Virus record (IMG/VR): IMGVR_UViG_3300031673_000039
Location: 1-61,707 of that record
Source of the DNA: a virus
Strand: one strand, 5' to 3'
DNA length: 61,707 bases
The position numbers were made by a program, and so were the translations under genes. This document shows positions 1 through 61,707 of this stretch, in pieces; within the stretch, counting starts at the first letter, position 1; each line of letters opens with the position of its first letter. Under the pieces are notes generated by a model, which searched no databases, was not told the origin of the DNA, and saw only the letters and a program-made list of their open reading frames with translations.

Positions 1-427
1 TTGGCGCCGGCAAGGTAGGCACTGATAAGGTAGGCACTGACAAGGTTGGCGCCGGCAAGGTTGGCACCGTCAAGGTTGGCGCCGGCAAGGTAGGCACCGT
101 CAAGGTTGGCATGGACAAGGTTGGCACTGACAAGGCTGGCGCCGGCAAGGTTGGCATGGTCAAGGTTGGCACCGTCAAGGCTGGCGCCGGCAAGGTTGGC
201 ACTGACAAGGCTGGCACGGTCAAGGTTGGCACCGTCAAGGTTGGCACGGTCAAGGTTGGCACGGTCAAGGTTGGCGCCGGCAAGGTAGGCACTGATAAGG
301 TAGGCACTGACAAGGTTGGCGCCGGCAAGGTTGGCACCGTCAAGGTTGGCGCCGGCAAGGTAGGCACCGTCAAGGTTGGCGCCGGCAAGGTAGGCGCCGG
401 CAAGGTAGGCGCCGGCAAGGTTGGCAT
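1..427 (-). repeat. 15-nt tandem repeat array (coding part of the pentapeptide-repeat gene), continues at 61575..61707
   Basis: Units such as ggcgccggcaaggtt, ggcaccgtcaaggtt and ggcactgacaaggta are repeated head to tail. When circularised, 61601-61632 plus 1-110 is an exact 142-nt copy of 239-380. Confidence 0.9.
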
Positions 428-530
428 GGTCTTTAACCCCAGCCTCCAAAGTAATCTTTACGCTATTTTCTTCGGCTTCGTGCGAAAAAAGTACCGCGCC
501 GTCAAACCTTGCTTTAATCTCGATTTTCAT
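1..530 (-). CDS. Pentapeptide-repeat protein, N-terminal part (gene crosses the window junction; C-terminal part at 61350..61707)
   Basis: Minus-strand ATG at 528-530 behind an [45 protein letters not shown] is followed by tandem A(N/Y/S)LxGA-type pentapeptides ([25 protein letters not shown]). The frame runs off nt 1 and closes in phase with 61350..61707 once the 75-nt overlap is merged (813 nt, 270 aa). Confidence 0.8.
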
Positions 531-622
531 AATTCCCTCTTGGTTGTTTAGTCGTGCGGTGAATCTGTAAAGCCATTAGTGAGTGTGGCCGGATTATTCT
601 GGTACCGATTGGAGCAGTTCTT

Positions 623-913
623 TTATTTCTTATCTCCATATGTTTCAATTCTGGCTACCAGGGCCATGCCGGTGTCTTTGTCAATCAGGGGTTCTTCGTT
701 CAGGATGGTAATCAGGTTGGCCTCCTGGTGCCACTGCAGTTTCTGGGCAAGATGTTCTGCTTCCCGTGCTTCCTCGCGCTGGTCGATGACTGCGACGATT
801 GTGTATGCGGTCAGGATTACAGTAGCGAGCATGATGGTGCTGCCGAGGGCGCGCCAGTTGCGGCGGTAGAGATTGTATCTACGCCATGGCTTGCGGAGTT
901 TGGTGGGTTTCAT
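623..913 (-). CDS. Small membrane-anchored hypothetical protein (96 aa)
   Basis: ATG at 911-913 with an AAGGAA RBS. One hydrophobic helix (ALGSTIMLATVILTAYTIVAVI). Confidence 0.6.
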   Translation of the reverse strand: MKPTKLRKPWRRYNLYRRNWRALGSTIMLATVILTAYTIVAVIDQREEAREAEHLAQKLQWHQEANLITILNEEPLIDKDTGMALVARIETYGDKK

Positions 914-945
914 GGTTAGGTTCCTTAATCTGATGAATGATTAAA

Positions 946-3306
946 TTACTTCACGGCCTTTAATTTAGTCTTGCTGGGGAACTTGCTGACCATGTATGCG
1001 CGGTCGTTGTCGGTGATGTTCCAGTTAATCTCTAAGCCGCGGAAGACTTCTTCGCCGTTGCGGATGACCTTGATGTCTAGTCCATGGTGGCGCAGCATCT
1101 TGCTGAACTTGTAAGCGCCGTCCGGTGCTGAGCCTGTGCAGTGTTTAAAGACACAGTGCAGCTCGTCACGAGTGAATTTGTTTTGCTTTTCATATAGGAT
1201 ACGTTTGAGGATGTCTACATACATGCTGGCGGTGTAGCTGCCGCCATTAGCTTGTTCATGCATGGTGGCTGCATCCGGTAGGGCGTCCAGCAGGGTGCCG
1301 AAGTCTCCTTCTTTAAGTGCGTTAGCGGTGGCGTCCAGGCTGGTGATGCCCAGGTGCTGGATGGCGGTGCGCTCTTCTGTCTGCAGGATGGTTCGTGCTG
1401 CTTCTGCGTTGGTAGCGCGGTGTTGTAGATGATGGGCAAAGGCGCTGAGTTCTTTGTCTGAGCCTATGGCGGTGACGACTTTCTCTGAGGGGAGGTAGCG
1501 CTCGGTCTGGTAGCTGCCGACGTTGTAGCGTCGGTCACCGACAGGAATGTGTACGGGCTGGTTCTTGTTGCTGGCGAAGATAAAGCCCGTGAAATTGTTG
1601 ACCATGTAGGCATCGGTACGCATGCGGCGGATGGTGATACTGGGTTCGGTGATTAGGTTCCGCATGTCGCTTTCGATGCCCTTGGCATTGGTGAACATGT
1701 CGGCGTCGATCTCGTCGACGAAGACGATCAGGGCATTTTCCATCCAGCCGTTGAACTTTTCGTTGAATTCAGAGGCACGCATGGCATGTACGTGCTTGCG
1801 TCCGAAGAGGGGCATGAGCACTTTGTTGATCAGCATGCCCTTCCCAGTCCCATACGTCCCATGAAGTATCCATGCGGTCTGAGGTTTCTGCCTGGTCTGG
1901 AACATGTAGGCCAGCCAGTCCAGGAAGGCTGCTTGTACTTCCTTGGTACCTACCGCGCTATCGAGGAGTTCCTGAATGTTAGGGAAAGGAGCACTGCGCT
2001 GGTTGTCTTCGTGCATGTAGTGGCTGGGCGTGAAGGTGTTGATGATGTGGTCAACAGGGTCATACACTGTGGGGTTGAGCGGGTCGAACTTGAGTTGCCA
2101 CTCGGGGACGAAATCACCTAATGGTCTTCCGTGGCCCTTGAGGAAGTCTTCGATCTGAACTCGGTTCTTGGCGCGGTGGATCTCAAGGTGCTTGCTCCCT
2201 TCATTCCAGGTACCTTTATAGTAGTCCCCCGTGGCTTTGTCGCAGAAGGCGAGTAGAGTGTCGCCGGTTTCATTGGGTGTGGTGTTGGCCGAGCTGGCTG
2301 CGTGCATGCGTTCGGCGTAGTAGCGGGGGAGGATGTCTTTGATGTAGGGGAATGCCTCACCCTTGAAGTTGTGGAGTAGTTTCAGATTACCGCGTGGGTG
2401 GAAGTAGCCCTTGCTGTTACCGCCATTCAGATTGAAATAAATGAAGTCACTGAGGCCATCGTCGAAGACTTCATAGTGGGTGATTTCGCCTACCCCGCGT
2501 TGGGTTTCATGTTCGCCGTCCATGGTAGTTTTGATGTTGAGTTTGTCCATCCCTGCTGCGATGCGCAGGTTGTTGACGATAGTCCGAGCTTCTTTTTTCA
2601 GAGTGTCTAGTGGGCGTAGGACAATCTTGGTTACATCCAGGGTGAGTTGCACCTTGGGTACCAGTTGTACGCGCTCACTGGGGGGAATAGGGCTCTTCAT
2701 GTTATTGAAGATGGGTTCAGCGATATAGATCAGTTTGTCGTTCTGGCATACGGTGATGTCCAGTGGCCAGTGTAGGGCGTGGCCGGCAGGTGCTAAGGTA
2801 AGTGTATCCTTGAGCACGGTGATGGTGAGGTTGAGGTGCATTAGCCAGGCCTTGAGTTCAGGTGCTGGTCGTGGACTGCTTAACCATACAAAGATGTGGC
2901 AGGATAGAGTTTTGTCTTTGGGATCGAGCTTATAACTGCTGCTGTATTGCACGACATAGGCTACATGGTCCATGCCTATGGATTTCATGAATTCATCGGG
3001 GTTGTTGAATTGTGCACGATCCAGATCGAAGCAGATGAAGTGTGTGGTTGTTTCGGTGCGTGTGGCGCCGGCGCGGGATTCATCGTTCAGCTTGCGTTCG
3101 AGTTTGCCCTTGAGCAAGCAGGGTTTAGCTGCCGTCATGGACTGGGCTTTGATGTGTTTGAACAGATCGTTGAGGTTGTTGGCCTTCAGGTTCAGGCTGG
3201 TGAAGTTTTTGCGGTGGGGGTAGGCTTCTTTATGGAGACTACCGTCTTTGAGTTTTGTTATTGTTTTTGTCAACGGGGCATCCGTCGATAGGAATGTCAG
3301 GTCCAT
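946..3306 (-). CDS. Bifunctional primase-polymerase (AEP-like N-terminus) / SF3 D5-P4-type helicase
   Basis: 786-aa ORF. DxD motif FICFDLDR and downstream SCHIFVW resemble archaeo-eukaryotic primases. Walker A GTYGTGKG and Walker B VFVDEID resemble SF3 helicases. Confidence 0.8.
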   Translation of the reverse strand: MDLTFLSTDAPLTKTITKLKDGSLHKEAYPHRKNFTSLNLKANNLNDLFKHIKAQSMTAAKPCLLKGKLERKLNDESRAGATRTETTTHFICFDLDRAQFNNPDEFMKSIGMDHVAYVVQYSSSYKLDPKDKTLSCHIFVWLSSPRPAPELKAWLMHLNLTITVLKDTLTLAPAGHALHWPLDITVCQNDKLIYIAEPIFNNMKSPIPPSERVQLVPKVQLTLDVTKIVLRPLDTLKKEARTIVNNLRIAAGMDKLNIKTTMDGEHETQRGVGEITHYEVFDDGLSDFIYFNLNGGNSKGYFHPRGNLKLLHNFKGEAFPYIKDILPRYYAERMHAASSANTTPNETGDTLLAFCDKATGDYYKGTWNEGSKHLEIHRAKNRVQIEDFLKGHGRPLGDFVPEWQLKFDPLNPTVYDPVDHIINTFTPSHYMHEDNQRSAPFPNIQELLDSAVGTKEVQAAFLDWLAYMFQTRQKPQTAWILHGTYGTGKGMLINKVLMPLFGRKHVHAMRASEFNEKFNGWMENALIVFVDEIDADMFTNAKGIESDMRNLITEPSITIRRMRTDAYMVNNFTGFIFASNKNQPVHIPVGDRRYNVGSYQTERYLPSEKVVTAIGSDKELSAFAHHLQHRATNAEAARTILQTEERTAIQHLGITSLDATANALKEGDFGTLLDALPDAATMHEQANGGSYTASMYVDILKRILYEKQNKFTRDELHCVFKHCTGSAPDGAYKFSKMLRHHGLDIKVIRNGEEVFRGLEINWNITDNDRAYMVSKFPSKTKLKAVK

Positions 3307-3342
3307 GGGTTCACCTCGGTAACTCTGGGATGCTCTGAGCTG

Positions 3343-3364
3343 AATCGCACAGATTGTGAAAGAG
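3343..3364 (-). promoter_or_regulatory. Copy of the recurrent CTCTnnCACAATCTG motif, about 40 nt upstream of the primase-helicase start
   Basis: The minus strand reads CTCTTTCACAATCTGTGCGATT. By hand alignment it matches the best plus-strand copy (19899-19920) at 16 of 22 positions. Confidence 0.4.
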
Positions 3365-3840
3365 TGTACGCTTGAATAATTAATGTGTGAAGATGTGTGC
3401 TAGATGAATATTTGGTGATGCTGAATACTGAAACATTTTGTATTGAACAGATAAACAATCTGTTTGTGAATAGTAAACAGATTGTGCAAAAACAGGGGTG
3501 TTTAAAAAGCTCAAAAAGACTCGATGTTTCACATTTTAGAAGATGTATTTAAGACTCCACTTAAAATGATATTGGGTGACTGTTTTACTCGGGTATTATG
3601 TTACGAATTAAAGTGTCACATTTGGTCAAAGTGAAACAGAAAGTGAAACAGGCTATGAAGTCAATGTTTACAGGGGTTGGATGGTTATTTATATACTAAA
3701 TGTTACACTGTTACAGATTTTTAGGTCTACTTTGTACTGTAACTATTACTAATAATAAATATATAGCTGTATATATAGGTTGAAGTTTTAAAATGTGTAA
3801 CAGGTGTAACTTTTTCGTCCCATAGTTTCTTGCGGATGTT

Positions 3841-3871
3841 AAAAATGACCACCGCGATGAACTGCGATGGT
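3841..3871 (-). terminator. Rho-independent terminator candidate after gene 3880..4872
   Basis: Minus strand: ACCAUCGC-AGUUCAU-GCGGUGGU hairpin (one G-U pair) followed by CAUUUUU. Confidence 0.55.
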
Positions 3872-3879
3872 CGTGTTGG

Positions 3880-4872
3880 TTAACTGAAATGAGTTGTGGT
3901 GCATGCCCCCGGTGCCATGTTTTGTTTCTGCAACGATTGGCCGGGGACTTTCAACGCTTGTGCTTCTTGCCATGCCTGGAACTTTGTGAAGGTATCGAAT
4001 TGTGCCGCCATGTTATGCGCAGGCTGAGTAGGTTGAATGTCTTCGATGACTTCGTCAGGAACGACGGCTTCTTCTGGAACGACACCGCCGAGTGCAACGA
4101 TGGCTTTCTCGATGAACGTCATGTCGCCTTCGGCTTCGAGACGCTGCTCGATGTCAGTGCGCCATGACAAGGTCTGACCGATCTTGATGCGACGCGTGAT
4201 CAGTTTCGCGATGCAGCGCTTGAGCAAGTTCTCGATGATGCGCTCGTCGATTGGCCCTTCGATTGGATCGAGACCTTCCAAAAACTGGACAGCGTACTCG
4301 CCCTTGGCCACGAAGCGCGCCATGGATTCCACCGCACGCGTAGTTTCCTGCGTGACGTAGTCGGCCATGGTCTGGCCATAGTTCTTCAGGCCGAGACGCT
4401 TGTTGTTGATGTACGTCCGCTTGTAGAGCATCGGGTCGATGACCTGCTGCGTCTCCATGAACTTGAGCGTGTTGAACAAAGTGCGCTCTTCGCCCTGCTC
4501 CATGCCGGCAGTGAGTTCCTCGTTCATGTCGAGCAAGTCCTGCCGCAGGTCGAGCAGCGCCTGAAGGTTGCGACGCGCCTCGTAGTAGTTGCCCGGCGTG
4601 GTCTCCACATCGTGACGCGAGGTCAAGCCCGCTTTGTCGCCGCGATCCGTGCCGTCGCCGAGATGGTTGCTGGCGTACTCGATGTCGAGCTTGAGATTGC
4701 GTTCCTCGTTCAGGAACAGCTCGATGGATTCATGAGTGGGATTGTCCGGGATGAGTTTCATCGCGCCGCGAATCGCTTCGGCGGTGACCACGTACTGCAT
4801 GCTGCCAAGGCAGGAGAGTTGCGAGTACAGGTCAACGGATTGGATGGTGCTGAGGATGGTGTGCTTATTCAT
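3880..4872 (-). CDS. Hypothetical protein (330 aa)
   Basis: Long ORF. The ATG at 4870-4872 sits 5 nt after AAGGAG. The track start (TTG at 4887) lacks an RBS. No motif recognised. Confidence 0.75.
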   Translation of the reverse strand: MNKHTILSTIQSVDLYSQLSCLGSMQYVVTAEAIRGAMKLIPDNPTHESIELFLNEERNLKLDIEYASNHLGDGTDRGDKAGLTSRHDVETTPGNYYEARRNLQALLDLRQDLLDMNEELTAGMEQGEERTLFNTLKFMETQQVIDPMLYKRTYINNKRLGLKNYGQTMADYVTQETTRAVESMARFVAKGEYAVQFLEGLDPIEGPIDERIIENLLKRCIAKLITRRIKIGQTLSWRTDIEQRLEAEGDMTFIEKAIVALGGVVPEEAVVPDEVIEDIQPTQPAHNMAAQFDTFTKFQAWQEAQALKVPGQSLQKQNMAPGACTTTHFS

Positions 4873-4917
4873 GTGAGTCTCCTTCAAAGTAAGTGGATAT
4901 GACGTTGGACTACAGGA

Positions 4918-5091
4918 TCAGTTGCGGTACTGCCGAGCGAACAACACCATGTCGTCCAGCTCGTCTTCCATTTCCCGCTGCAACAAAATGTTGAGCGGGT
5001 CGCTGCCCGTGTCCACCTGCGCGGACTCGAACAGCCAGGCTGCGGTGTCGGGATCAGCCGACAAGTCGGATTGATTGGTCACTAGCTTCAT
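4918..5091 (-). CDS. Small acidic hypothetical protein (57 aa, below the ORF-track cutoff)
   Basis: AGGAGGAAGC precedes the ATG at 5089-5091. Translation MKLVTNQSDLSADPDTAAWLFESAQVDTGSDPLNILLQREMEDELDDMVLFARQYRN. It fills the otherwise empty gap 4888-5053. Confidence 0.45.
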   Translation of the reverse strand: MKLVTNQSDLSADPDTAAWLFESAQVDTGSDPLNILLQREMEDELDDMVLFARQYRN

Positions 5092-5284
5092 GCTTCCTCC
5101 TTTCAGGATAAAAATCGGTGATGCGGTTCCAGCCCTGCTTCACAGCGTGGTCGCGGTAGTAGTCGTACTGCTGGCCGTGATTAAGCAGGGTGGACGGTGA
5201 GTCGCATTCAAAGGCGTGAGCGTGGAAGTGAGAAACGAGTACTTCACACGCTTCCGCGGTGAGTATGACAGGTGAGTATTTCAT
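5054..5284 (-). CDS. Hypothetical protein (76 aa)
   Basis: AGGAGG RBS. ATGA start/stop overlap with the upstream gene. Confidence 0.65.
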   Translation of the reverse strand: MKYSPVILTAEACEVLVSHFHAHAFECDSPSTLLNHGQQYDYYRDHAVKQGWNRITDFYPERRKHEASDQSIRLVG

Positions 5285-5520
5285 TTAGACCTCCTAAGCA
5301 TGCGCGGGAACACCACGCCGGCAAGTAAGGCTGCGATGGCCGCAGCGAAGCCGCCTGCCATGGTGCCGCCGTGCAGGCTGAACACCAGCCAGAACACGGA
5401 AGCCTCGATGAACAAGGCGAGGATGTGGCCGCTGACCAGCTTGCTCCACATCGACCAGAGGCCGATGAAGATCACAAGCCCGTACATCAGCGGCATGATG
5501 TCGAGATGCGGTATGAACAT
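5281..5520 (-). CDS. Small integral membrane protein (79 aa, about 3 TM segments)
   Basis: Hydrophobic sequence (LMYGLVIFIGLWSMW, ILALFIEASVFWLVFSL, GGFAAAIAALLAGVVF). Confidence 0.65.
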   Translation of the reverse strand: MFIPHLDIMPLMYGLVIFIGLWSMWSKLVSGHILALFIEASVFWLVFSLHGGTMAGGFAAAIAALLAGVVFPRMLRRSK

Positions 5521-5545
5521 GACGTAGTCCCTTATGTTGTAGTGC

Positions 5546-5580
5546 TAATAAAAGAAACGAGGCGGTTCGCACGCGCCTCG
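5546..5580 (-). terminator. Rho-independent terminator after gene 5587..5781
   Basis: Minus strand: CGAGGCG-N9-CGCCUCG followed by UUUCUUUUAUU. Confidence 0.7.
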
Positions 5581-5586
5581 AGTTGA

Positions 5587-5781
5587 CTACAGCTGGCCCT
5601 TGCGAACCGCTTCGTGGTAGGTGTAGCTAGCGCCGATGTCGCTGAAGAAACCGACGACGGCAGACGGAGCTGCACCGATGGTGATGGCGGCACGCTGAGT
5701 CAGTGTGGAGTCATTGCCTTTGGCAGTAACCTTGGTAGGGTTGATCTTGGCATTCGCTGCGCGCATTTGTTTGATGTTCAT
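5587..5781 (-). CDS. Hypothetical small protein (64 aa)
   Basis: AAGGAG RBS. ORF followed by a terminator. Confidence 0.6.
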   Translation of the reverse strand: MNIKQMRAANAKINPTKVTAKGNDSTLTQRAAITIGAAPSAVVGFFSDIGASYTYHEAVRKGQL

Positions 5782-6031
5782 GATGAAGCTCCTTGAAGTG
5801 AGAGCTAGATCGAGATTGATCTAACTACACATCAACCGCTTTACAGGTGCGCGGGTTCATGCGCACCCATAACTCGGAATACGAAACCGAATCCGAACTG
5901 GGTGGCCTGTTGGGAAGGGAGGGGGAGGGATGCCGAACGTCCATACTCAACAAATTTTCATGAAATATTTTTTCCAGAATATTTATGACGATGTTCTTCT
6001 GAAGAACCTGCCTTTTATTTTTTATAATTTT

Positions 6032-6280
6032 CTACAACTTTTTTCTACGGGTGATGCACACAATCGGAATATGAATCAATTCTCCGTATGGGGAGGACAT
6101 TCCGTCAGCGGAGGCATTCTGCGCCAGCACCAACTCATGCTTATTTTCTTTAACCAAGAACCCACATGAGCAACACTTGGCCGATCGGTTTCGCAAAGCC
6201 TCGATGTCCGCGCTCCTCTGCCAGCCACTTGTCGTCGAGCTGTCGATCCATTCCACGTAGAGTATTTTCTGCTTACTCAT
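6032..6280 (-). CDS. Hypothetical protein (82 aa)
   Basis: Start taken at MSKQKILYVEWIDS (ATG at 6278-6280), which overlaps the stop of the upstream gene by 8 nt. Confidence 0.55.
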   Translation of the reverse strand: MSKQKILYVEWIDSSTTSGWQRSADIEALRNRSAKCCSCGFLVKENKHELVLAQNASADGMSSPYGELIHIPIVCITRRKKL

Positions 6281-6464
6281 TTTTAAAATTCTCCCCACCC
6301 GGCTCGCCGAACTCATCCAGCACCAGGTGTTCAGTATCGAAGTGATTCAGCTCCGTGGTGGAGAGCGGGTACAGGTCTGACGCGGAGATAATTTCCTTCC
6401 TCGCCTCGTAGGACTTCGTCTGCTTCATGGTGTGCCTGACCCACCGGGTGTCTTTTGTGCTCAT
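6273..6464 (-). CDS. Hypothetical protein (63 aa), first gene of the leftward block divergent from terS
   Basis: GAGGAG RBS before the ATG at 6462-6464. Confidence 0.6.
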   Translation of the reverse strand: MSTKDTRWVRHTMKQTKSYEARKEIISASDLYPLSTTELNHFDTEHLVLDEFGEPGGENFKNE

Positions 6465-6505
6465 GGCTCTCTCCTCGTGTCATCGTCTACGTCATGTTTT
6501 GCAAA

Positions 6506-6527
6506 CTCTGACACACTCTGATAAAGT
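6506..6527 (+). promoter_or_regulatory. Recurrent motif copy / extended -10-like promoter candidate upstream of terS
   Basis: CTCTGACACACTCTGATAAAGT. TGaTAAAGT ends 8 nt before the terS ATG, and terS has no Shine-Dalgarno sequence, so the mRNA may be leaderless or have a very short leader. Confidence 0.45.
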
Positions 6528-6534
6528 GCGCAAC

Positions 6535-6981
6535 ATGGCCAGAAAGAAATCCACAATCATCCTTACCGAGAAGCAGGCAGTCTTCGTCGAGGCGATCCTC
6601 GACGGAAAACCCAACGGTAAAGCCATGGCCGAGGCGGGATATTCTCCGACACAACCTGCCACTACCGTGTTGCGTTCGCCCGATGTTGCATTTGCACTCG
6701 AGACGGCGCGCTCTGAACTCAGCTCGGCCGTGCAGATCAAGCGCGGCGACATGATTCAGGTGTTGGTAGAGGCGATCGACATGTCCAGGATGATGGCCGA
6801 CCCGATGGGAATGATTGCTGGCGCACGTGAGGTAGGGAAGATGTTGGGCCTATACGAGCCTGAGAAGAAGAGCATCGAGCTGACGACGAACCAGGCCCGC
6901 TTGCGCAGCATGTACGAAGCGCTGAGCGACGAAGAATTGCTGAACATCATTGAAGGAGAAAGCCGTGTCCTTGACTCGTGA
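6535..6981 (+). CDS. terS: Terminase small subunit
   Basis: MARKKSTIILTEKQAVFVEAILDGKPNGKAMAEAGYS... matches the LTxKQxxF...AGYS signature of Terminase_2-type small subunits. It sits immediately upstream of terL. Confidence 0.8.
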   Translation: MARKKSTIILTEKQAVFVEAILDGKPNGKAMAEAGYSPTQPATTVLRSPDVAFALETARSELSSAVQIKRGDMIQVLVEAIDMSRMMADPMGMIAGAREVGKMLGLYEPEKKSIELTTNQARLRSMYEALSDEELLNIIEGESRVLDS

Positions 6982-7201
6982 CGTAACTGAGCTTGACTTC
7001 AGACTTCCAGAAGTCCGTGACGCGAAACATGAGGACTACGAGTTTCGTGCTGACGGTGAGCTTGTTAGAAAAGACCGGTGGGAAACGGCCATTCGCCGTA
7101 TCGTGAGTGAGCTAGGGTTGAACCCTCGCCATTTCGAGATTAACGAGGTCAGTGATTGCGTCTGTAGGCTCAACTCCGATGATCGTTCCCGCCTTGTCTG
7201 A
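6965..7201 (+). CDS. Hypothetical protein (78 aa) between terS and terL
   Basis: GTG at 6965, 6 nt after GAAGGAG. Overlaps the terS end and the annotated terL start. Confidence 0.45.
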   Translation: MSLTRDVTELDFRLPEVRDAKHEDYEFRADGELVRKDRWETAIRRIVSELGLNPRHFEINEVSDCVCRLNSDDRSRLV

Positions 7202-10200
7202 CACGAGCTTCACCCTCTGCCCAGCCTGCGAAACTGAGCGCACGACAGCCTCTTTCGTCGGCGAAGTGTGCAACTTCTGCTACGACAAAGGTAAAACCGC
7301 CCCTGTTTCGGAGCCAGAAACCCCTCCAGGGCCGGCCAGGAAGCCCCGTCGCAAGGTCGGCGTCTCTCCGCAGGCGCCAACACCGCCCCAAGCGCCGGCA
7401 AACGCCTCGGAAGAGCCCTACACCGCCCCGCAGTTCGACGACAAACAGGCCAAAGCCAACCCCCAGGCCGAGCTGGCCAACCGAACCCTCGCTCGACGCC
7501 GCTTGCTACCCTTCATTCAACGCTTTCGACCGAAATACGACGCGGGTTGGGTCCACAAGGACATCTGCCGACGGCTGGAGCGGTTCAAGCGCGACGTAGA
7601 GCTTGGAAAGGAACCTCGACTCTTGTTGATGACACCTCCGAGACTTGGAAAGTCAGAAATTGGCAGTCGGCACTTCGCCCCGTGGGTGCTAGGGGATCAC
7701 CCCGACTGGGAAATCATCGCCGCCAGCCACACAACGTCCCTCTCGCTGAGCTTCTCGCGCTATATTCGCGACCTGTTGCGTGACCCGGCCTACCACGCCG
7801 TGTTCCCTCTATGCGTGCTCGATCCGAACAGTCAGTCGACGGAGAACTGGAACCTGACAGCCGGCGGAGGCTACCTTGCAGCAGGCGTGGGCTCGGCCAT
7901 CACAGGTAGGGGCGCGCATATCCTTGTTTTAGATGACTTAATCAAAGACATAGAGGCGAGTGATTCTCAGTCCCAGCGCGATAGTATCTGGGAGTGGTAC
8001 ATCTCCACCGCTCACTCGCGCCTCGCCCCCGGCGGCGGCGTGCTGGGAATTATGACCAGCTGGTCGGAAGACGACTGGGCAGGGCGCATTCAGAGTGTGA
8101 TGGCCGGCGGGGAGGGCGACCAGTTCGAGATCGTCCGCTACCCGGCGATCAACGAGGTCGGCGACGAGTACATCCTGGCCGACGACAGCATCGTTGAGAT
8201 ACCCGCAGGCGCACCGGTGCCCGCCGACGCTGTCATGACTCGTCCGCACAACTCCGCCCTGCACGAAGCGCGCTACACCCTGCAGGCGCTGCTCAGGAAG
8301 AAGGCGAACTACATCGCCTCCGGATTGAAGCGGATGTGGGACTCGCTCTACCAGCAGAATCCTACGCCGGACGAGGGTATCTACTTCAGCAAGGACATGT
8401 TCCGCTACTACGTGCACGCCCCTCACGCTAGGCACCGCTTCATCTATCAGGCATGGGACTTCGCCATCACCGAGGGCGCGCAGAACGACTGGACGGTTGG
8501 GGTGACGATCCTGCAGGACGAGAACGACAATCTGTTCGTGCTCGACGTCCTCCGGTTCCGCAGCGCAGATGGAAACATGATCGTCGACACCATGCTCGAC
8601 TACTACGAGCAGTGGTGCACCAAGGACGTCGGGTCCTCACTGCTGGGTGTTGAGGACGGGCAGATATGGAAGACGCTCAAGTCCCAGTTCACCAAGCGCT
8701 GCGAGGAACGTCGCATGTACCCGGCCTACGAGACCCTGGTGCCGCTGACCGACAAGATGGTGCGCGCGAACCCGTTGAAAGGGCGGATGCAGCTCGGCAA
8801 GGTCTACTACCCCAAGGAAGCCAGCTGGTTTCCGACGTACCAGCGCGAATTGCTGAGGTTCCCGGCAGGGAAGCACGATGATTGCTTTTCTGACGACACT
8901 ATGGTAGACTGCCCTCTCAGAGCTGTGAGAATGGGCTCGCTGAAGGACGGGGACGAGGTGCTTACTTACGACGGAACCAACGTTATTGTTGGGATTGTCA
9001 GTGACTATCACTGCACAGGGGTAAAACTGTTGCTGGAGGTGGTGCTAGACGACGGCACTATTTTGGAAATCACTCCTGCGCACCCCGTACTCACTTCAAC
9101 GGGGTATGTCTACGCGGGCGATTTAACCAGCGCCAGCCAAATAGTGAGGAAGAACTTATGCAAATTCAGAGATACGGCCTTAAGTGGGGGAAAAAAGGGA
9201 GGGGTTATTACCAGTCCACAACAACCGTCGATGGTAAACGTCTGTGGCTCCATCAGTACGCCTATGCTCGCATTTACGGGGAACAACCTGTGGGCGCTCA
9301 TATCCACCACAAAGACGATAATAAAGATAATAACGAACTGGATAACTTACAGTGCCTCTCAGCTAAAGAACATGCTGGTGAACACTCAGAATCAAGGTGT
9401 GCTCACGGTAGAACTTCAGAGCAACTACTGCACCTCGAGAATATCCGAAGCAAGGCTGCCGCTGCGAAAGCCGGCGCTTACACCAGCCCTAGAAGGCTGC
9501 GAAAAGGTGTTGCACGCAGTCGAACATGCCCCGAGTGCAAGAAAGAATTTACTCTTAAACTTCGCGATAACGACGCTACGATTTATTGCTCACAAAAGTG
9601 CCGTTGCAAGCAAACTAACAAGCACAGTGACGACGTTTATTCGACGCCTATTAAGTGCGAGTATTGCAGCACAGAATTCATCCCCGGCCCCCACGGTGTC
9701 GGGCATAGTTTGTTCTGCTCCGAGAGCTGCCGAGATAAAAAGCGATACGCAGAGAAACATATTTCGCGAAAGTGCAAGTGTTGCGGGGCAACAATGCGGC
9801 TCGCAAAAGGGAACGCCTCAAGCTACTGTCAAACTTGCCGAGAAACAGGCGCCGACAAACACAAGCGCGAATGTTCGGCCTGCGGGCGAGAGGTTCTTTC
9901 CCGCCTACCTAATGGCTCCGTATTCTGCAATAGAAAATGTGCTAACAACGCCCGAAGACTTACGAGTAACCCAGCACGCCACGAGCGATACCGACAGGCT
10001 ATTCGTGAAGGTCGTCTCAGCCCGGAGGACCGGGTTCCAACCGACATATAACTTCGACGTGGCGGGGACGCGAAATTTCCTGATCCACGGCGGGGTGGTC
10101 GTGCATAACTGCATAGACGCCACAGCCTGGGCCGTGCGCCTTACGCTGTCCCGCTCGGCGCCGAAGCTCCCGCAGCCCAAGGAGCTAAAGAGCTGGCGCG

Positions 10201-10250
10201 ACAAGCTGAAGAACCTGGGGCGCGGGGATGGCGGCCACATGTCGGCGTAG
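7152..10250 (+). CDS. terL: Terminase large subunit precursor with an in-frame intein (exteins 7152..8882 and 10110..10250)
   Basis: Walker A MTPPRLGKSE and Walker B ILVLDDLIKD. Nuclease region FIYQAWDFAITEG and GKHDD/CIDATAWA. N-terminal CPAC...CNFC zinc ribbon plus a Pro-rich linker. The exact start is uncertain (GTG 7152 or ATG 7179). Confidence 0.9.
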   Translation: MIASVGSTPMIVPALSDTSFTLCPACETERTTASFVGEVCNFCYDKGKTAPVSEPETPPGPARKPRRKVGVSPQAPTPPQAPANASEEPYTAPQFDDKQAKANPQAELANRTLARRRLLPFIQRFRPKYDAGWVHKDICRRLERFKRDVELGKEPRLLLMTPPRLGKSEIGSRHFAPWVLGDHPDWEIIAASHTTSLSLSFSRYIRDLLRDPAYHAVFPLCVLDPNSQSTENWNLTAGGGYLAAGVGSAITGRGAHILVLDDLIKDIEASDSQSQRDSIWEWYISTAHSRLAPGGGVLGIMTSWSEDDWAGRIQSVMAGGEGDQFEIVRYPAINEVGDEYILADDSIVEIPAGAPVPADAVMTRPHNSALHEARYTLQALLRKKANYIASGLKRMWDSLYQQNPTPDEGIYFSKDMFRYYVHAPHARHRFIYQAWDFAITEGAQNDWTVGVTILQDENDNLFVLDVLRFRSADGNMIVDTMLDYYEQWCTKDVGSSLLGVEDGQIWKTLKSQFTKRCEERRMYPAYETLVPLTDKMVRANPLKGRMQLGKVYYPKEASWFPTYQRELLRFPAGKHDDCFSDDTMVDCPLRAVRMGSLKDGDEVLTYDGTNVIVGIVSDYHCTGVKLLLEVVLDDGTILEITPAHPVLTSTGYVYAGDLTSASQIVRKNLCKFRDTALSGGKKGGVITSPQQPSMVNVCGSISTPMLAFTGNNLWALISTTKTIIKIITNWITYSASQLKNMLVNTQNQGVLTVELQSNYCTSRISEARLPLRKPALTPALEGCEKVLHAVEHAPSARKNLLLNFAITTLRFIAHKSAVASKLTSTVTTFIRRLLSASIAAQNSSPAPTVSGIVCSAPRAAEIKSDTQRNIFRESASVAGQQCGSQKGTPQATVKLAEKQAPTNTSANVRPAGERFFPAYLMAPYSAIENVLTTPEDLRVTQHATSDTDRLFVKVVSARRTGFQPTYNFDVAGTRNFLIHGGVVVHNCIDATAWAVRLTLSRSAPKLPQPKELKSWRDKLKNLGRGDGGHMSA
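8883..10109 (+). mobile_element. Class-1 intein (409 codons) inserted in the terL nuclease motif
   Basis: Begins with Cys (CFSDDTMV). Block B is ITPAHPVL. The C-terminal end is YNFDVAGTRNFLIHGGVVVHN followed by the +1 Cys. It is in frame with terL at both junctions. Confidence 0.85.
9158..10051 (+). CDS. HNH endonuclease with four zinc-ribbon repeats, nested in the intein in the +2 frame relative to terL
   Basis: GAGGAAG-N5-ATG. HNH motif HIHHKDDNKDNNELDNLQCLSAKEH. Four CxxC...[YF]C[SQN]xxC[RA] units. 297 aa. Confidence 0.8.
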   Translation: MQIQRYGLKWGKKGRGYYQSTTTVDGKRLWLHQYAYARIYGEQPVGAHIHHKDDNKDNNELDNLQCLSAKEHAGEHSESRCAHGRTSEQLLHLENIRSKAAAAKAGAYTSPRRLRKGVARSRTCPECKKEFTLKLRDNDATIYCSQKCRCKQTNKHSDDVYSTPIKCEYCSTEFIPGPHGVGHSLFCSESCRDKKRYAEKHISRKCKCCGATMRLAKGNASSYCQTCRETGADKHKRECSACGREVLSRLPNGSVFCNRKCANNARRLTSNPARHERYRQAIREGRLSPEDRVPTDI

Positions 10251-10276
10251 TTTACATTTCCTCAACTCTCTGCTAC

Positions 10277-10296
10277 TCTCTGACAAAATCTAAAGG
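10277..10296 (+). promoter_or_regulatory. Recurrent motif copy upstream of the 10307 gene / portal block
   Basis: CTCTGACAAAATCTAAAGGG in the terL-10307 intergenic gap. Confidence 0.35.
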
Positions 10297-10306
10297 GAGC
10301 ACGGCT

Positions 10307-10660
10307 TTGGGCGAACTGATCATGCTGTTGTTTCACGCGCGAACAGCGGCGCACGTCATGCACTTACGCACTCGCTCCTACGCTACCCACGTGGCCCTGA
10401 ACGAGTTCTACGACGGTATCGTAGGTCTCGCAGACGCGCTGGCTGAGGCCTACCAGGGTCGCTACGGGCTGATTGAGAGCTTCCCCATCCGCTACACCGC
10501 CCACACTGAACCCCTCGACCTGATGGGCGCCCTGCAGAAGCACATTTCCGCCTGTCGGTTCGAGTGCGCAGACCGCAAGGACACAGCCCTCCAGAACATC
10601 ATTGACGAGATCGTCGCCTTGGTAGATTCCACGACCTACAAACTCAGGTTCTTGAAATGA
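10307..10660 (+). CDS. Small helical protein, tentatively Dps/ferritin-like four-helix bundle
   Basis: LLFHARTAAHVMHLRT...HVALNEFYD...ADALAEAY has a His/Glu/Asp-rich helical pattern. Start is TTG 10307 or ATG 10322. The functional call is weak. Confidence 0.35.
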   Translation: MGELIMLLFHARTAAHVMHLRTRSYATHVALNEFYDGIVGLADALAEAYQGRYGLIESFPIRYTAHTEPLDLMGALQKHISACRFECADRKDTALQNIIDEIVALVDSTTYKLRFLK

Positions 10661-10878
10661 TGAGAACACTCCTGATTGATGCTATCAACGGTGTAGGCAT
10701 TCCAACGATGGAGATGGCCGTCGCCTATACAAAACAGGGGACGGCCCGCTTTACCGGGAATCAGCACAACCCTGACTGGGCGTGGGCGCAGGATTATCTG
10801 CGCAGCGCCGACGAACCCACCCTTCAGGCCCTCTATGAAACTCTTCGCACAACCCGCGATGAAATGAGGGACAGCTAA
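10657..10878 (+). CDS. Hypothetical protein (73 aa)
   Basis: ORF with ATGA overlap upstream and TAATG overlap with the portal gene. Confidence 0.6.
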   Translation: MMRTLLIDAINGVGIPTMEMAVAYTKQGTARFTGNQHNPDWAWAQDYLRSADEPTLQALYETLRTTRDEMRDS

Positions 10879-13010
10879 TGCCGATTAACGACGCAGCCGC
10901 CTATGCGCAGTGGGTGAGGTACCAGTATTGTAGAGACCGTGGGCACCTGGCATTCCTTGAGAAAGCCTACCGTTGCGACGAGTTCACCATCGGCAACCAG
11001 TGGGAACTCAAGGACCTCAACGCACTGACCCTGCAGCGCCGCCCCGCCCTGACCATCAACAAGATTCTCTCCACGCTCTCCACCATCCTCGGCGAGCAGA
11101 TCAACAACCGTAGTGAAATCCTGTACCGCCCGGCAAACGGGTCCGAACCAGATACCGCCGAGGCGTTGACCAAGGTGTGGATGCAGATCGCCCAGAACAA
11201 CCAGATGCCGTGGGTGCGCTCCGAGCTGTTCGCGGACGGACTGATCCGCTCTCGAGGCTTCGTCGACATTCGCCTCGACTTCACCGACAGCATGAAGGGC
11301 GAGGTGCGGATCGAGAACCTGAACTCGAAGAATGTGATGATCGACCCGGATGCCGAGGAGTATGACCCCGACAAGTGGATGGATGTGATAACCACCAAGT
11401 GGATGACCCCGCAGGATGTGGCCATCCTGTACTCCGAGGAAGACGCGGAGTACCTGAAGAACAAGGAAGGCAGTTCCTTCATATACGGCTACGACAGCAT
11501 CGAGCGGGTGCGCGACCGCTTCTCAGGGCCGCTACCCATCGCCAGCTACCTCGGCCCTCCCGAGCAGGACGGCGTGCGCAGGAACATCCGCGTGCTCGAC
11601 CGCCAGTACCGCAAGCTCGACAAGCAGCTGCACTTCGTCGACGTGAAAACCGGGGATATGAGGCCCATCCCGAACGCCTGGGACAGGAACAAGATCGCAT
11701 CGGTGCTCGAGAAGAGCCAAGGGAGCCTCTCCACGACGAAGAAGCTGGTCAAGCGTGTGCGCTGGTGTGTCACCGCAGACAACGTACTGCTGCACGACGA
11801 CTGGAGCCCCTACAAACACTTCACCGTGGTGCCGTACTTCCCATTCTTCCGCTATGGCAAGACGGTGGGCGTGGTGGAGAACCTGCTCGGCAGCCAGGAA
11901 CTGCTGAACAAGGTCTCCAGCCAGGAACTACACGTGGTCAACACCACCGCGAACAGCGGGTGGAAGATCAAGAAAGGCACCCTGAAGAACATGTCCATCG
12001 AGGAGCTCGAGCAGAATGGCGCCTCCACAGGGCTGGTGCTTGAGCTGGACGACATCAGCAACGCCGAGAAGATCACCCCGAACGCTACCCCGCAAGGTCT
12101 CGACCGCATCAGCTACAAGGCCGAGGAGCACATCAAGACCATCAGCGCGGTGAGCGACAGCATGCAGGGCTTCGACCGCGAGGACGTCGCCGCGAAGGCC
12201 ATCGCCTACAAACAGCAGCGGGGGGCGGCGGGCATGTCGAAAACCCTCGACAACCTCGAGCGCACGGACTGGATGATCGCCCGCAACGTGCTCGACATCG
12301 TGCAGGAGTTCTACACCGAAGAGCGCCTGGTCACGAGCATCAAGGGGGATGCCTCCCACGAGACCGACGAGGTCACGGTGAACCAGTACGACGAGGTGAC
12401 GGGGGAGATCGTCAACGACCTGACCATGGGCGAGTACGAGATCATCGTCACTTCGACCCCGGCCAGGGCGACGATGGAGGACAGCCAGTTCGAGCAGATT
12501 ATGGCAATGCGCGAGGCGGGGATGAACATACCCGAGCACTTTGCCATCGAGGCCAGCCGCCTGCAGCGCAAGGCGGACATGATCAAGGAAATGGCCGGCA
12601 ATCAGGACTCGCCGGAAGCCCAGCGAGACGCCGCCCTCAAGGCGCGCGCCGCCGAGGCTGCCGTAGTGAAGCTGGAGGCCGAGGCCATGGACAAGCAGGC
12701 CAGCGCGAAGCTGCGCATGGCCCAGGTCGAAAAGACCCTCGCCGAGGCACAGGCCACCGAAGCCGAGATCGGCGCAGGCGACGGCATCGACCCGGCAGCC
12801 GAGCAGCAGGCGCAGACGCAGGATCGAGAGTTCGCGCTGAAGGAAGACGAGCACGCGCACAAGAAAGACCTCGCCGAGCGGGAGTTCGCCCTCAAGGCAG
12901 ACGCCCACGAACACCAGAAACAGCTGGCAGAGCGGAAACAACAAGAGAACGCAGACGCCACAAGAGCGGCCGCGTTCGCACAAGCAGCACAACCCACCAA
13001 AGGAGAATAA
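10878..13010 (+). CDS. Portal protein
   Basis: 710 aa, between terL and scaffold/capsid. C-terminal Ala/Glu/Gln-rich coiled-coil tail resembles the barrels of podovirus portals. Confidence 0.75.
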   Translation: MPINDAAAYAQWVRYQYCRDRGHLAFLEKAYRCDEFTIGNQWELKDLNALTLQRRPALTINKILSTLSTILGEQINNRSEILYRPANGSEPDTAEALTKVWMQIAQNNQMPWVRSELFADGLIRSRGFVDIRLDFTDSMKGEVRIENLNSKNVMIDPDAEEYDPDKWMDVITTKWMTPQDVAILYSEEDAEYLKNKEGSSFIYGYDSIERVRDRFSGPLPIASYLGPPEQDGVRRNIRVLDRQYRKLDKQLHFVDVKTGDMRPIPNAWDRNKIASVLEKSQGSLSTTKKLVKRVRWCVTADNVLLHDDWSPYKHFTVVPYFPFFRYGKTVGVVENLLGSQELLNKVSSQELHVVNTTANSGWKIKKGTLKNMSIEELEQNGASTGLVLELDDISNAEKITPNATPQGLDRISYKAEEHIKTISAVSDSMQGFDREDVAAKAIAYKQQRGAAGMSKTLDNLERTDWMIARNVLDIVQEFYTEERLVTSIKGDASHETDEVTVNQYDEVTGEIVNDLTMGEYEIIVTSTPARATMEDSQFEQIMAMREAGMNIPEHFAIEASRLQRKADMIKEMAGNQDSPEAQRDAALKARAAEAAVVKLEAEAMDKQASAKLRMAQVEKTLAEAQATEAEIGAGDGIDPAAEQQAQTQDREFALKEDEHAHKKDLAEREFALKADAHEHQKQLAERKQQENADATRAAAFAQAAQPTKGE

Positions 13011-13013
13011 CCC

Positions 13014-14006
13014 ATGAACCGCAAAACTCACTCCCTGTTTGCCCGACTGATGGACGCCGCTGACGACGGCACTGCAGGTAGCGCATCCGGCGACGACGAC
13101 GCAGCCGCTATCGCCCGTGGCGACATCATCGCCCCGGCCGCGGCGGCAGTCGAAGAAAAGATCGAGCCGACCGCGGAAGAACTTGCCATCGAGGAACTGG
13201 GCAAGCCCCGCGATGCCGAGGGCAAGTTCGCCAAGAAGGACAAAGACCCTGACGCCTCGCCAGGCCCAATGATCCCCAAGGACCGCTTCGACGCACAGCT
13301 CGGGAAAGAGCGCGAGCTTCGCGAAGCCGCCGAGCGCCGAGCTACCGAGCTGGAAGCCTCGATTGGCAAGGTCCAGCGCAACCTGGACGTGGAGAAAGCC
13401 GTCGCCGACGTAGCTGCGCTACGCAAACAGGAGAGGGCTGCGCTGCTGGACGGCAACGAGGAGAAGGCCGCAGACATCAGTTCCCAGGCGGACTACCTGA
13501 ACCGTCAGATTGCCATCGCCGAGTCCGGTCAGCTCACCGGGCAGGCCAAGGACCAGGCGCTAGAAGACATGCGCATGGAGATGACGGTCGAACGCCTCGA
13601 GGAGAAGTACCCCCAACTGGTGGGAGGGCATGACGACTATGACCAGGATCTGGTCGATGACATCCTCGACAAGCAGAACGGTCTGATGGAGCGCCTGCGC
13701 CTGTCGCCTTCGAAGGCGCTGGCTAAGGCCGTCGAGTCGGTGATGGGGCGTAAAGCGCCTGGCGAGACCGGGGGTGAAAAGACCGGGCTGGGAGCCGCAA
13801 ACACCGGCAGCGACCGCAAAGCAGCTGCCATAGCCAAGAACCTAGATGCCGCCGGGCGCCAGCCGGCTAACTCCAGCGCGGCAGGGATGGACAGTGACAA
13901 GGCAGGTCAGACCGCCCAGACACCGAACGCCAAGGACATGACCGACAAGGAGTTCAACGCACTGCCTGAAGCAACCAAGGCGAAGATGAGGGGGGACTTC
14001 CTGTAA
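13014..14006 (+). CDS. Scaffolding protein (putative)
   Basis: 330 aa, acidic, Ala/Glu/Lys-rich and predicted coiled coil. Sits between the portal and major capsid genes. Confidence 0.65.
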   Translation: MNRKTHSLFARLMDAADDGTAGSASGDDDAAAIARGDIIAPAAAAVEEKIEPTAEELAIEELGKPRDAEGKFAKKDKDPDASPGPMIPKDRFDAQLGKERELREAAERRATELEASIGKVQRNLDVEKAVADVAALRKQERAALLDGNEEKAADISSQADYLNRQIAIAESGQLTGQAKDQALEDMRMEMTVERLEEKYPQLVGGHDDYDQDLVDDILDKQNGLMERLRLSPSKALAKAVESVMGRKAPGETGGEKTGLGAANTGSDRKAAAIAKNLDAAGRQPANSSAAGMDSDKAGQTAQTPNAKDMTDKEFNALPEATKAKMRGDFL

Positions 14007-14020
14007 GTTTCCTTGCAGAG

Positions 14021-14041
14021 TCTTATAATCTCTGATAGAGT
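14021..14041 (+). promoter_or_regulatory. Recurrent motif variant / extended -10-like promoter candidate upstream of the capsid gene
   Basis: TCTTATAATCTCTGATAGAGT (TGaTAGAGT), followed by a roughly 190-nt untranslated leader. Confidence 0.4.
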
Positions 14042-14237
14042 CGCGCTATAACGACTGACCGCCGCTAGTGGTCATCCCCGCCGAGGATTATATCGGCATC
14101 GCGCAGCTGGGTGCGACATCCCAGCCGGTTCGACTCCGTTAAACGCCGTTTTCTCGAACTTTGCCATCGACACAGGCAGACGCAGACGCCGCGAGAGTGT
14201 GTTGGAGAAATCGTCTTTTAACTATAGGAGCCTCACC

Positions 14238-15362
14238 ATGTCAATGACCAACTTCGCACTGCTCACCAACGAGCAGAAAACCACCTGGAGCAAAGACCTC
14301 TGGTCTCAGGCCCGCAACATGTCCTTCGTCGGCCAGTTCCTCGGCGCAGGTTCCAATTCCCTGATCCAGCATGTCACCGAACTGAAGAAGTCCGAGAAGG
14401 GCGCCCGCGCAGTGATCACGCTGCTGGCCGACTCCGAAGGCGACGGCGTTGCGGGCGACCGCACGCTGGAAGGTAACGAAGAGGCGCTGAAGTCGTACGA
14501 CCAGGTGATCCGCATCGACCAGATGCGCTTCGCCAACCGTCACGAAGGCAAGATGGCCGACCAGAAGTCGATCGTCAACTTCCGTACCGAGTCCCGCGAC
14601 AAACTGGCTTACCAGCTCGCCGATCGTATCGACCAGCTGGCGTTCCTGACCATGTCCGGCGTGGCGTACAGCCAGAAGAACTCGGGCGCACCCCGCGTAG
14701 GTTCCGACCTGCCGTTCCTGGAGTTCGCTGCTGACGTCACCGCCCCGAGCGCCAAGCGCTACGGTCAGTGGGACGAAGGCACCAAGTCCATACTGTGGGG
14801 AACGGGCACTGGCGGCATCGTGGCTGGCGCAACCGGCACCGGCGACTACCCCTGCTGGGAGATGTTCGTGCAGGCCAAGGCCTACGCCAAGGACAACTAC
14901 ATTCGCGGCATTAAGGAGAAGGGCGGAGAAGAGACTTTCCACGCCTTCATCACCCCGCAAGGCATGTCGCGCCTGAAGCTGGACCCGACGTACATGGCCA
15001 ACTTGCGCTACACCCAGAGCAACAAGAACGACAACCTCTTCAGCGGCGGCGCAGTCAAGATCGACGGCATCTACCTGCACGAGTTCCGCCACGTCTACAA
15101 CACTCGCCTGGCTACTTCCGGCAGCAAGTGGGGTGGCGCCGGCGCGATCGACGGCCAGCAAATCCTGTTCTGCGGCGCACAAGCCCTGGGCATGGCTGAT
15201 CTGGGCGAGCCCGAGTGGAACGAGAAAGAGTTCGACTACGGCAACCAGCAGGGCATCGAGACCGGCAAGATTCTGGGCTTCAAGAAGCCCCAGTTCTACA
15301 CCCAATACTCGGGCAACACCGTGGAAGATCACGGCGTGCTGAGCATTTACACCGCAATCTAA
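14238..15362 (+). CDS. Major capsid protein
   Basis: ATG at 14238 after TAGGAG. The 374-aa ORF follows the scaffold gene. MSMTNFALLTNEQKTTWSKDLW N-terminus is typical of podovirus coat proteins (called from memory). Confidence 0.8.
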   Translation: MSMTNFALLTNEQKTTWSKDLWSQARNMSFVGQFLGAGSNSLIQHVTELKKSEKGARAVITLLADSEGDGVAGDRTLEGNEEALKSYDQVIRIDQMRFANRHEGKMADQKSIVNFRTESRDKLAYQLADRIDQLAFLTMSGVAYSQKNSGAPRVGSDLPFLEFAADVTAPSAKRYGQWDEGTKSILWGTGTGGIVAGATGTGDYPCWEMFVQAKAYAKDNYIRGIKEKGGEETFHAFITPQGMSRLKLDPTYMANLRYTQSNKNDNLFSGGAVKIDGIYLHEFRHVYNTRLATSGSKWGGAGAIDGQQILFCGAQALGMADLGEPEWNEKEFDYGNQQGIETGKILGFKKPQFYTQYSGNTVEDHGVLSIYTAI

Positions 15363-15422
15363 GGCTGCACAGCACTGGGTCCGGGCGGACTCGGTGCCAA
15401 CGAATTCAGGAGATACATCACC

Positions 15423-15926
15423 ATGGCCAAGAAAATAGCCGCACGCACTGCGCAGGGAGTTCTGTCTGCCGACTTCGTTTTCAATCACAAGGACTGGGTG
15501 ATCGACAGTGCCGATGGCACCAAGAAAACCCTGGGTTCCACCGTCGCACTGTCGGTTGACCCCACTGAACCGGCCCTCACAGGCCCTGTCGCCAACACCA
15601 TCACTTTCGACGCCATCCCACTGCCTTACGGCGCGGTGGTCGTCGGCGGCGAGGTGATCGAGGAGACAGCCTTCGCCGGCTGTACCGCAGCCACGATCCT
15701 GGTGGGCATTGCCGGTACCACCGGCGCCTACCTGGGCTCGACCTCGATCATGCAGGGCGCCAACACGCGCACCCCGCTGTTGATGACCGCAGCGCTGGCC
15801 AGCAACGGCGGCGCGAACGTACGCCTGACCATCGCCTACACCGTGGCCAACGCCACGGCCGGAAAAGTCCGCGTCCGTATCCAGTACGTAATGGACGGTC
15901 GCGGTAACGAGGTGAGCGCAGCCTAA
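15423..15926 (+). CDS. Head-associated protein (possible decoration protein)
   Basis: 167-aa Ala/Gly/Thr-rich ORF directly after the capsid gene, followed by a strong terminator. Called by position only. Confidence 0.4.
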   Translation: MAKKIAARTAQGVLSADFVFNHKDWVIDSADGTKKTLGSTVALSVDPTEPALTGPVANTITFDAIPLPYGAVVVGGEVIEETAFAGCTAATILVGIAGTTGAYLGSTSIMQGANTRTPLLMTAALASNGGANVRLTIAYTVANATAGKVRVRIQYVMDGRGNEVSAA

Positions 15927-15942
15927 TCCTTGGTGGATGTTT

Positions 15943-15968
15943 CCTGGGACCGAAGTCCCAGGTTTTTT
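15943..15968 (+). terminator. Rho-independent terminator after the capsid block
   Basis: CCTGGGAC-CGAA-GTCCCAGG followed by TTTTTT. Confidence 0.85.
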
Positions 15969-15988
15969 GACCTTTTGAGGAGATAGTC

Positions 15989-16384
15989 ATGCCCGAATTT
16001 GTATTGAACCGCAACTACATGTTTGCCACAGGACACGGCCATGTGCTGGAGTTCAAAAAAGGCGAGCCAACCTACGTCCCCCCTGTCTGCGTCAATGCCG
16101 TTGTCGCCATCGGCGCGGTCTGTGTCGACGGCCCGGTGGACGTGCTCGGCAAAGAAGAGGAACCCAAACTGCTGATGAGCCCCGATGACCGCGCTGCGAA
16201 CATCGTGACCGCCTTCAAGATGCTGGAAGAGCGCAGCGGACAACCCGGCTACCGCGAAGACTTCACCGCCGCGGGTCGTCCTGCCAAGAAGGCCGTAACC
16301 GAGTTGCTGGGCTTCCCCATCGACGCCAAGGAGCTGTCCGCTGCGTGGGACGAGTACCTCGCCGCCAAGGGCACTGCTGAGTGA
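15989..16384 (+). CDS. Hypothetical virion-module protein (131 aa)
   Basis: ORF with a GAGGAG RBS in the head-completion region. Confidence 0.6.
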   Translation: MPEFVLNRNYMFATGHGHVLEFKKGEPTYVPPVCVNAVVAIGAVCVDGPVDVLGKEEEPKLLMSPDDRAANIVTAFKMLEERSGQPGYREDFTAAGRPAKKAVTELLGFPIDAKELSAAWDEYLAAKGTAE

Positions 16385-17061
16385 ACTCCGGCGAGCTGTA
16401 CGACCGCTTCCGCTCGGACGTCGTCGACGTCGAGAAGCCCTACCTCTGGTCGGAAGACGAGGTGTGGGGGTACATGGACGCGGCCTACAAGCTCTTCGTG
16501 CGCGACACGGATGGAATCGGCGACGCTACCTCGTCGGCGACCGAGGTTTCGGTCTCCGCCGGGGAAGCCTTTTCCGATGTCCACCCCTCTATTCTGAAGT
16601 TCCGCCAGGCGTTCCTCGCCTCGACTGGCGCGGAGCTGAACATTATCAACACGCAGGACACCGCCAAGCTCACCACCTCCGATTACGGCGTGCTTCGTTC
16701 CCTCAATGCCGCGTCGCAGCCCGGCCCGGTCAGAAACATGATCGTCGGCCTCGAGCGTGGCAAGGTGCGCTGGGCGCAGGTGCCGGTCGTCGACGATACG
16801 GTGAACCTCGTCACCTATCGCTTGCCACTGGCGGCGATTACCGGTGACGGGCAGGGGTTCGAGATCGGCGAAGAGCATCACATTTACCTGCTGCTGGGGA
16901 TGAAGGCACAGGCCTACCAGAAGCAGGACGCCGAGACCTTCGACCGGGGGCGGGCAACCGACAACGAGGCGCGCTTCACGGCGTACTGCGCCAAGGCGAA
17001 GGCCGAGGCGGAGCGCTACAAGTCGAAGCCGGTTCGTTCTGTAGTTTACGGCGGAATTTAA
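16381..17061 (+). CDS. Hypothetical virion protein (possible head-tail adaptor)
   Basis: GTG start overlapping the upstream stop. 226 aa. Function assigned by position only. Confidence 0.5.
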   Translation: MNSGELYDRFRSDVVDVEKPYLWSEDEVWGYMDAAYKLFVRDTDGIGDATSSATEVSVSAGEAFSDVHPSILKFRQAFLASTGAELNIINTQDTAKLTTSDYGVLRSLNAASQPGPVRNMIVGLERGKVRWAQVPVVDDTVNLVTYRLPLAAITGDGQGFEIGEEHHIYLLLGMKAQAYQKQDAETFDRGRATDNEARFTAYCAKAKAEAERYKSKPVRSVVYGGI

Positions 17062-17071
17062 GGAGAATCAA

Positions 17072-17527
17072 ATGGCTAGTGAATCCCAGGTGAGTTGCTC
17101 TCATGATGCTACCACGGGTTTGCCTGTAGAGAACCGAAGTACATCCGGTGCGCAACATGTTATGTTGCAGGCGAATACGGGTAGCGTCGGCGAAATCCCA
17201 GGCACCGGCATCATGGTGGCCGCCTCGGCTGACGTCAATTCAGCCGTTGCCGCAGACGTCAACGCAGCTGTGGCCGCCGCGGCGGGGTTGCGCCTGGTTG
17301 GTTTCGCATGCCGAGAATCGGCAGCAGTCGCCGCCGTCGCGACCTTCCAGATTATTCATGGGGCAACTGCCGCCGGCGGCACCGTGATTATCCCGGTGGA
17401 ACTGGGGGCGGATGGGAGCGCTCGCGAGTGGTTCGGACCGGAGGGCATCGCCTGTCCGAACGGGCTGTCAATTGACTGGATCGCGGGTACGACCGATGTA
17501 GTGTTGTTCTATAAAGCGGTGGCGTAA
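17072..17527 (+). CDS. Hypothetical virion-module protein (151 aa)
   Basis: AAGGAG RBS. Ala-rich ORF. Confidence 0.55.
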   Translation: MASESQVSCSHDATTGLPVENRSTSGAQHVMLQANTGSVGEIPGTGIMVAASADVNSAVAADVNAAVAAAAGLRLVGFACRESAAVAAVATFQIIHGATAAGGTVIIPVELGADGSAREWFGPEGIACPNGLSIDWIAGTTDVVLFYKAVA

Positions 17528-17555
17528 TGAGCATCAGCGGCTGCGGAGGCATCTG

Positions 17556-18146
17556 ATGACCATCACGATCAAGAAGGGCAAGACTTTCAGCCGGGTTCTC
17601 AGGCCGACTGCCCCGCCCTACATCTACAAGGCGATCACCGCGATCACACAGACAGCCCCTGTGGGCATCAAAGCCATTGCCCACGGCCTGGTGAACGGCC
17701 AGTATGTGGCCGTCGTTTCGGTCAAGGGCATGACCCAGATCAACGGCAGCGTGCCGCCGAAGGACAAGGACTACCACATGGTCACCGTCGCGGACGTGGA
17801 CAACGTCACCATCAATGACATCAACGCCGCGGAATTCAGCGCGTATGTGTCCGGCGGCTACCTGCAGTTCCTCACCCCGGTGGACATGGTCGGCTGCACC
17901 GCGCGGCGCAGCATCAAGGACAAGATTGGCGGCACTGAGCTACTGCGCCTGGACACGACCTCCGGCGGACTGGTTATCGACAACACCGCGCACACCATCA
18001 CCGAGACCATCAATGCTACAGTTACGGCCGCTCTGACCTGGAAGAAAGGGGTCACCGACCTCGAGCTGGAAGTCACGGCCACGGGTGTTGTGACGGAAAT
18101 AGACTCCGAAGACGTCGTGGTCACGGTGGGTGAGGTGACAACGTGA
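17556..18146 (+). CDS. Hypothetical virion-module protein (196 aa)
   Basis: GGAGG RBS, clean ORF. Confidence 0.6.
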   Translation: MTITIKKGKTFSRVLRPTAPPYIYKAITAITQTAPVGIKAIAHGLVNGQYVAVVSVKGMTQINGSVPPKDKDYHMVTVADVDNVTINDINAAEFSAYVSGGYLQFLTPVDMVGCTARRSIKDKIGGTELLRLDTTSGGLVIDNTAHTITETINATVTAALTWKKGVTDLELEVTATGVVTEIDSEDVVVTVGEVTT

Positions 18147-18288
18147 ACTGGAGGCCGCGTACTTCTGGGGTGATCTTCTAGCATACTCAACCCGTTACAT
18201 CCGCGAATTCGAACGTAAGCAAATGCCCGATGAGTACCTCCATGCCGCCGACAAAGCGGGTGTTTAAGAACAAGGTAAAGGGGACTGA

Positions 18289-18543
18289 ATGGAAGACCGC
18301 CGCGCGCACGAACGAATCGACATCCTCGAAGTAACCGTGAAAAAGCACATAGAGGCTCACGCGAAATTCGAGGCTTCCATCGAGGAAAATACGAAACTGA
18401 CCCGTTCAATCGCCGACAACACCGCGGAGCTGGTGGCGCTGATACGGGGGGCCAAGGGGCTGAGGTCGTTTGTTGTATGGGTGTCCCCGGTCATGGTCGC
18501 CGGCGCGGCGGCGTGGGTGTGGCTGAGGATGGCAGCGAAATGA
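18289..18543 (+). CDS. Small protein with a C-terminal TM helix (possible holin/antiholin-like lysis accessory)
   Basis: 84 aa. N-terminal amphipathic part and C-terminal FVVWVSPVMVAGAAAWVWL. Lies just upstream of the endolysin. Confidence 0.4.
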   Translation: MEDRRAHERIDILEVTVKKHIEAHAKFEASIEENTKLTRSIADNTAELVALIRGAKGLRSFVVWVSPVMVAGAAAWVWLRMAAK

Positions 18544-18701
18544 AATCACATAACGTAGTGCTCTGTCCCGCCTGCGCGGCCGTGTTCCGCCCCCAACTCG
18601 GCGAGGAGATATGCGCCAAGTGCGAGCAGGTCGAAAAGCAGCGGCTGGACGAACTCGACAACGAGATTAATGCGCGCGCCTATCAGGATAAAGTCCAGTG
18701 A
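18540..18701 (+). CDS. Small zinc-ribbon protein (53 aa)
   Basis: ATGA overlap with the upstream gene. CPAC...CAKC. Confidence 0.45.
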   Translation: MKSHNVVLCPACAAVFRPQLGEEICAKCEQVEKQRLDELDNEINARAYQDKVQ

Positions 18702-19132
18702 ATCTCACCCCGCACTTCACGCTCGAAGAATTGACTTTCTCAGACACGGCGCAGCGCCTGGGGATCGACAACACTCCTGACGACGGCGTCCGCGCCAACC
18801 TGCAACTGGCAGCCAACGGCATGGAGATGGTGCGCGAGCTGCTGGGCGAGCCGATCCGGCTCAACTCAGGCTACCGCTGCGAAGCACTGAACAAGGCCAT
18901 CGGCGGCGCAAAAGGCTCGGCGCACATGGATGGGCTCGCGGTGGACTTCACCTGCGTCGAGTATGGGCCGCCCATCGCCATCGTCAAGGCGCTGGAAAAA
19001 GACAACGTCCCGTTCGACAAGTGCATTCAGGAGGGAACCTGGGTGCATATCAGCTTTGCCCCGGCGATGCGTCGCCTGGTGATGACGGCCCACTTCGGCC
19101 CCAACGGAACTACCTACACCGTAGGAGTCTGA
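18698..19132 (+). CDS. Endolysin, peptidase M15-type (L-alanyl-D-glutamate / D-Ala-D-Ala peptidase fold)
   Basis: FTLEELTFSDTAQRLGIDNTP...LNSGYRCEALNKAIGGAKGSAHMDGLAVDF matches the M15/VanY-like zinc peptidase signature (H...D...H). Confidence 0.8.
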   Translation: MNLTPHFTLEELTFSDTAQRLGIDNTPDDGVRANLQLAANGMEMVRELLGEPIRLNSGYRCEALNKAIGGAKGSAHMDGLAVDFTCVEYGPPIAIVKALEKDNVPFDKCIQEGTWVHISFAPAMRRLVMTAHFGPNGTTYTVGV

Positions 19133-19133
19133 C

Positions 19134-19364
19134 ATGAAAATTCGAATGCTGAAGCGGCGGTTGCAAGGGGCGGTCAGGTCGATGACGATCTGGGTGAACA
19201 GCGTGTTCGGCGCGGTGCTGCTCGGTCTGCCGGAGCTTCAGTTGACCTTCCCGCAGATACAGCCCTACGTGCCTGAGCAATTTTTCAAGTACGCAATGGG
19301 CGCAGTGATCGTGGCCAACATCCTGCTGCGGTTCAAAACCAATATCGACCTGGCGGCCAAATGA
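19134..19364 (+). CDS. Holin candidate (76 aa, 2 TM)
   Basis: Two hydrophobic helices (IWVNSVFGAVLLGL, AMGAVIVANILL). Directly downstream of the endolysin. Confidence 0.55.
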   Translation: MKIRMLKRRLQGAVRSMTIWVNSVFGAVLLGLPELQLTFPQIQPYVPEQFFKYAMGAVIVANILLRFKTNIDLAAK

Positions 19365-19897
19365 CGCGCGCCAATGTCTTGCTGGGTATTCTGTTCGTTC
19401 TCGTAGCCTACGTTCTGTGGGACCACTTCACCCCTGCACCAGCACTCAGCGGGCAGTGGGCCGAGGCTGCGCCGAGCAAGCAGCTCGCCGCCGTGCCGAA
19501 AGTCGAGATCGCCCCGAAGAAGCTCAGGGTCTACGCGCCCCAGGCGAAGAAGAAACTCAATCTTCCCGACCCCATCCAGCAGGACGACAACCAGTACGTG
19601 CTGGCCTCGACCACGCTGAAGCATGACTACCTCCCGCAAACCGTGACCACTGTGGTCAACAGCGAGACCGGGGAGAGCACCACGATCACGCGCCGCGAAG
19701 CCTACCCGTGGCTGACGGCGCAGCAGACCGGGGAAATCCGGCTGGATTACGGTATCAAGAACGGACTGGCAAGAGTAGGGAGGCTGACGCTGCGCGAGGA
19801 CTTGATTCAGATCAAGGGCATCAATCTCGGCGCAACGGCGACGCTGGACACCGACGGGTCCGCGTTCGCCGGGGCGGGGGTTGGCGTTAAATGGTAG
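19361..19897 (+). CDS. N-terminally membrane-anchored protein (possible spanin-like lysis component)
   Basis: N-terminal TM LLGILFVLVAYVLW. ATGA overlap with the holin candidate. No coiled coil and no embedded lipoprotein ORF seen. Confidence 0.35.
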   Translation: MTRANVLLGILFVLVAYVLWDHFTPAPALSGQWAEAAPSKQLAAVPKVEIAPKKLRVYAPQAKKKLNLPDPIQQDDNQYVLASTTLKHDYLPQTVTTVVNSETGESTTITRREAYPWLTAQQTGEIRLDYGIKNGLARVGRLTLREDLIQIKGINLGATATLDTDGSAFAGAGVGVKW

Positions 19898-19898
19898 G

Positions 19899-19920
19899 CT
19901 CTGACACAATCTGATATAAT
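19899..19920 (+). promoter_or_regulatory. Best copy of the recurrent motif; extended -10 promoter candidate for the tail block
   Basis: CTCTGACACAATCTGATATAAT contains TGaTATAAT. It lies in the 52-nt gap before gene 19950. Confidence 0.55.
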
Positions 19921-19949
19921 CTAATTAGTCAATCTAAAGGAAACACGAC

Positions 19950-20360
19950 ATGGCTATTATCCGCTTTCTCACTGCTGTCAAGAACTCCTGCCTCACCCCC
20001 GTTCAGGTCGCCATCGATGCAGGGGTGGGAGCGGGTACGGTCAAGGTCTACACGGGAGCGATGCCGACCACGCCGGCCGATGCCATCGTCGCACAGGTGC
20101 TGCTCGGCACGCTGACTTTCTCCGATCCGTGCGGCACAGTGGCGGCGGGCGCGCTGACCATGTCGGCCATCACCCAGGACTCTTCTGCGGACGCCACGGG
20201 CACCGCCGCGTGGGCGCGGGTCGCGGACAGCGCCGGCGTGACCGTCATGGATATCGACATCACCACTACCGGCGGAGGCGGCACGATGCAGCTGAACACC
20301 ACCAACATCGTCATCGGCGGGCCAATCCTGATCTCCTCCTTCGTGCTCTCGGTGGCGTAA
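19950..20360 (+). CDS. Hypothetical tail-module protein (136 aa)
   Basis: AAAGGAAA RBS, clean ORF. Confidence 0.6.
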   Translation: MAIIRFLTAVKNSCLTPVQVAIDAGVGAGTVKVYTGAMPTTPADAIVAQVLLGTLTFSDPCGTVAAGALTMSAITQDSSADATGTAAWARVADSAGVTVMDIDITTTGGGGTMQLNTTNIVIGGPILISSFVLSVA

Positions 20361-20361
20361 T

Positions 20362-21435
20362 ATGGCGTTCGTCATCGCAGACCGCGTCAAGGAGACGTCG
20401 ACTACGACGGGGGCTGGCGCGCTGACCCTAGCCGGAGCGATGACCGGGTTCCAGACCTTCGCCGCAAAGTGCGCGGTGGGCGATACGCTCTACTACGCGC
20501 TGCAAGGCGTGGACGCCAATGGCACGCCGACAGGGGAGTGGGAGTGCGGCCTAGGCACCTACTCTGCGGCGTCCACTCTGACGCGCACCACGATCACCTC
20601 TAGCAGTAACGCAGGCTCGGTGGTCACCCTCTCGGCCGGCACCAAGCAGGTCTACATCACTATGCCGGCAGTGCAGGCGGCTTGGCCGCGCGAGCGGCTG
20701 ACGGCGGGGCGGACGTATTACGTGCGCACCGACGGCGTTGATACCAACATCGGGTTGGAGAACACGGCGGGCGGGGCGTTTTTGACGATTCAGAAGGCGG
20801 TAAATGTTGTTGCCTTATTAGACATAGCAACATACGATGTAACGATCCAACTGGCCGATGGCACCTACACAGGTAACGTCGTGGTAAATAATCCGTGGCT
20901 CGGGAGCGGTACGGTAAAACTTTTAGGCAACGCGACGACTCGTGCAAACGTGCTGGTGACCGCATCAACCGGTAACACGATAATTGCCCAGAATGGGGCG
21001 GCGCTCATCTGTCAGTCTTTTAAGGTCACCAGTACTGCCGGGGTGGGATTGCAGGCAAAAATTAACGGCAGCATCACTTATGCCAATATTGATTTCGGGG
21101 CCTGTGCCGTTGGCCAAGTGCTCGCCAGCGACAACGGCGTTATCAGTAGCTCTGGCAATTATGGAATATCCGGGGCGGCCCCATACCACATTCGGGCAAC
21201 GGCAGGGTTTGTGCGCAATCAAGGTGCTACCGTAACCATCACCGGCACCCCCAGCTTTTCAATTGCGTTTGCAAATGCGATCACCGGCGGAGTCATCCTT
21301 CTTGAGAACAATACATATTCTGGGTCGGCCACGGGTAAAAGCTACGAGACTGTCACAAATGGTGTCGTTAGCTCTGGCGTCACCTTGCCCGGCGACGTTG
21401 CAGGCACCACCGCCACCGGCGGTCAGTACGTCTAA
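20362..21435 (+). CDS. Tail fibre/tailspike-like protein (beta-helix-like)
   Basis: 357 aa with repetitive G/N/T/V-rich strands (GRTYYVRTDGVDTN..., TIQLADGTYTGNVVVNN) suggestive of a parallel beta-helix. Confidence 0.45.
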   Translation: MAFVIADRVKETSTTTGAGALTLAGAMTGFQTFAAKCAVGDTLYYALQGVDANGTPTGEWECGLGTYSAASTLTRTTITSSSNAGSVVTLSAGTKQVYITMPAVQAAWPRERLTAGRTYYVRTDGVDTNIGLENTAGGAFLTIQKAVNVVALLDIATYDVTIQLADGTYTGNVVVNNPWLGSGTVKLLGNATTRANVLVTASTGNTIIAQNGAALICQSFKVTSTAGVGLQAKINGSITYANIDFGACAVGQVLASDNGVISSSGNYGISGAAPYHIRATAGFVRNQGATVTITGTPSFSIAFANAITGGVILLENNTYSGSATGKSYETVTNGVVSSGVTLPGDVAGTTATGGQYV

Positions 21436-21438
21436 GCC

Positions 21439-22434
21439 ATGAGCCTCGGCTCAGGCGCACTCTCGGAGTCCCCTCTCGGCGCAGCTGCGGGTGCAGGTGC
21501 CTCGGACGCCGTTACTGTTGTAGCGGTTTTTCCCTTCTCCGCCGATGTTCAAGGTCTCGCAGCTGCGGTAGGGACTTCTGCTGCGACACTGCCTGTCTCG
21601 GCTACCGTTTCTGCGGGCCACGGCCCCACAGGAGCAACTGCCACCACGATCCCGCTGTCAGCCGTGGTCAGTGCAGGTCACGGTGTCCGCAGCGATATAA
21701 GCACGGGGGTCCCGTTCACAGCGGTTGCGCAAGGATCGGGTCACGTCCAAGGCTCGATCCTTTCGAAGCTGACCTTCTCGGCAGCCGCCGCAGGCAGCCA
21801 GTACGCTACGGCGTTGGTCAACGCGAGGCTGCCGATTGCTGTAACGGTGCTCGGCGAGCAGTACACAACCAGCGTTGTTTCCGTCACCATCCCTTTCTCA
21901 GCGGTGGCCTCTGGCAAAGTTGCCGCGGTCGGTGTAGGCGCAGGGAATATTCCCTTCTCGGCGATGGCCATCAGCATCGCCAGCGGCGTAGCAGTCGCCA
22001 CAGCCGACCTGCCGTTCTCCGGGGTGGTGACGGGGGTAACAGCCGTCTCAACCTCATTGCTGGCAATAGAGTTGGCGTTCACAGCGGAGGTGTTGGGGTC
22101 GGCAGCCCCATGCGGGCGAGGAGCAGGGGTACTGAGCTTTAACGCGGCGGCAGTAGGGGTACGAGGGACGGTGGCGGGGGTGACAGCAGGGATGCCTTTT
22201 TATGCCACTACCTCTGGGAGCCACGGACGGTGCGGTACGGCTGCAGGGGCTTTCTCGTTTACCGGGGCGATTGCCTGCAAGCTCGGTGCGCAGGGCCCTA
22301 TCTCCGCAGTGGTACCTGTAGAGGGGAGCGCATCAGGCTCCACGACGATGTCCTATTTCGGTCAGGTTGCCGGTCCACTTAATATTGTAGGCTACGCGAG
22401 GGAACCCGCCCCCGCTGTTGTGGGGCACTGCTAG
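21439..22434 (+). CDS. Repeat-containing tail/fibre-associated protein (about 14 tandem 20-aa [ILV]PFSA-type repeats)
   Basis: 331 aa rich in Ala/Gly/Ser/Val. Periodic motif FPFSADV, LPVSATV, IPLSAVV, VPFTAVA, IPFSAVA, IPFSAMA, LPFSGVV, MPFYATT. Confidence 0.5.
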   Translation: MSLGSGALSESPLGAAAGAGASDAVTVVAVFPFSADVQGLAAAVGTSAATLPVSATVSAGHGPTGATATTIPLSAVVSAGHGVRSDISTGVPFTAVAQGSGHVQGSILSKLTFSAAAAGSQYATALVNARLPIAVTVLGEQYTTSVVSVTIPFSAVASGKVAAVGVGAGNIPFSAMAISIASGVAVATADLPFSGVVTGVTAVSTSLLAIELAFTAEVLGSAAPCGRGAGVLSFNAAAVGVRGTVAGVTAGMPFYATTSGSHGRCGTAAGAFSFTGAIACKLGAQGPISAVVPVEGSASGSTTMSYFGQVAGPLNIVGYAREPAPAVVGHC

Positions 22435-24642
22435 ATGGCTTACAACGACAAGAAATTCGGCCAGCTCTTCCCGACCCGCCACGGCGGGGCTACGGGGACG
22501 GCGAACGAACGCCAGATGCTCGACGCGCTCGGCGGCACCGACGGGTATAGAACCCGCTACCAGACCAACCTGGACGGCAGCGTGACGCGCTGCGACACCA
22601 AGAACGGAATGCCGCAGTTCACAACCTCCTTGGCGCCGACGGACAACGTGGTGACGTACGACATTTACATGGAGTCGGGCCAGTTGGAGTGGACTTACCC
22701 TGGAGAGTTAAACCCGGATAGACTGGACTCGGCGAAGTGGCACTTCCTGGATATCCCGGCCACGGGCGAGTACCTGGGGTATATCGCAGGAGCGCCGCCC
22801 TCTTTCGGCGCTCAGGAAAATCAACCAGCGCTCACGGAGGGCATGTACTCGCGCGCCATAGGCTACCCAAAGAGCGCCGACGCAACGACGGATGCAGCCA
22901 GCCAGACGGCGTACGGCGGGGCGACGCTCACAAAGAAAATATCCTGCCTTTTTCCGTCGTCGCTGTTCTCGGGAAAAATGCGGCTTTTCTTGCAGGCGCA
23001 GTACGGCGCAATGGAAACGCTGGCCGCGTTCCCGCTCGTGGTGGAGACCATCGGCTCATCGACTATTCTGAAATACGAGTCCGCGGGTTTTTCGGTCCAG
23101 TTTGGGTTATGGGCGCACCACTCGCCGGGCATATTCACTGCGCCCGACGGAACCTTCTGGTTGATCACCATTACCAAGCCGACGGGAACGGGCTACCTGG
23201 CCACGGCCTACGCCATCAAGCAAGGCGTCGCCGGGAAAGCTCTCCTCGACGAGTACAAGAGCCGCCTCGCCGCAGGCACTCTAGGTGCTGGGGAGAGGGT
23301 CGAACTCGAAGCGTACATCTTCGCGCACAGCACCATAGATACTGCCAACCCCCAGCTCATCGGAGCGTTTGCGGGGGCCGCTGGCGGCCCGCTGGCCTAT
23401 GGTTGGAAGTGGAACAGCGACGGCAGTAAGGCCTCAATCGTCGTGCACGAGACGCTGGGTACTGGCGCAGGCGACCTGCGCTGGAAGGCGTCAACCATCA
23501 ACGTGGTTTTCTCCTACGAGGCCGGTGCGCTCTCCCTGACCAGCGCCGTCGTAGCCGGCGGGGAGTGGACTGATGGCTGGGGCGTCTACAACATCTTCGC
23601 GCCTGAGAGCGACCTCGGTACGCGGCTGGGGCACGTTTCTTTGGCTACCAACAGGACGGGTGTGAAGCCTGCCTTCAATTTCAGCGGCGTGCCCGTGTAT
23701 GGCTACTACAAAGACGACGTGTGGATGCCGATAACGATGTCGCGCTCTGTCGCGACCGGACCGTTCCCGCTCTACACCCAGAGTTATTCCGGTCTTTCGT
23801 TCTGCTCGACGATCGATCTGAACATCACAAACGTCTATGAATACGCCTACATGCCCGCAACCGCAGGGATGACTTACGAATCCCACAGTCTTAGTGCCAG
23901 TACCACGATGGGCGTGACCGTCGGCAGTGCGGCGTACGCCGGAAGCTCGGCGTCCGGCACGCACATCTATCTTACGAAGTCTGTAGCCGTGGGGGGAACT
24001 GTCGTGGCCTCCGTTGACTTTAGCGGCAATGTTGGGGGCAGCTATTGCTCCCCAGTAGGCGGAGTTGGGGGGGAACCGTACGATAGCGGCCACCCTGGGG
24101 ACGCAGATAGACCCGCATTCATGACCATGTGCAGGATCACGTTAACGAGATACACGTGGATCGGCGCCGTCAACAGCGCGTGGACGCTAGTGCTCCCCGG
24201 CGGGGACTGCGAGGCGGCGTATGTCGCCACGTACGCCTATAATCAATCTGACGCGTTCACGCACACGGTTACCTCCGACGACGGGGTGTGCGGTTTCTCT
24301 GGGATAGGCTGGTACTCGGGCGTGGCGTACGACGTCGAACCGTGGGCAGCCGTCATGTCGAACGGTTGGTACGGGATAAACGCGAATGTCACCTACTCCA
24401 CCACTGCCGCTGCGCCCGCCGACCAAACCACCAGCGTCTACTGCTTCAACGCCACGATCTCCGGCGTTCAGGGGTCACCGGGCGGTAGCTACTCCCAGCT
24501 GTTCGAAGTCGACTATACCTACCCGTACTACGACCGAGGCATGTACACCTACACCAGCGCGAGCAAGCGCTATGTCATGTCAGAGGGATTGAAATCCTCC
24601 GCGTCTGTCGACGCTAATCGCCGCTTCGTTGGCTGGGCCTAA
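22435..24642 (+). CDS. Large tail protein (735 aa), function unknown
   Basis: TAGATG junction with the upstream gene. Long clean ORF in the tail block. Confidence 0.65.
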   Translation: MAYNDKKFGQLFPTRHGGATGTANERQMLDALGGTDGYRTRYQTNLDGSVTRCDTKNGMPQFTTSLAPTDNVVTYDIYMESGQLEWTYPGELNPDRLDSAKWHFLDIPATGEYLGYIAGAPPSFGAQENQPALTEGMYSRAIGYPKSADATTDAASQTAYGGATLTKKISCLFPSSLFSGKMRLFLQAQYGAMETLAAFPLVVETIGSSTILKYESAGFSVQFGLWAHHSPGIFTAPDGTFWLITITKPTGTGYLATAYAIKQGVAGKALLDEYKSRLAAGTLGAGERVELEAYIFAHSTIDTANPQLIGAFAGAAGGPLAYGWKWNSDGSKASIVVHETLGTGAGDLRWKASTINVVFSYEAGALSLTSAVVAGGEWTDGWGVYNIFAPESDLGTRLGHVSLATNRTGVKPAFNFSGVPVYGYYKDDVWMPITMSRSVATGPFPLYTQSYSGLSFCSTIDLNITNVYEYAYMPATAGMTYESHSLSASTTMGVTVGSAAYAGSSASGTHIYLTKSVAVGGTVVASVDFSGNVGGSYCSPVGGVGGEPYDSGHPGDADRPAFMTMCRITLTRYTWIGAVNSAWTLVLPGGDCEAAYVATYAYNQSDAFTHTVTSDDGVCGFSGIGWYSGVAYDVEPWAAVMSNGWYGINANVTYSTTAAAPADQTTSVYCFNATISGVQGSPGGSYSQLFEVDYTYPYYDRGMYTYTSASKRYVMSEGLKSSASVDANRRFVGWA

Positions 24643-24652
24643 AGGAAACAAC

Positions 24653-26233
24653 ATGCAAACAAAATCTCTCGGGCCATTCCTCGGCATCAACAACCGGCTG
24701 CCGGACACGGCCCTGCATGTGCCCAGAACTGGCGACTTCCTGAGCGCCGCGGAGAACGTGGACATTGACGACGCCGGCAGGATTCACCGCCGCGCCGGGA
24801 CCGCTCTGCTGCAAGCGATGGCCAACGCCCACTCCCTGCACATGACGAGCGAGACGACAGGCTTCATGGTCAGGGCTTCGGTGCTCTACGCCGTTACGTT
24901 GCCGGCCTACACCGAGACGCTGCTCAAGGTGCTGGCCAGCGATGCCCGCATGAGTTACGCCGTACTGGGCGACAGCTGGTATTTCTCCAACGGCACGGAC
25001 CGCGGGCGCGTCACCGCAGGCGTGACCTATCCAATGGGGCTGCCTACGCCGGCATCCCCTGCGGTGGCTCTGATTGGTGGCGAGCTCCTCAAGGGTGACT
25101 ATCAGGTCAGCGTCAGCTACAGCAACAGCGTGACCGGCGAGGAGGGCGGGGCGGCGGCCTCGACCAACTACACCCTCGCCAGCACGGGCGGCCTGCGCGT
25201 CACGCTGCCGGCGGCCACGTCCGGAGCGACCCACATCAACGTATACCTGTCGGCAGCCAACGGTGAAGTGCCGACGCTCGCCGCGGCAGTCGCCCTCGGT
25301 ACCGCGAGCTACGACCTGATCGCCCTGGCGACGGGCAGGGAGACCACTGGGCGCTACGAGGCCCCGCTACCCGCCGGGACGTTGTTCAACCACAACGGAA
25401 GGTTGTGCTCGTTCTCAGGCAGCCTGCTCTACGTTGGCCTGCCGTTTCGCCCCGGCTACTACTTGCCGGCAGAAGGGTATATCCCGTTCCCCAGCGCAAT
25501 CAACGTCGCGGCGCCGAACCAGGGCGGGGTCTACGTGGCAGCGGACAAGACCTACTTCATCCCCGGCGACCTGGGCAACGTGGAGTCCACCATACTGGAC
25601 GTGCTGCCCTACGGCGCAGTGCCTGGCACGGTCTTCACCCACCCCGCCAAGACGATCGTGGGCTGGTTCGGCGCGAGGGGCTTCGTGCTGGCGGACACAC
25701 AGGGCGGGGCCGAGGCCGTGATGACCGAGAACGTCAACGTGGTCCCGCCGACTAGCGGGGTTGCGACGGTGAGCGACTGCGACGGCTACTTCCGGGCCAT
25801 GTCCTGCGGCTGGTGCATCAACCTAACCAGCAACGCAGCAACGAGCTACGCGGGTTGGGACTTTACTTCCACGTCTGGGAGCTATGGTACGAAGGCGGAC
25901 GGGATTTACTCGCTGCACACCGCGGGGCCGGTGGACGCGACGGTGGGCTTCGGCAAGCAGAACTTCGGCACGGAAGTGCTCAAACACTTGCCGGCGGTAT
26001 ACCTGGGTGTGAATGCGCCCAGCGCCATGAGGCTCCGTGTCCAGGCGCCGAACGCGGTAGACTACACCTACAGCGCGCGCAGCATCTCGGCGGACACCCA
26101 GATGCAGCGGGTCGACCCCGGTAAAGGACTGCGAGCCACCTGGTTCGACCTGACGCTGATGAACACCGACGGGGCCGATTTCACACTGGCGACGGTGTCC
26201 TTCGCGCCGACCACCACTACAAGGAGAATCTGA
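24653..26233 (+). CDS. Tail protein (526 aa), function unknown
   Basis: ATG at 24653 after AAAGGAAA. The track start at 24629 overlaps the upstream gene without an RBS. Confidence 0.65.
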   Translation: MQTKSLGPFLGINNRLPDTALHVPRTGDFLSAAENVDIDDAGRIHRRAGTALLQAMANAHSLHMTSETTGFMVRASVLYAVTLPAYTETLLKVLASDARMSYAVLGDSWYFSNGTDRGRVTAGVTYPMGLPTPASPAVALIGGELLKGDYQVSVSYSNSVTGEEGGAAASTNYTLASTGGLRVTLPAATSGATHINVYLSAANGEVPTLAAAVALGTASYDLIALATGRETTGRYEAPLPAGTLFNHNGRLCSFSGSLLYVGLPFRPGYYLPAEGYIPFPSAINVAAPNQGGVYVAADKTYFIPGDLGNVESTILDVLPYGAVPGTVFTHPAKTIVGWFGARGFVLADTQGGAEAVMTENVNVVPPTSGVATVSDCDGYFRAMSCGWCINLTSNAATSYAGWDFTSTSGSYGTKADGIYSLHTAGPVDATVGFGKQNFGTEVLKHLPAVYLGVNAPSAMRLRVQAPNAVDYTYSARSISADTQMQRVDPGKGLRATWFDLTLMNTDGADFTLATVSFAPTTTTRRI

Positions 26234-26234
26234 C

Positions 26235-27257
26235 ATGGCCGACATTGTTTCCGTACCCGCTGGCAATTTCACCCCCGGTGCGCTTGCCGCGCTGCAAAAT
26301 ACCGCTGCGCTGATCAACGCCTCGTGGGGCCAGGCCAACCTGAAAACCACGGCGTTCGAGACGAAGATCGACGCCGTCGAGACCTGGCTCAGCGGCGCGG
26401 GCCTGATCGCCGACATCGCCGTCGCCGACGCCGCCGTTCCGACGGTCCTGGAGCCGACTGTAGCCATCCCCGCCACGCTGTCGACGACCGATGTCATGTC
26501 CCTGTTCGACACTAAGTACCTGGAGCTGGTGGCGCTGCTGTCGACCAAGTTCACCGACTTCAGGACGACGTATTTCCCGGACGAGAGCGCGGCGTACACG
26601 GCTGCCGAGGACTGGCTACAAGGCGCGCTGGCCAACCCCAGCGTTGGGCTCCCGGCTGCGGTCGCCGCGCAGCTGCTGGAGGAAGACCGCTCGCGCGTCC
26701 TGGCTGAGGTGGCGAGGGCCTCGGATGCCGTGCTGAGCACTTTCGCCGCCCGCCGCTTCCCGCTTCCACCCGGCGCGGCCGCCGGTGCGGTACTGCAAAT
26801 CCAGCAGAAAGGGCAGGACGATCTGGCCGCGTCGAGCCGCAAAATTACAGGGCTGTCCGTCGAGATGATGAAGTTCGCAGTGGAAAAGACCCTGGGCATG
26901 CGCCAGATAGCCCTGAACTCAGCGGTCGAGTACATCAAGGCGCTGGCCTCCGGCCCCGAGATGGCCAGCCAGCTCGTGGGCATCGGGTACGACGCGCAGA
27001 GTAAGCTGATCTCGTCGGCGTCCAGTTTCTACAGCGCGCGTACTGACGCGGCGAAGCTGGTCAGCCAGGTGCAGCAGTTCAACGTCACGGCCAAGCTGCA
27101 GGCGGACGAAAAGAACCAGGCGGTGGACATCGAACTGGTCGAGGACCGCCTGAAAGCCCTGTTGTCCGAGTCCAACGCACTGGCGCAGATGGCCGCCTCA
27201 ATGTTCAACAACCTGCATGCATCGGCGGGAACTTCCTACGCGGTAAACGGGACTTAA
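26235..27257 (+). CDS. Hypothetical virion protein (340 aa)
   Basis: Clean ORF abutting the upstream stop. Confidence 0.6.
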   Translation: MADIVSVPAGNFTPGALAALQNTAALINASWGQANLKTTAFETKIDAVETWLSGAGLIADIAVADAAVPTVLEPTVAIPATLSTTDVMSLFDTKYLELVALLSTKFTDFRTTYFPDESAAYTAAEDWLQGALANPSVGLPAAVAAQLLEEDRSRVLAEVARASDAVLSTFAARRFPLPPGAAAGAVLQIQQKGQDDLAASSRKITGLSVEMMKFAVEKTLGMRQIALNSAVEYIKALASGPEMASQLVGIGYDAQSKLISSASSFYSARTDAAKLVSQVQQFNVTAKLQADEKNQAVDIELVEDRLKALLSESNALAQMAASMFNNLHASAGTSYAVNGT

Positions 27258-27274
27258 TGCAGTGTGGTACGATG

Positions 27275-27296
27275 CTCTAATACGCTATAATTCAGA
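27275..27296 (+). promoter_or_regulatory. Degenerate copy of the recurrent motif with a TATAAT box
   Basis: CTCTAATACGCTATAATTCAGA in the gap before gene 27315. Confidence 0.35.
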
Positions 27297-27314
27297 CTCA
27301 CTGAGAGGTACGCC

Positions 27315-29816
<2,502 letters not shown>

Positions 29817-29833
29817 TTACGCGAGGAGGTCAC

Positions 29834-30139
29834 ATGAAAAAGATCGTGTTGCTGATGTTGCTCGCTAGTGTACCCTCGGTCCAGGCTGAGAAATGGGTCT
29901 ACAGTCGCGACAAGGTGCTGATGTACGACACTGATTCCATTGCTCGGAAAGGCGCATTCTCCGAGATGAGCTTGTCAGAGTTTGGCAGCGTTCGTTTTGA
30001 TTGTGTCAAGAGTGGGTTCCTGCGCATCTCATCCCCGACCGCTATGCAAGAGGGTTGGCGGGAGGTTCACAAAGGCTTTCCTATGGAAGAGGCACGAACG
30101 GCCGCGTGCAGTAAGCAATGGGAGTTCTGGAAGCGATGA
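29834..30139 (+). CDS. Secreted/periplasmic small protein (101 aa) with a signal peptide
   Basis: GAGGAGG RBS. MKKIVLLMLLASVPSVQA-EK is a signal-peptide-like N-terminus. Confidence 0.65.
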   Translation: MKKIVLLMLLASVPSVQAEKWVYSRDKVLMYDTDSIARKGAFSEMSLSEFGSVRFDCVKSGFLRISSPTAMQEGWREVHKGFPMEEARTAACSKQWEFWKR

Positions 30140-30267
30140 AAATCATCATTGGCGCGGTAATAGGTGGGTTTCTCGGGTCGTCTGTGGGCATCGTCGCTTT
30201 CGGAGGCGGTTTCAACGGGATGATTCCCGGTGCCATCCTCGGCGCGATTATTGTGGGCAGCTTATAA
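30136..30267 (+). CDS. Glycine-zipper membrane peptide (43 aa, below the track cutoff)
   Basis: ATGA overlap with 29834..30139. MKIIIGAVIGGFLGSSVGIVAFGGGFNGMIPGAILGAIIVGSL has GxxxG-type repeats. Confidence 0.5.
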   Translation: MKIIIGAVIGGFLGSSVGIVAFGGGFNGMIPGAILGAIIVGSL

Positions 30268-30270
30268 AAA

Positions 30271-30295
30271 ACAGCAGGCCGACAGCCTGCTGTTT
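30271..30295 (+). terminator. Hairpin terminator candidate closing the moron
   Basis: ACAGCAGGC-CGACA-GCCTGCTGT followed by TT. Poly-A upstream, so it may act in both directions. Confidence 0.55.
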
Positions 30296-30307
30296 CCACG
30301 TATAATA

Positions 30308-30330
30308 CTCTAACAAAATCTGACAGATAG
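30308..30330 (+). promoter_or_regulatory. Recurrent motif copy upstream of the 2275-aa gene
   Basis: CTCTAACAAAATCTGACAGATAG, preceded by TATAAT at 30301-30306. Confidence 0.4.
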
Positions 30331-30340
30331 GACACAGATC

Positions 30341-33300
30341 ATGGCTGGACTTCGCGACGTTCTCGACCCCACTCAACCTCGTAAACTCTCGCCAATACTT
30401 CGGGGAATATATGAGGCCCCTGTGCTGGCCGAGCCTATTCAACAGGTCGCCCTTGAAAACACCGGCGACTTCGGACGAGGTCTACGTAGCGCTGCGACCG
30501 GCGCAGTCGGCTCCGTGCAGCGCTATGTCGGGGCAAATGAGGCGGCCCGTGAGAACCAGCTCGAAGCACAGCAGTGGGCGCCGGAAATTCAGACCACCGA
30601 CCAGGTCGACGGCTTCGGCACAGGCATCCGCTACGTGGCCGGCAAGCTCGGCGAAGCGGCAGGTTCCATCCCCATTGCCCTAGCCGGCGGCGTCGGTGGC
30701 AGACTGCTCGCGGGCACGAAAGGCGCCTACCTCGGTGCCACAGCAGCCTACCAGCCGGTCATGGCAGGTGGCCACATGCAGGACTTGGATGCAAACCCGA
30801 ATACCGCAGGCATGAGCGAGACGGATAAGCGCATCCGTGCCACCGGCATCGGCGCTGCCCAGGCAGTCGTCGAAGGGGCAGGCCCTGCCTGGGCAATCAA
30901 CCGCTTCGCCAAGCCCACCGCGTTGCTCAAGCCCGGCTTCGGCGAAGCTGTCAAGCGCGCAGGTGGCGTGCTAGCCACGGACGCAGCTCTTGAAGGCGCG
31001 GGCGCGGCGGCCTCTGACGTGATGGGCCAGGGCAGCATCATGCAGCTCGACCCGACGACGCGTTACAACCCCCGCCAGACATTCGAAGCGGGCGTCGGCG
31101 AAGCCGTCGGCGGCGCAGGCATGGGCACAGTTCACGCGCCGCTGACCGTAGCGCACGACTACATGGACGCGGGGGCGCGGGGCGCAGCAGACCTTGCCGT
31201 GCGCGGCGCAAAGGCCTCTCCCGGCGTGATAGAAGACGCGCTCAGCGCAGGGAAAGCGGGGGTCGATGCTGCTACAAAAGGTTTCGAGAATCCCTTCCGT
31301 ACGTCCGCCGACTTCCGCGCCAAGCACCCCGAGATGGACGGCTTAGTGAACCCTCCACCGATACCCGACTCGTTCACGACTGCGCCGCAAGCGGCGCAGG
31401 TAGCCTTCATGGACAACTACGAGGCTACGCAGAATACGGCGGCGCGAACCGTCGCCCAGCGCATCCTGGCTGACGAGTATGCCTCGAACGCCGACAAACA
31501 CGCTGCTCAGTCTATGCTGGAGAGCTCAGACCCGCAGGCGTGGGAAACTTTCAGCAAAGGCGTGGTGTTCCGTCAGAAGAAGGATCAGACAGCTGCCTCT
31601 CTCGGGCAAGCCGCCTCGGTCATGCGCAAGCAGTTTGAGGCGCTGCAGGGGAAGATCAAGGGCAAGCTCGACGACCTCGGGGCCAAGGCAGACCTCGCAG
31701 GCATCAAGCACAACCTCGAGCGGACGCAGCAGGACATCGACTTCGAAGCCGCCATGGCGCCGACGTTGAAGACCGTCCATGCGCTGGGCGGCGAGGCTGA
31801 CGTGGCCGGCCCGACGATTGACATCCTCAAGCGCTTCGTGCTGTCGCGCTACGGCAAGGACGCTCAGCCGGACGGCTTTGCAGACATCCCTGACGCGCTG
31901 ATTCGTGTCTACGGCGACAGCACGCCGGGGCTGGCCGCTAAGGCATTCGACTCATTGCGGCGACTAGGTATGACCCCGGGCTACGAGTCGAACGCAGTGG
32001 AGAATCTCACCGCCGAGGTGGCCCAAGCTGTGAAGCTGCGCACTTCCCACTACAAAGCGGTGGAAGACGTTATCCGCGATAATCTTGTGCCGAGCAAGCT
32101 GGACACGATGCGTGATGACACTGTGCCCGACCTGGCCGACATGATCTCGCGCTACCTTGATAAAGGCGGGCGCGACGAACGTGTTGAGGGCGTGCTCGAT
32201 GAGCACTTCGGCGTGCATAAGGACATGATCCTCGAGAAGATCGACGCGCTGCGAGGCGACCACAGCCCCGGCGTGGCTCGCTACGGCGTAGACAAGGCCG
32301 CTACCGAGTACGGCGACGAAGGGTTCGGCAACGACAAGGCTGTAGATGAGAACCCCTTCGAGAGTCCCACGACCGAGGTCGAAGCGGGTGTGAACTACCA
32401 CATGGGTGACGGCGGCAGAGCGTTCGACAAGACCTCCCCCTACTACGCCGATAACGTCCAGCGCGCGCAGGGCAAGCTGACTGACGGCAGCCAGGCGACG
32501 ACCTACGACGCGAAGGCGGGTGGGGACGTCGTCCGCCACGATATGATCAGCGTTGGTCAGCATGCCCGTGATAGTGGTGACAACACCGTGATGAACGATC
32601 TGATGGATGAGCACGGGCTGAATGAGAAACAGGTCAACGAGCGCTTCCAGGTAATGCGCACGCGCGACAAGATGCCCGACGAGGCCGAGCCTGTCGAGGT
32701 ACGTGCCCCTGAGCTGGCCGAGCCGGTGAGCAAGAACGGCAAGAACAACCCTCGCAGCTGGGGTGACGTGACAAGCACCCGCAAGATGGTGAACGGCAAG
32801 GCCGTGACCACCGACACTTCCACGATTGCTCACGGGCGCATCTTCCTGTCCAAGAAGAGTTCGGACTTGGTGAAGAGCGCAGGCGACGAGACGCTGCCCA
32901 AGCAGTTCGTCACCTCGGCGCAGAAGCTCATCGGCAAGATGCTGGAGCGCAAGACTGCCGGGGCCTTCGACGAGCGCACCGCCGAGATGACCGGGCCGCA
33001 GCAGAAACTCGCCCTGTTCGCAGTAGGGTTGACCTCGCTGCTGAACTCGGGCAAGTTCCACGATGAGGTACACATCAAGATGCCTGATGGCGCGATGAAG
33101 GCTGTCGATCTTTCCCATCTGGCCAAGATTCCGAAACCCGAAGAAGTACGAAATGGGATGAGTCGCGACGAGAGGGCTGCTGTTGAGAAGCGCAACATCG
33201 ACGCTTGGCGCGCAGCTGTGGAACGTAACTCTGCAGAGCTTAAGTCTAGCCTGAAGAGCCTGCCCGACGACTTCGTGCTGTACCAGGGCAAGGACTTCAA

Positions 33301-36300
33301 GGTCACGATGAAGGATGCGCTGGGCACGACTGACAAAGCGACACGGGCCGAGAAACAGAAGAAGGTCTGGAAGGACAAAGAAACCGGCAAAGAGGTCGCG
33401 CCGAAGTCACCGAACGAGAAGTTCGAGGTCAGCGATATCCCCACCATGACCCGTGATGAGTTGCGGGCTGAGTACGCGGCGACGAAGAAGAGCCTGGGCA
33501 GCGTGGAGAAGCAGCGCGCCAAGCTGGCTGAAGATAGTCCTGAGCGCGAGAAGCTGGCGGGCATCCGCGACGGGCTGCAGGCGAAGCTCGATGCGTTTGA
33601 AGAGGCCGGCAAGGAGATTGTGTACACGGGTAAGACAGACAAGAACGGCGACAGAATCCTGGCAAAATTTAAGGAGGGGGATCGTACCCCTGCCCCCGAA
33701 GGGTCAGCTACGCGCCGCCGCGAACAACGTGCTGGTATTGACGTTGGTACGGAGAAGAAAGAAACCGCTGGCGACGTGGGGCCGCGTACAGAAGGTGGCG
33801 GCCGCACTGAGCACCACGGTATCGGCGAGTCCGAAGAAATGGCCGCCAGCGCTCAGAAAGAACACGGCAACGAAGTGCGCGACTTCGACGAAGCGACGGG
33901 CGAGGTGAAACACAATATCCAGACTCTTCGCGCCACATCTGAAGCCAGAAAAGACACCGGGCGTGCCGAGCGCCATGCTGTACAGGACGCTTTGCCGAAG
34001 AGCAGGGCGCAGGAAGCTGGGGCACGCGTGGGGCCTGTAGGTCGCACAGACCAAGGCTCTGCCCAAGACCTCCACAGTAACCCCGGCGGACTGACTTTGG
34101 CCACACTACTTGGCCGCGCTGGAGGATTCCGCATAGTCGAAGGGCTCAAAGTTCAGCTGAACAAAGATGGCGCCGTGGCTGAGATTACCTGGGGGAATAT
34201 GCCCTACACATCTAAACGGTTCATTGACAAATTTGGTAGCGACATATTACTCGCAGCCCAACGAGCGGCGCAGGCCAAGGCCCTCGGGGAGAGTCCAAAG
34301 TTGACTGACATTCAGGTGGTAATGCGCCTGGGAAAGTCTGACGGCATGGCCGGTGCAGTCGGCGTGAAGCACAACATGGAGTCGACCGGAGAAGAACCCA
34401 CCAGTGCAAGCACCAAGGAAGGTCAAGCCGCTCTGCGGGAAGAGCTTACCCACCTCCTAGGTAAGGATGTGAGCCTGCTGTTCCGCGAGAAAGGGGTGCT
34501 CTCGGGGTCGGCAGAATGGACGAATAACCCTGAGACGCAGGTATCGTTAATCGAGATCGCCGTCAACGCCCTCGACCCGATGTCCAAGCTCTACCACGAG
34601 TCCATGCATGAGTTCTTCCAGCGCGCGCTCGACGACAAGAACTTGGGAGGCATTCACGAGACCCTGCGCAAGGCTGCCAGCAGCGAGCTTGTGCTGCGGC
34701 AAATGCAGCGCCACTTCGCCGCTGAGCCTGAAGTCAAGGCCCAGCTCGAGTCAGACCCTACCGAGCGAGTGGCCTACATGTTCCAGCTCTGGGCGGCGGG
34801 CAAGCTGCACGTTGGCCCACAGACCGAGACCGTGTTCCGCAAGCTGATCAACATGGTCAAGAAAGTCCTCGGCATGATGACCTCCGACCAGAAGGCGCTG
34901 GAGATCATGGAGCAGTTCGCCTCGGGCAACATGTCCGACCGCGGGGCGATGGCGCGAGTGCTCAATACTCAGGAGGCTCGCGGTGCGTATCTACGCAAAG
35001 TCGGCGCGGTCATGAAGCCGGTGGTCGAGCGCGGCGCGGAGATCGTCGGCTTTGCCGAGAACATCCTGGCCGATAGCGGCAACCCCGCGCTGATCCGCGT
35101 CGGCAAGCAGTTCAACAACAAGACCGGCTCGCAGGGCGACAAGCAGGGGCTGCTTTCGGCGGAGGCGCAGGCGCAGAACAAGTACATGAACGAGTTCGCC
35201 AAGGCGCTGCGCCACGGCGACAAGGAGGATGTGCGCCTTGCCATGGAGGGCCTGCAGAAGAAAGAGGACCATGCTGACCCTATCGTGCGCAAGATACAGG
35301 ACGACGTGAAGGCCGTGTTCAAGCGCATGTACACTTACATGGCCGACGCAGGTGTCATGCGCTGGGACGAGAAGGCCGGCGATAAAGGCGAATGGGTGCC
35401 GGTCGGGAAGATCGACGACTACCGCCTGCCGGTATCGTGGGACGCGTCGAAGATCATCGCCCACAGCGAGAAGTTCAAGGCACTGCTGTTCGAGCATCAC
35501 GCCAAAGAACTTGATGCGATAGCCAAGACCGCCAACAAGGAGGTAGCCGACAGGCAGGGCGCAGGTCAGTACACCGCAAGCCAGGAGAAGCTGGCGAACC
35601 CGGATGGTGTGGCCCTCACTGCCGACAACATCGCCGACGCGCTGATCAAGCGCTTGATCAGCACCAATGGTCAGGTCGAACTGAAGGAGTCGTCGAATGC
35701 ACTGGGGTTCAGTCCATTCATGAAGTCGGTCAACGAGCGCAGCCTGGACTGGATCAATCAGTCGGTGTTCCACGAGTTCCAGGAAAAGGACATGGCGAAA
35801 ATACTCTCTACCTATGTCGGTCAGGCGACCAAACGCGCTGAGTACAGCCGGCGCTTCGGCCCTGATGGCGGCAAGCTGCAGGACGAGATGAACACCGCGT
35901 GGGAACACGAGATCGACAAGATCATGAAGGAGAAGTACAAGGTCGATGGTGCGGTGGCTACAGCAAAAGTAGCTAACGCCACAGAGTGGGAGGCCGCGCT
36001 GGGTAAACTCGCTGAAGGCGTTGACAGCAAAGCTGTTACCACCCAGGCAGCGAAGCGGCTCGAACCCGCCCGGCGTGCGGTCATGGCCATGGAGGGCACG
36101 CTCGGGCACGACATCAGTCCGCTAGCGCGCAAGGTCAACGCCTACAGCATCGTCTACCAGAACATGCGCCTGCTGGGCTACTCCATGTTCTCCAACCTCA
36201 TCGACCCGCTCGGCATCGTGGTGCGTGGGGGTGAATTCAAGGACGCCTACGCCACCTTCAAGAGGGGCATGCGCGACGTGGGTCGTGAGTGGGGGACACT

Positions 36301-37168
36301 GACCGGGCTACGCGAAGCAAAGGCGAGCGACCGCGACGAGGCTGTGAAAGTGGCCGAGATGATCGGCACCGTGGACAGCGCGGCGTTCATGTCGACGATG
36401 GGGAACATGTACGGCTCGCAGTACCTGGGCAAGTGGGCGCGCGAGGCGAACGACAACTTCTTCCGCTGGAACGGCATGGAGGCATTCAACAAGGCGATGC
36501 GCGTAGGCGCCACCCAGGCGGCGATTAGCTTCATCAAGCGCCACTACGAGGCGCCGAACAAGCATACTGAGCGCTACTTCAAGGAGCTGAACCTCGACCC
36601 GAAAGACATCAAGATTGGCGAGGACGGCAGGCTCAACGTGGAGAGTCCTGCCGTGCAGCAGGCCGTCATGCGCTGGGTGGATGGGGCGCAGCTGCGGCCG
36701 AATGCAGCCATGCGTCCGACCATGGCGAGCGACCCTCACTACGCTAGCTTCTACCACCTCAAGCAGTTCATGTACGCGATGCAGGCGGTGATCCTCAAGC
36801 GCGTACAGGTGGAGATCAAGAACGGCAACACCGACCCACTGATGCTGATGTTCGCAGGTTACGTCCCGATGATGCTGGCGGCGGACGCGGCGAAAGGTCT
36901 GCTGCAGGTGGCCACCGGCGGCGGAGCGCCGATCTGGGAGCATGAAGGCGTGGCTGGCGTCGTGTCACATGGTGTGCAGCGCGCAGGTCTGCTGGGAGTT
37001 GCCCAGATGGGTGTGGACGTTGCCTCTTACGGGCCGCTGGGCCTGGGTGGCCCTACGGTGGAACAGGTGGGCAGCGCGGTGGTTGACCCGCTCGGCAAGA
37101 CCGTGGCGGAAGCGGTTGCGGTTGGCCCTACGAACATGCTGCTGCGCGGCACGAATTGGGATAATTAA
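30341..37168 (+). CDS. Giant internal virion protein (2275 aa), candidate polyvalent/ejected protein with a zincin HExxH motif
   Basis: Single 6.8-kb ORF at the end of the structural module. Gly/Ala-rich hydrophobic N- and C-terminal segments. HESMH at aa 1419-1423 (nt 34595-34609) in the context LYHESMHEFFQ. Confidence 0.7.
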   Translation: MAGLRDVLDPTQPRKLSPILRGIYEAPVLAEPIQQVALENTGDFGRGLRSAATGAVGSVQRYVGANEAARENQLEAQQWAPEIQTTDQVDGFGTGIRYVAGKLGEAAGSIPIALAGGVGGRLLAGTKGAYLGATAAYQPVMAGGHMQDLDANPNTAGMSETDKRIRATGIGAAQAVVEGAGPAWAINRFAKPTALLKPGFGEAVKRAGGVLATDAALEGAGAAASDVMGQGSIMQLDPTTRYNPRQTFEAGVGEAVGGAGMGTVHAPLTVAHDYMDAGARGAADLAVRGAKASPGVIEDALSAGKAGVDAATKGFENPFRTSADFRAKHPEMDGLVNPPPIPDSFTTAPQAAQVAFMDNYEATQNTAARTVAQRILADEYASNADKHAAQSMLESSDPQAWETFSKGVVFRQKKDQTAASLGQAASVMRKQFEALQGKIKGKLDDLGAKADLAGIKHNLERTQQDIDFEAAMAPTLKTVHALGGEADVAGPTIDILKRFVLSRYGKDAQPDGFADIPDALIRVYGDSTPGLAAKAFDSLRRLGMTPGYESNAVENLTAEVAQAVKLRTSHYKAVEDVIRDNLVPSKLDTMRDDTVPDLADMISRYLDKGGRDERVEGVLDEHFGVHKDMILEKIDALRGDHSPGVARYGVDKAATEYGDEGFGNDKAVDENPFESPTTEVEAGVNYHMGDGGRAFDKTSPYYADNVQRAQGKLTDGSQATTYDAKAGGDVVRHDMISVGQHARDSGDNTVMNDLMDEHGLNEKQVNERFQVMRTRDKMPDEAEPVEVRAPELAEPVSKNGKNNPRSWGDVTSTRKMVNGKAVTTDTSTIAHGRIFLSKKSSDLVKSAGDETLPKQFVTSAQKLIGKMLERKTAGAFDERTAEMTGPQQKLALFAVGLTSLLNSGKFHDEVHIKMPDGAMKAVDLSHLAKIPKPEEVRNGMSRDERAAVEKRNIDAWRAAVERNSAELKSSLKSLPDDFVLYQGKDFKVTMKDALGTTDKATRAEKQKKVWKDKETGKEVAPKSPNEKFEVSDIPTMTRDELRAEYAATKKSLGSVEKQRAKLAEDSPEREKLAGIRDGLQAKLDAFEEAGKEIVYTGKTDKNGDRILAKFKEGDRTPAPEGSATRRREQRAGIDVGTEKKETAGDVGPRTEGGGRTEHHGIGESEEMAASAQKEHGNEVRDFDEATGEVKHNIQTLRATSEARKDTGRAERHAVQDALPKSRAQEAGARVGPVGRTDQGSAQDLHSNPGGLTLATLLGRAGGFRIVEGLKVQLNKDGAVAEITWGNMPYTSKRFIDKFGSDILLAAQRAAQAKALGESPKLTDIQVVMRLGKSDGMAGAVGVKHNMESTGEEPTSASTKEGQAALREELTHLLGKDVSLLFREKGVLSGSAEWTNNPETQVSLIEIAVNALDPMSKLYHESMHEFFQRALDDKNLGGIHETLRKAASSELVLRQMQRHFAAEPEVKAQLESDPTERVAYMFQLWAAGKLHVGPQTETVFRKLINMVKKVLGMMTSDQKALEIMEQFASGNMSDRGAMARVLNTQEARGAYLRKVGAVMKPVVERGAEIVGFAENILADSGNPALIRVGKQFNNKTGSQGDKQGLLSAEAQAQNKYMNEFAKALRHGDKEDVRLAMEGLQKKEDHADPIVRKIQDDVKAVFKRMYTYMADAGVMRWDEKAGDKGEWVPVGKIDDYRLPVSWDASKIIAHSEKFKALLFEHHAKELDAIAKTANKEVADRQGAGQYTASQEKLANPDGVALTADNIADALIKRLISTNGQVELKESSNALGFSPFMKSVNERSLDWINQSVFHEFQEKDMAKILSTYVGQATKRAEYSRRFGPDGGKLQDEMNTAWEHEIDKIMKEKYKVDGAVATAKVANATEWEAALGKLAEGVDSKAVTTQAAKRLEPARRAVMAMEGTLGHDISPLARKVNAYSIVYQNMRLLGYSMFSNLIDPLGIVVRGGEFKDAYATFKRGMRDVGREWGTLTGLREAKASDRDEAVKVAEMIGTVDSAAFMSTMGNMYGSQYLGKWAREANDNFFRWNGMEAFNKAMRVGATQAAISFIKRHYEAPNKHTERYFKELNLDPKDIKIGEDGRLNVESPAVQQAVMRWVDGAQLRPNAAMRPTMASDPHYASFYHLKQFMYAMQAVILKRVQVEIKNGNTDPLMLMFAGYVPMMLAADAAKGLLQVATGGGAPIWEHEGVAGVVSHGVQRAGLLGVAQMGVDVASYGPLGLGGPTVEQVGSAVVDPLGKTVAEAVAVGPTNMLLRGTNWDN

Positions 37169-37244
37169 GAAGCGTAGTGGTGGGCTTTTCGCCGTGGTAA
37201 AAAGGATGTGGTACACTTGTTTTTGAAATAAATGCGGGCAAAGA

Positions 37245-37460
37245 CTTTCAGAGTTTGGTGAGTCTAAAACAGAGATGCCCACTCTGTGCCCACATGAAGT
37301 TTTAAGTTATTGATATTATTGCGGTTGGGGCGGGTTCGAATCCCGCCCTCTCCGCCAGATTTTATAATAAAAACAATGAGTTAGACGTTTCAGAGTTTGG
37401 TTAGAGTGGTTAGAGTGGGCTTAGAGTGGGTAGTGTTGCCCACTTTGATGCCCACATTTT
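37245..37460 (+). promoter_or_regulatory. attP-like region: tRNA 3' fragment flanked by imperfect direct repeats and arm-type repeat candidates
   Basis: TTTCAGAGTTTGGT at 37246 and 37388. TGCCCACTCTGTGCCCACAT (37276-37295) versus TGCCCACTTTGATGCCCACAT (37437-37457). TTAGAGTGG x3 at 37401-37429. Adjacent to the integrase. Confidence 0.6.
37321..37357 (+). other. 3' fragment of a tRNA-Ser-like gene (probable attP core)
   Basis: GCGGG-TTCGAAT-CCCGC T-arm, then CCTCTCC-G-CCA acceptor 3' strand. No complementary GGAGAGG 5' acceptor, D-arm or anticodon arm upstream. Confidence 0.7.
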
Positions 37461-37635
37461 ATAGTGCGTCATCTTCTTCAGCAGTAGCCCGGCCTTCAGA
37501 AAAGGCGTCAACTACATCGGCGCCAAGTTCCTTCTCCAGTCCCCACATGAACAGGGCCACTCGGCTACTGTCCCAATCCTCATAATACGAGTCCAGTCCC
37601 CACTGAAATGCCTTAGCTTGCTCTGGGTTTTTCAT
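37459..37635 (-). CDS. Hypothetical acidic protein (58 aa)
   Basis: AAGGAG RBS before the ATG at 37633-37635. Overlaps the integrase 3' end by 23 nt. Confidence 0.5.
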   Translation of the reverse strand: MKNPEQAKAFQWGLDSYYEDWDSSRVALFMWGLEKELGADVVDAFSEGRATAEEDDAL

Positions 37636-38791
37636 TTTTGATCTCCTTAGTTTGAGTAAACATTTCAACCGCCTTCATTCCTGCGTTCGGTTGCGCGTCA
37701 GGTATCCACTTCCCGTAAACTTTCGCGATCATGGTCCAGTCGGAGTGCCCCATCTGAGCAGCCACCCACATCGGCGACTCGCCGGCGGTCAGCATCCTGC
37801 TGGCGTAGGTATGGCGAGTCTGGTAAGGGTTGCGGTAGCGCACTCCTGCCCTGCGTAATGCAGGAAGCCACGTTCCTTGGCGCAGGGCGTTGTCTCCGGG
37901 CCAGGGCTTGTCGGTCCGAGGATTGTGGAAGATGTGCTGGTTAGCTAGGGCAGTGAACTGCTTCTGACGTGTTAGGGCCTCGAGTGCAGCCGGGAGCAGC
38001 TTGACGTCACGCAGACCTGCGTGCGTTTTAGGCTCTTCCGGATCGTCGGCTGCCTGAGTCAGTGCCCGCTGTACACGTACACTGCCCTTCAGCCAGTCTA
38101 CGTCGCCCCATTCGAGGGCTACCAGTTCGGACGTGCGCAGGCCTGTCCAGAAGGCAAACTGGAATAGGTTGGCGGTTTGCCCCTCCAGCTGTTCAAGAAT
38201 CAGGGACTGTTCGGCAGTAGTGAAAGGGTCAATGTGGCGTTTGGTCTTCACGGGGTTGCGCCGGGTGTACTTCCAGCCGAACAACGGATTGCTCTCAAGC
38301 AGTTCTTCCATTACAGCATCCTGCAGGGCAGCACGCAGCAGGCTCTGCATGTTGGTGAGGGTCTTGTTGGATACTTCCTTGGTCTCGAACCACTCCCGCA
38401 GGGCGGTGCGTTTCAACTCGGGCAAGGCCGTGGCGCCGAAAGGCGGGATGAGGAGGTGGAGTATCTTGCGGTAGCCGTCCCAGGTGCTGGTCTTGAGGCG
38501 GGGCTTCTGCTGCGCCAACCAGGTGTTGAGGTAGTCCTCAACAGTCAGGGCCGTGGCTGTTGGTGCGAACTTGGCGGCGCGCTTGCTGTTTGGGAAGGTT
38601 GCGGCGTAATTGAAGGTACCCTTGCTGATGGCGTCGAGGATGAGCGCCCTGTGCTGCTGGGCGCGCTTCAGATTAGCGGTCGTGGGCTCGAGCTGAATGG
38701 GCTCGCGGCAGCGTTCATTCTGATGGGTGAAAGTGATGCGGATCGTCGTTGCACTGAAGGCTTCGACACCGGTACTGAAGAGCTTGCCCAT
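37613..38791 (-). CDS. int: Tyrosine recombinase / phage integrase
   Basis: Box I TGLRTSELVAL. HxxR in RHTYASRML. GHSDWTMIAKVYGKW holds the catalytic Tyr. 392 aa, next to the tRNA fragment. Confidence 0.95.
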   Translation of the reverse strand: MGKLFSTGVEAFSATTIRITFTHQNERCREPIQLEPTTANLKRAQQHRALILDAISKGTFNYAATFPNSKRAAKFAPTATALTVEDYLNTWLAQQKPRLKTSTWDGYRKILHLLIPPFGATALPELKRTALREWFETKEVSNKTLTNMQSLLRAALQDAVMEELLESNPLFGWKYTRRNPVKTKRHIDPFTTAEQSLILEQLEGQTANLFQFAFWTGLRTSELVALEWGDVDWLKGSVRVQRALTQAADDPEEPKTHAGLRDVKLLPAALEALTRQKQFTALANQHIFHNPRTDKPWPGDNALRQGTWLPALRRAGVRYRNPYQTRHTYASRMLTAGESPMWVAAQMGHSDWTMIAKVYGKWIPDAQPNAGMKAVEMFTQTKEIKNEKPRAS

Positions 38792-38949
38792 GAGTTGTAC
38801 CCCTCGACGGAAATGAGAATGCGGCCGTCGGGCGCGCGAACAAATACCTGATTCTCGAGCCAGACGAAGTCGCGTATTTTAGCCTTGATGGCGGCTTCAG
38901 TATAGCCGGTTTGCTCGGCGGCTTTCTTGATGGTTAGGTAGTGGATCAC
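38668..38949 (-). CDS. Excisionase-like DNA-binding protein (tentative)
   Basis: GTG at 38949 (GTGA overlap with the upstream micro-ORF). VIHYLTIKKAAEQTGYTEAAIKAKIRDFVW is HTH/winged-helix-like. Directly upstream of int and overlapping it by 124 nt. Confidence 0.45.
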   Translation of the reverse strand: MIHYLTIKKAAEQTGYTEAAIKAKIRDFVWLENQVFVRAPDGRILISVEGYNSWASSSVPVSKPSVQRRSASLSPIRMNAAASPFSSSPRPLI

Positions 38950-39071
38950 GAGGCGAACCTTTCTTCCACCAGTATCCAGGCATTCTTGTCGGCGATGTCC
39001 AGGGAGTCCCAATCATCCACCTCTATTCCTTGATCCAGCATTGCTTTCACGTATATCTCGTAGGCGCTCAT
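38946..39071 (-). CDS. Micro-ORF (41 aa, acidic)
   Basis: ATGA overlap with the stop of 39068..39319 and TGA/GTG overlap with the Xis-like start. MSAYEIYVKAMLDQGIEVDDWDSLDIADKNAWILVEERFAS. Confidence 0.35.
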   Translation of the reverse strand: MSAYEIYVKAMLDQGIEVDDWDSLDIADKNAWILVEERFAS

Positions 39072-39319
39072 TCGAACTCCTCACCCACAACAAAACCCTT
39101 CTCACGTAGGCATGCGATGACTTCTTTAGGTAGTTGGCACACGCCATCGTAGTCGATCAGGTGGAGCTTGTTGTCACTTTCGTCGCGTTCGAACCACAAC
39201 CCTCCACCGCTTTCGTCGCCGAGCGTGTTGTGCTCGAAGTAGCCATACCATTCAGATGAATCAAAAACCACTTCGTAGTGAGGGGTTTGAACAACAAGGT
39301 TGAAGCGATATTCAGTCAT
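39068..39319 (-). CDS. Hypothetical protein (83 aa)
   Basis: Start taken at MTEYRFNLVV, overlapping the upstream stop. Confidence 0.55.
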   Translation of the reverse strand: MTEYRFNLVVQTPHYEVVFDSSEWYGYFEHNTLGDESGGGLWFERDESDNKLHLIDYDGVCQLPKEVIACLREKGFVVGEEFE

Positions 39320-39512
39320 AATCAGCCTCGTCGTCCAGTTCGGTAATGTCGATTCGGATAAGTTCTTCACCATCATCAGACATCACTTCGAACACCGTGG
39401 CGATGCTTTCAGGGTCGCGCTGAATGGCCAGCGCATGGCGTGCTGCTTGTTCAGGACCACCCGCTTCAATGTCGATGGTCCATCCCACTCTGTATCTGTT
39501 CACGGTTTCCAC
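39312..39512 (-). CDS. Hypothetical acidic protein (66 aa)
   Basis: GTG at 39512, 6 nt after AAGGAAG. Confidence 0.5.
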   Translation of the reverse strand: METVNRYRVGWTIDIEAGGPEQAARHALAIQRDPESIATVFEVMSDDGEELIRIDITELDDEADYD

Positions 39513-39778
39513 GGTGTTCTTCCTTTTGCTTTGGCGATGGCGGCGCGTATTTCGTCGCACTGGTCTTGCTGTAGGTCAACACCGCTTCTGCGGAGTACGT
39601 TTTCCAGTGCGACCAGCAGGTCGGGGGCTGCGGCGATAAGGTGCGCGTTTGCCAGGCCCTCTGCCTCCTCGTTTGCCCCGTGCCCTGGGTACTGCACTAT
39701 TGCAATGCACTCACTAAACTGAGTCGCAATTATTTCTGTGTCCCTTGTCGTCCACGGGCCTGGTGTGTACTTAGCCAT
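39500..39778 (-). CDS. Hypothetical protein (92 aa)
   Basis: MAKYTPGPWTT... start with a GAGGATG RBS. Confidence 0.55.
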   Translation of the reverse strand: MAKYTPGPWTTRDTEIIATQFSECIAIVQYPGHGANEEAEGLANAHLIAAAPDLLVALENVLRRSGVDLQQDQCDEIRAAIAKAKGRTPWKP

Positions 39779-39992
39779 GTTGAACATCCTCATTGAAGTC
39801 GGCAGCGTTGCTGTTGAAGTCGCATTCCATGCACATCATGTATGAATCGTCGTCCCAAGATGGGCGTGCGTCATCGGTGATAACTGCGACCTCTGTTTCA
39901 AAATCGTCGTGATGCGGCTGAATAAGTAGCCCGAAGACTGTCGCGTTTACCCTCAAGTTCTTGCTTCCACAGTGTGGACATTGCCAGCTCAT
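39771..39992 (-). CDS. Zinc-ribbon protein (73 aa)
   Basis: CPHC...CMEC pairs. GGAGAG RBS. Confidence 0.55.
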   Translation of the reverse strand: MSWQCPHCGSKNLRVNATVFGLLIQPHHDDFETEVAVITDDARPSWDDDSYMMCMECDFNSNAADFNEDVQHG

Positions 39993-40177
39993 AATTCTCT
40001 CCTGAAGTGATTAAGCCGCGCTTACACGGCAGTAGCCTCTTGTCTGATTCCGCGTAGGCTCGCGTTTGAAGGATGCAGCCAGGGCTAAAACAAATTACGT
40101 CGCGAACCCTAGCTGCCTACATGCTCGTTCGGATCAGATACCCCCGAGCGCGCAGCAAATGAATACCCGCGACAACC

Positions 40178-40393
40178 TTACTCAGGGAGAGAATTTTTAG
40201 ACAATGCAGTTACAACGATGCAACTCATAGGAGCATAATGTTCCAGATGAACGCCCTCACTCACGTCATCACGAGTGACGATGAGGTTCTTTCCATCTTC
40301 ACTTGTGTTGAACTTCCAACCATTCAGTTCGGCGTTGGTGTAGTGAAGACCCTCGTTGCCGTTCTGACCGATGATGTCCATGCGGGAGGTCAC
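40178..40393 (-). CDS. Hypothetical protein (71 aa)
   Basis: MDIIGQNGNEGLHY-type N-terminus, common in small phage proteins. ATGA overlap upstream. Confidence 0.55.
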   Translation of the reverse strand: MTSRMDIIGQNGNEGLHYTNAELNGWKFNTSEDGKNLIVTRDDVSEGVHLEHYAPMSCIVVTALSKNSLPE

Positions 40394-40893
40394 GCTGTCG
40401 CCCCCTTCGGCCAGCCCGCCTGCATCAAGTCGGACACCAGGTTGGCAATGGCGGGCAAGCCACTTACGCCTGTGCCGTCACGATCGGCCGGGAGGTACTT
40501 CTCAAATTCTGGCAACACTTCCTTGGCCTTCTTGAGGGTGGAGCACGCACCGATGGCGCCTTCCAAATTGGTCTCGAGTTTGCGCAGCGAGTCGCACTGT
40601 GCGTCGTACAGGCCGGCAAGTTCTTTCAGTTGCGCCTCCGTCTCTGGGGCCTGCTCGCCGTCCGCGTAGGGGGTGGTCAGGCCATGCAATCTGCCTGGCA
40701 TGTTCAACCATCTCTGGCAGGAGATAAAGCCACGCAGGTTGTTGTCCTTCCAGATGTCCTGAATCTTCTGCGGCAGCCGCGCGATGACGTCGGCCATTGC
40801 TACCTTGCGGGCCTGCTCGTTGTAGTCAATCTGCGGTACGTCATCCAGCACGGCGCGCACGAAGGCTTCTTTGTCGAATTTGGTCAGTCTCAT
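40390..40893 (-). CDS. Hypothetical protein (167 aa)
   Basis: Clean ORF coupled (ATGA) to the HU-like gene. Confidence 0.6.
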   Translation of the reverse strand: MRLTKFDKEAFVRAVLDDVPQIDYNEQARKVAMADVIARLPQKIQDIWKDNNLRGFISCQRWLNMPGRLHGLTTPYADGEQAPETEAQLKELAGLYDAQCDSLRKLETNLEGAIGACSTLKKAKEVLPEFEKYLPADRDGTGVSGLPAIANLVSDLMQAGWPKGATA

Positions 40894-41165
40894 TTCATCA
40901 CCGCGTCTTTCAGGGACTTCTTGACGACGAACTTGACCACGGACTTGGCAGCAATCTTGATCTGTTCGCCGGTGCCTGGGTTGCGGCCCATGCGCTCGGG
41001 GCGGTCGACCTTGCGGAAGATGCCGAGGCCGGGGAGCAGGAGTTCGCCGGTGGTGGTGAGTTCGTCCTCGACGTAGCCCTTGTAGGTGTCGAAGACTTGC
41101 TTGATATGCTTGGGGGTGAGGCCGACTTCTTCGGCGATATTGGTGTACAGTTCAGTCTGGTTCAT
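40890..41165 (-). CDS. HU/IHF-family DNA-binding protein
   Basis: 91 aa. MNQTELYTNIAEEVGLTPKHIKQVFD...LPGLGIFRKVDRPERMGRNPGTGEQIKIAAKSVVKF matches the HU/IHF arm signature (RxGRNPxTGexi). Confidence 0.9.
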   Translation of the reverse strand: MNQTELYTNIAEEVGLTPKHIKQVFDTYKGYVEDELTTTGELLLPGLGIFRKVDRPERMGRNPGTGEQIKIAAKSVVKFVVKKSLKDAVMK

Positions 41166-41243
41166 GGTGTTGCCTTTCGTTGGTGGTTGTGAATTAGCGC
41201 CGAGCTTCCATCGGTCTCCGAGTTGCTGACTCTCGCCATCCTG

Positions 41244-41423
41244 TCACGCACCATCGCTGTTCGTGGCACGGTTAATCACAGGGTCGGCAGTGAAAACGTC
41301 GATCCTCTTCTGCATCTCAATCAGCTTGCTTAGCAGGATAATTTCCTTGTCCCGCGCTGTCTTCAGCCTGAACTTGAGCCTGGCGATTTCCTCGCGGAGC
41401 TGATCGTTTCGAGACTGGCTCAT
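41244..41423 (-). CDS. Small coiled-coil protein (59 aa)
   Basis: ATGA overlap with the ligase stop. MSQSRNDQLREEIARLKFRLKTARDKE. Confidence 0.5.
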   Translation of the reverse strand: MSQSRNDQLREEIARLKFRLKTARDKEIILLSKLIEMQKRIDVFTADPVINRATNSDGA

Positions 41424-42289
41424 AGGTCTATCTTGTCTCGCCATCCAAGAAAGACCGGATGGCGTGGAAGGTCTTTAGCGCCGATGGTGAAGTGCTTGAA
41501 CTTAGCGATTTTTCCAAGATGAGCTTCCCGGGATCCCCAGATAGTTGCCCGTTCTTCATCCGTAAATCCAGTACCGATGGAGAACTCGACGTCGCCGAAG
41601 CGACAGTTGAGCGCGCCCAGCGTATTAAGACCCTGCTTCCCGGCCTTGTGCGAGCTGCGCGAGGTACGACCCAACTCGTTCGTGACGGCTTCATTCGCAT
41701 TGTGCATCCTCTCTTCGAACCCAATTACGATTGCTTCAGAGTCTGTGAATCTTTTTAGTTTGAGCAAGTAGCCCTCGTTCACCGTGCTGCGGCCCATCTT
41801 GTAGGGTGCGTTCGGGTCGCGCAGGATTAGCCCTTCGTAGCCTTGGTCGAGGCAGTCGTTCTCGAAGACATCTAGCGCGTAGAGGTCTTCGATGAGCATC
41901 TGCGCATGGAGGACCACGTCAACGCCTTCAGCGACGATGTCTTCACGCCGACGAAAATAGGCGGCGTCCAAGTGCTGAACATGATCGAATGCAAACAGTG
42001 AAACATTTTCAGCGCCTTTGTCATGCGCCATGACGGTACTGAGCGTGTCGCGGTAACAGGTTTTGCTTGTGGGCTCGCCTACGATCAGCTCACCGTCGAG
42101 GTGTTTACAGTAAGCAAATTTAGCCTGCACGGCTTTGTTCGGAATCGGTTTGTTGCTGCGGCTGTAAACCACGCCGCCTCGCACCACGGCGCGAACGCCG
42201 TCGAGTTTGGCTGATGCGAGCAGCGGAAAGCGCAGCTTGGTCAGGTCTGCGTCGGTTGCGAGCATGGGGGCGAAGGGTTTAGTAATCAT
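41420..42289 (-). CDS. ATP-dependent DNA ligase
   Basis: Adenylation motif I SAKLDGVR, motif III LDGELIV, motif IV EGLILR, motif V LLKLKRF. 289 aa. Confidence 0.9.
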   Translation of the reverse strand: MITKPFAPMLATDADLTKLRFPLLASAKLDGVRAVVRGGVVYSRSNKPIPNKAVQAKFAYCKHLDGELIVGEPTSKTCYRDTLSTVMAHDKGAENVSLFAFDHVQHLDAAYFRRREDIVAEGVDVVLHAQMLIEDLYALDVFENDCLDQGYEGLILRDPNAPYKMGRSTVNEGYLLKLKRFTDSEAIVIGFEERMHNANEAVTNELGRTSRSSHKAGKQGLNTLGALNCRFGDVEFSIGTGFTDEERATIWGSREAHLGKIAKFKHFTIGAKDLPRHPVFLGWRDKIDL

Positions 42290-42521
42290 TCGTTTCTTCC
42301 TTCCATTTACATTCGTTGCAATCCCAGCCCCAGAGCACGGCGTTGCCGCCGGATCTGCGGTGGGGACATCCTTTGAGCCACTTTGTCGTCCAGGCTGTGT
42401 GCTGCAGTAGACCTGTGGACTGGTTGATGGCGAAGTTCTGAGCGTTGTCCTGCACCTTCGAGCGGTTCAGGCACTGTGGAACGTGGCCTGGCTTGTTAGT
42501 CGGGATGTACTCAGCGTTCAT
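42279..42521 (-). CDS. Hypothetical Cys/Trp-rich protein (80 aa)
   Basis: ORF overlapping its neighbours by a few nt. Confidence 0.5.
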   Translation of the reverse strand: MNAEYIPTNKPGHVPQCLNRSKVQDNAQNFAINQSTGLLQHTAWTTKWLKGCPHRRSGGNAVLWGWDCNECKWKEETNDY

Positions 42522-42705
42522 TCATCTTTCCTTTCGGTTTGAAGGACTGCCCGAAGTGGTACAGTCCGCAGGCATTGCATTTGTAAGGCCGGCAGCGCGT
42601 GTCCTTGCGGCGCGAGGTCAGGCTCGCCACCTTCGCCGCAGCTGTGTAAGATGGGAAGGCGTGCTTCCCGGCGCAGGCGGCCTCAGTGAAAGTGGTGGCT
42701 GACAT
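42511..42705 (-). CDS. Small zinc-finger-like protein (64 aa)
   Basis: CRPYKCNACGLYH motif. Confidence 0.5.
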   Translation of the reverse strand: MSATTFTEAACAGKHAFPSYTAAAKVASLTSRRKDTRCRPYKCNACGLYHFGQSFKPKGKMNER

Positions 42706-43342
42706 TCTTGACCCCGTTATCCCAGCATGCCCTGCAACTCAGGCACTTGTTTCCTTGGGTCGGCGCGATGCACTCGAAGCCGTGGGGCTCTTTGTGCCGA
42801 TGCACGCTGCTGGTGTGGCTCTGATCTGATCTAGGTTTAGAGTCTATCAGAGAGGTGGACACGCGCACAACCAGATTTTGCGGAAAGTCTCCGAAATGCT
42901 GAGCAAATTCGCGTACCAGGTCGATTTCAGAGGTCGGTAGCCAGAACTTCACCTCGGGCAGGTTGCGTGCCACCTGGACGATGTTGCGCAGATGGAAGGC
43001 GCCTGCCAGGTCGCCAGAGTCGTGCCAGCGGAAGTGTGGGTTCGCCTCTTCACGGATCAGATGGGTGACCGCCTCGACCCAGCGCGGGTGCGTCAGACTC
43101 TGCCAGCGTGTCTCCTGGCTGTCGGTGTGGAACATATGTCGTCCGCGCTTGGCGTAGCACTTCGAGCATACCGAGCCCTCGACGAGGCTTAATTTAGCCC
43201 CGGTGACGCAGCGCGCCACTGGCAGGCTGTAGGAGGGGCACGGCATCTTCGTGGTGTGGCTCAACTTGCCGCAGGTCATCTCGGCTCGATGCACGGTCAT
43301 GCGGGTGTCGAGGAAGTGGATGAGGGAGTGGTCAGTCATACG
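42683..43342 (-). CDS. Conserved-looking Cys-rich hypothetical protein (219 aa)
   Basis: Start at MTDHSLIHF (ATGA overlap with the upstream micro-ORF). Several CxxC pairs (CSKC, CLSCRAC). Confidence 0.6.
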   Translation of the reverse strand, partial: RMTDHSLIHFLDTRMTVHRAEMTCGKLSHTTKMPCPSYSLPVARCVTGAKLSLVEGSVCSKCYAKRGRHMFHTDSQETRWQSLTHPRWVEAVTHLIREEANPHFRWHDSGDLAGAFHLRNIVQVARNLPEVKFWLPTSEIDLVREFAQHFGDFPQNLVVRVSTSLIDSKPRSDQSHTSSVHRHKEPHGFECIAPTQGNKCLSCRACWDNGVKNVSHHFH

Positions 43343-43488
43343 TCCCACCTTCGGAAGGTCAGCCTGTGCGCCCATTCGCGGCCCAGGTCGTAGGCATACC
43401 CTAGACTCCGGTCGTTGTAGTGGGTAGTGAACATGCTGCTGCTGCGGAACTCGCGCATGCCGTTGAAGAAGGCTTTGATGTTTTTCAT
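43339..43488 (-). CDS. Micro-ORF (49 aa)
   Basis: ATGA overlaps at both ends. MKNIKAFFNGMREFRSSSMFTTHYNDRSLGYAYDLGREWAHRLTFRRWDV. Confidence 0.4.
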
Positions 43489-43751
43489 ACAGTATCTTCA
43501 GAAATAGCCAGGTAGAGTTTTGCTCCGGGCAGTTCGTGGTAGCGGGAGACTGCGACATCGTCATTCGCGTCCATCTCGTCGACGAGGGCACCAAGGAAAG
43601 GTGCTTCGTCGTCTTCGAATGCTCCATGGGCTAGTGACTCGCTGACGTCGCAGTCTTGGCTGGCTTTTTCGACAGCTTCTTCTTGCGAATCAGCTTCGAT
43701 GTCCTCCATCCTGATACGCACCACGTTGAACAGGTATACGGTGTATTTCAT
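43485..43751 (-). CDS. Acidic hypothetical protein (88 aa)
   Basis: AGGAGG RBS and ATGA overlap. MKYTVYLFNVVRIRMEDIEADSQEEA... Confidence 0.55.
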   Translation of the reverse strand: MKYTVYLFNVVRIRMEDIEADSQEEAVEKASQDCDVSESLAHGAFEDDEAPFLGALVDEMDANDDVAVSRYHELPGAKLYLAISEDTV

Positions 43752-44314
43752 ACAGCCTCCTGAATAATTTCTGCTTTTTTGATCTGACCACGATTCAATT
43801 GCCAAGTGTAGCCGAAGACATCTTTAGCTATCCAGCCGCGTTGCCCGAGAGATTCCAACAAAGTGAATGTAACGTCGCCAAGCTTGATCTTCATTCCCGG
43901 CTTCAGTTTGGGCCTAGCCTTGGCGTCGTTGATCCGCTTCCAGCACGCTTCGCGCCAGCTGATGGCGTGCTCGTACTCGGTCGGTGTGAGCAGCTTGAGG
44001 ATGCGCTCGGGGCAGTTGGTCTGGTACGGCCCCATGCTCTCGTCCATGTCCTTGTAGCAGAAGTTGTGTCCCCACGAGTCCTCGCGAGAGACACGCACCA
44101 TCGTGATTTTGAACACGGCGGCCCACACCCGGCGCGCGCCGGTCTGCAGGTCGAGCTCCTCGACGGCGGCGTAGTATTCGGTCAGGTTGACCAGCGCGCC
44201 ATCGAGGACGGTGCGCTTGGTGACGGTCTCGTCGCGCCAGCCCAGCACGCCGTGCTGGATGAAGAACTCGGTGAGCGGCTGGCCCTTGGGTTTGTAGGTG
44301 CAGGTTGTTCCCAA
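43748..44314 (-). CDS. Hypothetical protein (188 aa)
   Basis: TTG start 5 nt after AGGAGG. Clean ORF. Confidence 0.6.
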   Translation of the reverse strand: MGTTCTYKPKGQPLTEFFIQHGVLGWRDETVTKRTVLDGALVNLTEYYAAVEELDLQTGARRVWAAVFKITMVRVSREDSWGHNFCYKDMDESMGPYQTNCPERILKLLTPTEYEHAISWREACWKRINDAKARPKLKPGMKIKLGDVTFTLLESLGQRGWIAKDVFGYTWQLNRGQIKKAEIIQEAV

Positions 44315-44323
44315 AATATCCTC

Positions 44324-44599
44324 CTAAAAAGGTAATACTTCGTCGTCAGGGTCGAACTCAAAGTCTTCCCCTGTTTGGTATGAACTGTCGTCTTCGACGC
44401 AAACGGCCTTGTCCGAGGTGTATTTGCACCACTTGCCGCCAAAGCCAGGGTCGATGAACACGACGCCTTCCTTCAGCATGGCGAAGCGAACTTTGAACAT
44501 AGGGTTTCTGCACGCGGGGCACTGGTTGGTATGAATACCGACGAGGCCGGTCAGGTCTTGTTCTTCCCCGCAGTAGCCGCAGATTGGGTAGTCAGGCAT
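44324..44599 (-). CDS. Zinc-ribbon protein (91 aa)
   Basis: CGYC...CPAC. Confidence 0.55.
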   Translation of the reverse strand: MPDYPICGYCGEEQDLTGLVGIHTNQCPACRNPMFKVRFAMLKEGVVFIDPGFGGKWCKYTSDKAVCVEDDSSYQTGEDFEFDPDDEVLPF

Positions 44600-44816
44600 G
44601 ACTTTCCTCGAGCTTAATCATTACGTCGCCGAGCCCGTCGTCCCAGCGGTAGTTCACCTGTTCGTCGGACTCTTGAGTGCCAAAGTCCGTCGGCATTGTC
44701 CAGCGGGCGAAGCGGGCTTGGGCTGAGCTGCGGGCTTCCGGTTCAGTGGCGAAGGCCTGGCTGTTGGTACTCGGCTCGGTTTGCCCGTGGAAATAGAAAG
44801 TTGGTTTCCAGCTCAT
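44592..44816 (-). CDS. Hypothetical protein (74 aa)
   Basis: ORF coupled to its neighbours. Confidence 0.5.
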   Translation of the reverse strand: MSWKPTFYFHGQTEPSTNSQAFATEPEARSSAQARFARWTMPTDFGTQESDEQVNYRWDDGLGDVMIKLEESHA

Positions 44817-45211
44817 GGCACCACCTCTTCATCGTTCAGGTCGCGGATGGCACTGTTGTACCCAGGCAGCGCGATGATCGCGCAGTCCTTGATGGCGATG
44901 AGGAGCTTGTAGGCCCCGCTCTCATCGTAGCCTGGGTGTTCGCAGCTCTGATATTCAAGGCAGTTGCACATCGAGAGGATGTCGAGTGGCGTGAGGGCGT
45001 CGGTTATCACCACCATCTCGTACTTGAAGCCGAGGGTGTCGGCTTCTTTGTTGTAACGGTAGTTGACACTCTCGACGTTGGCGGCATAGAGCAGGGCCGC
45101 CAGGCCTTGCTCGTGGCCGTCGAAATAGTTGCTGCGGAACCAGGCGCGGTGGAGCATGCCGTAGGTGATCAGGGCGTTGATGTGGGTGTTTGAAACCATG
45201 TAGCAGCTCAT
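44813..45211 (-). CDS. Hypothetical protein (132 aa)
   Basis: ORF with ATGA overlaps on both sides. Confidence 0.55.
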   Translation of the reverse strand: MSCYMVSNTHINALITYGMLHRAWFRSNYFDGHEQGLAALLYAANVESVNYRYNKEADTLGFKYEMVVITDALTPLDILSMCNCLEYQSCEHPGYDESGAYKLLIAIKDCAIIALPGYNSAIRDLNDEEVVP

Positions 45212-45780
45212 GCTTTGTCTCCTTCAAAAGGTAGTGATTTTTGCCGGCCTTCCGGCGAGTCGTTCCAGAGGTATTCCATCGACGCTTTGCCTTCTTCCTC
45301 GGCGTGCTCACTGCCGTAGAAGCCCCAGCATGAGTCGAGCGTTTCGCCGTTCTCGTCCTCGACGATATAGCCGTACACGTCGCCGGTCAAGTACTGGTCG
45401 TAGGTCTCGACGTCGCCCTTCATGTAGTTCTCGAGGAAGGTTCGGCGCTCCTTGGTCAGGACTTTCCAACCCCACTCTTTCAGAATGGTCTCGCGGGTCA
45501 GGTAGATGTAGCCGACCTGACCGGAGTCCCAACGATCGTGGAAGCTGGAGGTGCTCATGGTGATGCCACTGTGGTCGTAGAGATACAGAGGCAGGTACAC
45601 CGCCTTTGTCTGCTCGGCCCAGGCGGCGAACTCACCAGGTTCGTTCGGGCAGTCTTGTTTCTTCAGGTCGTCGCCCAGATCGTAGTCTCGGTGCCAGCAC
45701 GCCATGTGCGAGGCGTTGTCGTAAGCGGTGCGGGGGTTTTCTGCATCTTCGTCCTGCTCGATGCGATAGGTGTAAGTCAT
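45208..45780 (-). CDS. Conserved-looking hypothetical protein (190 aa)
   Basis: AAGGAG RBS. MTYTYRIEQDEDAENPR...LPLYLYDHSGITMS...WDSGQVGYIYL resembles a family often found beside antirestriction genes on mobile elements (from memory, unverified). Confidence 0.55.
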   Translation of the reverse strand: MTYTYRIEQDEDAENPRTAYDNASHMACWHRDYDLGDDLKKQDCPNEPGEFAAWAEQTKAVYLPLYLYDHSGITMSTSSFHDRWDSGQVGYIYLTRETILKEWGWKVLTKERRTFLENYMKGDVETYDQYLTGDVYGYIVEDENGETLDSCWGFYGSEHAEEEGKASMEYLWNDSPEGRQKSLPFEGDKA

Positions 45781-45791
45781 AGTTATCTCCT

Positions 45792-45806
45792 TCAGATCGT
45801 GTCAGA
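45792..45806 (-). promoter_or_regulatory. Minus-strand copy of the recurrent motif core
   Basis: The minus strand reads TCTGACACGATCTGA, immediately followed by AGGAG and the start of 45208..45780. Overlaps the stop codon of 45802..46590. Confidence 0.35.
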
Positions 45807-46590
45807 TTGTTGCCGCGAGTTCGGCCGCCAGAACCCAGAGCGCCTTATTCAGGCGCTGGTCTTCGTTGACGCTGTTCACCGCCTTGCTGCGTCGGCGCCG
45901 GCCATCACTACCTACTGCGCGAACTCCGCCCTTGATGACGTGCTCCTGGATACGGTTGAAGGTGGTCCACAGGTCGTTTTTGGTGTCTGCCTGACGCATG
46001 GGTTGAATCAAGTGCGACGGGTTGACCGGGTAATTGCCATTGGTGTCGGCGTCCCATCGGAGCGGAAGGGCGGCGCGGGCGAAGGTAATCTGCTGGCTGG
46101 GTGTCAGTTCGATGCCCTGCCACTCACGCACAGTTTCGGTGAGTGCCGGGAACTCCTCGGTGACGCTGAACACGCCCTCGATCACGCTGTCGATGTGGCC
46201 GCTGTGGCGCTGGCGCACGCTGATCTCGCTGTTGCCGACGGTCATACCGTTGCTGCACACCAGGCGGTAGAAGCCGGCGGAGAGCTGGAAGGCGGAGGTG
46301 CCGTCGTGACTGTTCACCAACACGATCTCTGGGATAATGTCGCCAACCTGTGGGAGAATGTCAGAGTTGCGGAAACGGATGGCATGCTTGGCGAAGCCGA
46401 CCTTGTCCTGAATACGGACGCGGTTCTCGGTGACTTTGGCGGGAAAGAAGCCTTCCTTGCCCAGCGCTTCGACGACGTCGATGGTGGGGATGAACTTGTA
46501 CTTGTCGGACATTTTGCCGTAGGGTTCGGTGGCGAAGATGCTCGGGGCTTGTTTGCGCAGATATTGCGTCATATCGGCTAGGTTACTCAT
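45802..46590 (-). CDS. DUF932/DUF945-like phage-plasmid protein
   Basis: 262 aa. IVLVNSHDGTSAFQLSAGFYRLVCSNGM is characteristic of that family. Confidence 0.65.
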   Translation of the reverse strand: MSNLADMTQYLRKQAPSIFATEPYGKMSDKYKFIPTIDVVEALGKEGFFPAKVTENRVRIQDKVGFAKHAIRFRNSDILPQVGDIIPEIVLVNSHDGTSAFQLSAGFYRLVCSNGMTVGNSEISVRQRHSGHIDSVIEGVFSVTEEFPALTETVREWQGIELTPSQQITFARAALPLRWDADTNGNYPVNPSHLIQPMRQADTKNDLWTTFNRIQEHVIKGGVRAVGSDGRRRRSKAVNSVNEDQRLNKALWVLAAELAATI

Positions 46591-46596
46591 AATGGG

Positions 46597-46701
46597 TTAC
46601 TCCTTGGTGAGTGGTTTTGTTTGTCCGCAAAGATGGCAGGCTTGACGTCCTGTGCAGGGCATCTTTCCGGTGTAGCTGTAGTTGTGATGGACACCCTGCA
46701 T
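46597..46701 (-). CDS. Micro-ORF (34 aa, Cys-rich), low confidence
   Basis: MQGVHHNYSYTGKMPCTGRQACHLCGQTKPLTKE. The stop lies inside the RBS of the next gene. No clear RBS of its own. Confidence 0.25.
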   Translation of the reverse strand: MQGVHHNYSYTGKMPCTGRQACHLCGQTKPLTKE

Positions 46702-46714
46702 AGGGGTGCCCGAT

Positions 46715-46921
46715 TTATAAAGTGCCAGGGTTCTGGGGCAGAGGTTCATCAAGTATCTCCCTTGTTGACCGGGCGACCAGAGGCATGACCTCCCAGGTGA
46801 TGTCTTCCTCCCACGTACTGGCCCACTCAGTAGCCAGCACGGGGTGGGCGAACGGGCCGATGATGGTGAAGCCCTTCTCGATCGTGCCTGAGACGACGAC
46901 TGACATTCCGTGGTTGTTCAT
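46715..46921 (-). CDS. Hypothetical protein (68 aa)
   Basis: Start at MNNHGMSVVVSG with ATGA overlap to the upstream stop. Confidence 0.55.
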   Translation of the reverse strand: MNNHGMSVVVSGTIEKGFTIIGPFAHPVLATEWASTWEEDITWEVMPLVARSTREILDEPLPQNPGTL

Positions 46922-47346
46922 CGTTCTTCTTTCTGCTTGATCATCACGGTGAACTTCTGAAACTCCAGCAGTACGCCGTCGTCGATCTCGGTGACGGTGA
47001 AGCCCACCTTGCCGGCTTGTGCTCGTCGCAGGGGTTCGAGGTTGATGGGTTTGGAGTCTCTCTGCTGGTCCCAGATGTAGGCGAACCTTGCGAAGCTGTG
47101 GGTCTCCTTCGGTGCCGGGTAGCGAGTCAGGAGATTGCGGCGCCACATGAACCCGAGCGTATCAGAGAGTTTGTTGGTGGCCTGTACCCTGCTGGCGACA
47201 TCCTGTTTACCGTCGGCAAATTCAGCTAGTGCTTCGTCGTGTATTTCCTTAATGTCCATCAGGGCAGTAACTGTCAGGGGTTCGGCGGTTGTACGTAGAT
47301 GTTTCTCGAGGATGTTGTAGATGTCGCGTTTTGATCTGACTGCCAT
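46918..47346 (-). CDS. Hypothetical protein (142 aa)
   Basis: AAGGAAA RBS, clean ORF. Confidence 0.6.
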   Translation of the reverse strand: MAVRSKRDIYNILEKHLRTTAEPLTVTALMDIKEIHDEALAEFADGKQDVASRVQATNKLSDTLGFMWRRNLLTRYPAPKETHSFARFAYIWDQQRDSKPINLEPLRRAQAGKVGFTVTEIDDGVLLEFQKFTVMIKQKEER

Positions 47347-47364
47347 GGGGTTTCCTTGAGGTGG

Positions 47365-47529
47365 TTAGCGTTTCCGGTGCCGCGGAAATTCGTGATGAAG
47401 TGGCTCTTTCGGTAGTTCGCGTTGTCGCTGCAGGGTGCCTGCAACGAGGGCGCTCAGCAGCAGGGAGGTCGAGACGAGCTTGTAGCTCAGCCCGACCACT
47501 CTGACGGCCTTTATCAGGTGGATGAGCAT
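47365..47529 (-). CDS. Small membrane protein (54 aa)
   Basis: Start at MLIHLIKAV. Hydrophobic LVSTSLLLSALVAG. Confidence 0.45.
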   Translation of the reverse strand: MLIHLIKAVRVVGLSYKLVSTSLLLSALVAGTLQRQRELPKEPLHHEFPRHRKR

Positions 47530-47533
47530 TGTG

Positions 47534-47929
47534 TTACCTTTTGGTTTGAGTTGCAACCCATAGCGCGAGTTCAGCGCGAGATTTTATTCGAGAGCGAAAG
47601 TCCTCGGGTGTGAGGGGGTGCGTTTCATAGGCGTCGAGTACGATGCCCCCTTCAGAACTGCCGACGATGACGGCGACCTTGCGCCCTTCGTCGTGCCTCC
47701 CTCGCAGCCAGGCGAGCTGAAGGGCCGAGAGGTTGACTTCGATCATCGTCGTTGCCCGTTTGGGGATGACGATGAACTTGTACTCCACCCACAGTTCGCC
47801 CTTGCTGCCGGAGTAGTAGCAGTCCGGGATGCCCGCGACGTACGGGTTGTTGGTCTTCATCCGGTACACGGTGGAGCACAGGTGTTTATGGACGCCGCTG
47901 ATGAAGGTGTTTTCGGGCTTAACGGCCAT
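47534..47929 (-). CDS. PD-(D/E)XK-type nuclease (VRR-NUC / resolvase-like, tentative)
   Basis: GIPDCYYSGSKGELWVEYKF gives a D...ExK arrangement. 131 aa. TGATG junction with the upstream gene. Confidence 0.45.
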   Translation of the reverse strand: MAVKPENTFISGVHKHLCSTVYRMKTNNPYVAGIPDCYYSGSKGELWVEYKFIVIPKRATTMIEVNLSALQLAWLRGRHDEGRKVAVIVGSSEGGIVLDAYETHPLTPEDFRSRIKSRAELALWVATQTKR

Positions 47930-48462
47930 CAGATGAGCTGCCCGCGGTGCACCCATATAAGAGCACTTATCGGGTACTGGGGGTTGTTACTTTCTGACAA
48001 CCGTACTTCGACGCCATCGTTACTTGCGGAGAACATGGATACGTGGCCTTTGAGAGGGATTGCGAATCGGTAACGATCGAGAACTATGACGGGGTCCCCG
48101 ACAAGAAGTTCTTTTTGTGCAAATCCATTTTGTGGATGATAACCTTCGGGCTGTACGGGGCAGATGCGGTTATCTTGTTTTTGATCGTCACGATCTACGC
48201 ATTGTTTCGGCTCTTTACCCATCACCTCAAGCAGCTTGGTCAGGTAGTGCTGGGCCTTGCACAGGTACTGGTACTTGCTGCCTTTGTCGCGAGCAATGTA
48301 CTTGATTACATTGCCGTGCAGGAAACCCTTGAAAGCCTCGGGCGTCATCCAGGACTGCATCGCGTCCCATGGCTGGACAGCGAGTTTCTTGTAGTGATCG
48401 CCACCGACCTGAGTGGCGTTGGCATCTTCTAGCTTTTGGAGTGAATTTGGCATGAGTGCCAT
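47929..48462 (-). CDS. DUF3310-like N-terminal domain protein (177 aa)
   Basis: Start at MALMPNS after AAGGAAA. GGDHYKKLAVQPWD...FLHGNVIKYIARDKGS...KAQHYL matches the DUF3310 pattern. Confidence 0.55.
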   Translation of the reverse strand: MALMPNSLQKLEDANATQVGGDHYKKLAVQPWDAMQSWMTPEAFKGFLHGNVIKYIARDKGSKYQYLCKAQHYLTKLLEVMGKEPKQCVDRDDQKQDNRICPVQPEGYHPQNGFAQKELLVGDPVIVLDRYRFAIPLKGHVSMFSASNDGVEVRLSESNNPQYPISALIWVHRGQLI

Positions 48463-48584
48463 GCTTATTTCCTTTGAATGAGTTCCCGGTGTCGGCCACG
48501 CTACCGGGTCAAGCGTCCGTCTTGTGCCCCATTCTTTCCGGGTCAGGTTGGCCTGCGCGACGACCGGCCGCGCGCGGTAAAACT

Positions 48585-49133
48585 TTAAGCGGCCAAAAGT
48601 CCGTGCTCTGCGCGTGTCCTGCGATGCCACATGGCGATCAGGGTGAGCGCCTGGGCCTCGGCATCGGCCAGAGCGTTGTGCGCTACGCTGGGCTTGACGC
48701 ACAGGGCCTTGAACTCATCCTTGCTGAACTGGTAGCGCAGAGTGCGGTAGTCACGTGCGTTGTAGTAGGCCCAAGGAACGAGCTTGTTGCAGGCGCGGTA
48801 TGCGCTGTCGAGGATGGGCAGGTCGAAGTTGGTACCGTTGGCCCAGATCAGGGTGTCCTGCCAGTTGAAGGTGTCGCTCAGTAGAGTGAGCGCCAGGTCG
48901 AGGGTCAGTCCTTCCCGCGAGAAAACCTGTCGGGCAACGTCGCTCTGTTCCATCCACCAGGCCAGGGTACGGCCGTCGATTTTCAGGCCTGCGTCCTGAC
49001 AGGAGTCGATGTCAACGTCAACGTAAAAGCTGTCAAGCAGTTCGGTCTCGTTGAAAGAGACGGCGCCGATAGAAAGAATGACGGAGTTCGCCGCGGTGCC
49101 CAGTGTTTCAATGTCAAGCATTACATTATTCAT
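48585..49133 (-). CDS. DnaQ-like 3'-5' exonuclease
   Basis: Exo I MLDIETLG, Exo II NGTNFDLPIL, Exo III HNALADAEAQ. Confidence 0.85.
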   Translation of the reverse strand: MNNVMLDIETLGTAANSVILSIGAVSFNETELLDSFYVDVDIDSCQDAGLKIDGRTLAWWMEQSDVARQVFSREGLTLDLALTLLSDTFNWQDTLIWANGTNFDLPILDSAYRACNKLVPWAYYNARDYRTLRYQFSKDEFKALCVKPSVAHNALADAEAQALTLIAMWHRRTRAEHGLLAA

Positions 49134-49196
49134 TATTTAGAGTCTCCAGATGGTTCCCGCGGCGAACCCGCCGCGGGGTGCTACACCGCTGGAGAG

Positions 49197-49439
49197 CTAT
49201 GAGGCTGCGGGGGTGGTCAGTGCGCCGAGCTGGGCCTGGTAGCCGACCAGGGATTTGGCCAGGGCGGCGAGGGTCTTGCCGCTGTTTTTGATATTTTCAG
49301 CGTGCAGTTTTTCAGCAGTCTTGATCGCTTTCGCCATCAATTTGCTTTCGTTGGTTGCAGCCTTGATCTTGCCCTTCAGTTCGACGACGGCTGCTTTCTT
49401 CTCTTCTTTGCTCAGGATGATGCTCTTGCTTCTTGCCAT
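49197..49439 (-). CDS. Lys/Ala-rich small protein (80 aa), possibly nucleic-acid binding
   Basis: AAGGAG RBS before the ATG at 49437-49439. MARSKSIILSKEEKKAAVVELKGKIKAATNESK. Confidence 0.5.
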   Translation of the reverse strand: MARSKSIILSKEEKKAAVVELKGKIKAATNESKLMAKAIKTAEKLHAENIKNSGKTLAALAKSLVGYQAQLGALTTPAAS

Positions 49440-49647
49440 GGATATTCTCCTTAAGGTTGGCGTTAAAATCACGGATGTTCAGTTTTGCTGCTTGGGCTTC
49501 CAGACGACGGAGCAGGGTGCTCCGTCGCCGGGTGCCCATTTCCAACTTCAGTGCGGTGAGCACTTCCTCCGCAGTCAGGTCGTCAATTACGACTCCCAGT
49601 CTGCGGAAGGAGTGGGTCGCCTCACTGACGAACCACTGCCTGACCAC
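49312..49647 (-). CDS. Hypothetical protein (111 aa); 3' third overlaps 49197..49439 out of frame
   Basis: GTG start just after the upstream stop. LTAEEVLTALKLEMGTRRRSTLLRRLEAQAAKL is a helical motif common in small phage proteins. The real 3' end is uncertain. Confidence 0.4.
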   Translation of the reverse strand: MVRQWFVSEATHSFRRLGVVIDDLTAEEVLTALKLEMGTRRRSTLLRRLEAQAAKLNIRDFNANLKENIHGKKQEHHPEQRREESSRRRTEGQDQGCNQRKQIDGESDQDC

Positions 49648-49648
49648 T

Positions 49649-50413
49649 TTAGGCAGCCTTGCGGGCGGGTGCTTTGCCCTTGGCTTTCGGAACCGCCTTG
49701 ACGAAGCCGGAGACGTCTGGTTCGACCATCAGGAGTTCCATGGCGTCGCCACGACGAGCGTAGGAGATGGCCATCTGCGCGTCGGTGCAGGGCACGGGAT
49801 CGCTGAAGCGCAGGCTGGCGTACTCCAGATTCGGGTCCAGGGTGACGTGGGTGATGACGTCACGGGGGACCACGCCGGCACGTGCCAGGCTGGCCACATA
49901 GCCGTCGAAACTCTTCAGTGCTGTGGCGGTGACCTTCACCTTCATGAGAGGCGCGTCAGGCTCGCTGTCGGCTGCACGTACGGCCAGCCAGCGGTTGTTG
50001 TTGCAGGCCTTGCCGTTGCCAGTGCGAGCAGATTTCCACTGACCTGCCCAGCAGGTTACGCAGCTCTCGCCTTGGCAGTCCGGGCTGTTCTCGCTCGGGC
50101 ACAGGCCGGTGGGCTCGAGTCCGATGGCGAAGCAGTTGGGCGGGACCAGGTTGGTCTCGTCGTAGCCGTTCTCGTAGTATTCATTGCGACTGATGAAGTC
50201 GACGATGATCACGTCGATTTCTTCTGCCGTGCCACCGTCAGGCATGATGAACACGCCCTTCTTGGCCTTGATCTGGTTGCCCGAAGGAACTGCCAGACGG
50301 GCCTTCATGGCGGCTACTTCAGCTTCGCGCTGTGCCTTGAGGTCGACGGGGAGGTTGGTGACTTTCGCCTTGCCAACGGCGGTTGATGCAGGTTTTGCTT
50401 TGGGTGCTGCCAT
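49649..50413 (-). CDS. Replication-module protein (254 aa) with a Cys cluster; possible ssDNA-binding/recombination role
   Basis: AAAGGAG RBS before MAAPKAKPAS. CQGESCVTCWAGQWKSARTGNGKAC. Lys/Ala-rich termini. Function inferred only from context. Confidence 0.5.
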   Translation of the reverse strand: MAAPKAKPASTAVGKAKVTNLPVDLKAQREAEVAAMKARLAVPSGNQIKAKKGVFIMPDGGTAEEIDVIIVDFISRNEYYENGYDETNLVPPNCFAIGLEPTGLCPSENSPDCQGESCVTCWAGQWKSARTGNGKACNNNRWLAVRAADSEPDAPLMKVKVTATALKSFDGYVASLARAGVVPRDVITHVTLDPNLEYASLRFSDPVPCTDAQMAISYARRGDAMELLMVEPDVSGFVKAVPKAKGKAPARKAA

Positions 50414-50496
50414 GGTGAGTCTCCTTTCGAGAGGGTGAGAGTAGAACAAATAGTTGGGATAAAGAAAATCTATATTTATTTATTGATATAGATCAA

Positions 50497-50904
50497 TTAC
50501 AGCGAACGCAGGTTCAGGTTGCGCTTGGTGAAGGCGGTGAGGCCGGGAACGACGCCTTTCTTCTCTAGCAGTTCGCGGAATGCTGGGTCGGAAATGCGGC
50601 GTTGGAATAGGTGGCCATAGTTATTTCTTTTGGCAAAAGCCCAGAGTTTGTCGAAGTCCTCGATGACTGCAACTACGACTTCGGTAATGCTGACGCCGGC
50701 TTTCTTACCCTCTCCTTTGCGACTCTCTTCAGAGTCGAGGCGCTCGATGATCTGGGCTTGAAGGGTGTTGTAGACCTCCTCGGCGTCCTTGACCTTGACG
50801 GCAAGGGCGCGCTTGACTTCCCGTGCATCGTCGAGCTGGTCGATGAGGGAGCCGAGGGTGGCGGGTTTGGTAGGGACTGCTTTGAGTTTGGGTGCTGCGG
50901 ACAT
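50497..50904 (-). CDS. Hypothetical protein (135 aa)
   Basis: AAAGGAGG RBS, clean ORF. Confidence 0.6.
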   Translation of the reverse strand: MSAAPKLKAVPTKPATLGSLIDQLDDAREVKRALAVKVKDAEEVYNTLQAQIIERLDSEESRKGEGKKAGVSITEVVVAVIEDFDKLWAFAKRNNYGHLFQRRISDPAFRELLEKKGVVPGLTAFTKRNLNLRSL

Positions 50905-50928
50905 CTTGTTACCTCCTTTAAAACAGAT

Positions 50929-50956
50929 TGTATATGAATCTAAAACACTCTGTCAA
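50929..50956 (-). promoter_or_regulatory. Sigma70-like promoter candidate upstream of 50497..50904
   Basis: Minus strand: TTGACA, 16-nt spacer, TATACA. The ACAATCTGT motif core overlaps the -10/start region. Confidence 0.4.
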
Positions 50957-50967
50957 GAGTGTTTTAG
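50940..50967 (-). terminator. 12-bp perfect hairpin overlapping the DNA polymerase stop codon
   Basis: Minus strand: CTAAAACACTCT-TGAC-AGAGTGTTTTAG. The U-tract lies inside the stem 3' arm. Terminator/attenuator role is uncertain. Confidence 0.45.
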
Positions 50968-52940
50968 AGAGTTACCCCCATGTCTTTCAACATGGAGCGT
51001 GTTTCGTTGATGTACCAGTCAAAGTCTAAGTCGGCAGGCAAGCCTTGCGGTAGGGTCATGCACAGCTGCGCACCCTCCGTCTTGGGCACCTGGTTCCCTG
51101 AGCCCAGGTAGGTAATGGCGGGTTGCTGCTCGGTGCTCATGTACCAGCGGGCTACTCTTCCGAACGGCACGCCGCCTGTGCCTACTTCGCGTGGGGCAGG
51201 GCGGGACTTGCGTTTCACGTCCTTGGTGGTCATGCCCGGGTAGGCCCAGAAGCCTGGTTCGACTTCCTGCCAGTCGTCGACCAGCTCGATCTTCTTGTGC
51301 TGGACTCCGCCACCCTTGACGTTCCTCACGGCGAGGAAGTCCTTGATGTCGGTATGTCGCTTGACGTTGAACTTGCCTGTCTTCAGGTAGTCGATGGCCA
51401 TGTTACTGCATACGGTCATTGTTGGGTTCTTGCCTGTGGGTGATTCGGGGGAGTGCACACAGCCGACACCGTACAGCCCCTTGCGCTTCACCTTGCATGA
51501 ACCTGGTGGGATAATGGCAATGCCTTTGTTGGAGATAACTACGGCGTCTCTACTTTGTGTGATAGCCAGATAATTATTTACGTCCTTCATGGCGATGCGG
51601 GAGTACGGTGTTTCCTCGTATTCGAACCCCGTGCCTTTGCTGTTCGTGGCGAAGACCTTGAGCACTTTGTCGCGGGCGTATGGGGCGTACCCTACCGTGA
51701 TGCCGTCCGTGTTCGCCGAGTAGACTGACACCCCTTTGATGGCTTCGAGCTGGGCAATCAGGATAAGCAGGTTGAGCTGGCCTGTAAGGGTCACGCCGAG
51801 CATCACGTCCGGTGCGTAGAACACTGAGTAGATACTGCCGAGCTTGCCGTAGGTGCCGTTCAAAACGATCTTGAGGCAGTTGGCTACGGATTTATTTCCG
51901 GCGTGTTTGGCAACCATCCTCTGCTGGTAAATTTCCTCGTATGCCTCGATGAACTGGATACCCAGGTCGCCGGGCATGCGTGGGATCAGGCCGCACTTCA
52001 TCATCAGGTTCGGATAGTAGCTGGCGACGTCAAAGTCGCTGATGAGTAGGTCGTCCGTGGCTTGGCGGTGGAAGCTCTTGTCGTGCGTGCTGTGCAATCC
52101 GCCTATGCCCAGCTGGTAAGTGCCCCTGCCAATTGCGATCGGCTGTTCCATCCATTGGGCGGCTTCCGGCGAGCCGTTGCCGGGGTTGATCAGGAACTGG
52201 GTGTTGTGCAGCTTGTCGATAATTTCGAGCAGTTGTTTGTGTTTGGTGCGGATGATTTCCGGCACGGTGAAGTCTACATACATCGGGGCAGACTTCTTTA
52301 GCTTTGTGATGCCGAGTTTCTTCTTTAGTATTGCCTCGGCGATCTGCGCGTCGGACTTGCTGCGCAGGTCGATGCCGTGCTCTGCGCTGAGTTCCTCGCG
52401 TAGTTTGATTTCATTCTTGAGTTGCTTGAAGAGTTCTTCGGTCACGCCTAGGTCGTTCAGGCAGTAAGCCTCGAGTACTTTGTGTTGGCTTGGCTTGAGG
52501 TCTTCGTCGTGTGCCATTGGCATGTCGATCATGGTTGGGTACCCCATGCGGCCGGCGTAGGTTTTGAGTGAGATCATCACGCCGGGCGCGGTTTCAATCA
52601 GGTCGATGTGGTCGAAGTCGATATATTCGATCTGGAACTCGCGGTAAGTCTGCCAGCTGCGCAGTTGTCCTTCGATGATCTGGTTGGCCACGTCCTTGAG
52701 CCAGAGGGCGTCTGCTCCGGCGAGGGCCGCACAGAGCAGTGGTGCATCGAAGTTAATTCCATTGAAGGAAATCCAGGTGTACAGCGGGTTGAGTAAGGCT
52801 TTTTTGAGATTGGCCATGTGGCCGCGCTTGTGCAGCCAGTAGGCCCGGGTCAAGCCGGTCTCGACAACCTTGGTGCAGACCAGGAAGACCGGGTTGTCCT
52901 TACCGATAATTTCGATGTCGAAGATCAGGTGTTTTTTCAT
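50964..52940 (-). CDS. Family B DNA polymerase with 3'-5' exonuclease domain
   Basis: Exo I LIFDIEI, Exo II NGINFDAPLL, Exo III YCLNDLGV. Pol motif A DFDVASYYPNLM, motif B KIVLNGTYGKLG, motif C YSANTDGITV. Confidence 0.9.
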   Translation of the reverse strand: MKKHLIFDIEIIGKDNPVFLVCTKVVETGLTRAYWLHKRGHMANLKKALLNPLYTWISFNGINFDAPLLCAALAGADALWLKDVANQIIEGQLRSWQTYREFQIEYIDFDHIDLIETAPGVMISLKTYAGRMGYPTMIDMPMAHDEDLKPSQHKVLEAYCLNDLGVTEELFKQLKNEIKLREELSAEHGIDLRSKSDAQIAEAILKKKLGITKLKKSAPMYVDFTVPEIIRTKHKQLLEIIDKLHNTQFLINPGNGSPEAAQWMEQPIAIGRGTYQLGIGGLHSTHDKSFHRQATDDLLISDFDVASYYPNLMMKCGLIPRMPGDLGIQFIEAYEEIYQQRMVAKHAGNKSVANCLKIVLNGTYGKLGSIYSVFYAPDVMLGVTLTGQLNLLILIAQLEAIKGVSVYSANTDGITVGYAPYARDKVLKVFATNSKGTGFEYEETPYSRIAMKDVNNYLAITQSRDAVVISNKGIAIIPPGSCKVKRKGLYGVGCVHSPESPTGKNPTMTVCSNMAIDYLKTGKFNVKRHTDIKDFLAVRNVKGGGVQHKKIELVDDWQEVEPGFWAYPGMTTKDVKRKSRPAPREVGTGGVPFGRVARWYMSTEQQPAITYLGSGNQVPKTEGAQLCMTLPQGLPADLDFDWYINETRSMLKDMGVTL

Positions 52941-53038
52941 GACTTATATACCAAGTGTATGAAGTAGCCGATTACGACTGCTGCTGCGAGTGGGCTAACG
53001 ATATAGTCACCAATAGCCTGAATTATTTCAACGGTCAT
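52937..53038 (-). CDS. Micro-ORF, single-TM peptide (33 aa)
   Basis: ATGA overlaps at both ends. MTVEIIQAIGDYIVSPLAAAVVIGYFIHLVYKS. Confidence 0.4.
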   Translation of the reverse strand: MTVEIIQAIGDYIVSPLAAAVVIGYFIHLVYKS

Positions 53039-53238
53039 ACTCGATGCTCCTTCTGTCGTTTCAGTATCCAGTCATGCTCGCTAGCGCAGTCCCCATCGCA
53101 GTACAGCTTGGGCAGGGGTATGATGGCGTCGCAGTTGTAACAGCTGCAACGTGGCTCGAACTTGGGCGTGGGTTTGGTCTTGGGCAGCGCGTCGAGAATC
53201 GCTTCGCGCTCGGTCAGTGCGTCGAGGAAATCAGGCAT
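53035..53238 (-). CDS. Small Cys-rich protein (67 aa)
   Basis: Start at MPDFLDALTE. CSCYNC...CDGDC. Confidence 0.5.
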   Translation of the reverse strand: MPDFLDALTEREAILDALPKTKPTPKFEPRCSCYNCDAIIPLPKLYCDGDCASEHDWILKRQKEHRV

Positions 53239-53515
53239 GGGCTTCTTTCTCTGCAAGCCATTGAAGAAATTGATACCCGCCGGCAATACAGGCGAGGCTT
53301 TGTGAAGATGCCCAGTATTCATCGGGGTCATCGTCGGGTAATGTTTTGAAATATTCATCGTACAGAATTTCCAATTCAGGAATTGTGTAGAGCTTAGTTC
53401 CCTGTAACGGAGGGGGCTGTTTGTGGAAATTTTCCCTTGTTTTTTCGGCTGCTTTGTTTTGTTTGTAGTTTTCCTCTTGGATAGCTGCCCAGTTTTCGTG
53501 AGTGATTTTTGTCAT
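53231..53515 (-). CDS. Hypothetical protein (94 aa)
   Basis: GGAG RBS, clean ORF. Confidence 0.55.
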   Translation of the reverse strand: MTKITHENWAAIQEENYKQNKAAEKTRENFHKQPPPLQGTKLYTIPELEILYDEYFKTLPDDDPDEYWASSQSLACIAGGYQFLQWLAEKEAHA

Positions 53516-53603
53516 TTCAATACTCCGTAAATTCTTCTCTGATCCACCACTGGGAGGGTTTCAATGGTTTGCCAGTGATGGGGTTCTCATCGAGGAGCAT
53601 GGC

Positions 53604-53966
53604 TCATTTCAGCTCCTCCGGCACTTCCACCTCGTCGCCCAGCTTGCTGGCAACGTAGCTGCGCATGGCGGCGACGAGCGGGGTGGGGCCTCGTTGTGAA
53701 TATTCATTTCGATGCGCACCTAAGCCGGTGCTTTTGTATGCAAGCCAGTCAGACCATTCTGGATTTGTTCTAACCGTTAAGGTTTCCCGCTCAATAATCG
53801 GGCCACCGTGTGACCAGTCGGTTGACGGAGAATAATAATACTCAACTTTGCCGTCATTTTTCCGCAACCATGCTTTTGACCTGTGACAGTCTAAAACTCG
53901 CTTGAAGCTTTCACTCGTCGCTACTGCCCAATCCAGAGCGGGGCCAATCAGTTCTGATGTTTTCAT
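53604..53966 (-). CDS. DUF2591-like (N4 gp49 / Sf6 gp66 family) protein
   Basis: MKTSELIGPALDWAVATSE...YSPSTDWSHGGPIIERE matches the family signature. Confidence 0.55.
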   Translation of the reverse strand: MKTSELIGPALDWAVATSESFKRVLDCHRSKAWLRKNDGKVEYYYSPSTDWSHGGPIIERETLTVRTNPEWSDWLAYKSTGLGAHRNEYSQRGPTPLVAAMRSYVASKLGDEVEVPEELK

Positions 53967-54088
53967 TTTCCCAGCTCCCAGTAACTCCATACTCCATTGC
54001 GCGCTTTGCGGAAATTTCGTGGGTTGGCAAAGTCTCCGTTGAGGTACCAATATCTTTTTGAGACTTGGATATTCACTTTCGATAACTC

Positions 54089-55471
54089 CTAAATTAAGAC
54101 CCTGAGTTGGTCAGCGAAGGCGTCCGCGCGAATGGACTTGCCTGTCAGGCGCTCCCAGGCGATTTCGTCATAAGTGTCCCTGGCAACTACGGTGATGGTT
54201 TCGGTCTTCTCGGTCTGGCCGATGCGGTGGATGCGTTTCAGACCTTGTTTATACCATTCCAGGTTGTCCGTCGGGCTGGCCCAAATAGTTCGTGTGCCCC
54301 GTGTCCAAGTCAGGCCGTGCGCTGCGCTCTTGGGGTGAGCGAGGATTTCGTCGTATTTGCCGGCCTGGAAGTCGCGGGTGATTTCGGTTCGTTCTTTGTC
54401 GCTGGTATTGCCGTCGTACACGGCGAAACTGATTCCGCGTTTTGTGCACTCCTTGATCAGTTCCTCACGCTGGTGTTTCCACTGGAAGAACACCACGCTG
54501 TGGCGAGCTTCCTGCGCTAGGTCCGTGACGAATTCGTAGCGATTGCTGTCGAAAGTGCTATATTCACGGTCTCCGCCAGTATCTCCGTCGTTGTAGATGG
54601 CTCCTGATGCAATCTGCAGCAGCTTGACGCGGAGCACTCCTTTGTTAATCGCGCTCAGTGTCTTACCCTTGACTTGGGTAAGCTGGTGTTTTTCCATCTC
54701 CAGGTAGTGCCTGTGATGCGGGGTGCTCAAGTTGACGGCACGAGTGTACGCGTGGTTCTTTGGGATACCGACGCATTCCTCGAAGAGGTGTTTGATGCTG
54801 ATGTCTTGAATCAGCGCGCCGATGATGCTCTCGACGCCGGGTTTGTCTTCCCACTTCACCATCTTGGTATCGGGACCTACTTGAGTCGGCGTGCATACGT
54901 TGGAGCGGAAGTTGAAAAACGAGGTACCGAGGCGTTTGCCACCATCGAGCAAGTAGAATTGGTGCCACAGATCGCATAGTCCGTTTGGGTCGGGCAGACC
55001 GGACAGGTTACGACGGTATTCGAAGGGGTTTATGATCTTAGCCAGGTTGCGTGAACGTCCCGAAGTATGATGTTTGAATGCGGTTGACTCATCGTTGATG
55101 ATGGTGCCTCCTTCAAATTTTTTCCAGAATTTTCTTTTGTCCTGTTTGACTAGCCAGTTTACTGCGTCGTGGTTGGTGATATAGACGTCAGCTTCTTTGG
55201 TGAATGCTTCCTTGCGGTTTGTTGCGTACGCTATGGACAGTCGCATGCCGGGGGCGAAGGAACGGAAGTCGTCCGCCCAGGCGCTTTCGAGCGTCGAACG
55301 AGTTGCGGTGACGATGGCCGGTGGGCCACCCTTGTATCGACGTTCGGCGAAGTCTTCGACCTCGACGCGGGTCTTGCCCGTGCCGGGTTCGCTCATGTCG
55401 AAGAAGCGGGGTTGTTCCTTTAGCCGCGCTTTGGTTTCGGCCTGGTGGGGGAAGAGGGGTGGGGGTTTCAT
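54089..55471 (-). CDS. SNF2-family (SF2) helicase/ATPase
   Basis: Motif I EPGTGKT, motif II IINDESTAF, motif III-like NLSGLP, motif VI QGLKRIHRIGQ. Confidence 0.9.
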   Translation of the reverse strand: MKPPPLFPHQAETKARLKEQPRFFDMSEPGTGKTRVEVEDFAERRYKGGPPAIVTATRSTLESAWADDFRSFAPGMRLSIAYATNRKEAFTKEADVYITNHDAVNWLVKQDKRKFWKKFEGGTIINDESTAFKHHTSGRSRNLAKIINPFEYRRNLSGLPDPNGLCDLWHQFYLLDGGKRLGTSFFNFRSNVCTPTQVGPDTKMVKWEDKPGVESIIGALIQDISIKHLFEECVGIPKNHAYTRAVNLSTPHHRHYLEMEKHQLTQVKGKTLSAINKGVLRVKLLQIASGAIYNDGDTGGDREYSTFDSNRYEFVTDLAQEARHSVVFFQWKHQREELIKECTKRGISFAVYDGNTSDKERTEITRDFQAGKYDEILAHPKSAAHGLTWTRGTRTIWASPTDNLEWYKQGLKRIHRIGQTEKTETITVVARDTYDEIAWERLTGKSIRADAFADQLRVLI

Positions 55472-55650
55472 AGTAAATCACTCATGACTTCCCAACCTAA
55501 TTCGGTTGTGCGATCGCGTAAGTATTTTTCATTTGAAGATAACCATTCTTCGCATTTTTTGAGGCTCCACTTAGGGCGTAATTCTTTTACGTCTTCAGCT
55601 CGCCATTGAATGTCAGCGTAAGGTTCTCCATAGAATTCTTTTTTAGCCAT
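55468..55650 (-). CDS. Hypothetical protein (60 aa)
   Basis: ATGA overlap with the SNF2 gene start. Confidence 0.5.
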   Translation of the reverse strand: MAKKEFYGEPYADIQWRAEDVKELRPKWSLKKCEEWLSSNEKYLRDRTTELGWEVMSDLL

Positions 55651-55659
55651 GATTTTCTC

Positions 55660-55893
55660 CTAAATCAATTTATCCGCCGCCGTTCCGGGCGGAGTGACTT
55701 CGTTCATTGGATCGCCACGGAACAGCTTGGCGAGGGGCGAGTAGTGCATAGTGCCATTCTGCATATGGTGGGCGCAGAGCACGTACTCATTCTTGCCTGT
55801 TTTGCGGTTCTGGCATTCGGTGACGCATAGGGTCTGGTTGTGGGCGGCGTGCAGGATGGTGCCGAACTGGAGTCTGGCGCGCTTGGTAATCAT
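55660..55893 (-). CDS. Hypothetical Cys/His-containing protein (77 aa)
   Basis: Start at MITKRARLQF with ATGA overlap to the upstream stop. Confidence 0.45.
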   Translation of the reverse strand: MITKRARLQFGTILHAAHNQTLCVTECQNRKTGKNEYVLCAHHMQNGTMHYSPLAKLFRGDPMNEVTPPGTAADKLI

Positions 55894-56102
55894 GATGGTT
55901 TGAGGCGATTGAGCCATGTTCCCAAAGTAGGTAATAGTTTGTAGCTGGTTGTGGACATTGCAGGTATCTTGAAAGAGGGTGCCGAGTTGAGCGCGATAAT
56001 TGCTCGTTGCAAATCGTCGACACATGCTTCGAGGGCGTCCTTCAGGTCTTCGATCTGTTCATCGTTGCTGTCGTACTGGTTGTCGTCGAGTGGGTTTTTC
56101 AT
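55890..56102 (-). CDS. Acidic hypothetical protein (70 aa)
   Basis: ATG at 56100-56102 after AAAGGAAAA. MKNPLDDNQYDSNDEQIEDLKDALE. Confidence 0.5.
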   Translation of the reverse strand: MKNPLDDNQYDSNDEQIEDLKDALEACVDDLQRAIIALNSAPSFKIPAMSTTSYKLLPTLGTWLNRLKPS

Positions 56103-56618
56103 TGTTATTTTCCTTTTGAAATACTTACACCGCAACACTCGGTCCTGGAGGTCGTTGATTAGACTGGCTCCATTCGGTAATCAGCCCGCGCGGCTTGCGC
56201 GCCGGATGCTGCGGTGTAAGTGCCGGTTACGGTTCCGGCGGGCAAGAGCTGTCATCCATTTCTGGGTCGTGTGCAAGTGCCCCGATTTCAAAGCAACCCC
56301 ACCGGAGTGCGGATACTTTGTATTTAGTGAGAGATCCGATAGACGCGCTAAGAATTGAACGAATTCAAGTTGTCACGGAGATATGGTAGTCATCCTTGAC
56401 TTTCTGACGTCGTTTTATCTTGAGTCTATCCTATCTCGCTGGGCTCTCTCTCATTTCGCTAGTTCATCCGAGGAATGACCTCGGCATCAATCGCCCACAA
56501 GGCTGCCGCCTGTTTACTATCATTAGTCTGGTTGTGGTGCACCACAGAGCCAGGGTGCTTGACAAGGTTCTCAATTGCGGTAGAGAGCGAGCAAGCGGCA
56601 GCCTTGTGGGCGAGTTCT
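56103..56618 (-). other. 516-nt ORF-free, hairpin-rich segment (candidate structured RNA or cis-acting DNA element)
   Basis: No minus-strand ORF longer than about 20 codons. 18-bp perfect inverted repeat 56492-56509 / 56595-56612. 11-bp inverted repeat 56124-56134 / 56210-56220. Hairpin CCGAGG-N5-CCTCGG at 56468-56484. Palindrome GTGGTGCACCAC. Confidence 0.5.
56559..56586 (+). promoter_or_regulatory. Plus-strand sigma70-like promoter candidate inside the 18-bp-stem loop (would drive an antisense transcript into the hexamer array)
   Basis: TTGACA (56559-56564), 16-nt spacer, TAGAGA (56581-56586). The last -10 base is A rather than T, so strength is doubtful. Confidence 0.25.
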
Positions 56619-56978
56619 TTACACCCCTACAGAACAGTGCCCGGTACCACCTAGTGACTCCAGCTCCAGCTCCGGCTCCAGCTCCCGCTCCAGCTCCAGC
56701 TCCCGCTCCGGCTCCCGCTCCGGCTCCAGCTCCAGCTCCGGCTCCAGCTCCGGCTCCCGCTCCAGCTCCAGCTCCAGCTCCAGCTCCCGCTCCGGCTCCA
56801 GCTCCAGCTCCAGCTCCCGCTCCGGCTCCCGCTCCGGCTCCAGCTCCAGCTCCAGCTCCCGCTCCGGCTCCGGCTCCGGCTCCAGCTCCGGCTCCAAGCG
56901 ACTTGCATTAACGCGGCGTTCATTTTTGGCTTCTTGGCAAGGTGGCTGTAAGTTCACACATGTCCAGTAGTGCGCCAC
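56619..56978 (-). CDS. Polyanionic (Glu-X)40 repeat protein with a Cas4-nuclease-like C-terminal tail (start uncertain)
   Basis: Same orientation as its neighbours. 40 Glu alternate with 19 Leu, 12 Pro and 8 Arg, ending in ESLGGTGHCSVGV. No convincing RBS for the GTG at 56978. Overlaps 56920..57261 by 59 nt. Confidence 0.4.
   Translation of the reverse strand: MAHYWTCVNLQPPCQEAKNERRVNASRLEPELEPEPEPERELELELEPEREPERELELELEPERELELELELEREPELEPELELEPEREPERELELERELEPELELESLGGTGHCSVGV
56658..56896. repeat. About 40 tandem CCNGCT hexamers
   Basis: Perfect 6-nt periodicity. Only the third base of CCN varies (A/G/C). Open in all six frames. Confidence 0.95.
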
Positions 56979-57261
56979 GATTGATGTAGACTAGCAGCCC
57001 TTGTGGATAGGGTTCGCACTCCTTGACCTTGCCTTCGGCGACGAACTGCATGAAGCGGTCGGTTTCGGGTATCCAGGAGCAGTCGACCAAGATGAGGTCG
57101 GAGTCGGTAACCGATTGAAGGTTTCCTGTGTAGATCATGGTCACGGTGCGGACAATGACGTTCTTGCCGACGGGGTAGTTGCTGTGTGTTGGCGAGTTTG
57201 CAGGTGTTGAAAGTGCTTGGATTTCGCGGATTTGTTTTAGAGTTAGGTCTTCGATGTTCAT
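56920..57261 (-). CDS. Hypothetical protein (113 aa)
   Basis: AAGGAGAAA RBS. Clean ORF directly after the Cas4-like nuclease gene. Confidence 0.6.
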   Translation of the reverse strand: MNIEDLTLKQIREIQALSTPANSPTHSNYPVGKNVIVRTVTMIYTGNLQSVTDSDLILVDCSWIPETDRFMQFVAEGKVKECEPYPQGLLVYINRGALLDMCELTATLPRSQK

Positions 57262-57288
57262 TGTGTTTCTCCTTGATGAGTGTTATTT

Positions 57289-57990
57289 TTAAACGCCTAC
57301 GGTGCAGTGTCCCGTGCCGCCCAGTGTCTCGGGCTTGAAAGGACACCAGCGACAGCTGTAGGCATTCGGGTTTGGTGGAAACGTCGTCGCTTCAGTCATT
57401 TTTCGCGCCCGGTTGTCGAAGCCTTTCAGGCAGCGCAGACCTTGGGCGCGTGTTACGGTCATGGTGGCAAGCTCGTTTTGGTCGAAATACCATAGTTCAG
57501 TGGTAATTGTTTCGACTTCGGGTTCACGGATGAAAGTAGCCATTGCGTAGAGCTGGAGTTGTTCGCCGTGTTTGATCTCGTTGCCGAAACGGCGACCGGA
57601 CTTATAGTCAATTGGCACTGCGTGTGTCTTGGTGAGTCGCACCATGGCATCGAGTTTCATGCGGAACCAAGCGGTTTTCCAGTCGGTCGGCTGCCAGTTG
57701 CGGTCGAAACCCCAATCCCCTTCTAGGCTGACTATCCCTGAGTCGAAGTGTTTTTTGAGACTGATCATCTCATCCTTGAAGTGTTTGGTAGCTTCCTTGG
57801 GCGCTTCGGGTTGTTTACCACGCATCCAATCTTCGCAGCCTTGATGAATGGCTGTACCCCGATCGGATGCAGGACTTGGACGAGGGTCGGGGATACGTTC
57901 GACGTGTTTGAGATAGGCCCTGAATCGACAGCTCTCGAAGTCGAGTAGGCGGGAGTAAGAGGCACTGGTGATGGTTTTCGTGGTTTTCAT
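57289..57990 (-). CDS. Cas4/RecB-like PD-(D/E)XK exonuclease with a 4-Cys (Fe-S type) arrangement
   Basis: KLDAMVRL...IDYKSG (D...DxK), QLQLY (QhxxY), N-terminal Cys (FESCRF) plus C-terminal CRWC...GHC. Confidence 0.8.
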   Translation of the reverse strand: MKTTKTITSASYSRLLDFESCRFRAYLKHVERIPDPRPSPASDRGTAIHQGCEDWMRGKQPEAPKEATKHFKDEMISLKKHFDSGIVSLEGDWGFDRNWQPTDWKTAWFRMKLDAMVRLTKTHAVPIDYKSGRRFGNEIKHGEQLQLYAMATFIREPEVETITTELWYFDQNELATMTVTRAQGLRCLKGFDNRARKMTEATTFPPNPNAYSCRWCPFKPETLGGTGHCTVGV

Positions 57991-58015
57991 GATGTGTCTC
58001 TGAAGTAAGTTTGTA

Positions 58016-58043
58016 ACTCTAACAGAACGTATGAGATTGTCAA
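58016..58043 (-). promoter_or_regulatory. Sigma70-like promoter candidate upstream of the Cas4-like gene
   Basis: Minus strand: TTGACA (58038-58043), 16-nt spacer, TAGAGT (58016-58021), in the 63-nt gap between genes. Confidence 0.5.
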
Positions 58044-58053
58044 ACGAATTGTT

Positions 58054-58308
58054 TTAAGCTGCAGTCTTTAGCAGTCCTTTGTTGTATTCAAAGTGGATGG
58101 TTACACCTTGGCGTGCAGGCGCTGGCGGTTGGGCGGCGTGTTTCGCTTGACTAGCGGCGAAGAGGTGATTGCGTTTGGGCCTGCCGAATTTGATACCTTC
58201 GACGTCTCGTAGGTGCTGAAGCCAGGCGTAGTCGTAGCCGAATGCTTTCTTGAAGTGGTTCAGCGTGATTTCAGGTAGGCGGCTGAACTCAAACGTTAGA
58301 ACTCTCAA
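58054..58308 (-). CDS. Small protein, paralogue of 58666..58857
   Basis: TTGA overlap with the upstream stop. Shares ITLNHFKKAFGYDYAWLQxLRDVE with its paralogue. Confidence 0.5.
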   Translation of the reverse strand: MRVLTFEFSRLPEITLNHFKKAFGYDYAWLQHLRDVEGIKFGRPKRNHLFAASQAKHAAQPPAPARQGVTIHFEYNKGLLKTAA

Positions 58309-58649
58309 CCATCAGTGAAGTACCACTCACCATCACGCAGCTCGAACACCTTCTTTCCGCGCAGGTGCACTTCTGTCGCTGGTTCGTGTTCAAGTGCTTC
58401 GAGGAGTCTTTCGTGCCCGGTGGTAGCGAACTTCGATTCGCCGTTCTGTGTCCAGATGTTCAGGAACACGTCGCCTTCAGCTTCAGTATCTCGTCCGTAA
58501 ATGCTGGTCATCTCACCCATCTGCATCTCTTGCGTGTTCGTGTCCAGACCCTTGGCCGCATCGAGATATTTGTTCACCAGTGCGCTGAAGTCTTTCCAGA
58601 AAGCATTGCGCAATGCCAACGCTGCAAGTTGTTTCAGTTCGTCGTTCAT
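58305..58649 (-). CDS. Hypothetical protein (114 aa)
   Basis: GGAGAAAAAG RBS, clean ORF. Confidence 0.6.
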   Translation of the reverse strand: MNDELKQLAALALRNAFWKDFSALVNKYLDAAKGLDTNTQEMQMGEMTSIYGRDTEAEGDVFLNIWTQNGESKFATTGHERLLEALEHEPATEVHLRGKKVFELRDGEWYFTDG

Positions 58650-58665
58650 TCTTTTTCTCCGAGTT

Positions 58666-58857
58666 TTACAGTTTGAGATGATTCTTCATGGGCTTGCCGA
58701 ACTTGACGTCTTCGACGTCCCGCAGTTGTTGCAGCCAGGCGTAGTCGTAGCCGAATGCTTTCTTGAAGTGGTTCAGCGTGATGTGTGGGCTGCGCGCCAA
58801 GACTTCCTTGATGTGGGCCTTGCGCCTGGCGAGTTCTTCTGGGATTACTTTTGCCAT
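58666..58857 (-). CDS. Small protein, paralogue of 58054..58308
   Basis: ATG at 58855-58857 after GGAAGGG. MAKVIPEELARRKAHIKEVLARSPHITLNHFKKAFGYDYAWLQ. Confidence 0.5.
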   Translation of the reverse strand: MAKVIPEELARRKAHIKEVLARSPHITLNHFKKAFGYDYAWLQQLRDVEDVKFGKPMKNHLKL

Positions 58858-58913
58858 GTGCTTACCCTTCCGACTGGATTGTTGTGGCCATGCGGTGGAT
58901 TTCTTCAGGTATA

Positions 58914-59468
58914 TCATCCTTGTCTAGAAGCCCGCCCTTTTCGGCGTATCAAAGAAGCAACTTCTTCTAGTGTTTTCTTCCTGGCTTCCTTGTCGCGCTT
59001 TGCGTCTCGTTCGGCTAGGGCGGTGAGGTTGTCGTCACGAAGTATGTTTACCGTGCAGCCACCAAGACCTTCCGCGCTCTTTTCCAAGCCGTTTTCCAGA
59101 AATGCCGCCGGATACAAAACATCGTCACGAACATCGACGATAAATAATTTGAGATCTTCAACCCGATCCTGTGCCGCGACCAGAGCATTACTGCATTTGT
59201 CAAATCGATTGATAGTTCTATCCAACTCCAGCTTGGTGTCAAGATACAGCCGGGATTCTGCCACCAGTGCTTCGTTACTGGCGCGGAGTTGTTCCCGAAG
59301 AACATCATTTGCATCGGCTAGTTCGTAATCTGGATATGTCCGACTTTCCGCTATTTGCAATAGGAGTTTCAGAGCCTCAATCTCCTTATCCTTCTCGACT
59401 ATGATGGCATCTACTTCATCAGCCTCATAGTATTGGCACAAACTTTCTGGAAATTCGTAGCGTTTCAT
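58914..59468 (-). CDS. Coiled-coil protein (184 aa)
   Basis: GGAGAAAA RBS. Long heptad-like Glu/Leu/Lys/Asp-rich sequence. Confidence 0.6.
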   Translation of the reverse strand: MKRYEFPESLCQYYEADEVDAIIVEKDKEIEALKLLLQIAESRTYPDYELADANDVLREQLRASNEALVAESRLYLDTKLELDRTINRFDKCSNALVAAQDRVEDLKLFIVDVRDDVLYPAAFLENGLEKSAEGLGGCTVNILRDDNLTALAERDAKRDKEARKKTLEEVASLIRRKGRASRQG

Positions 59469-59540
59469 GATTTTTCTCCTTTATTCCCCACACGCAGGGC
59501 AGTCACCGCCAGACTGATCGCACCCCCAATATCTCGATCC

Positions 59541-59855
59541 TCAGATGATAGGCTCAGGTGCGGAATATATCGGCATCACTTGGTCAGGGAATTCTGGCTT
59601 ATTCTTGCTGAATTCCCACTCTTGTCTAGCATCTCGCCACAAGTACCCAAAAGGCTCGGGTGCGGGTGGTGTTGGGGTTGTTGTTATCAGCATCCTAATA
59701 TCCTTCAAAAACTCGCGTGTTCCCCCATGACTCATTTGGCACAAGCCAGCTAGGGCCTTCCTATCTATCTGTTCCAGGAGTTCCGTTGGAACCATCTTCC
59801 ACTCTTTAAGTTCTTCTCTCATCTCACTCTCCAATCTGGTGTAATCCACGTTCAT
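59541..59855 (-). CDS. Hypothetical protein (104 aa)
   Basis: Clean ORF, weak RBS. Confidence 0.5.
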   Translation of the reverse strand: MNVDYTRLESEMREELKEWKMVPTELLEQIDRKALAGLCQMSHGGTREFLKDIRMLITTTPTPPAPEPFGYLWRDARQEWEFSKNKPEFPDQVMPIYSAPEPII

Positions 59856-59864
59856 TATTCGATA

Positions 59865-60170
59865 TCACCTGTTTTTGGGGTATATTTCTACGTTAGGCGT
59901 CACCGTGCGCCGGTTCCAAATCTCTGCGAGTAATGGCGCTACATCATCCATCAGCGCGAATTTCAAAGGCGTTGTCATCCAGCATTGCGGGTTCCCGCAC
60001 TCAATGAAATATCCGCCTTCCTCGCCTTCTACGCCGTCATTGCATTTCTGCTGGTGCAAAGTCGCCGTGCCGCCGCAATGGGCGCAGGGTAGCAAGCCGC
60101 CCAACCCGGCGTTCAACTCGGACGCTGCTCCCTCTGGCGTATCTGCTTCTGGTGCTGTTTCAGTGTTCAT
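59865..60170 (-). CDS. Lar-family restriction-alleviation-like zinc-ribbon protein with a shared 24-aa acidic N-terminal leader
   Basis: LLPCAHCGGTATL...YFIECGNPQCWM...LLAEIWNRRT fits the Lar pattern (PCxxCGG...C..C...WNRR). N-terminus MNTETAPEADTPEGAASELNAGLG. Confidence 0.55.
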   Translation of the reverse strand: MNTETAPEADTPEGAASELNAGLGGLLPCAHCGGTATLHQQKCNDGVEGEEGGYFIECGNPQCWMTTPLKFALMDDVAPLLAEIWNRRTVTPNVEIYPKNR

Positions 60171-60215
60171 TGGTCTTGCTCCTGTTCGTTGTGCGCAGAG
60201 CCGGTTAATTCTACG

Positions 60216-60455
60216 TTAGGGGAGTTCTTTACCCGCTGCCGCTACAATATAAAAGCATGCTGTGCAGACAATATCTCCAGCCATAATTCCATACTTTTCA
60301 AATGAAACTGTTTCCATCACAAACCCCTCGAAGAAACAAGGTTGGTATTGTTGGCAGTTCTCGCACCAAAAATGCGTGGCATCCCCTAACCCGGCGTTCA
60401 ACTCGGACGCTGCTCCCTCTGGCGTATCTGCTTCTGGTGCTGTTTCAATGTTCAT
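60216..60455 (-). CDS. Zinc-ribbon protein (79 aa) with the same 24-aa N-terminal leader
   Basis: MNIETAPEADTPEGAASELNAGLG, then CENC...CTAC. Confidence 0.5.
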   Translation of the reverse strand: MNIETAPEADTPEGAASELNAGLGDATHFWCENCQQYQPCFFEGFVMETVSFEKYGIMAGDIVCTACFYIVAAAGKELP

Positions 60456-60766
60456 GACTTCGGTTCCTTTTCTTTACGCGCAGAGCCGGTTAGCTCTACG
60501 TTGGGCGGCTGCGGGAGGTTCATCCAGTGTGTCAGTTTCCCAGTCACATCCCACCGCTCAGAGCTCGCAGTTTTCCATGTCGGCTCGCAGTCCTCATCCA
60601 CCTGTTCATAGGTGACAACCTGCATTTCTCCGTACTTCGTAACCCCAAGTACCGGCTCAGACATCGGCCACCCGTACTCCTGCAAAGTCATGTCTGGTGG
60701 GTAGATGATTGGTGTCCAAACCATGTTTCGACCAAGTACACCCCCTAATTCTGTGTTGTGCGTCAT
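60452..60766 (-). CDS. DUF551-like protein
   Basis: The C-terminal VTGKLTHWMNLPQPP matches the THWMPLPxPP signature. Confidence 0.55.
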   Translation of the reverse strand: MTHNTELGGVLGRNMVWTPIIYPPDMTLQEYGWPMSEPVLGVTKYGEMQVVTYEQVDEDCEPTWKTASSERWDVTGKLTHWMNLPQPPNVELTGSARKEKEPKS

Positions 60767-60824
60767 AGCATGAGATCGGCTACGCCGCCCTCATCCCAAA
60801 ATGTATCCCTAATCCGCTCAAGCA

Positions 60825-61034
60825 TCACGTTAGAGCGCATGCGGATTCCTGCCGCGCACGATCTAGGGCCGCTATCGCTGTCTGGTTCATCCCCCACTTC
60901 CAAGTGTCATGTAGGTCGTCGCACACCTTTGCGCAAGCCTCGCGTTCTGCATTAGCGGCCTCCACCCATGCGCGCTTTGCGAGCATTTTCGAGCGCCCAT
61001 CACCAGACTTGTCCCACCATTCTTCAAAAGTCAT
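60825..61034 (-). CDS. Hypothetical protein (69 aa)
   Basis: ATG at 61032-61034 after GGAGAAAG. MTFEEWWDKSGDG. Confidence 0.5.
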   Translation of the reverse strand: MTFEEWWDKSGDGRSKMLAKRAWVEAANAEREACAKVCDDLHDTWKWGMNQTAIAALDRARQESACALT

Positions 61035-61135
61035 ATTCTTTCTCCGTATCAAAAACGTTCTAACAAAACGGTGCAGCAGACGGTCAACGTCAGGCGCTCT
61101 CGTCAGTGCTGGTCATGTCGCTGTTGACCTCTACG

Positions 61136-61324
61136 TTATGCCCCGCACGACTCGCGGAGCTCTTTTGCTGGGTCGAACATGTATCCAACAAATATTTCTC
61201 GCCCATCATCGACGGAAATATGAATTCCGTCGTCGTCAGTTGTGTAGCTAAATCCAGCGCCATACTCTTCGCAGAGCGTGGCGAGTTTTAGCAAAAATTC
61301 TTTATCAAGTTCATTTTCAATCAT
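61136..61324 (-). CDS. Hypothetical acidic protein (62 aa)
   Basis: Start at MIENELDKEF, downstream of the pentapeptide gene stop. Confidence 0.45.
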   Translation of the reverse strand: MIENELDKEFLLKLATLCEEYGAGFSYTTDDDGIHISVDDGREIFVGYMFDPAKELRESCGA

Positions 61325-61349
61325 TGTTTTTTCTCTTTTGCTATTGCTA

Positions 61350-61707
61350 CTAGGATTCCAGCGCGATGGAAATAATGTGCTTTTTCCATTTGGCCCAAAA
61401 CTCTGATGCGCCAACAGCCATTGATTTGATTTTTTCATCATCAAAAGCAAGCCAATCCTGCTTTGAGTGCAATTGACAGCCGATCTTGATATGCGTCTTG
61501 AAAATATAAACAGGCCATTCAGCGCCAATCAAAAACAGTGGTTTTGCGCCAATCTCTACCCCTTCGCCATAGGTGGCACCGGCAAGGTTGGCGCCGGCAA
61601 GGTTGGCACGGTCAAGGTTGGCACGGTCAAGGTTGGCGCCGGCAAGGTAGGCACTGATAAGGTAGGCACTGACAAGGTTGGCGCCGGCAAGGTTGGCACC
61701 GTCAAGG
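61350..61707 (-). CDS. Pentapeptide-repeat protein, C-terminal part (continuation of 1..530)
   Basis: The frame is open to the window end. Repeats [10 protein letters not shown] run into ATYGEGVEIGAKPLFLIGAEWPVYIFKTHIKIGCQLHSKQDWLAFDDEKIKSMAVGASEFWAKWKKHIISIALES and a stop at 61350-61352. Confidence 0.8.
   Translation of the reverse strand, partial: LDGANLAGANLVSAYLISAYLAGANLDRANLDRANLAGANLAGATYGEGVEIGAKPLFLIGAEWPVYIFKTHIKIGCQLHSKQDWLAFDDEKIKSMAVGASEFWAKWKKHIISIALES
61633..61707. repeat. 75-nt exact copy of nt 1-75 (circular-assembly overlap)
   Basis: Identical strings at both window ends. Merging them keeps the pentapeptide ORF in frame. Confidence 0.85.

Follow-up and report, generated by a model that had tools for sequence, protein, structure and literature searches.

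The window analysed in this study is a stretch of 61,707 nucleotides that makes up the IMG/VR virus record IMGVR_UViG_3300031673_000039. On its plus strand, the gene of the large terminase subunit (terL, 7152-10250) is one continuous ORF of 1032 aa, present in the ORF list and recognized by Pfam Terminase_6N (E 4e-11), in which an N-extein, an intein and a C-extein follow one another with the host frame uninterrupted. The N-extein (7152-8882, plus strand) ends in FPAGKHDD, an Asp motif of the nuclease domain, and the C-extein (10110-10250, plus strand, stop codon included) begins with the +1 Cys of CIDATAWA. Without the intein, TerL is 623 aa long and collinear with the intein-less TerL of KPP25, which also has 623 aa. 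The two proteins are 41% identical over 533 aligned columns (query residues about 102-623, E 2e-115), and their alignment has no gap at the insertion point between KHDD and C. Intein-less relatives read FPAGKHDD followed by I/Q-VD at this point, so the +1 residue of empty alleles is Ile or Gln and not Cys. Megablast of terL against GenBank phages returned no match, and a degenerate DNA pattern for the intein-less GKHDDCID junction had 0 matches in IMG/VR. A group I intron with a homing endonuclease gene was rejected: no Rfam family reached its gathering score in the window, and no break occurs in the host frame.

The insert (8883-10109, plus strand) comprises 409 codons (1227 nt), begins with CFSDDTMV and ends with GGVVVHN immediately before the Cys at 10110. 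Its N-terminal splicing domain (8883-9157, plus strand) contains block A (CFSDDTMV, 8883-8906), block B (ITPAHPVL, which includes T-P-A-H, 9069-9092) and GYVYAGDLT (9102-9128), and its C-terminal splicing domain with blocks F and G (9987-10109, plus strand) contains TYNFDVAGTRNF (10044-10079) and GGVVVHN (10089-10109). All of the class-1 splicing residues are present in the window (C1, TxxH, His-Asn and C+1). The 10 diverged homologues compared share C1, H67, H136 and N137 without exception, and T64 almost without exception. When the window sequence was scored alone, Pfam Intein_splicing gave E 9e-8 (32.6 bits, under the gathering score of 35.8) and TIGR01445 gave 20.9 bits, under its curated cut-off of 24.5; TIGR01443 intein_Cterm, scored on the mini-intein construct, exceeded its cut-off. 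A profile of the two splicing halves (A2) matched solved mini-inteins in the PDB end to end (Spl DnaX 3.7e-18, DnaB 2e-17, RecA 1e-14). As judged from its sequence, the insert is a class-1 intein of the Hint fold, in agreement with the initial annotation, and we infer that it splices, since its catalytic residues are intact and TerL is essential. The 409-aa intein-frame protein had no match at E <= 1e-3 among 5.8 billion proteins, likely because gene callers record the HNH gene and not the overlapping terL, and because contigs are short. A single-sequence AlphaFold2 model of the intein had a mean pLDDT of 34, low even over the Hint parts, and is thus uninformative about the spacer between them. 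The AT-richness that had been remarked upon is real: GC is 0.516 in the intein vs 0.612 and 0.681 in the exteins, and GC3 is 0.50 vs 0.78, so the whole intein is compositionally foreign.

A free-standing HNH endonuclease gene of 297 aa (9158-10051, plus strand) lies within the intein and is read in the +2 frame relative to terL (offset 2006 mod 3 = 2). It occupies the exact position at which inteins normally carry their nuclease and matches Pfam HNH_3 above cut-off (E 8e-12, 45 bits vs 24.8). The HNH_3 catalytic core (aa 30-73, 9245-9376, plus strand, HIHHKDDNKDNNELDNLQCLSAKEH) is followed by four CxxC...Cx2-3C zinc-ribbon modules (aa 124-148, 167-191, 206-227 and 239-261; 9527-9940, plus strand), which are presumed to form a DNA-recognition array. 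H50, H51, D53, N58, N59, N63, H72 and H76 are invariant, as are the Cys of the first three zinc ribbons, and the zinc-ribbon region matches Pfam zf-FCS weakly. An exhaustive search found 2223 homologues, most of them free-standing HNH_3 plus zinc-ribbon proteins of 200-300 aa, typical of homing endonuclease genes. Six full-length homologues are 52-62% identical, and every one of them has 296-298 aa. The AlphaFold2 model of the protein resembles beads on a string (mean pLDDT 78, pTM 0.32). Foldseek of this model against the PDB gave no match at E <= 1e-3; its non-significant matches showed a weak likeness to tandem zinc-finger DNA binders and to I-PpoI (E 0.79), and a PDB sequence search likewise gave non-significant matches only (I-HmuI, E 0.55).

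The same layout is found in the window and in 7 diverged close homologues. The +2 offset and the stop-free host frame recur in L001-L006 (HNH 52-62% identical), and the layout recurs in 8 IMG/VR contigs with a GC of 0.30-0.59 (L011, L012, L013, L015, L016, L019, L020 and L021), in the cultured Acinetobacter phage Highwayman (L024) and in about 27 further metagenome loci. In a metagenome sample of 80 loci with HNH relatives, the +1 frame was free of stops in 32, against a single locus for the +2 frame, and at least 21 loci had Hint-N just upstream and Hint-C, ending in HN before C, over the HNH 3' end. The terL hosts scanned belong to the Terminase_6 and Terminase_3 families, and the element occupies several different insertion sites and terL families. 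Related forms also exist: two-ORF, split relatives (L009, L014/L023 and L017, of which L014 is the cultured Vibrio phage 1.238.A), canonical in-frame HNH inteins whose Hint scaffold is that of the window element and which carry a related HNH core at the corresponding site (L064 and L103), and one locus with Hint-N and HNH fused in one frame (L042).

Comparison of terL alleles with and without the insert indicates a sporadic distribution among related terL genes. Empty sites occur at 76, 72, 64, 58, 49 and 42% extein identity and an occupied site at 59% (L011); in six IMG/VR relatives the empty site is at the identical position, and the closest terL relatives (76-49% identity) have empty sites. 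The occupied fraction is biased, as loci were found through HNH. Between the window and L011 the exteins are 59% and the HNH proteins 48% identical. Divergence of intein and HNH thus roughly tracks that of the exteins, and between lineages they are no more alike than the exteins, which gives no direct hint that the element moved between the sampled genomes very recently. A single-protein query of genome contigs returned no prophage relative.

It is conceivable that the HNH protein has been domesticated as a packaging cofactor, assisting the terminase in cos cleavage, rather than being a selfish homing nuclease. HNH-terminase partnerships are known in HK97-like phages, and HNH proteins assist some terminases in cos cleavage. 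The position of the HNH gene within terL would lead to co-expression of the two, and the architecture is old and stable. However, the closest terL relatives are entirely without HNH, the family consists mainly of free-standing proteins typical of homing endonuclease genes, the element occupies several insertion sites and terL families, and it is compositionally foreign within the host genome. A role in packaging is therefore very unlikely.

The terL frame has 0 stops across the HNH overlap, and the third frame has 23. The initial annotation had expected about 14 stops by chance in the terL frame. Base composition does give 13.7, but it is the wrong null; synonymous shuffles that keep the HNH protein and its codon usage predict 3.6 (P(0) = 0.006-0.007). 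By these shuffles stop avoidance is significant in the window, and it becomes decisive once homologues are added: each contiguous homologue has 0 stops in the terL frame vs 2.6-5.9 expected. The split relatives no longer need read-through and therefore serve as an internal control. L009, L014 and L017 have 15, 14 and 10 stops in that frame, where shuffles predict 14.5, 12.4 and 8.6. The host frame is thus kept open by selection, as had been suspected.

The substitution patterns of the two frames differ. Pairwise differences at HNH codon positions 1, 2 and 3 are 0.37, 0.34 and 0.56, with the peak at position 3. Translations of the homologues have an amino-acid identity of 0.52 when the HNH frame is read, but of 0.33 for the terL frame and 0.31 for the third, non-coding frame. 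As the terL frame is no more conserved than the non-coding one, the 276-codon spacer translated within the intein (9159-9986, plus strand) is merely kept open, while HNH is under purifying selection. The spacer is stop-free, belongs to no Pfam family, is rich in Ala, Thr, Ser and Leu, and is not conserved as protein; that it may be disordered is suggested by this absent conservation and not by structure. The last 21 or so HNH codons (9987-10051) overlap the C-terminal splicing domain, as the initial annotation had noted, and are doubly constrained: all three codon positions are conserved (0.28, 0.11 and 0.26), and amino-acid identity rises to 0.72 for HNH and 0.67 for terL. Dual coding at the amino-acid level, which had been proposed for the whole overlap, is therefore limited to these 3' codons; the other approximately 276 are only stop-free in the terL frame.

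These patterns also bear on the possibility that the HNH ORF is a decaying relic and the insert a vertically inherited mini-intein with a junk spacer. The activity of the HNH protein is a prediction from sequence, and the parallel divergence of intein, HNH and exteins would fit vertical inheritance. However, a relic would have gathered stops, whereas substitutions in the HNH frame are distributed as in a coding gene that is subject to purifying selection. The catalytic His and Asn, the Cys of three zinc ribbons, the length of 296-298 aa and the Shine-Dalgarno sequence are kept at about 50% divergence, and the AlphaFold2 model of the HNH protein is confident. We consider decay very unlikely.

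The HNH gene has its own start signals, as had been claimed. The Shine-Dalgarno sequence GAGGAAG (9146-9152, plus strand) lies 5 nt before the ATG, and its AGGA columns are invariant in 8 homologues. Read in the terL frame it gives V-R-K, with the Arg codon always AGG. Of the 8 close homologues, seven start with ATG, and L011 uses GTG. A scan inside the element detected no sigma-70-like promoter and no intrinsic terminator. The nuclease could also be made by programmed frameshifting, as a fusion of N-extein, Hint-N and HNH, instead of by independent translation. In the window, no stop interrupts the 52 codons of the HNH frame that precede the ATG, and the single-frame Hint-N and HNH fusion of L042 is a precedent. 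However, in most loci an HNH-frame stop lies 1-24 codons upstream of the start, the Shine-Dalgarno sequence and start codon are conserved, and the RNA at the junction has neither excess stability (z-score 0.4) nor conserved structure (consensus energy about 0), which makes frameshifting highly improbable. In-frame HNH inteins are a biologically possible form, given L064 and L103, but an assembly or sequencing artefact in which two compensating indels mask such an intein can practically be dismissed. Over 40 assemblies, made independently in different projects and with different assemblers, one of them of a cultured phage, have the identical frame offset, the Shine-Dalgarno sequence and start codon are conserved at the junction, and stop avoidance would be pointless if the terL frame were never read. 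The sequence claims of the initial annotation all hold, and the conditions on frame offset and stops that it set for refutation are not borne out.

The element is very probably a bicistronic, mobile intein of terL that combines read-through and splicing, an internally initiated HNH nuclease and homing. Ribosomes on terL would read through the insert and produce the N-extein, Hint-N (92 aa), a spacer of about 276 aa without constrained sequence, Hint-C (about 41 aa) and the C-extein. The Hint halves would then fold together and splice by the class-1 route (Cys1, TxxH, His-Asn and Cys+1), releasing the 623-aa TerL. On the same mRNA, initiation at the internal Shine-Dalgarno sequence and ATG (9146-9160) would yield the 297-aa HNH_3 nuclease separately in the +2 frame. 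The presumed target of this nuclease is the intein-less terL allele of a co-infecting phage, and repair after cleavage would copy intein and nuclease gene jointly, which amounts to homing. Since the phage depends on TerL, stops in the terL frame would be lethal, and the frame stays open while its amino acids drift.

The initial annotation had suggested that the element may be an intermediate between a mini-intein and a free-standing homing-endonuclease gene. This view is not upheld: the architecture is stable, widely spread and described in principle in the literature. A broader reading, whose truth we regard as evenly balanced when it is taken as a whole, is that the overprinted layout is an old, selectively maintained module of terL intein and HNH/zinc-ribbon nuclease and no passing intermediate. 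The module may have been fixed at the sole frame offset that tolerates read-through and have spread over several terL families and insertion sites, and it may uncouple nuclease dosage from TerL dosage. It may also have broken repeatedly into naturally split, trans-splicing TerL, with Vibrio phage 1.238.A as one viable example. Taken together with the in-frame relatives, the module would then form a living series that shows how inteins acquire, lose and swap nucleases and how they split.

These loci have practical consequences, since gene callers keep one overlapping gene and drop the other. Metagenome callers kept HNH and lost terL; in GenBank/RefSeq, the records of two cultured phages annotate terL but not HNH. 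Such omissions can mislead terminase phylogenies and checks of phage completeness. For the evolution of overlapping genes, the element offers a clean natural case of a frame on which selection acts solely against stops, with split relatives as a built-in control. One intein-nuclease pair occurs in contiguous overprinted, in-frame and split forms, and the models of Dassa (2009) and Gogarten for nuclease acquisition and intein splitting thereby become testable on real sequences. For protein ligation and genome engineering, terL inteins that are split by nature and a modular nuclease guided by four zinc ribbons could also be of practical interest.

The out-of-frame nuclease intein architecture has already been published with other nucleases, and the window adds an HNH_3 case. 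Non-canonical inteins go back to Gorbalenya 1998, as cited in bioRxiv 10.64898/2026.09.14.751524, and out-of-frame nuclease inteins are treated in Gogarten-lab papers of 2025-26. The types already reported out of frame in inteins are EndoVII-like, LAGLIDADG and Vsr-like, and we found no description in the literature of a large family that combines a terL intein with an HNH_3/zinc-ribbon nuclease. In a published survey that includes actinophage EndoVII-like inteins, the nuclease ORF is flanked by the splicing blocks, has the same orientation and is read in 'frame 3', and non-canonical inteins, taken together, occur in four host proteins, including the terminase large subunit. The origin proposed in the survey is the invasion of an intein by a nuclease gene that had been free-standing, and HNH is reported there only in frame. 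The EndoVII-like inteins share with the window the +2 offset and a stop-free host frame of no recognisable structure. However, their nuclease has about 130 aa (Keitabear sequence) vs the 297-aa HNH_3 with four zinc ribbons, and their ORFs 'typically lie outside' the splicing domain, whereas that of the window enters the C-terminal one by about 21 codons. The window family extends across AT-rich and GC-rich non-actinophage lineages, and tblastn with the window HNH found no actinophage at E <= 1e-3; this result and the sequence of the EndoVII-like nuclease rule it out as a member of the same family.

Phillips et al. (bioRxiv 10.64898/2026.09.14.751524) describe a cyanobacterial dnaX intein whose LAGLIDADG nuclease is read out of frame. 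This intein resembles the window in its overlapping nuclease ORF, frame-specific purifying selection and sporadic distribution, and secondary invasion is favoured as its origin; it differs in its cellular host gene and its nuclease type. Arsenault et al. 2025 (PMC11855218) describe an insertion of the ShiLan domain into phage methylases, which likewise hides an out-of-frame HNH gene inside a stop-free host ORF. However, this insertion has no splicing domain, is thought to be retained in the protein and has no detected RBS, whereas the window has a clear Shine-Dalgarno sequence and a complete intein that would remove the insert. In the fractured genes of Dassa et al. 2009 (PMC2677866), split inteins flank a free-standing homing endonuclease gene that lies at the intein endonuclease site and overlaps the downstream intein part with its 3' end; one of these loci is a terminase. 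The split relatives L009, L014 (Vibrio phage 1.238.A) and L017 have exactly this layout, whereas terL of the window is one continuous ORF, and the nucleases of the fractured genes are GIY-YIG or Vsr-like and not HNH. Finally, the nuclease of the canonical in-frame HNH inteins, which have been reported in phages and are exemplified here by L064 and L103, is a domain of the intein polypeptide, whereas that of the window is predicted to be a separate gene product.

The terL precursor ORF of the window (7152-10250, + strand, 1032 aa) has a Terminase_6N match and, in its C-terminal third, Hint/intein matches. Its insert (8883-10109, + strand, 409 codons) carries in order the motifs CFSDDTMV, ITPAHPVL (block B, TxxH), GYVYAGDLT and TYNFDVAGTRNF...GGVVVHN, with Cys next. 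Removal of 8883-10109 leaves 623 aa, and the spliced TerL aligns without gaps over the junction (arrow) with TerL of Pseudomonas phage KPP25, itself 623 aa long (FPAGKHDD↓CIDATAWA vs FPVGRHDD↓IVDALAWM). Curated models are borderline on the window sequence alone (Intein_splicing 32.6 bits vs a cut-off of 35.8; TIGR01445 20.9 vs 24.5), and TIGR01443 scores over its cut-off. A mini-intein profile was made by combining the splicing halves (N-terminal, ~92 aa; C-terminal, ~42 aa) of ten diverged homologues and leaving out the middle. It covers solved mini-inteins over their full length (Spl DnaX 3.7e-18, DnaB 2e-17, Mtu RecA 1e-14, Npu DnaE 1e-13), and it shows no variation at Cys1, at the block-B His or at the terminal His-Asn. 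No group I intron or other Rfam family was found in an Rfam scan of the window. ORF, motifs, junction and profile agree with the terL intein proposed in the initial annotation, and the insert is an intein that, judged from its sequence, should be competent to splice. The nearest cultured terL relatives are those of Aeromonas phage phiA008 and KPP25 (~42%). The window TerL has an N-terminal extension of ~100 aa (7152-7450) with a CxxC...CxxC motif (LCPACETERTT...VCNFC) and a Pro-rich stretch; the KPP25 protein is of equal total length, but its alignment to the spliced TerL begins only at about residue 102, past this extension.

The nuclease gene lies within the intein at 9158-10051 (+ strand, 297 aa), in the +2 frame relative to terL and with GAGGAAG plus 5 nt before its start, as first described. 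It matches Pfam HNH_3 far over the gathering score (E 8e-12). A word-index search returned six full-length homologues (52-62% identity, each 296-298 aa) plus a more distant pair, and an exhaustive HMMER search returned 2223, the best 150 of which span 95-424 aa. Residues H50, H51, N58, N59, N63, H72 and H76 are invariant in the alignment, as are the Cys ligands of three of the four CxxC...CxxxC zinc ribbons. AlphaFold2 with this alignment gave a beads-on-a-string model (mean pLDDT 78, pTM 0.32), for which Foldseek found weak, non-significant matches alone, to tandem zinc-finger DNA binders. An AGGA core 7-8 nt upstream of the start is invariant in eight homologues and always reads as the Arg codon AGG in the terL frame; nearly all loci start with ATG, two (L011 and L024) with GTG. 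Since this core is conserved, and since scans found no promoter-like or terminator-like site within the element and no conserved RNA structure at the HNH start, internal initiation on the terL mRNA would be the simplest reading of its translation.

We retrieved contigs encoding HNH homologues and inspected the host frame, which is HNH +1. In all six close relatives (L001-L006) no stop interrupts this frame between the contig start and ...VVHN↓C plus the terL C-extein, the whole HNH gene included. Among twelve additional IMG/VR loci, L011, L012, L013, L015, L016, L019, L020 and L021 (GC 0.30-0.59) have a stop-free terL ORF of 800-1200 aa through the HNH gene. The cultured Acinetobacter phage vB_AbaM_Highwayman (L024, OZ038341.1 8646-15203) has an equivalent layout, with the HNH unannotated; its terL (annotated at 760 aa) carries a contiguous intein (…YIDA↓C…LVHN↓C), and its out-of-frame HNH (~215 aa, GTG start) shares the offset of the window gene. 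In a metagenome scan of 80 loci with HNH relatives, the +1 frame had zero stops in 32 and the +2 frame in one. In at least 21 of the 80, a match to the N-terminal splicing half (Hint-N) ends just upstream of HNH and one to the C-terminal half (Hint-C) lies over the HNH 3' end, ending at HN↓C (or SN/GN↓C). Ten host ORFs were scanned: five matched terL models (Terminase_6 or Terminase_3) and four intein/Hint alone; the sole match of the tenth, L109, was to a terminase small-subunit-like model. Two of the insertions fall within the ATPase domain and others in the nuclease motif. An assembly artefact is ruled out by the recurrence of the offset and the open host frame across homologous loci, one cultured phage included. 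Several loci have two or three inteins per terL (L032 at 2-4093, with three sets of Hint matches, L011, L012, L014, L020 and L061); L014 and L020 have a large additional insert with intein-like junctions (…THN↓T/S) in the terL P-loop region.

Across the 894-nt overlap the terL frame of the window has no stops and the third frame has 23. The initial annotation expected roughly 14 in the terL frame. Base composition does give 13.7, but the fair null, synonymous shuffles holding the HNH protein and codon usage constant, gives only 3.6, with P(0) ~0.006. Contiguous homologues, whose terL is one ORF through HNH, and Highwayman likewise have none, where shuffles predict 2.6-5.9 per locus (P(0) 0.03 to <0.0005). 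In the split loci L009, L014 and L017, whose terL is broken in two ORFs, 15, 14 and 10 stops were counted in the +1 frame, vs 14.5, 12.4 and 8.6 expected. Stops are thus avoided only where read-through is needed, which bears out the claim that selection keeps the frame open. The shuffle expectation itself is 2-3 times lower in contiguous than in split forms at matched GC, which suggests that the HNH amino-acid sequence may itself be adapted to avoid terL-frame stops. The other offset contains 9-49 stops; it is stop-rich for a Lys/Glu/Asp/Asn/Arg-rich protein, so that only one offset is evolvable and the +1 offset is constant. A 165-aa HNH in a terL intein of L022 (3237-5264) is overprinted at the other offset (host = HNH +2; 0 stops vs 8 expected); it may have arisen independently or been shifted by an indel. 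In the AT-rich distant homologue L010 (1-859), where the caller took TAG at 64 as Gln (code 15), a terL-frame TGA overlaps the HNH start as ATGA, and ~800 nt without stops follow (5 expected); possible explanations for this TGA are recoding, a split of very recent date, or an error in the reads (coverage 1.35x).

Selection was measured on eight close homologues aligned by codon. Over the spacer between the splicing halves (9159-9986), HNH codon positions 1, 2 and 3 showed pairwise differences of 0.37, 0.34 and 0.56, and amino-acid identity was 0.52 in the HNH frame, 0.33 in the terL frame and 0.31 in the third, non-coding frame. HNH is a real, separate gene under selection. The spacer is not conserved as terL-frame protein but merely kept open, since its identity is close to the non-coding value, and no Pfam family was found in it. 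The C-terminal splicing domain, as had been noted, overlaps the final ~21 codons of HNH; constraint there extends to every codon position (0.28, 0.11, 0.26), with identities of 0.72 (HNH) and 0.67 (terL). The dual coding claimed for the whole overlap is true, at the amino-acid level, only of this 3' stretch. The finding is real and, with its extent so adjusted, the initial interpretation is correct.

In the split loci L009, L014 and L017/L018 the terL frame terminates at or shortly past the HNH start, and a second ORF, with its Met within the HNH 3' end, comprises Hint-C plus the C-extein. One of them is a cultured phage, Vibrio phage 1.238.A (L014, also L023; NC_055735.1 1827-10531), whose terL is naturally split into gp11 (terL-N plus Hint-N; RefSeq 'terminase large subunit') and gp12 (Hint-C plus C-extein; 'hedgehog/hint domain protein'), with an unannotated 236-aa HNH gene between and overlapping both. 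This phage presumably depends on terminase trans-splicing. A related HNH core lies in frame between Hint-N and Hint-C in L064 and L103, the canonical arrangement, and L042 has a single-frame fusion of Hint-N to HNH, after which comes a stop; in-frame, overprinted, fused-split and free-split forms thus all exist in this HNH family. Free-standing members of the HNH family are numerous, and their alignments begin at residue 1. The overprinted form probably arose when a free-standing nuclease gene invaded an intein or displaced the intein's own nuclease; a frameshift origin is the less favoured alternative.

The site is empty (KHDD↓I/Q-VD...) in IMG/VR relatives at 76, 72, 72, 64, 58 and 49% N-extein identity and in KPP25 at 42%, and occupied in L011 at 59%. 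The intein is AT-richer than its exteins, as had been observed (GC 0.516 vs 0.612 and 0.681; GC3 0.50 vs 0.78). Sporadic occupancy and foreign composition support a mobile element, probably acquired from an AT-richer donor; no direct sign of recent transfer was seen among the sampled genomes.

Metagenome gene calls for L001-L006 retained the HNH ORF and lost or shortened the overlapping terL ORF, which probably accounts for the lack of a counterpart of the intein-frame protein in a 5.8-billion-protein collection. The overlap is a systematic annotation blind spot. Elsewhere in the 61.7-kb window, a P22-like portal lies at 10878-13010, an ORF at 30341-37168 (2275 aa) has no Pfam match, and no tRNA genes were found.

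Inteins with out-of-frame nucleases are already known, though only recently characterised. Gosselin, Arsenault and Gogarten (bioRxiv 2025) described actinophage inteins, several in terL, with antisense (LAGLIDADG, Vsr-like) or 'frame 3' (EndoVII-like) nucleases, and gave HNH as in-frame only. The Keitabear nuclease of their supplement is of EndoVII type (~130 aa) and has no sequence relation to the window HNH, for which tblastn found no actinophage relatives (E <= 1e-3). Phillips et al. (bioRxiv 2026, 10.64898/2026.09.14.751524) reported a LAGLIDADG nuclease read out of frame within a dnaX intein and traced the idea back to Gorbalenya 1998. Arsenault et al. 2025 (PMC11855218) found an out-of-frame HNH within a methylase insert, which, unlike the element here, is without a splicing domain. 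Dassa et al. 2009 (PMC2677866) described fractured genes, one a terminase, with GIY-YIG or Vsr-like nucleases, and predicted HNH to be capable of the like. Within the literature that we reached, what is new is the HNH_3 plus zinc-ribbon family with its breadth, the co-existence of in-frame, overprinted and split forms in it, and the control for stop avoidance. The window element belongs to this large and mostly unannotated family.

Follow-up and report, generated by a model that had tools for sequence, protein, structure and literature searches.

A probable chain of folded RNA modules, one bearing the freshwater-1 hairpin, in a variable slot of a phage early operon

The viral record IMGVR_UViG_3300031673_000039 of IMG/VR was analysed over its full 61,707 nt (the window), and the region of interest is a segment at 56103-56618, inside a minus-strand operon and in the slot between a Cas4-like nuclease gene and an SNF2 helicase gene. 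Within that operon, positions 56139-56618 constitute the longest run on the coding (minus) strand without an ORF of at least 40 aa. A previous reading of the sequence alone (the sequence-only reading) had described a 516-nt non-coding segment, and this description stands: no supported gene is present, and none of the ORFs in it matches Pfam or PHROGs. The accompanying figure of about 19 codons for the longest minus-strand ORF holds for ATG starts only, as two 36-aa ORFs on this strand begin with TTG; mechanical ORFs of 59-163 aa are present on the plus strand. The segment is followed by gene D, the stop codon of which overlaps the start of a DUF6117 gene in ATGA, and a search of gene D against 5.8 billion proteins returned its own sequence alone. 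The same sequence recurs unaltered in an independent Logan assembly (L350; run SRR8554505), and the segment is therefore no assembly artefact. The features of the locus are collected in Table 1.

Table 1. Features in and around the segment, with window coordinates and the evidence or remarks attached to each
Feature	Position	Strand	Basis or remark
Scar: diverged 13-codon copy of the Cas4-like C-terminus (ESLGGTGHCSVGV) plus stop	56619-56660	-	Similarity to intact gene
Stem-loop I, clamped RNA, 123 nt	56491-56613	-	P1 clamp, small hairpin, helix P2 and invariant hairpin
P1 clamp, 5' arm	56592-56613	-	22 bp with 56491-56512; repeat search and fold
P1 clamp, 3' arm	56491-56512	-	Repeat search, fold, pair counts against L351
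Small hairpin UCUC-UACCGCAAUU-GAGA, inside stem-loop I	56569-56586	-	Fold prediction
Helix P2	56517-56565 (56560-56565 with 56517-56522)	-	Encloses the invariant hairpin; two conserved G.U pairs
Invariant hairpin CUGG-CUC-UGUGG-UGCA-CCACA-A-CCAG	56528-56553	-	Rfam RF02979 match, model R1, covariation
Hairpin H1, CCGAGG-UCAUU-CCUCGG	56468-56484	-	Sequence and fold
Module 2, long imperfect hairpin	56326-56450	-	Fold and L507/L508 comparison
Three predicted hairpins (56290-56320, 56241-56283, 56223-56240)	56223-56320	-	Prediction only
Module 3, 20-bp clamp round a three-way interior	56123-56221	-	Repeat search and fold
Shine-Dalgarno AAGGAAAA and ATG of gene D	56100-56116	-	Unpaired in predicted fold
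Gene D, 70-aa ORFan	55890-56102	-	Served by 3' part of segment

The 548-nt sense (minus-strand) RNA folds with a z-score of -6.46, and none of 100 shuffles was equally stable. The plus strand of the full segment also folds better than chance (z = -5.07), and the strands separate in the remainder at 56103-56490, where z is -5.20 for the minus strand versus -2.10 for the plus strand. The background was drawn from 26 same-length sense-strand windows at 38-61 kb of this genome, for which the mean z is -0.76 (sd 1.41, minimum -3.55). The structure resides in the sense-strand RNA, as seen both in these strand values and in the G.U pairs of the clamp, of P2 and of module 3. Two sub-regions are markedly better conserved in relatives than the genes beside them, compensatory changes included. 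The proposal of a structured non-coding RNA is hence upheld by a strand-asymmetric fold above background, a sub-threshold Rfam match and conserved sub-regions with compensatory changes, and the inverted repeats and hairpins listed with it were all recovered with small corrections to their positions or lengths.

Homologues are few. No match to the segment was returned by BLASTN of 55600-57300 against GenBank phages or by blastn and nhmmer against 68 related IMG/VR loci, and a self-BLAST of the genome revealed no further copies of its repeats. In total, module I has one homologue, module II has one (in two collections) and the 3' third has none. The expectation that homologous phages would carry the region with compensatory changes is thus realised in part, as most relatives lack the region but both partial carriers display such changes.

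Module I (stem-loop I) has a fold z of -7.96 when taken alone. Its large inverted repeat, originally reported as 18 perfect bp, lies where it was placed and is in fact 19 perfect bp long (56491-56509 / 56595-56613); the minus-strand RNA lengthens it to 22 bp by U.G, U-A and G-C pairs. This 22-bp P1 helix is predicted in the minimum-energy and centroid structures alike and encloses about 80 nt. The palindrome noticed inside the large loop is present as TGTGGTGCACCACA (14 nt, 56533-56546) and contains GTGCAC. The same element is found in a related contig (L351), directly after the stop codon of its Cas4-like gene and closed by a 16-bp clamp. Across the two stem-loops, 98.7% of cells are paired, with four compensatory pairs and two wobble-compatible changes; within the P1 clamp, three compensatory and two wobble-compatible changes are seen, and pair 52-94 of P2 reads U-A in the window but C-G in L351. 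None of the 12 substitutions lies outside the paired columns, and the 41 aligned columns that are unpaired show no difference. The small hairpin is identical in L351 and therefore offers no covariation evidence. The interior of module I is approximately 96% identical to that of L351 versus 59-69% for the neighbouring genes, although the covariation of these two sequences is weak, 33 of 500 shuffles scoring equally well. So high an identity in the module interiors might stem from a recent horizontal transfer instead of purifying selection.

Enclosed by P2 is a 26-nt hairpin built from stems of 4 and 5 bp that are separated by a CUC/A internal loop and capped by a UGCA loop, a module common to the freshwater-1 RNAs of large freshwater phages, to the L090-type RNAs and to L079. 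The freshwater-1 motif (RF02979) is attributed to Weinberg et al. (2017; PMC5737381), although freshwater motifs are not mentioned in the main text of that paper, and a literature search for freshwater-1 RNA found no other paper describing it. The Rfam/Infernal scan that had been suggested by the sequence-only reading returned a sub-threshold freshwater-1 match (26.2 bits, E = 0.0023, 56513-56564 on the minus strand) and none at gathering level across the whole window; the gathering threshold is 72, and true members score 75-86 bits in the same tool. For the first freshwater-1 hairpin, all 16 invariant bases and all nine pairs are found at 56528-56553, with two pairs changed compensatorily with respect to the consensus. 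The likeness extends to the identity of the invariant bases (G, the CUC bulge, UG..G-UGCA-C..CA, A and C) with covariation of the other pairs, to similar flanks (5' UGU.A.G.ACC and 3' AGUAAA), to phage origin and to the sense strand. In place of the second freshwater-1 hairpin (6-bp stem, 8-nt loop), the window has 7 nt (the ACUAAUG region) versus 18 in the model, and L351 likewise has 7 nt.

The canonical freshwater-1 motif itself makes up the 3' third of a longer conserved RNA (about 155 nt), the remainder of which does not align to the window. A covariance model built here for the full RNA (R1) gives a sole match in the window, at the 26-nt hairpin alone (22.1 bits, E = 0.003), and aligns only at model positions 100-125, the 5' domain (P1 ACAGA/UCUGU, P2 hairpin, UGAAAG, P3) being absent. 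Canonical members sit inside tRNA arrays on contigs of up to 288 kb, with the nearest tRNA on the same strand at 52 of 52 loci and within 300 nt at 51 of 52 (median distance 110 nt), whereas the window holds no tRNA genes and its hairpin is instead enclosed by P2 and a 22-bp clamp that canonical members lack. The window element is not a member of the freshwater-1 family, given its score of 26 bits against 72, the missing second hairpin and the lack of a tRNA context. An alignment by eye of the window interior with the canonical 5' domain (CUUGGCUCUC...CGCAA...GAGA) was not confirmed by the covariance model. A resemblance of the extended freshwater-1 RNA to a minimal RNase P RNA (ACAGAA, GAAAG) proved superficial, and a search for a shared protein partner of the hairpin RNAs found only a common DUF932 protein recurring, near 4 of 58 loci.

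As a family of 30 distinct sequences, the hairpin is well supported at the RNA level: 97.4% of cells are paired, the five free pairs all covary, and none of 500 shuffles was as good. U.G is the commonest pair at one position (17 of the 30). A pattern scan of viral sequences located 58 loci, 55 of which are canonical freshwater-1, and regular expressions with the covariance model found no hairpin in 75 related loci (645 kb). A metagenome scan for non-canonical hairpins gave 103 matches, of which about six are real and all of the L090 type. Among the matches listed from the genome scan (at least 120), a single one is genuine, probably representing phage DNA within a MAG, so the hairpin is no copy of a host RNA; relaxed patterns added, among the matches listed (at least 119), only one new member, L405. 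The hairpin also occurs in RNAs between tRNA genes or before terminators that have no downstream ORF.

The L090-type RNAs (L090, L182, L146, L169, L227 and L405) and L079 represent two types that are not in Rfam. They resemble the window element in having a closing clamp helix (10-24 bp) around an interior that carries the same hairpin, but their interiors are otherwise unrelated to it (GGUCAGUGG, CCUUCAUCCCGG and a 3' GGAUCGCAACC hairpin), their clamps are shorter than that of the window (10-12 bp in the L090 type), and their contexts vary, some lying between tRNAs and others ahead of a gene set for RecT, exonuclease and SSB. L090 is very distant from the window and nonetheless displays the same order of Cas4-like gene, element, small gene and SNF2 helicase gene, an order also found in L351, where, as in L090, the Cas4-like stop codon is followed by the element. 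The distance from the end of the clamp to the next start codon is about 10-25 nt in L351, L090 and L079, and a Shine-Dalgarno sequence stands immediately behind the clamp.

Module II (56326-56489) is formed by H1 and the long imperfect hairpin. Both short hairpins of the sequence-only reading in this region were located, CCGAGG-N5-CCTCGG at 56468-56484 and TTGAA-N4-TTCAA at about 56356-56369. H1 is kept in L507 with an A-U to G.U change and is degenerate in L351. The basal strands of the long hairpin (56416-56450 and 56326-56357) are conserved in L507/L508, where the apical part (56358-56415) is replaced; they are 93% identical there versus 70% for the adjacent Cas4-like gene. Of the cells of the basal helices, 97.9% are paired between the window and L507, with one A-U to G-C compensatory change, and this two-sequence covariation is weak, with 235 of 500 shuffles as good. 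Exact-pattern scans of IMG/VR for the sequences of modules 2 and 3 gave zero matches.

The 3' third (56103-56325) has no homologue among 511 loci (3.9 Mb). Its inverted repeat, earlier given as 11 bp, does exist and is 12 perfect bp long, or 20 bp at 85% (56123-56142 / 56202-56221); on the sense RNA, 19 of the 20 clamp positions of module 3 are paired, two of them as G.U. A gap of 21 nt separates module 3 from the start codon of gene D. This third is probably a structured leader, with no occurrence seen beyond this phage and the identical Logan contig, and the segment as a whole is, on balance, likely to be a chain, or mosaic, of folded RNA modules on the transcribed minus strand of the early operon.

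The slot in which these modules lie is itself variable. Most relatives have protein genes there or nothing, and the RNA elements must be dispensable because most relatives lack them altogether. The scar upstream of stem-loop I is 74% identical in nucleotides to the intact 3' end of the Cas4-like gene (57289-57330), with differences mostly at third codon positions, and no longer shares the reading frame of the real SR-repeat ORF; it follows that stem-loop I originally stood directly after the Cas4-like stop codon. A crude scan gave no sign that structured RNA is common in the Cas4-SNF2 slot generally, eight further protein-cluster contexts (three DUF6117, five Cas4-like) yielded no element, and an ORF-free stretch in L055, after its B+repeat module, is not significantly structured.

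Comparison with other classes of phage RNA and DNA signals gave little. An Rfam search of 55900-57000 with E up to 10 returned only freshwater-1 and two microRNA chance matches; models of group I and II introns, GOLLD, ROOL, tmRNA and tRNA found no match in the segment; and ARAGORN found no tRNA or tmRNA in the window. A single weak intrinsic terminator site (56298-56313, minus strand) compares with a shuffle expectation of 2.4, and no U run follows stem-loop I or H1. Several candidates were set aside: a retron msr/msd (no reverse transcriptase nearby), a group I or II intron (no Rfam signal), a CRISPR-repeat mimic (not known to resemble any such repeat), a kink-turn (no G.A pairs following the bulge) and an anticodon-arm or T-arm mimic (wrong loop size).

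Closer parallels are offered by known phage RNAs. RNase III processing hairpins occur in the early region of phage T7 and in the sib and N-leader RNAs of phage lambda, and they share with the window element the form of long hairpins, imperfect or perfect, between early polycistronic genes that end just upstream of the next ribosome-binding site. Each T7 site, however, consists of one hairpin of about 60 nt, and it is the geometry of the helix, not invariant loops, that defines it. At 22 bp, the predicted P1 helix reaches the length of an RNase III substrate (about two turns, at least 20 bp of uninterrupted double-stranded RNA), but the homologous clamps, at 10-16 bp, fall below the length of classical substrates, which argues that RNase III cleavage is not the general purpose of the clamp and renders any excision step speculative. 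The T4 species 1 and 2 RNAs are stable non-tRNA RNAs co-transcribed with phage tRNA genes and, like GOLLD and ROOL, are phage-borne structured RNAs that travel as accessory cassettes. Their tRNA-array context is one they have in common with canonical freshwater-1; the window element differs from all of them in residing in an mRNA operon and in having no sequence or Rfam similarity to them. GOLLD and ROOL RNAs are discussed in PMC5737381.

Taken as a whole, the locus is best explained, with somewhat better than even confidence, as an operon-borne chain of independently folding RNA modules in the variable Cas4-like/SNF2 slot, and the evidence points to function at the level of RNA more than to a DNA site or antisense promoter. 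The segment would be part of the minus-strand early operon transcript, in which module I may represent an accessory RNA element whose clamp closes an interior of about 80 nt with invariant single-stranded bases. A two-gene module (a 113-aa gene and the SR-repeat gene) would later have recombined upstream of module I, leaving the 13-codon scar, and module II would be another conserved element, one whose apical arm varies. The clamps presumably let each module fold alone within a long mRNA. They might also be cut by a double-strand-specific RNase, the 22-bp helix of the window being long enough for RNase III, and such cutting would release a small stable RNA and define mRNA ends. The invariant hairpin and loops could then serve as a surface for a protein or RNA partner. 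The best inference is of RNA domains that fold autonomously, may be excised and offer an invariant hairpin to a factor.

Other explanations account for parts of the evidence. The modules may constitute only a cis-acting leader for mRNA processing, stability or translation insulation, as at the early RNase III sites of T7, with no trans-acting RNA. The hairpins would thereby set mRNA ends and half-lives and hold the ribosome-binding site of gene D open. The suitability of the 22-bp helix for RNase III agrees with this, as does the position of the L351, L090 and L079 clamps just ahead of a Shine-Dalgarno sequence and start codon, with module 3 laid out likewise before gene D. Such a leader would nevertheless require the helix alone, yet the unpaired bases and the 26-nt hairpin are invariant across very distant phages, and the hairpin also stands between tRNA genes and before terminators with no downstream ORF to regulate; a purely cis-acting role is therefore unlikely, and were the modules mere processing signals the result would be an ordinary one. 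Still less probable is that at least the 3' two-thirds are functionless recombination debris, made of decayed genes and junctions with incidental structure. The slot is indeed a mosaic hot spot in which relatives carry differing small genes or nothing, the Cas4-like 3'-end scar is clear, gene D is an ORFan, and 56103-56325 is without a homologue. Against decay stand the sense-strand z of -5.2, which is strand-specific and about 3 sd beyond the genome background, the lack of protein similarity in any frame, and the 93% conservation in L507 of module II, which was first thought unique.

The two remaining readings, both raised by the sequence-only reading, fare worse. A DNA-level origin, packaging or recombination site acting through cruciforms or protein-binding dyads might be expected from the perfect 19-bp inverted repeat, the 14-bp palindrome with GTGCAC, the replication genes around the segment and the good fold of the full plus strand. 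The clamp arms, however, differ between relatives and yet remain complementary while the loops are invariant, which is not the behaviour of a sequence-specific dyad; the helices rely on G.U pairs, whose counterparts on the opposite strand, or within a cruciform, would be A.C mismatches; and most 'palindromes' of the family are imperfect as DNA and paired only as RNA (U.G in 17 of 30). The segment has neither iterons nor an AT-rich unwinding region, repeated copies of it are absent from the rest of the genome, and the AT-rich island at 3307-3879, beside a D5-type primase/helicase gene (DUF5906), is a much better origin candidate, so that a DNA site here is very improbable. Hardly credible is an antisense unit in which a plus-strand promoter in the big loop drives RNA across the hexamer-repeat gene. 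The TTGACA-N16-TAGAGA box on which it was founded exists on the plus strand at 56561-56588, with a perfect -35 hexamer and 16-nt spacing, but a promoter scan of 55400-57400 found zero sigma-70 sites (the -10 rule demanding A at position 2 and T at position 6), as TAGAGA lacks the essential, invariant final T. TTGACA is the complement of a conserved UGUCAA in the sense RNA, and its change to TTGGCA in L351 is the compensatory partner of the P2 helix change, from which it follows that selection acts on the sense RNA; L351, moreover, has no repeat gene to regulate.

Operon-borne RNA modules of this kind would be of interest since the structured RNAs of phages are far less charted than their proteins. 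The defining hairpin of freshwater-1 appears as a modular unit that is not confined to tRNA arrays, at least three further scaffolds carrying it, among them the early operons of mid-sized phages, and the Rfam entry is incomplete in that, of a conserved RNA about 155 nt long, its curated model describes the 3' third alone. Within the hypervariable Cas4-like/SNF2 slot, where relatives carry small genes, the RNA modules behave as accessory gene cassettes. The hairpin also provides a compact bait sequence for finding the partner, and hence the function, of the whole family. A bolder reading, considered a long shot, is that the 26-nt hairpin is a portable handle recognised by a single conserved factor in the conflict between phage and host, presented by unrelated phages on different scaffolds, and that the segment would thus be an anti-defence or host-takeover decoy array. 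The scaffolds in question would be, in large phages, the tRNA-array RNA (about 155 nt) and, in 60-kb phages, the excised, clamped cassettes of early mRNA, and candidates for the factor include a host RNA-targeting defence nuclease and a tRNA-processing or tRNA-repair enzyme.

The window has the appearance of a complete phage contig of ~62 kb whose closest cultured relatives are the KPP25-like Pseudomonas phages, at a helicase amino-acid identity of only ~35%. All genes flanking the gene-free segment are encoded on the minus strand; no other stretch of this operon is as long without a minus-strand ORF of at least 40 aa. Of the mechanical ORFs that cross the segment, two of 36 aa with TTG starts lie on the minus strand and the others, of 59-163 aa, on the plus strand. 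None of them matched a family in Pfam or PHROG; the segment is non-coding, as had been read from the sequence alone. It is not an assembly artefact, because the same sequence recurs without change in an independent Logan assembly. Downstream, the product of gene D found only its own sequence among 5.8 billion proteins; its N-terminal half is acidic, translation of the gene is coupled to that of the DUF6117 gene, and it could encode a small anti-defence or regulatory protein.

Features of the operon around the gene-free segment, in order of transcription
Feature	Position	Strand	Remarks
Cas4-like PD-(D/E)XK nuclease	57289-57990	-	
Gene B, 113 aa	56920-57261	-	
SR/SG/SW-repeat ORF	56651-56923	-	start overlaps B stop in ATGA
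Gene-free segment	56103-56618, between SR/SG/SW-repeat ORF and gene D	-	
Module I (stem-loop I)	56491-56613	-	
Module II (hairpin H1 and long hairpin)	56326-56489	-	
Three hairpins and 20-bp clamp (predicted)	within 56103-56325	-	clamp ends 21 nt before D start codon
Gene D, 70 aa, ORFan	55890-56102	-	
DUF6117 gene	real start is ATG at 55893	-	overlaps D stop in ATGA
60-aa gene	between DUF6117 gene and SNF2-type helicase	-	
SNF2-type helicase	54089-55471	-	

Every inverted repeat and hairpin named in the sequence-only reading was found. The large repeat comprises 19 perfect bp (56491-56509 / 56595-56613), predicted to extend to 22 bp as minus-strand RNA, and the second comprises 12 perfect bp, or 20 bp at 85% (56123-56142 / 56202-56221), with the GTGCAC palindrome and small hairpins also visible. 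The sense RNA of 548 nt folds far beyond chance (z = -6.46, against a mean of -0.76, sd 1.41 and minimum of -3.55 for 26 same-length sense windows of the operon), and stem-loop I by itself reaches z = -7.96. Over 56103-56490 the sense strand gives z = -5.20 versus -2.10 for the opposite strand, and these folding predictions show the structure to be specific to the sense RNA.

Comparison with related loci shows that two predicted modules of the segment are better conserved than the genes around them and contain compensatory changes. A true homologue of module I lies on L351, an ENA contig reached via DUF6117 protein homologues, where a Cas4-like gene is followed by stem-loop I in a 111-nt copy, then by DUF6117 and SNF2. 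The element interior is ~96% identical to the window versus 59-69% DNA identity in the neighbouring genes. All 12 differing columns of the ungapped alignment are paired: eight make up four compensatory pairs (the clamp, or closing helix, holds three and the inner helix P2 one), two keep pairing through G.U and two make one C.A mismatch. The 41 unpaired columns are all identical, and by our own arithmetic, assuming random placement, the chance of all 12 substitutions falling in the 70 paired of 111 columns is ~0.004. Folded RNAs that are functional usually show this pattern, in which the stems covary and the loops stay unchanged. For module II, locus L507 encodes a Cas4-like homologue 76% identical to that of the window, and there the Cas4 stop runs directly into H1 and the base of the long hairpin; L508 carries the same sequence. 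The basal strands are 93% identical versus 70% for the Cas4-like gene, and the apical 60 nt are replaced. The basal helices (97.9% of cells paired) hold one A-U to G-C compensatory change, and H1 one A-U to G.U change; this pairing pattern, drawn from two sequences only, is consistent with selection. A mini-ORF after H1 is not a conserved gene, since it spans 18 codons in L507 but 2 in the window.

The expectation that related phages would conserve the region is borne out in part: L351 and L507 carry modules with compensatory changes, and most relatives have none. Module homologues are very few. In the relatives without them, either nothing separates the Cas4-like gene from the helicase gene or small protein genes fill the slot, so the modules are dispensable accessory cassettes in a hypervariable slot. 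At L004, the 1157 nt (6793-7949) that separate the SNF2 gene from the DUF6117-region genes are without a plus-strand ORF of at least 45 aa (z ~ -2.8, simple shuffles).

The Rfam scan proposed in the sequence-only reading, run at a permissive threshold, gave one notable match, to the freshwater phage RNA motif freshwater-1 (RF02979), within the loop of the big stem (56513-56564, minus strand; E = 0.0023), at 26.2 bits and hence below the gathering score of 72 bits. A pattern built from the shared bases (GCTCTGNNGTGCACNNCAAC) matched 58 IMG/VR loci, 55 of them genuine freshwater-1 RNAs on contigs of up to 288 kb; in all 52 with a tRNA in the fetched DNA, the nearest tRNA gene was on the same strand, at a median of 110 nt. 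The same hairpin sits in different RNAs in L079 and L090 (viral scan) and in six metagenome-scan matches, one being the L090 contig again, enclosed in each by a long closing helix. In an alignment of 30 distinct sequences, 97.4% of the hairpin cells are paired, and all five pairs left free by the pattern covary, with none of 500 shuffles as good. One position is mostly U.G, which assigns the structure to the sense-strand RNA. The alignments show the predicted apical hairpin to belong to a phage-specific, sequence-invariant family; origin as a copy of a host RNA was rejected, a bacterial scan (one genome per species) having yielded one genuine case among the at least 120 pattern matches listed.

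A covariance model built on the whole canonical RNA had a single match in the window (56528-56553, 22.1 bits, E = 0.003, a rough own-model value) and none in 645 kb of related phage DNA. As it aligns only the hairpin, these 26 nt are all that is demonstrably shared with freshwater-1. The window element is related to freshwater-1 and would work like it, yet departs from it in four of five membership features (score, second hairpin, tRNA context and 5' domain); it is filed as a new variant, not a member.

The 62-nt Rfam model itself accounts for just the 3' third of a longer conserved RNA (~155 nt), which takes up the whole spacer separating two tRNA genes (L069-L126, e.g. L076 1342-1544; alignment A3). 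That RNA comprises P1 (ACAGA/UCUGU), a hairpin, an invariant UGAAAG and P3 (CCUUGG/CCAAGG), with compensatory changes in 20 of 32 predicted pairs. A clamped RNA family of ~125-150 nt, absent from Rfam, occurs in L090 (962-1085), L182, L146, L169, L227 and L405, in the order closing stem (..ACUG/CAGU..), GGUCAGUGG, shared hairpin, CCUUCAUCCCGG and 3' GGAUCGCAACC hairpin. Many canonical freshwater-1 RNAs have this GGAUCGCAACC hairpin in their 5' domain too. The large freshwater-1 phage contigs (L072, L081, L104, L105, L123; L115, L118, L119, L082, L102, L114) further carry tmRNA-like genes and unusual tRNAs, including a CUA-anticodon tRNA called 'Pyl' by ARAGORN and four-base-anticodon calls (ttaa, tgga).

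The clamps may allow each module to fold autonomously within a long mRNA and could also be cleaved, which would free a small RNA and set the ends of the mRNA; the invariant hairpin and loops would contact a putative partner. The predicted 22-bp helix would suit RNase III, and the layout resembles the RNase III sites of the T7 early region, from which the segment differs in its invariant loops; RNase III-type cleavage is not a general rule, because homologue clamps span 10-16 bp. A DNA-level site, one of the roles offered in the sequence-only reading, is disfavoured by helices that depend on G.U pairs and by covarying clamp arms. An antisense promoter is likewise disfavoured: the promoter scan finds no sites, and the TTGACA hexamer resembling a -35 box is TTGGCA in L351, being half of an RNA compensatory pair. 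Of the whole segment, the 3' third (56103-56325) is most open to being read as debris, having no homologue in the collections searched or in 3.9 Mb of compared loci, but its sense-specific stability argues against this; it may have arrived together with gene D.

The hexamer array upstream is truly read in the SR frame, not EL/EP or PA. In another frame through the array, out of register with the SR-repeat ORF, the last 13 codons before the segment (56619-56660, minus strand) encode ESLGGTGHCSVGV plus stop, a diverged copy of the intact Cas4-like C-terminus (ETLGGTGHCTVGV plus stop) differing mostly at third codon positions. Gene B and the repeat ORF form a conserved two-gene module (window 56651-57261, minus strand; L055-L062), found in quite different contexts in other viral contigs, with a conserved N-terminus (MNA..M..W.RS) and variable repeat length. 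This module appears to have recombined into the 3' end of a Cas4-like gene, leaving the 13-codon duplicate as a scar; the segment would ancestrally have begun directly after a Cas4-like stop codon. In the relative L055 an ORF-free 520 nt (5613-6134) comes after the module; its folding (z = -1.75) falls short of significance, and a group I intron model matches it weakly (17.7 bits, E = 0.08).

L090 shows the same gene order as L351, with a Cas4-like protein only 25% identical to that of the window. Its SNF2 helicase gene (1621-4089) encodes 822 aa versus 460 aa in the window, with an insert in its centre and an overlapping ORF of 225 aa (2867-3544), features that an intein or an inserted homing endonuclease could explain. 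Elsewhere in the window, an AT-rich island (3307-3879, GC ~41%) adjoins a DUF5906 (D5-type primase/helicase) gene (946-3306, minus strand) and makes a better candidate than the segment for a replication origin or a region of divergent promoters.
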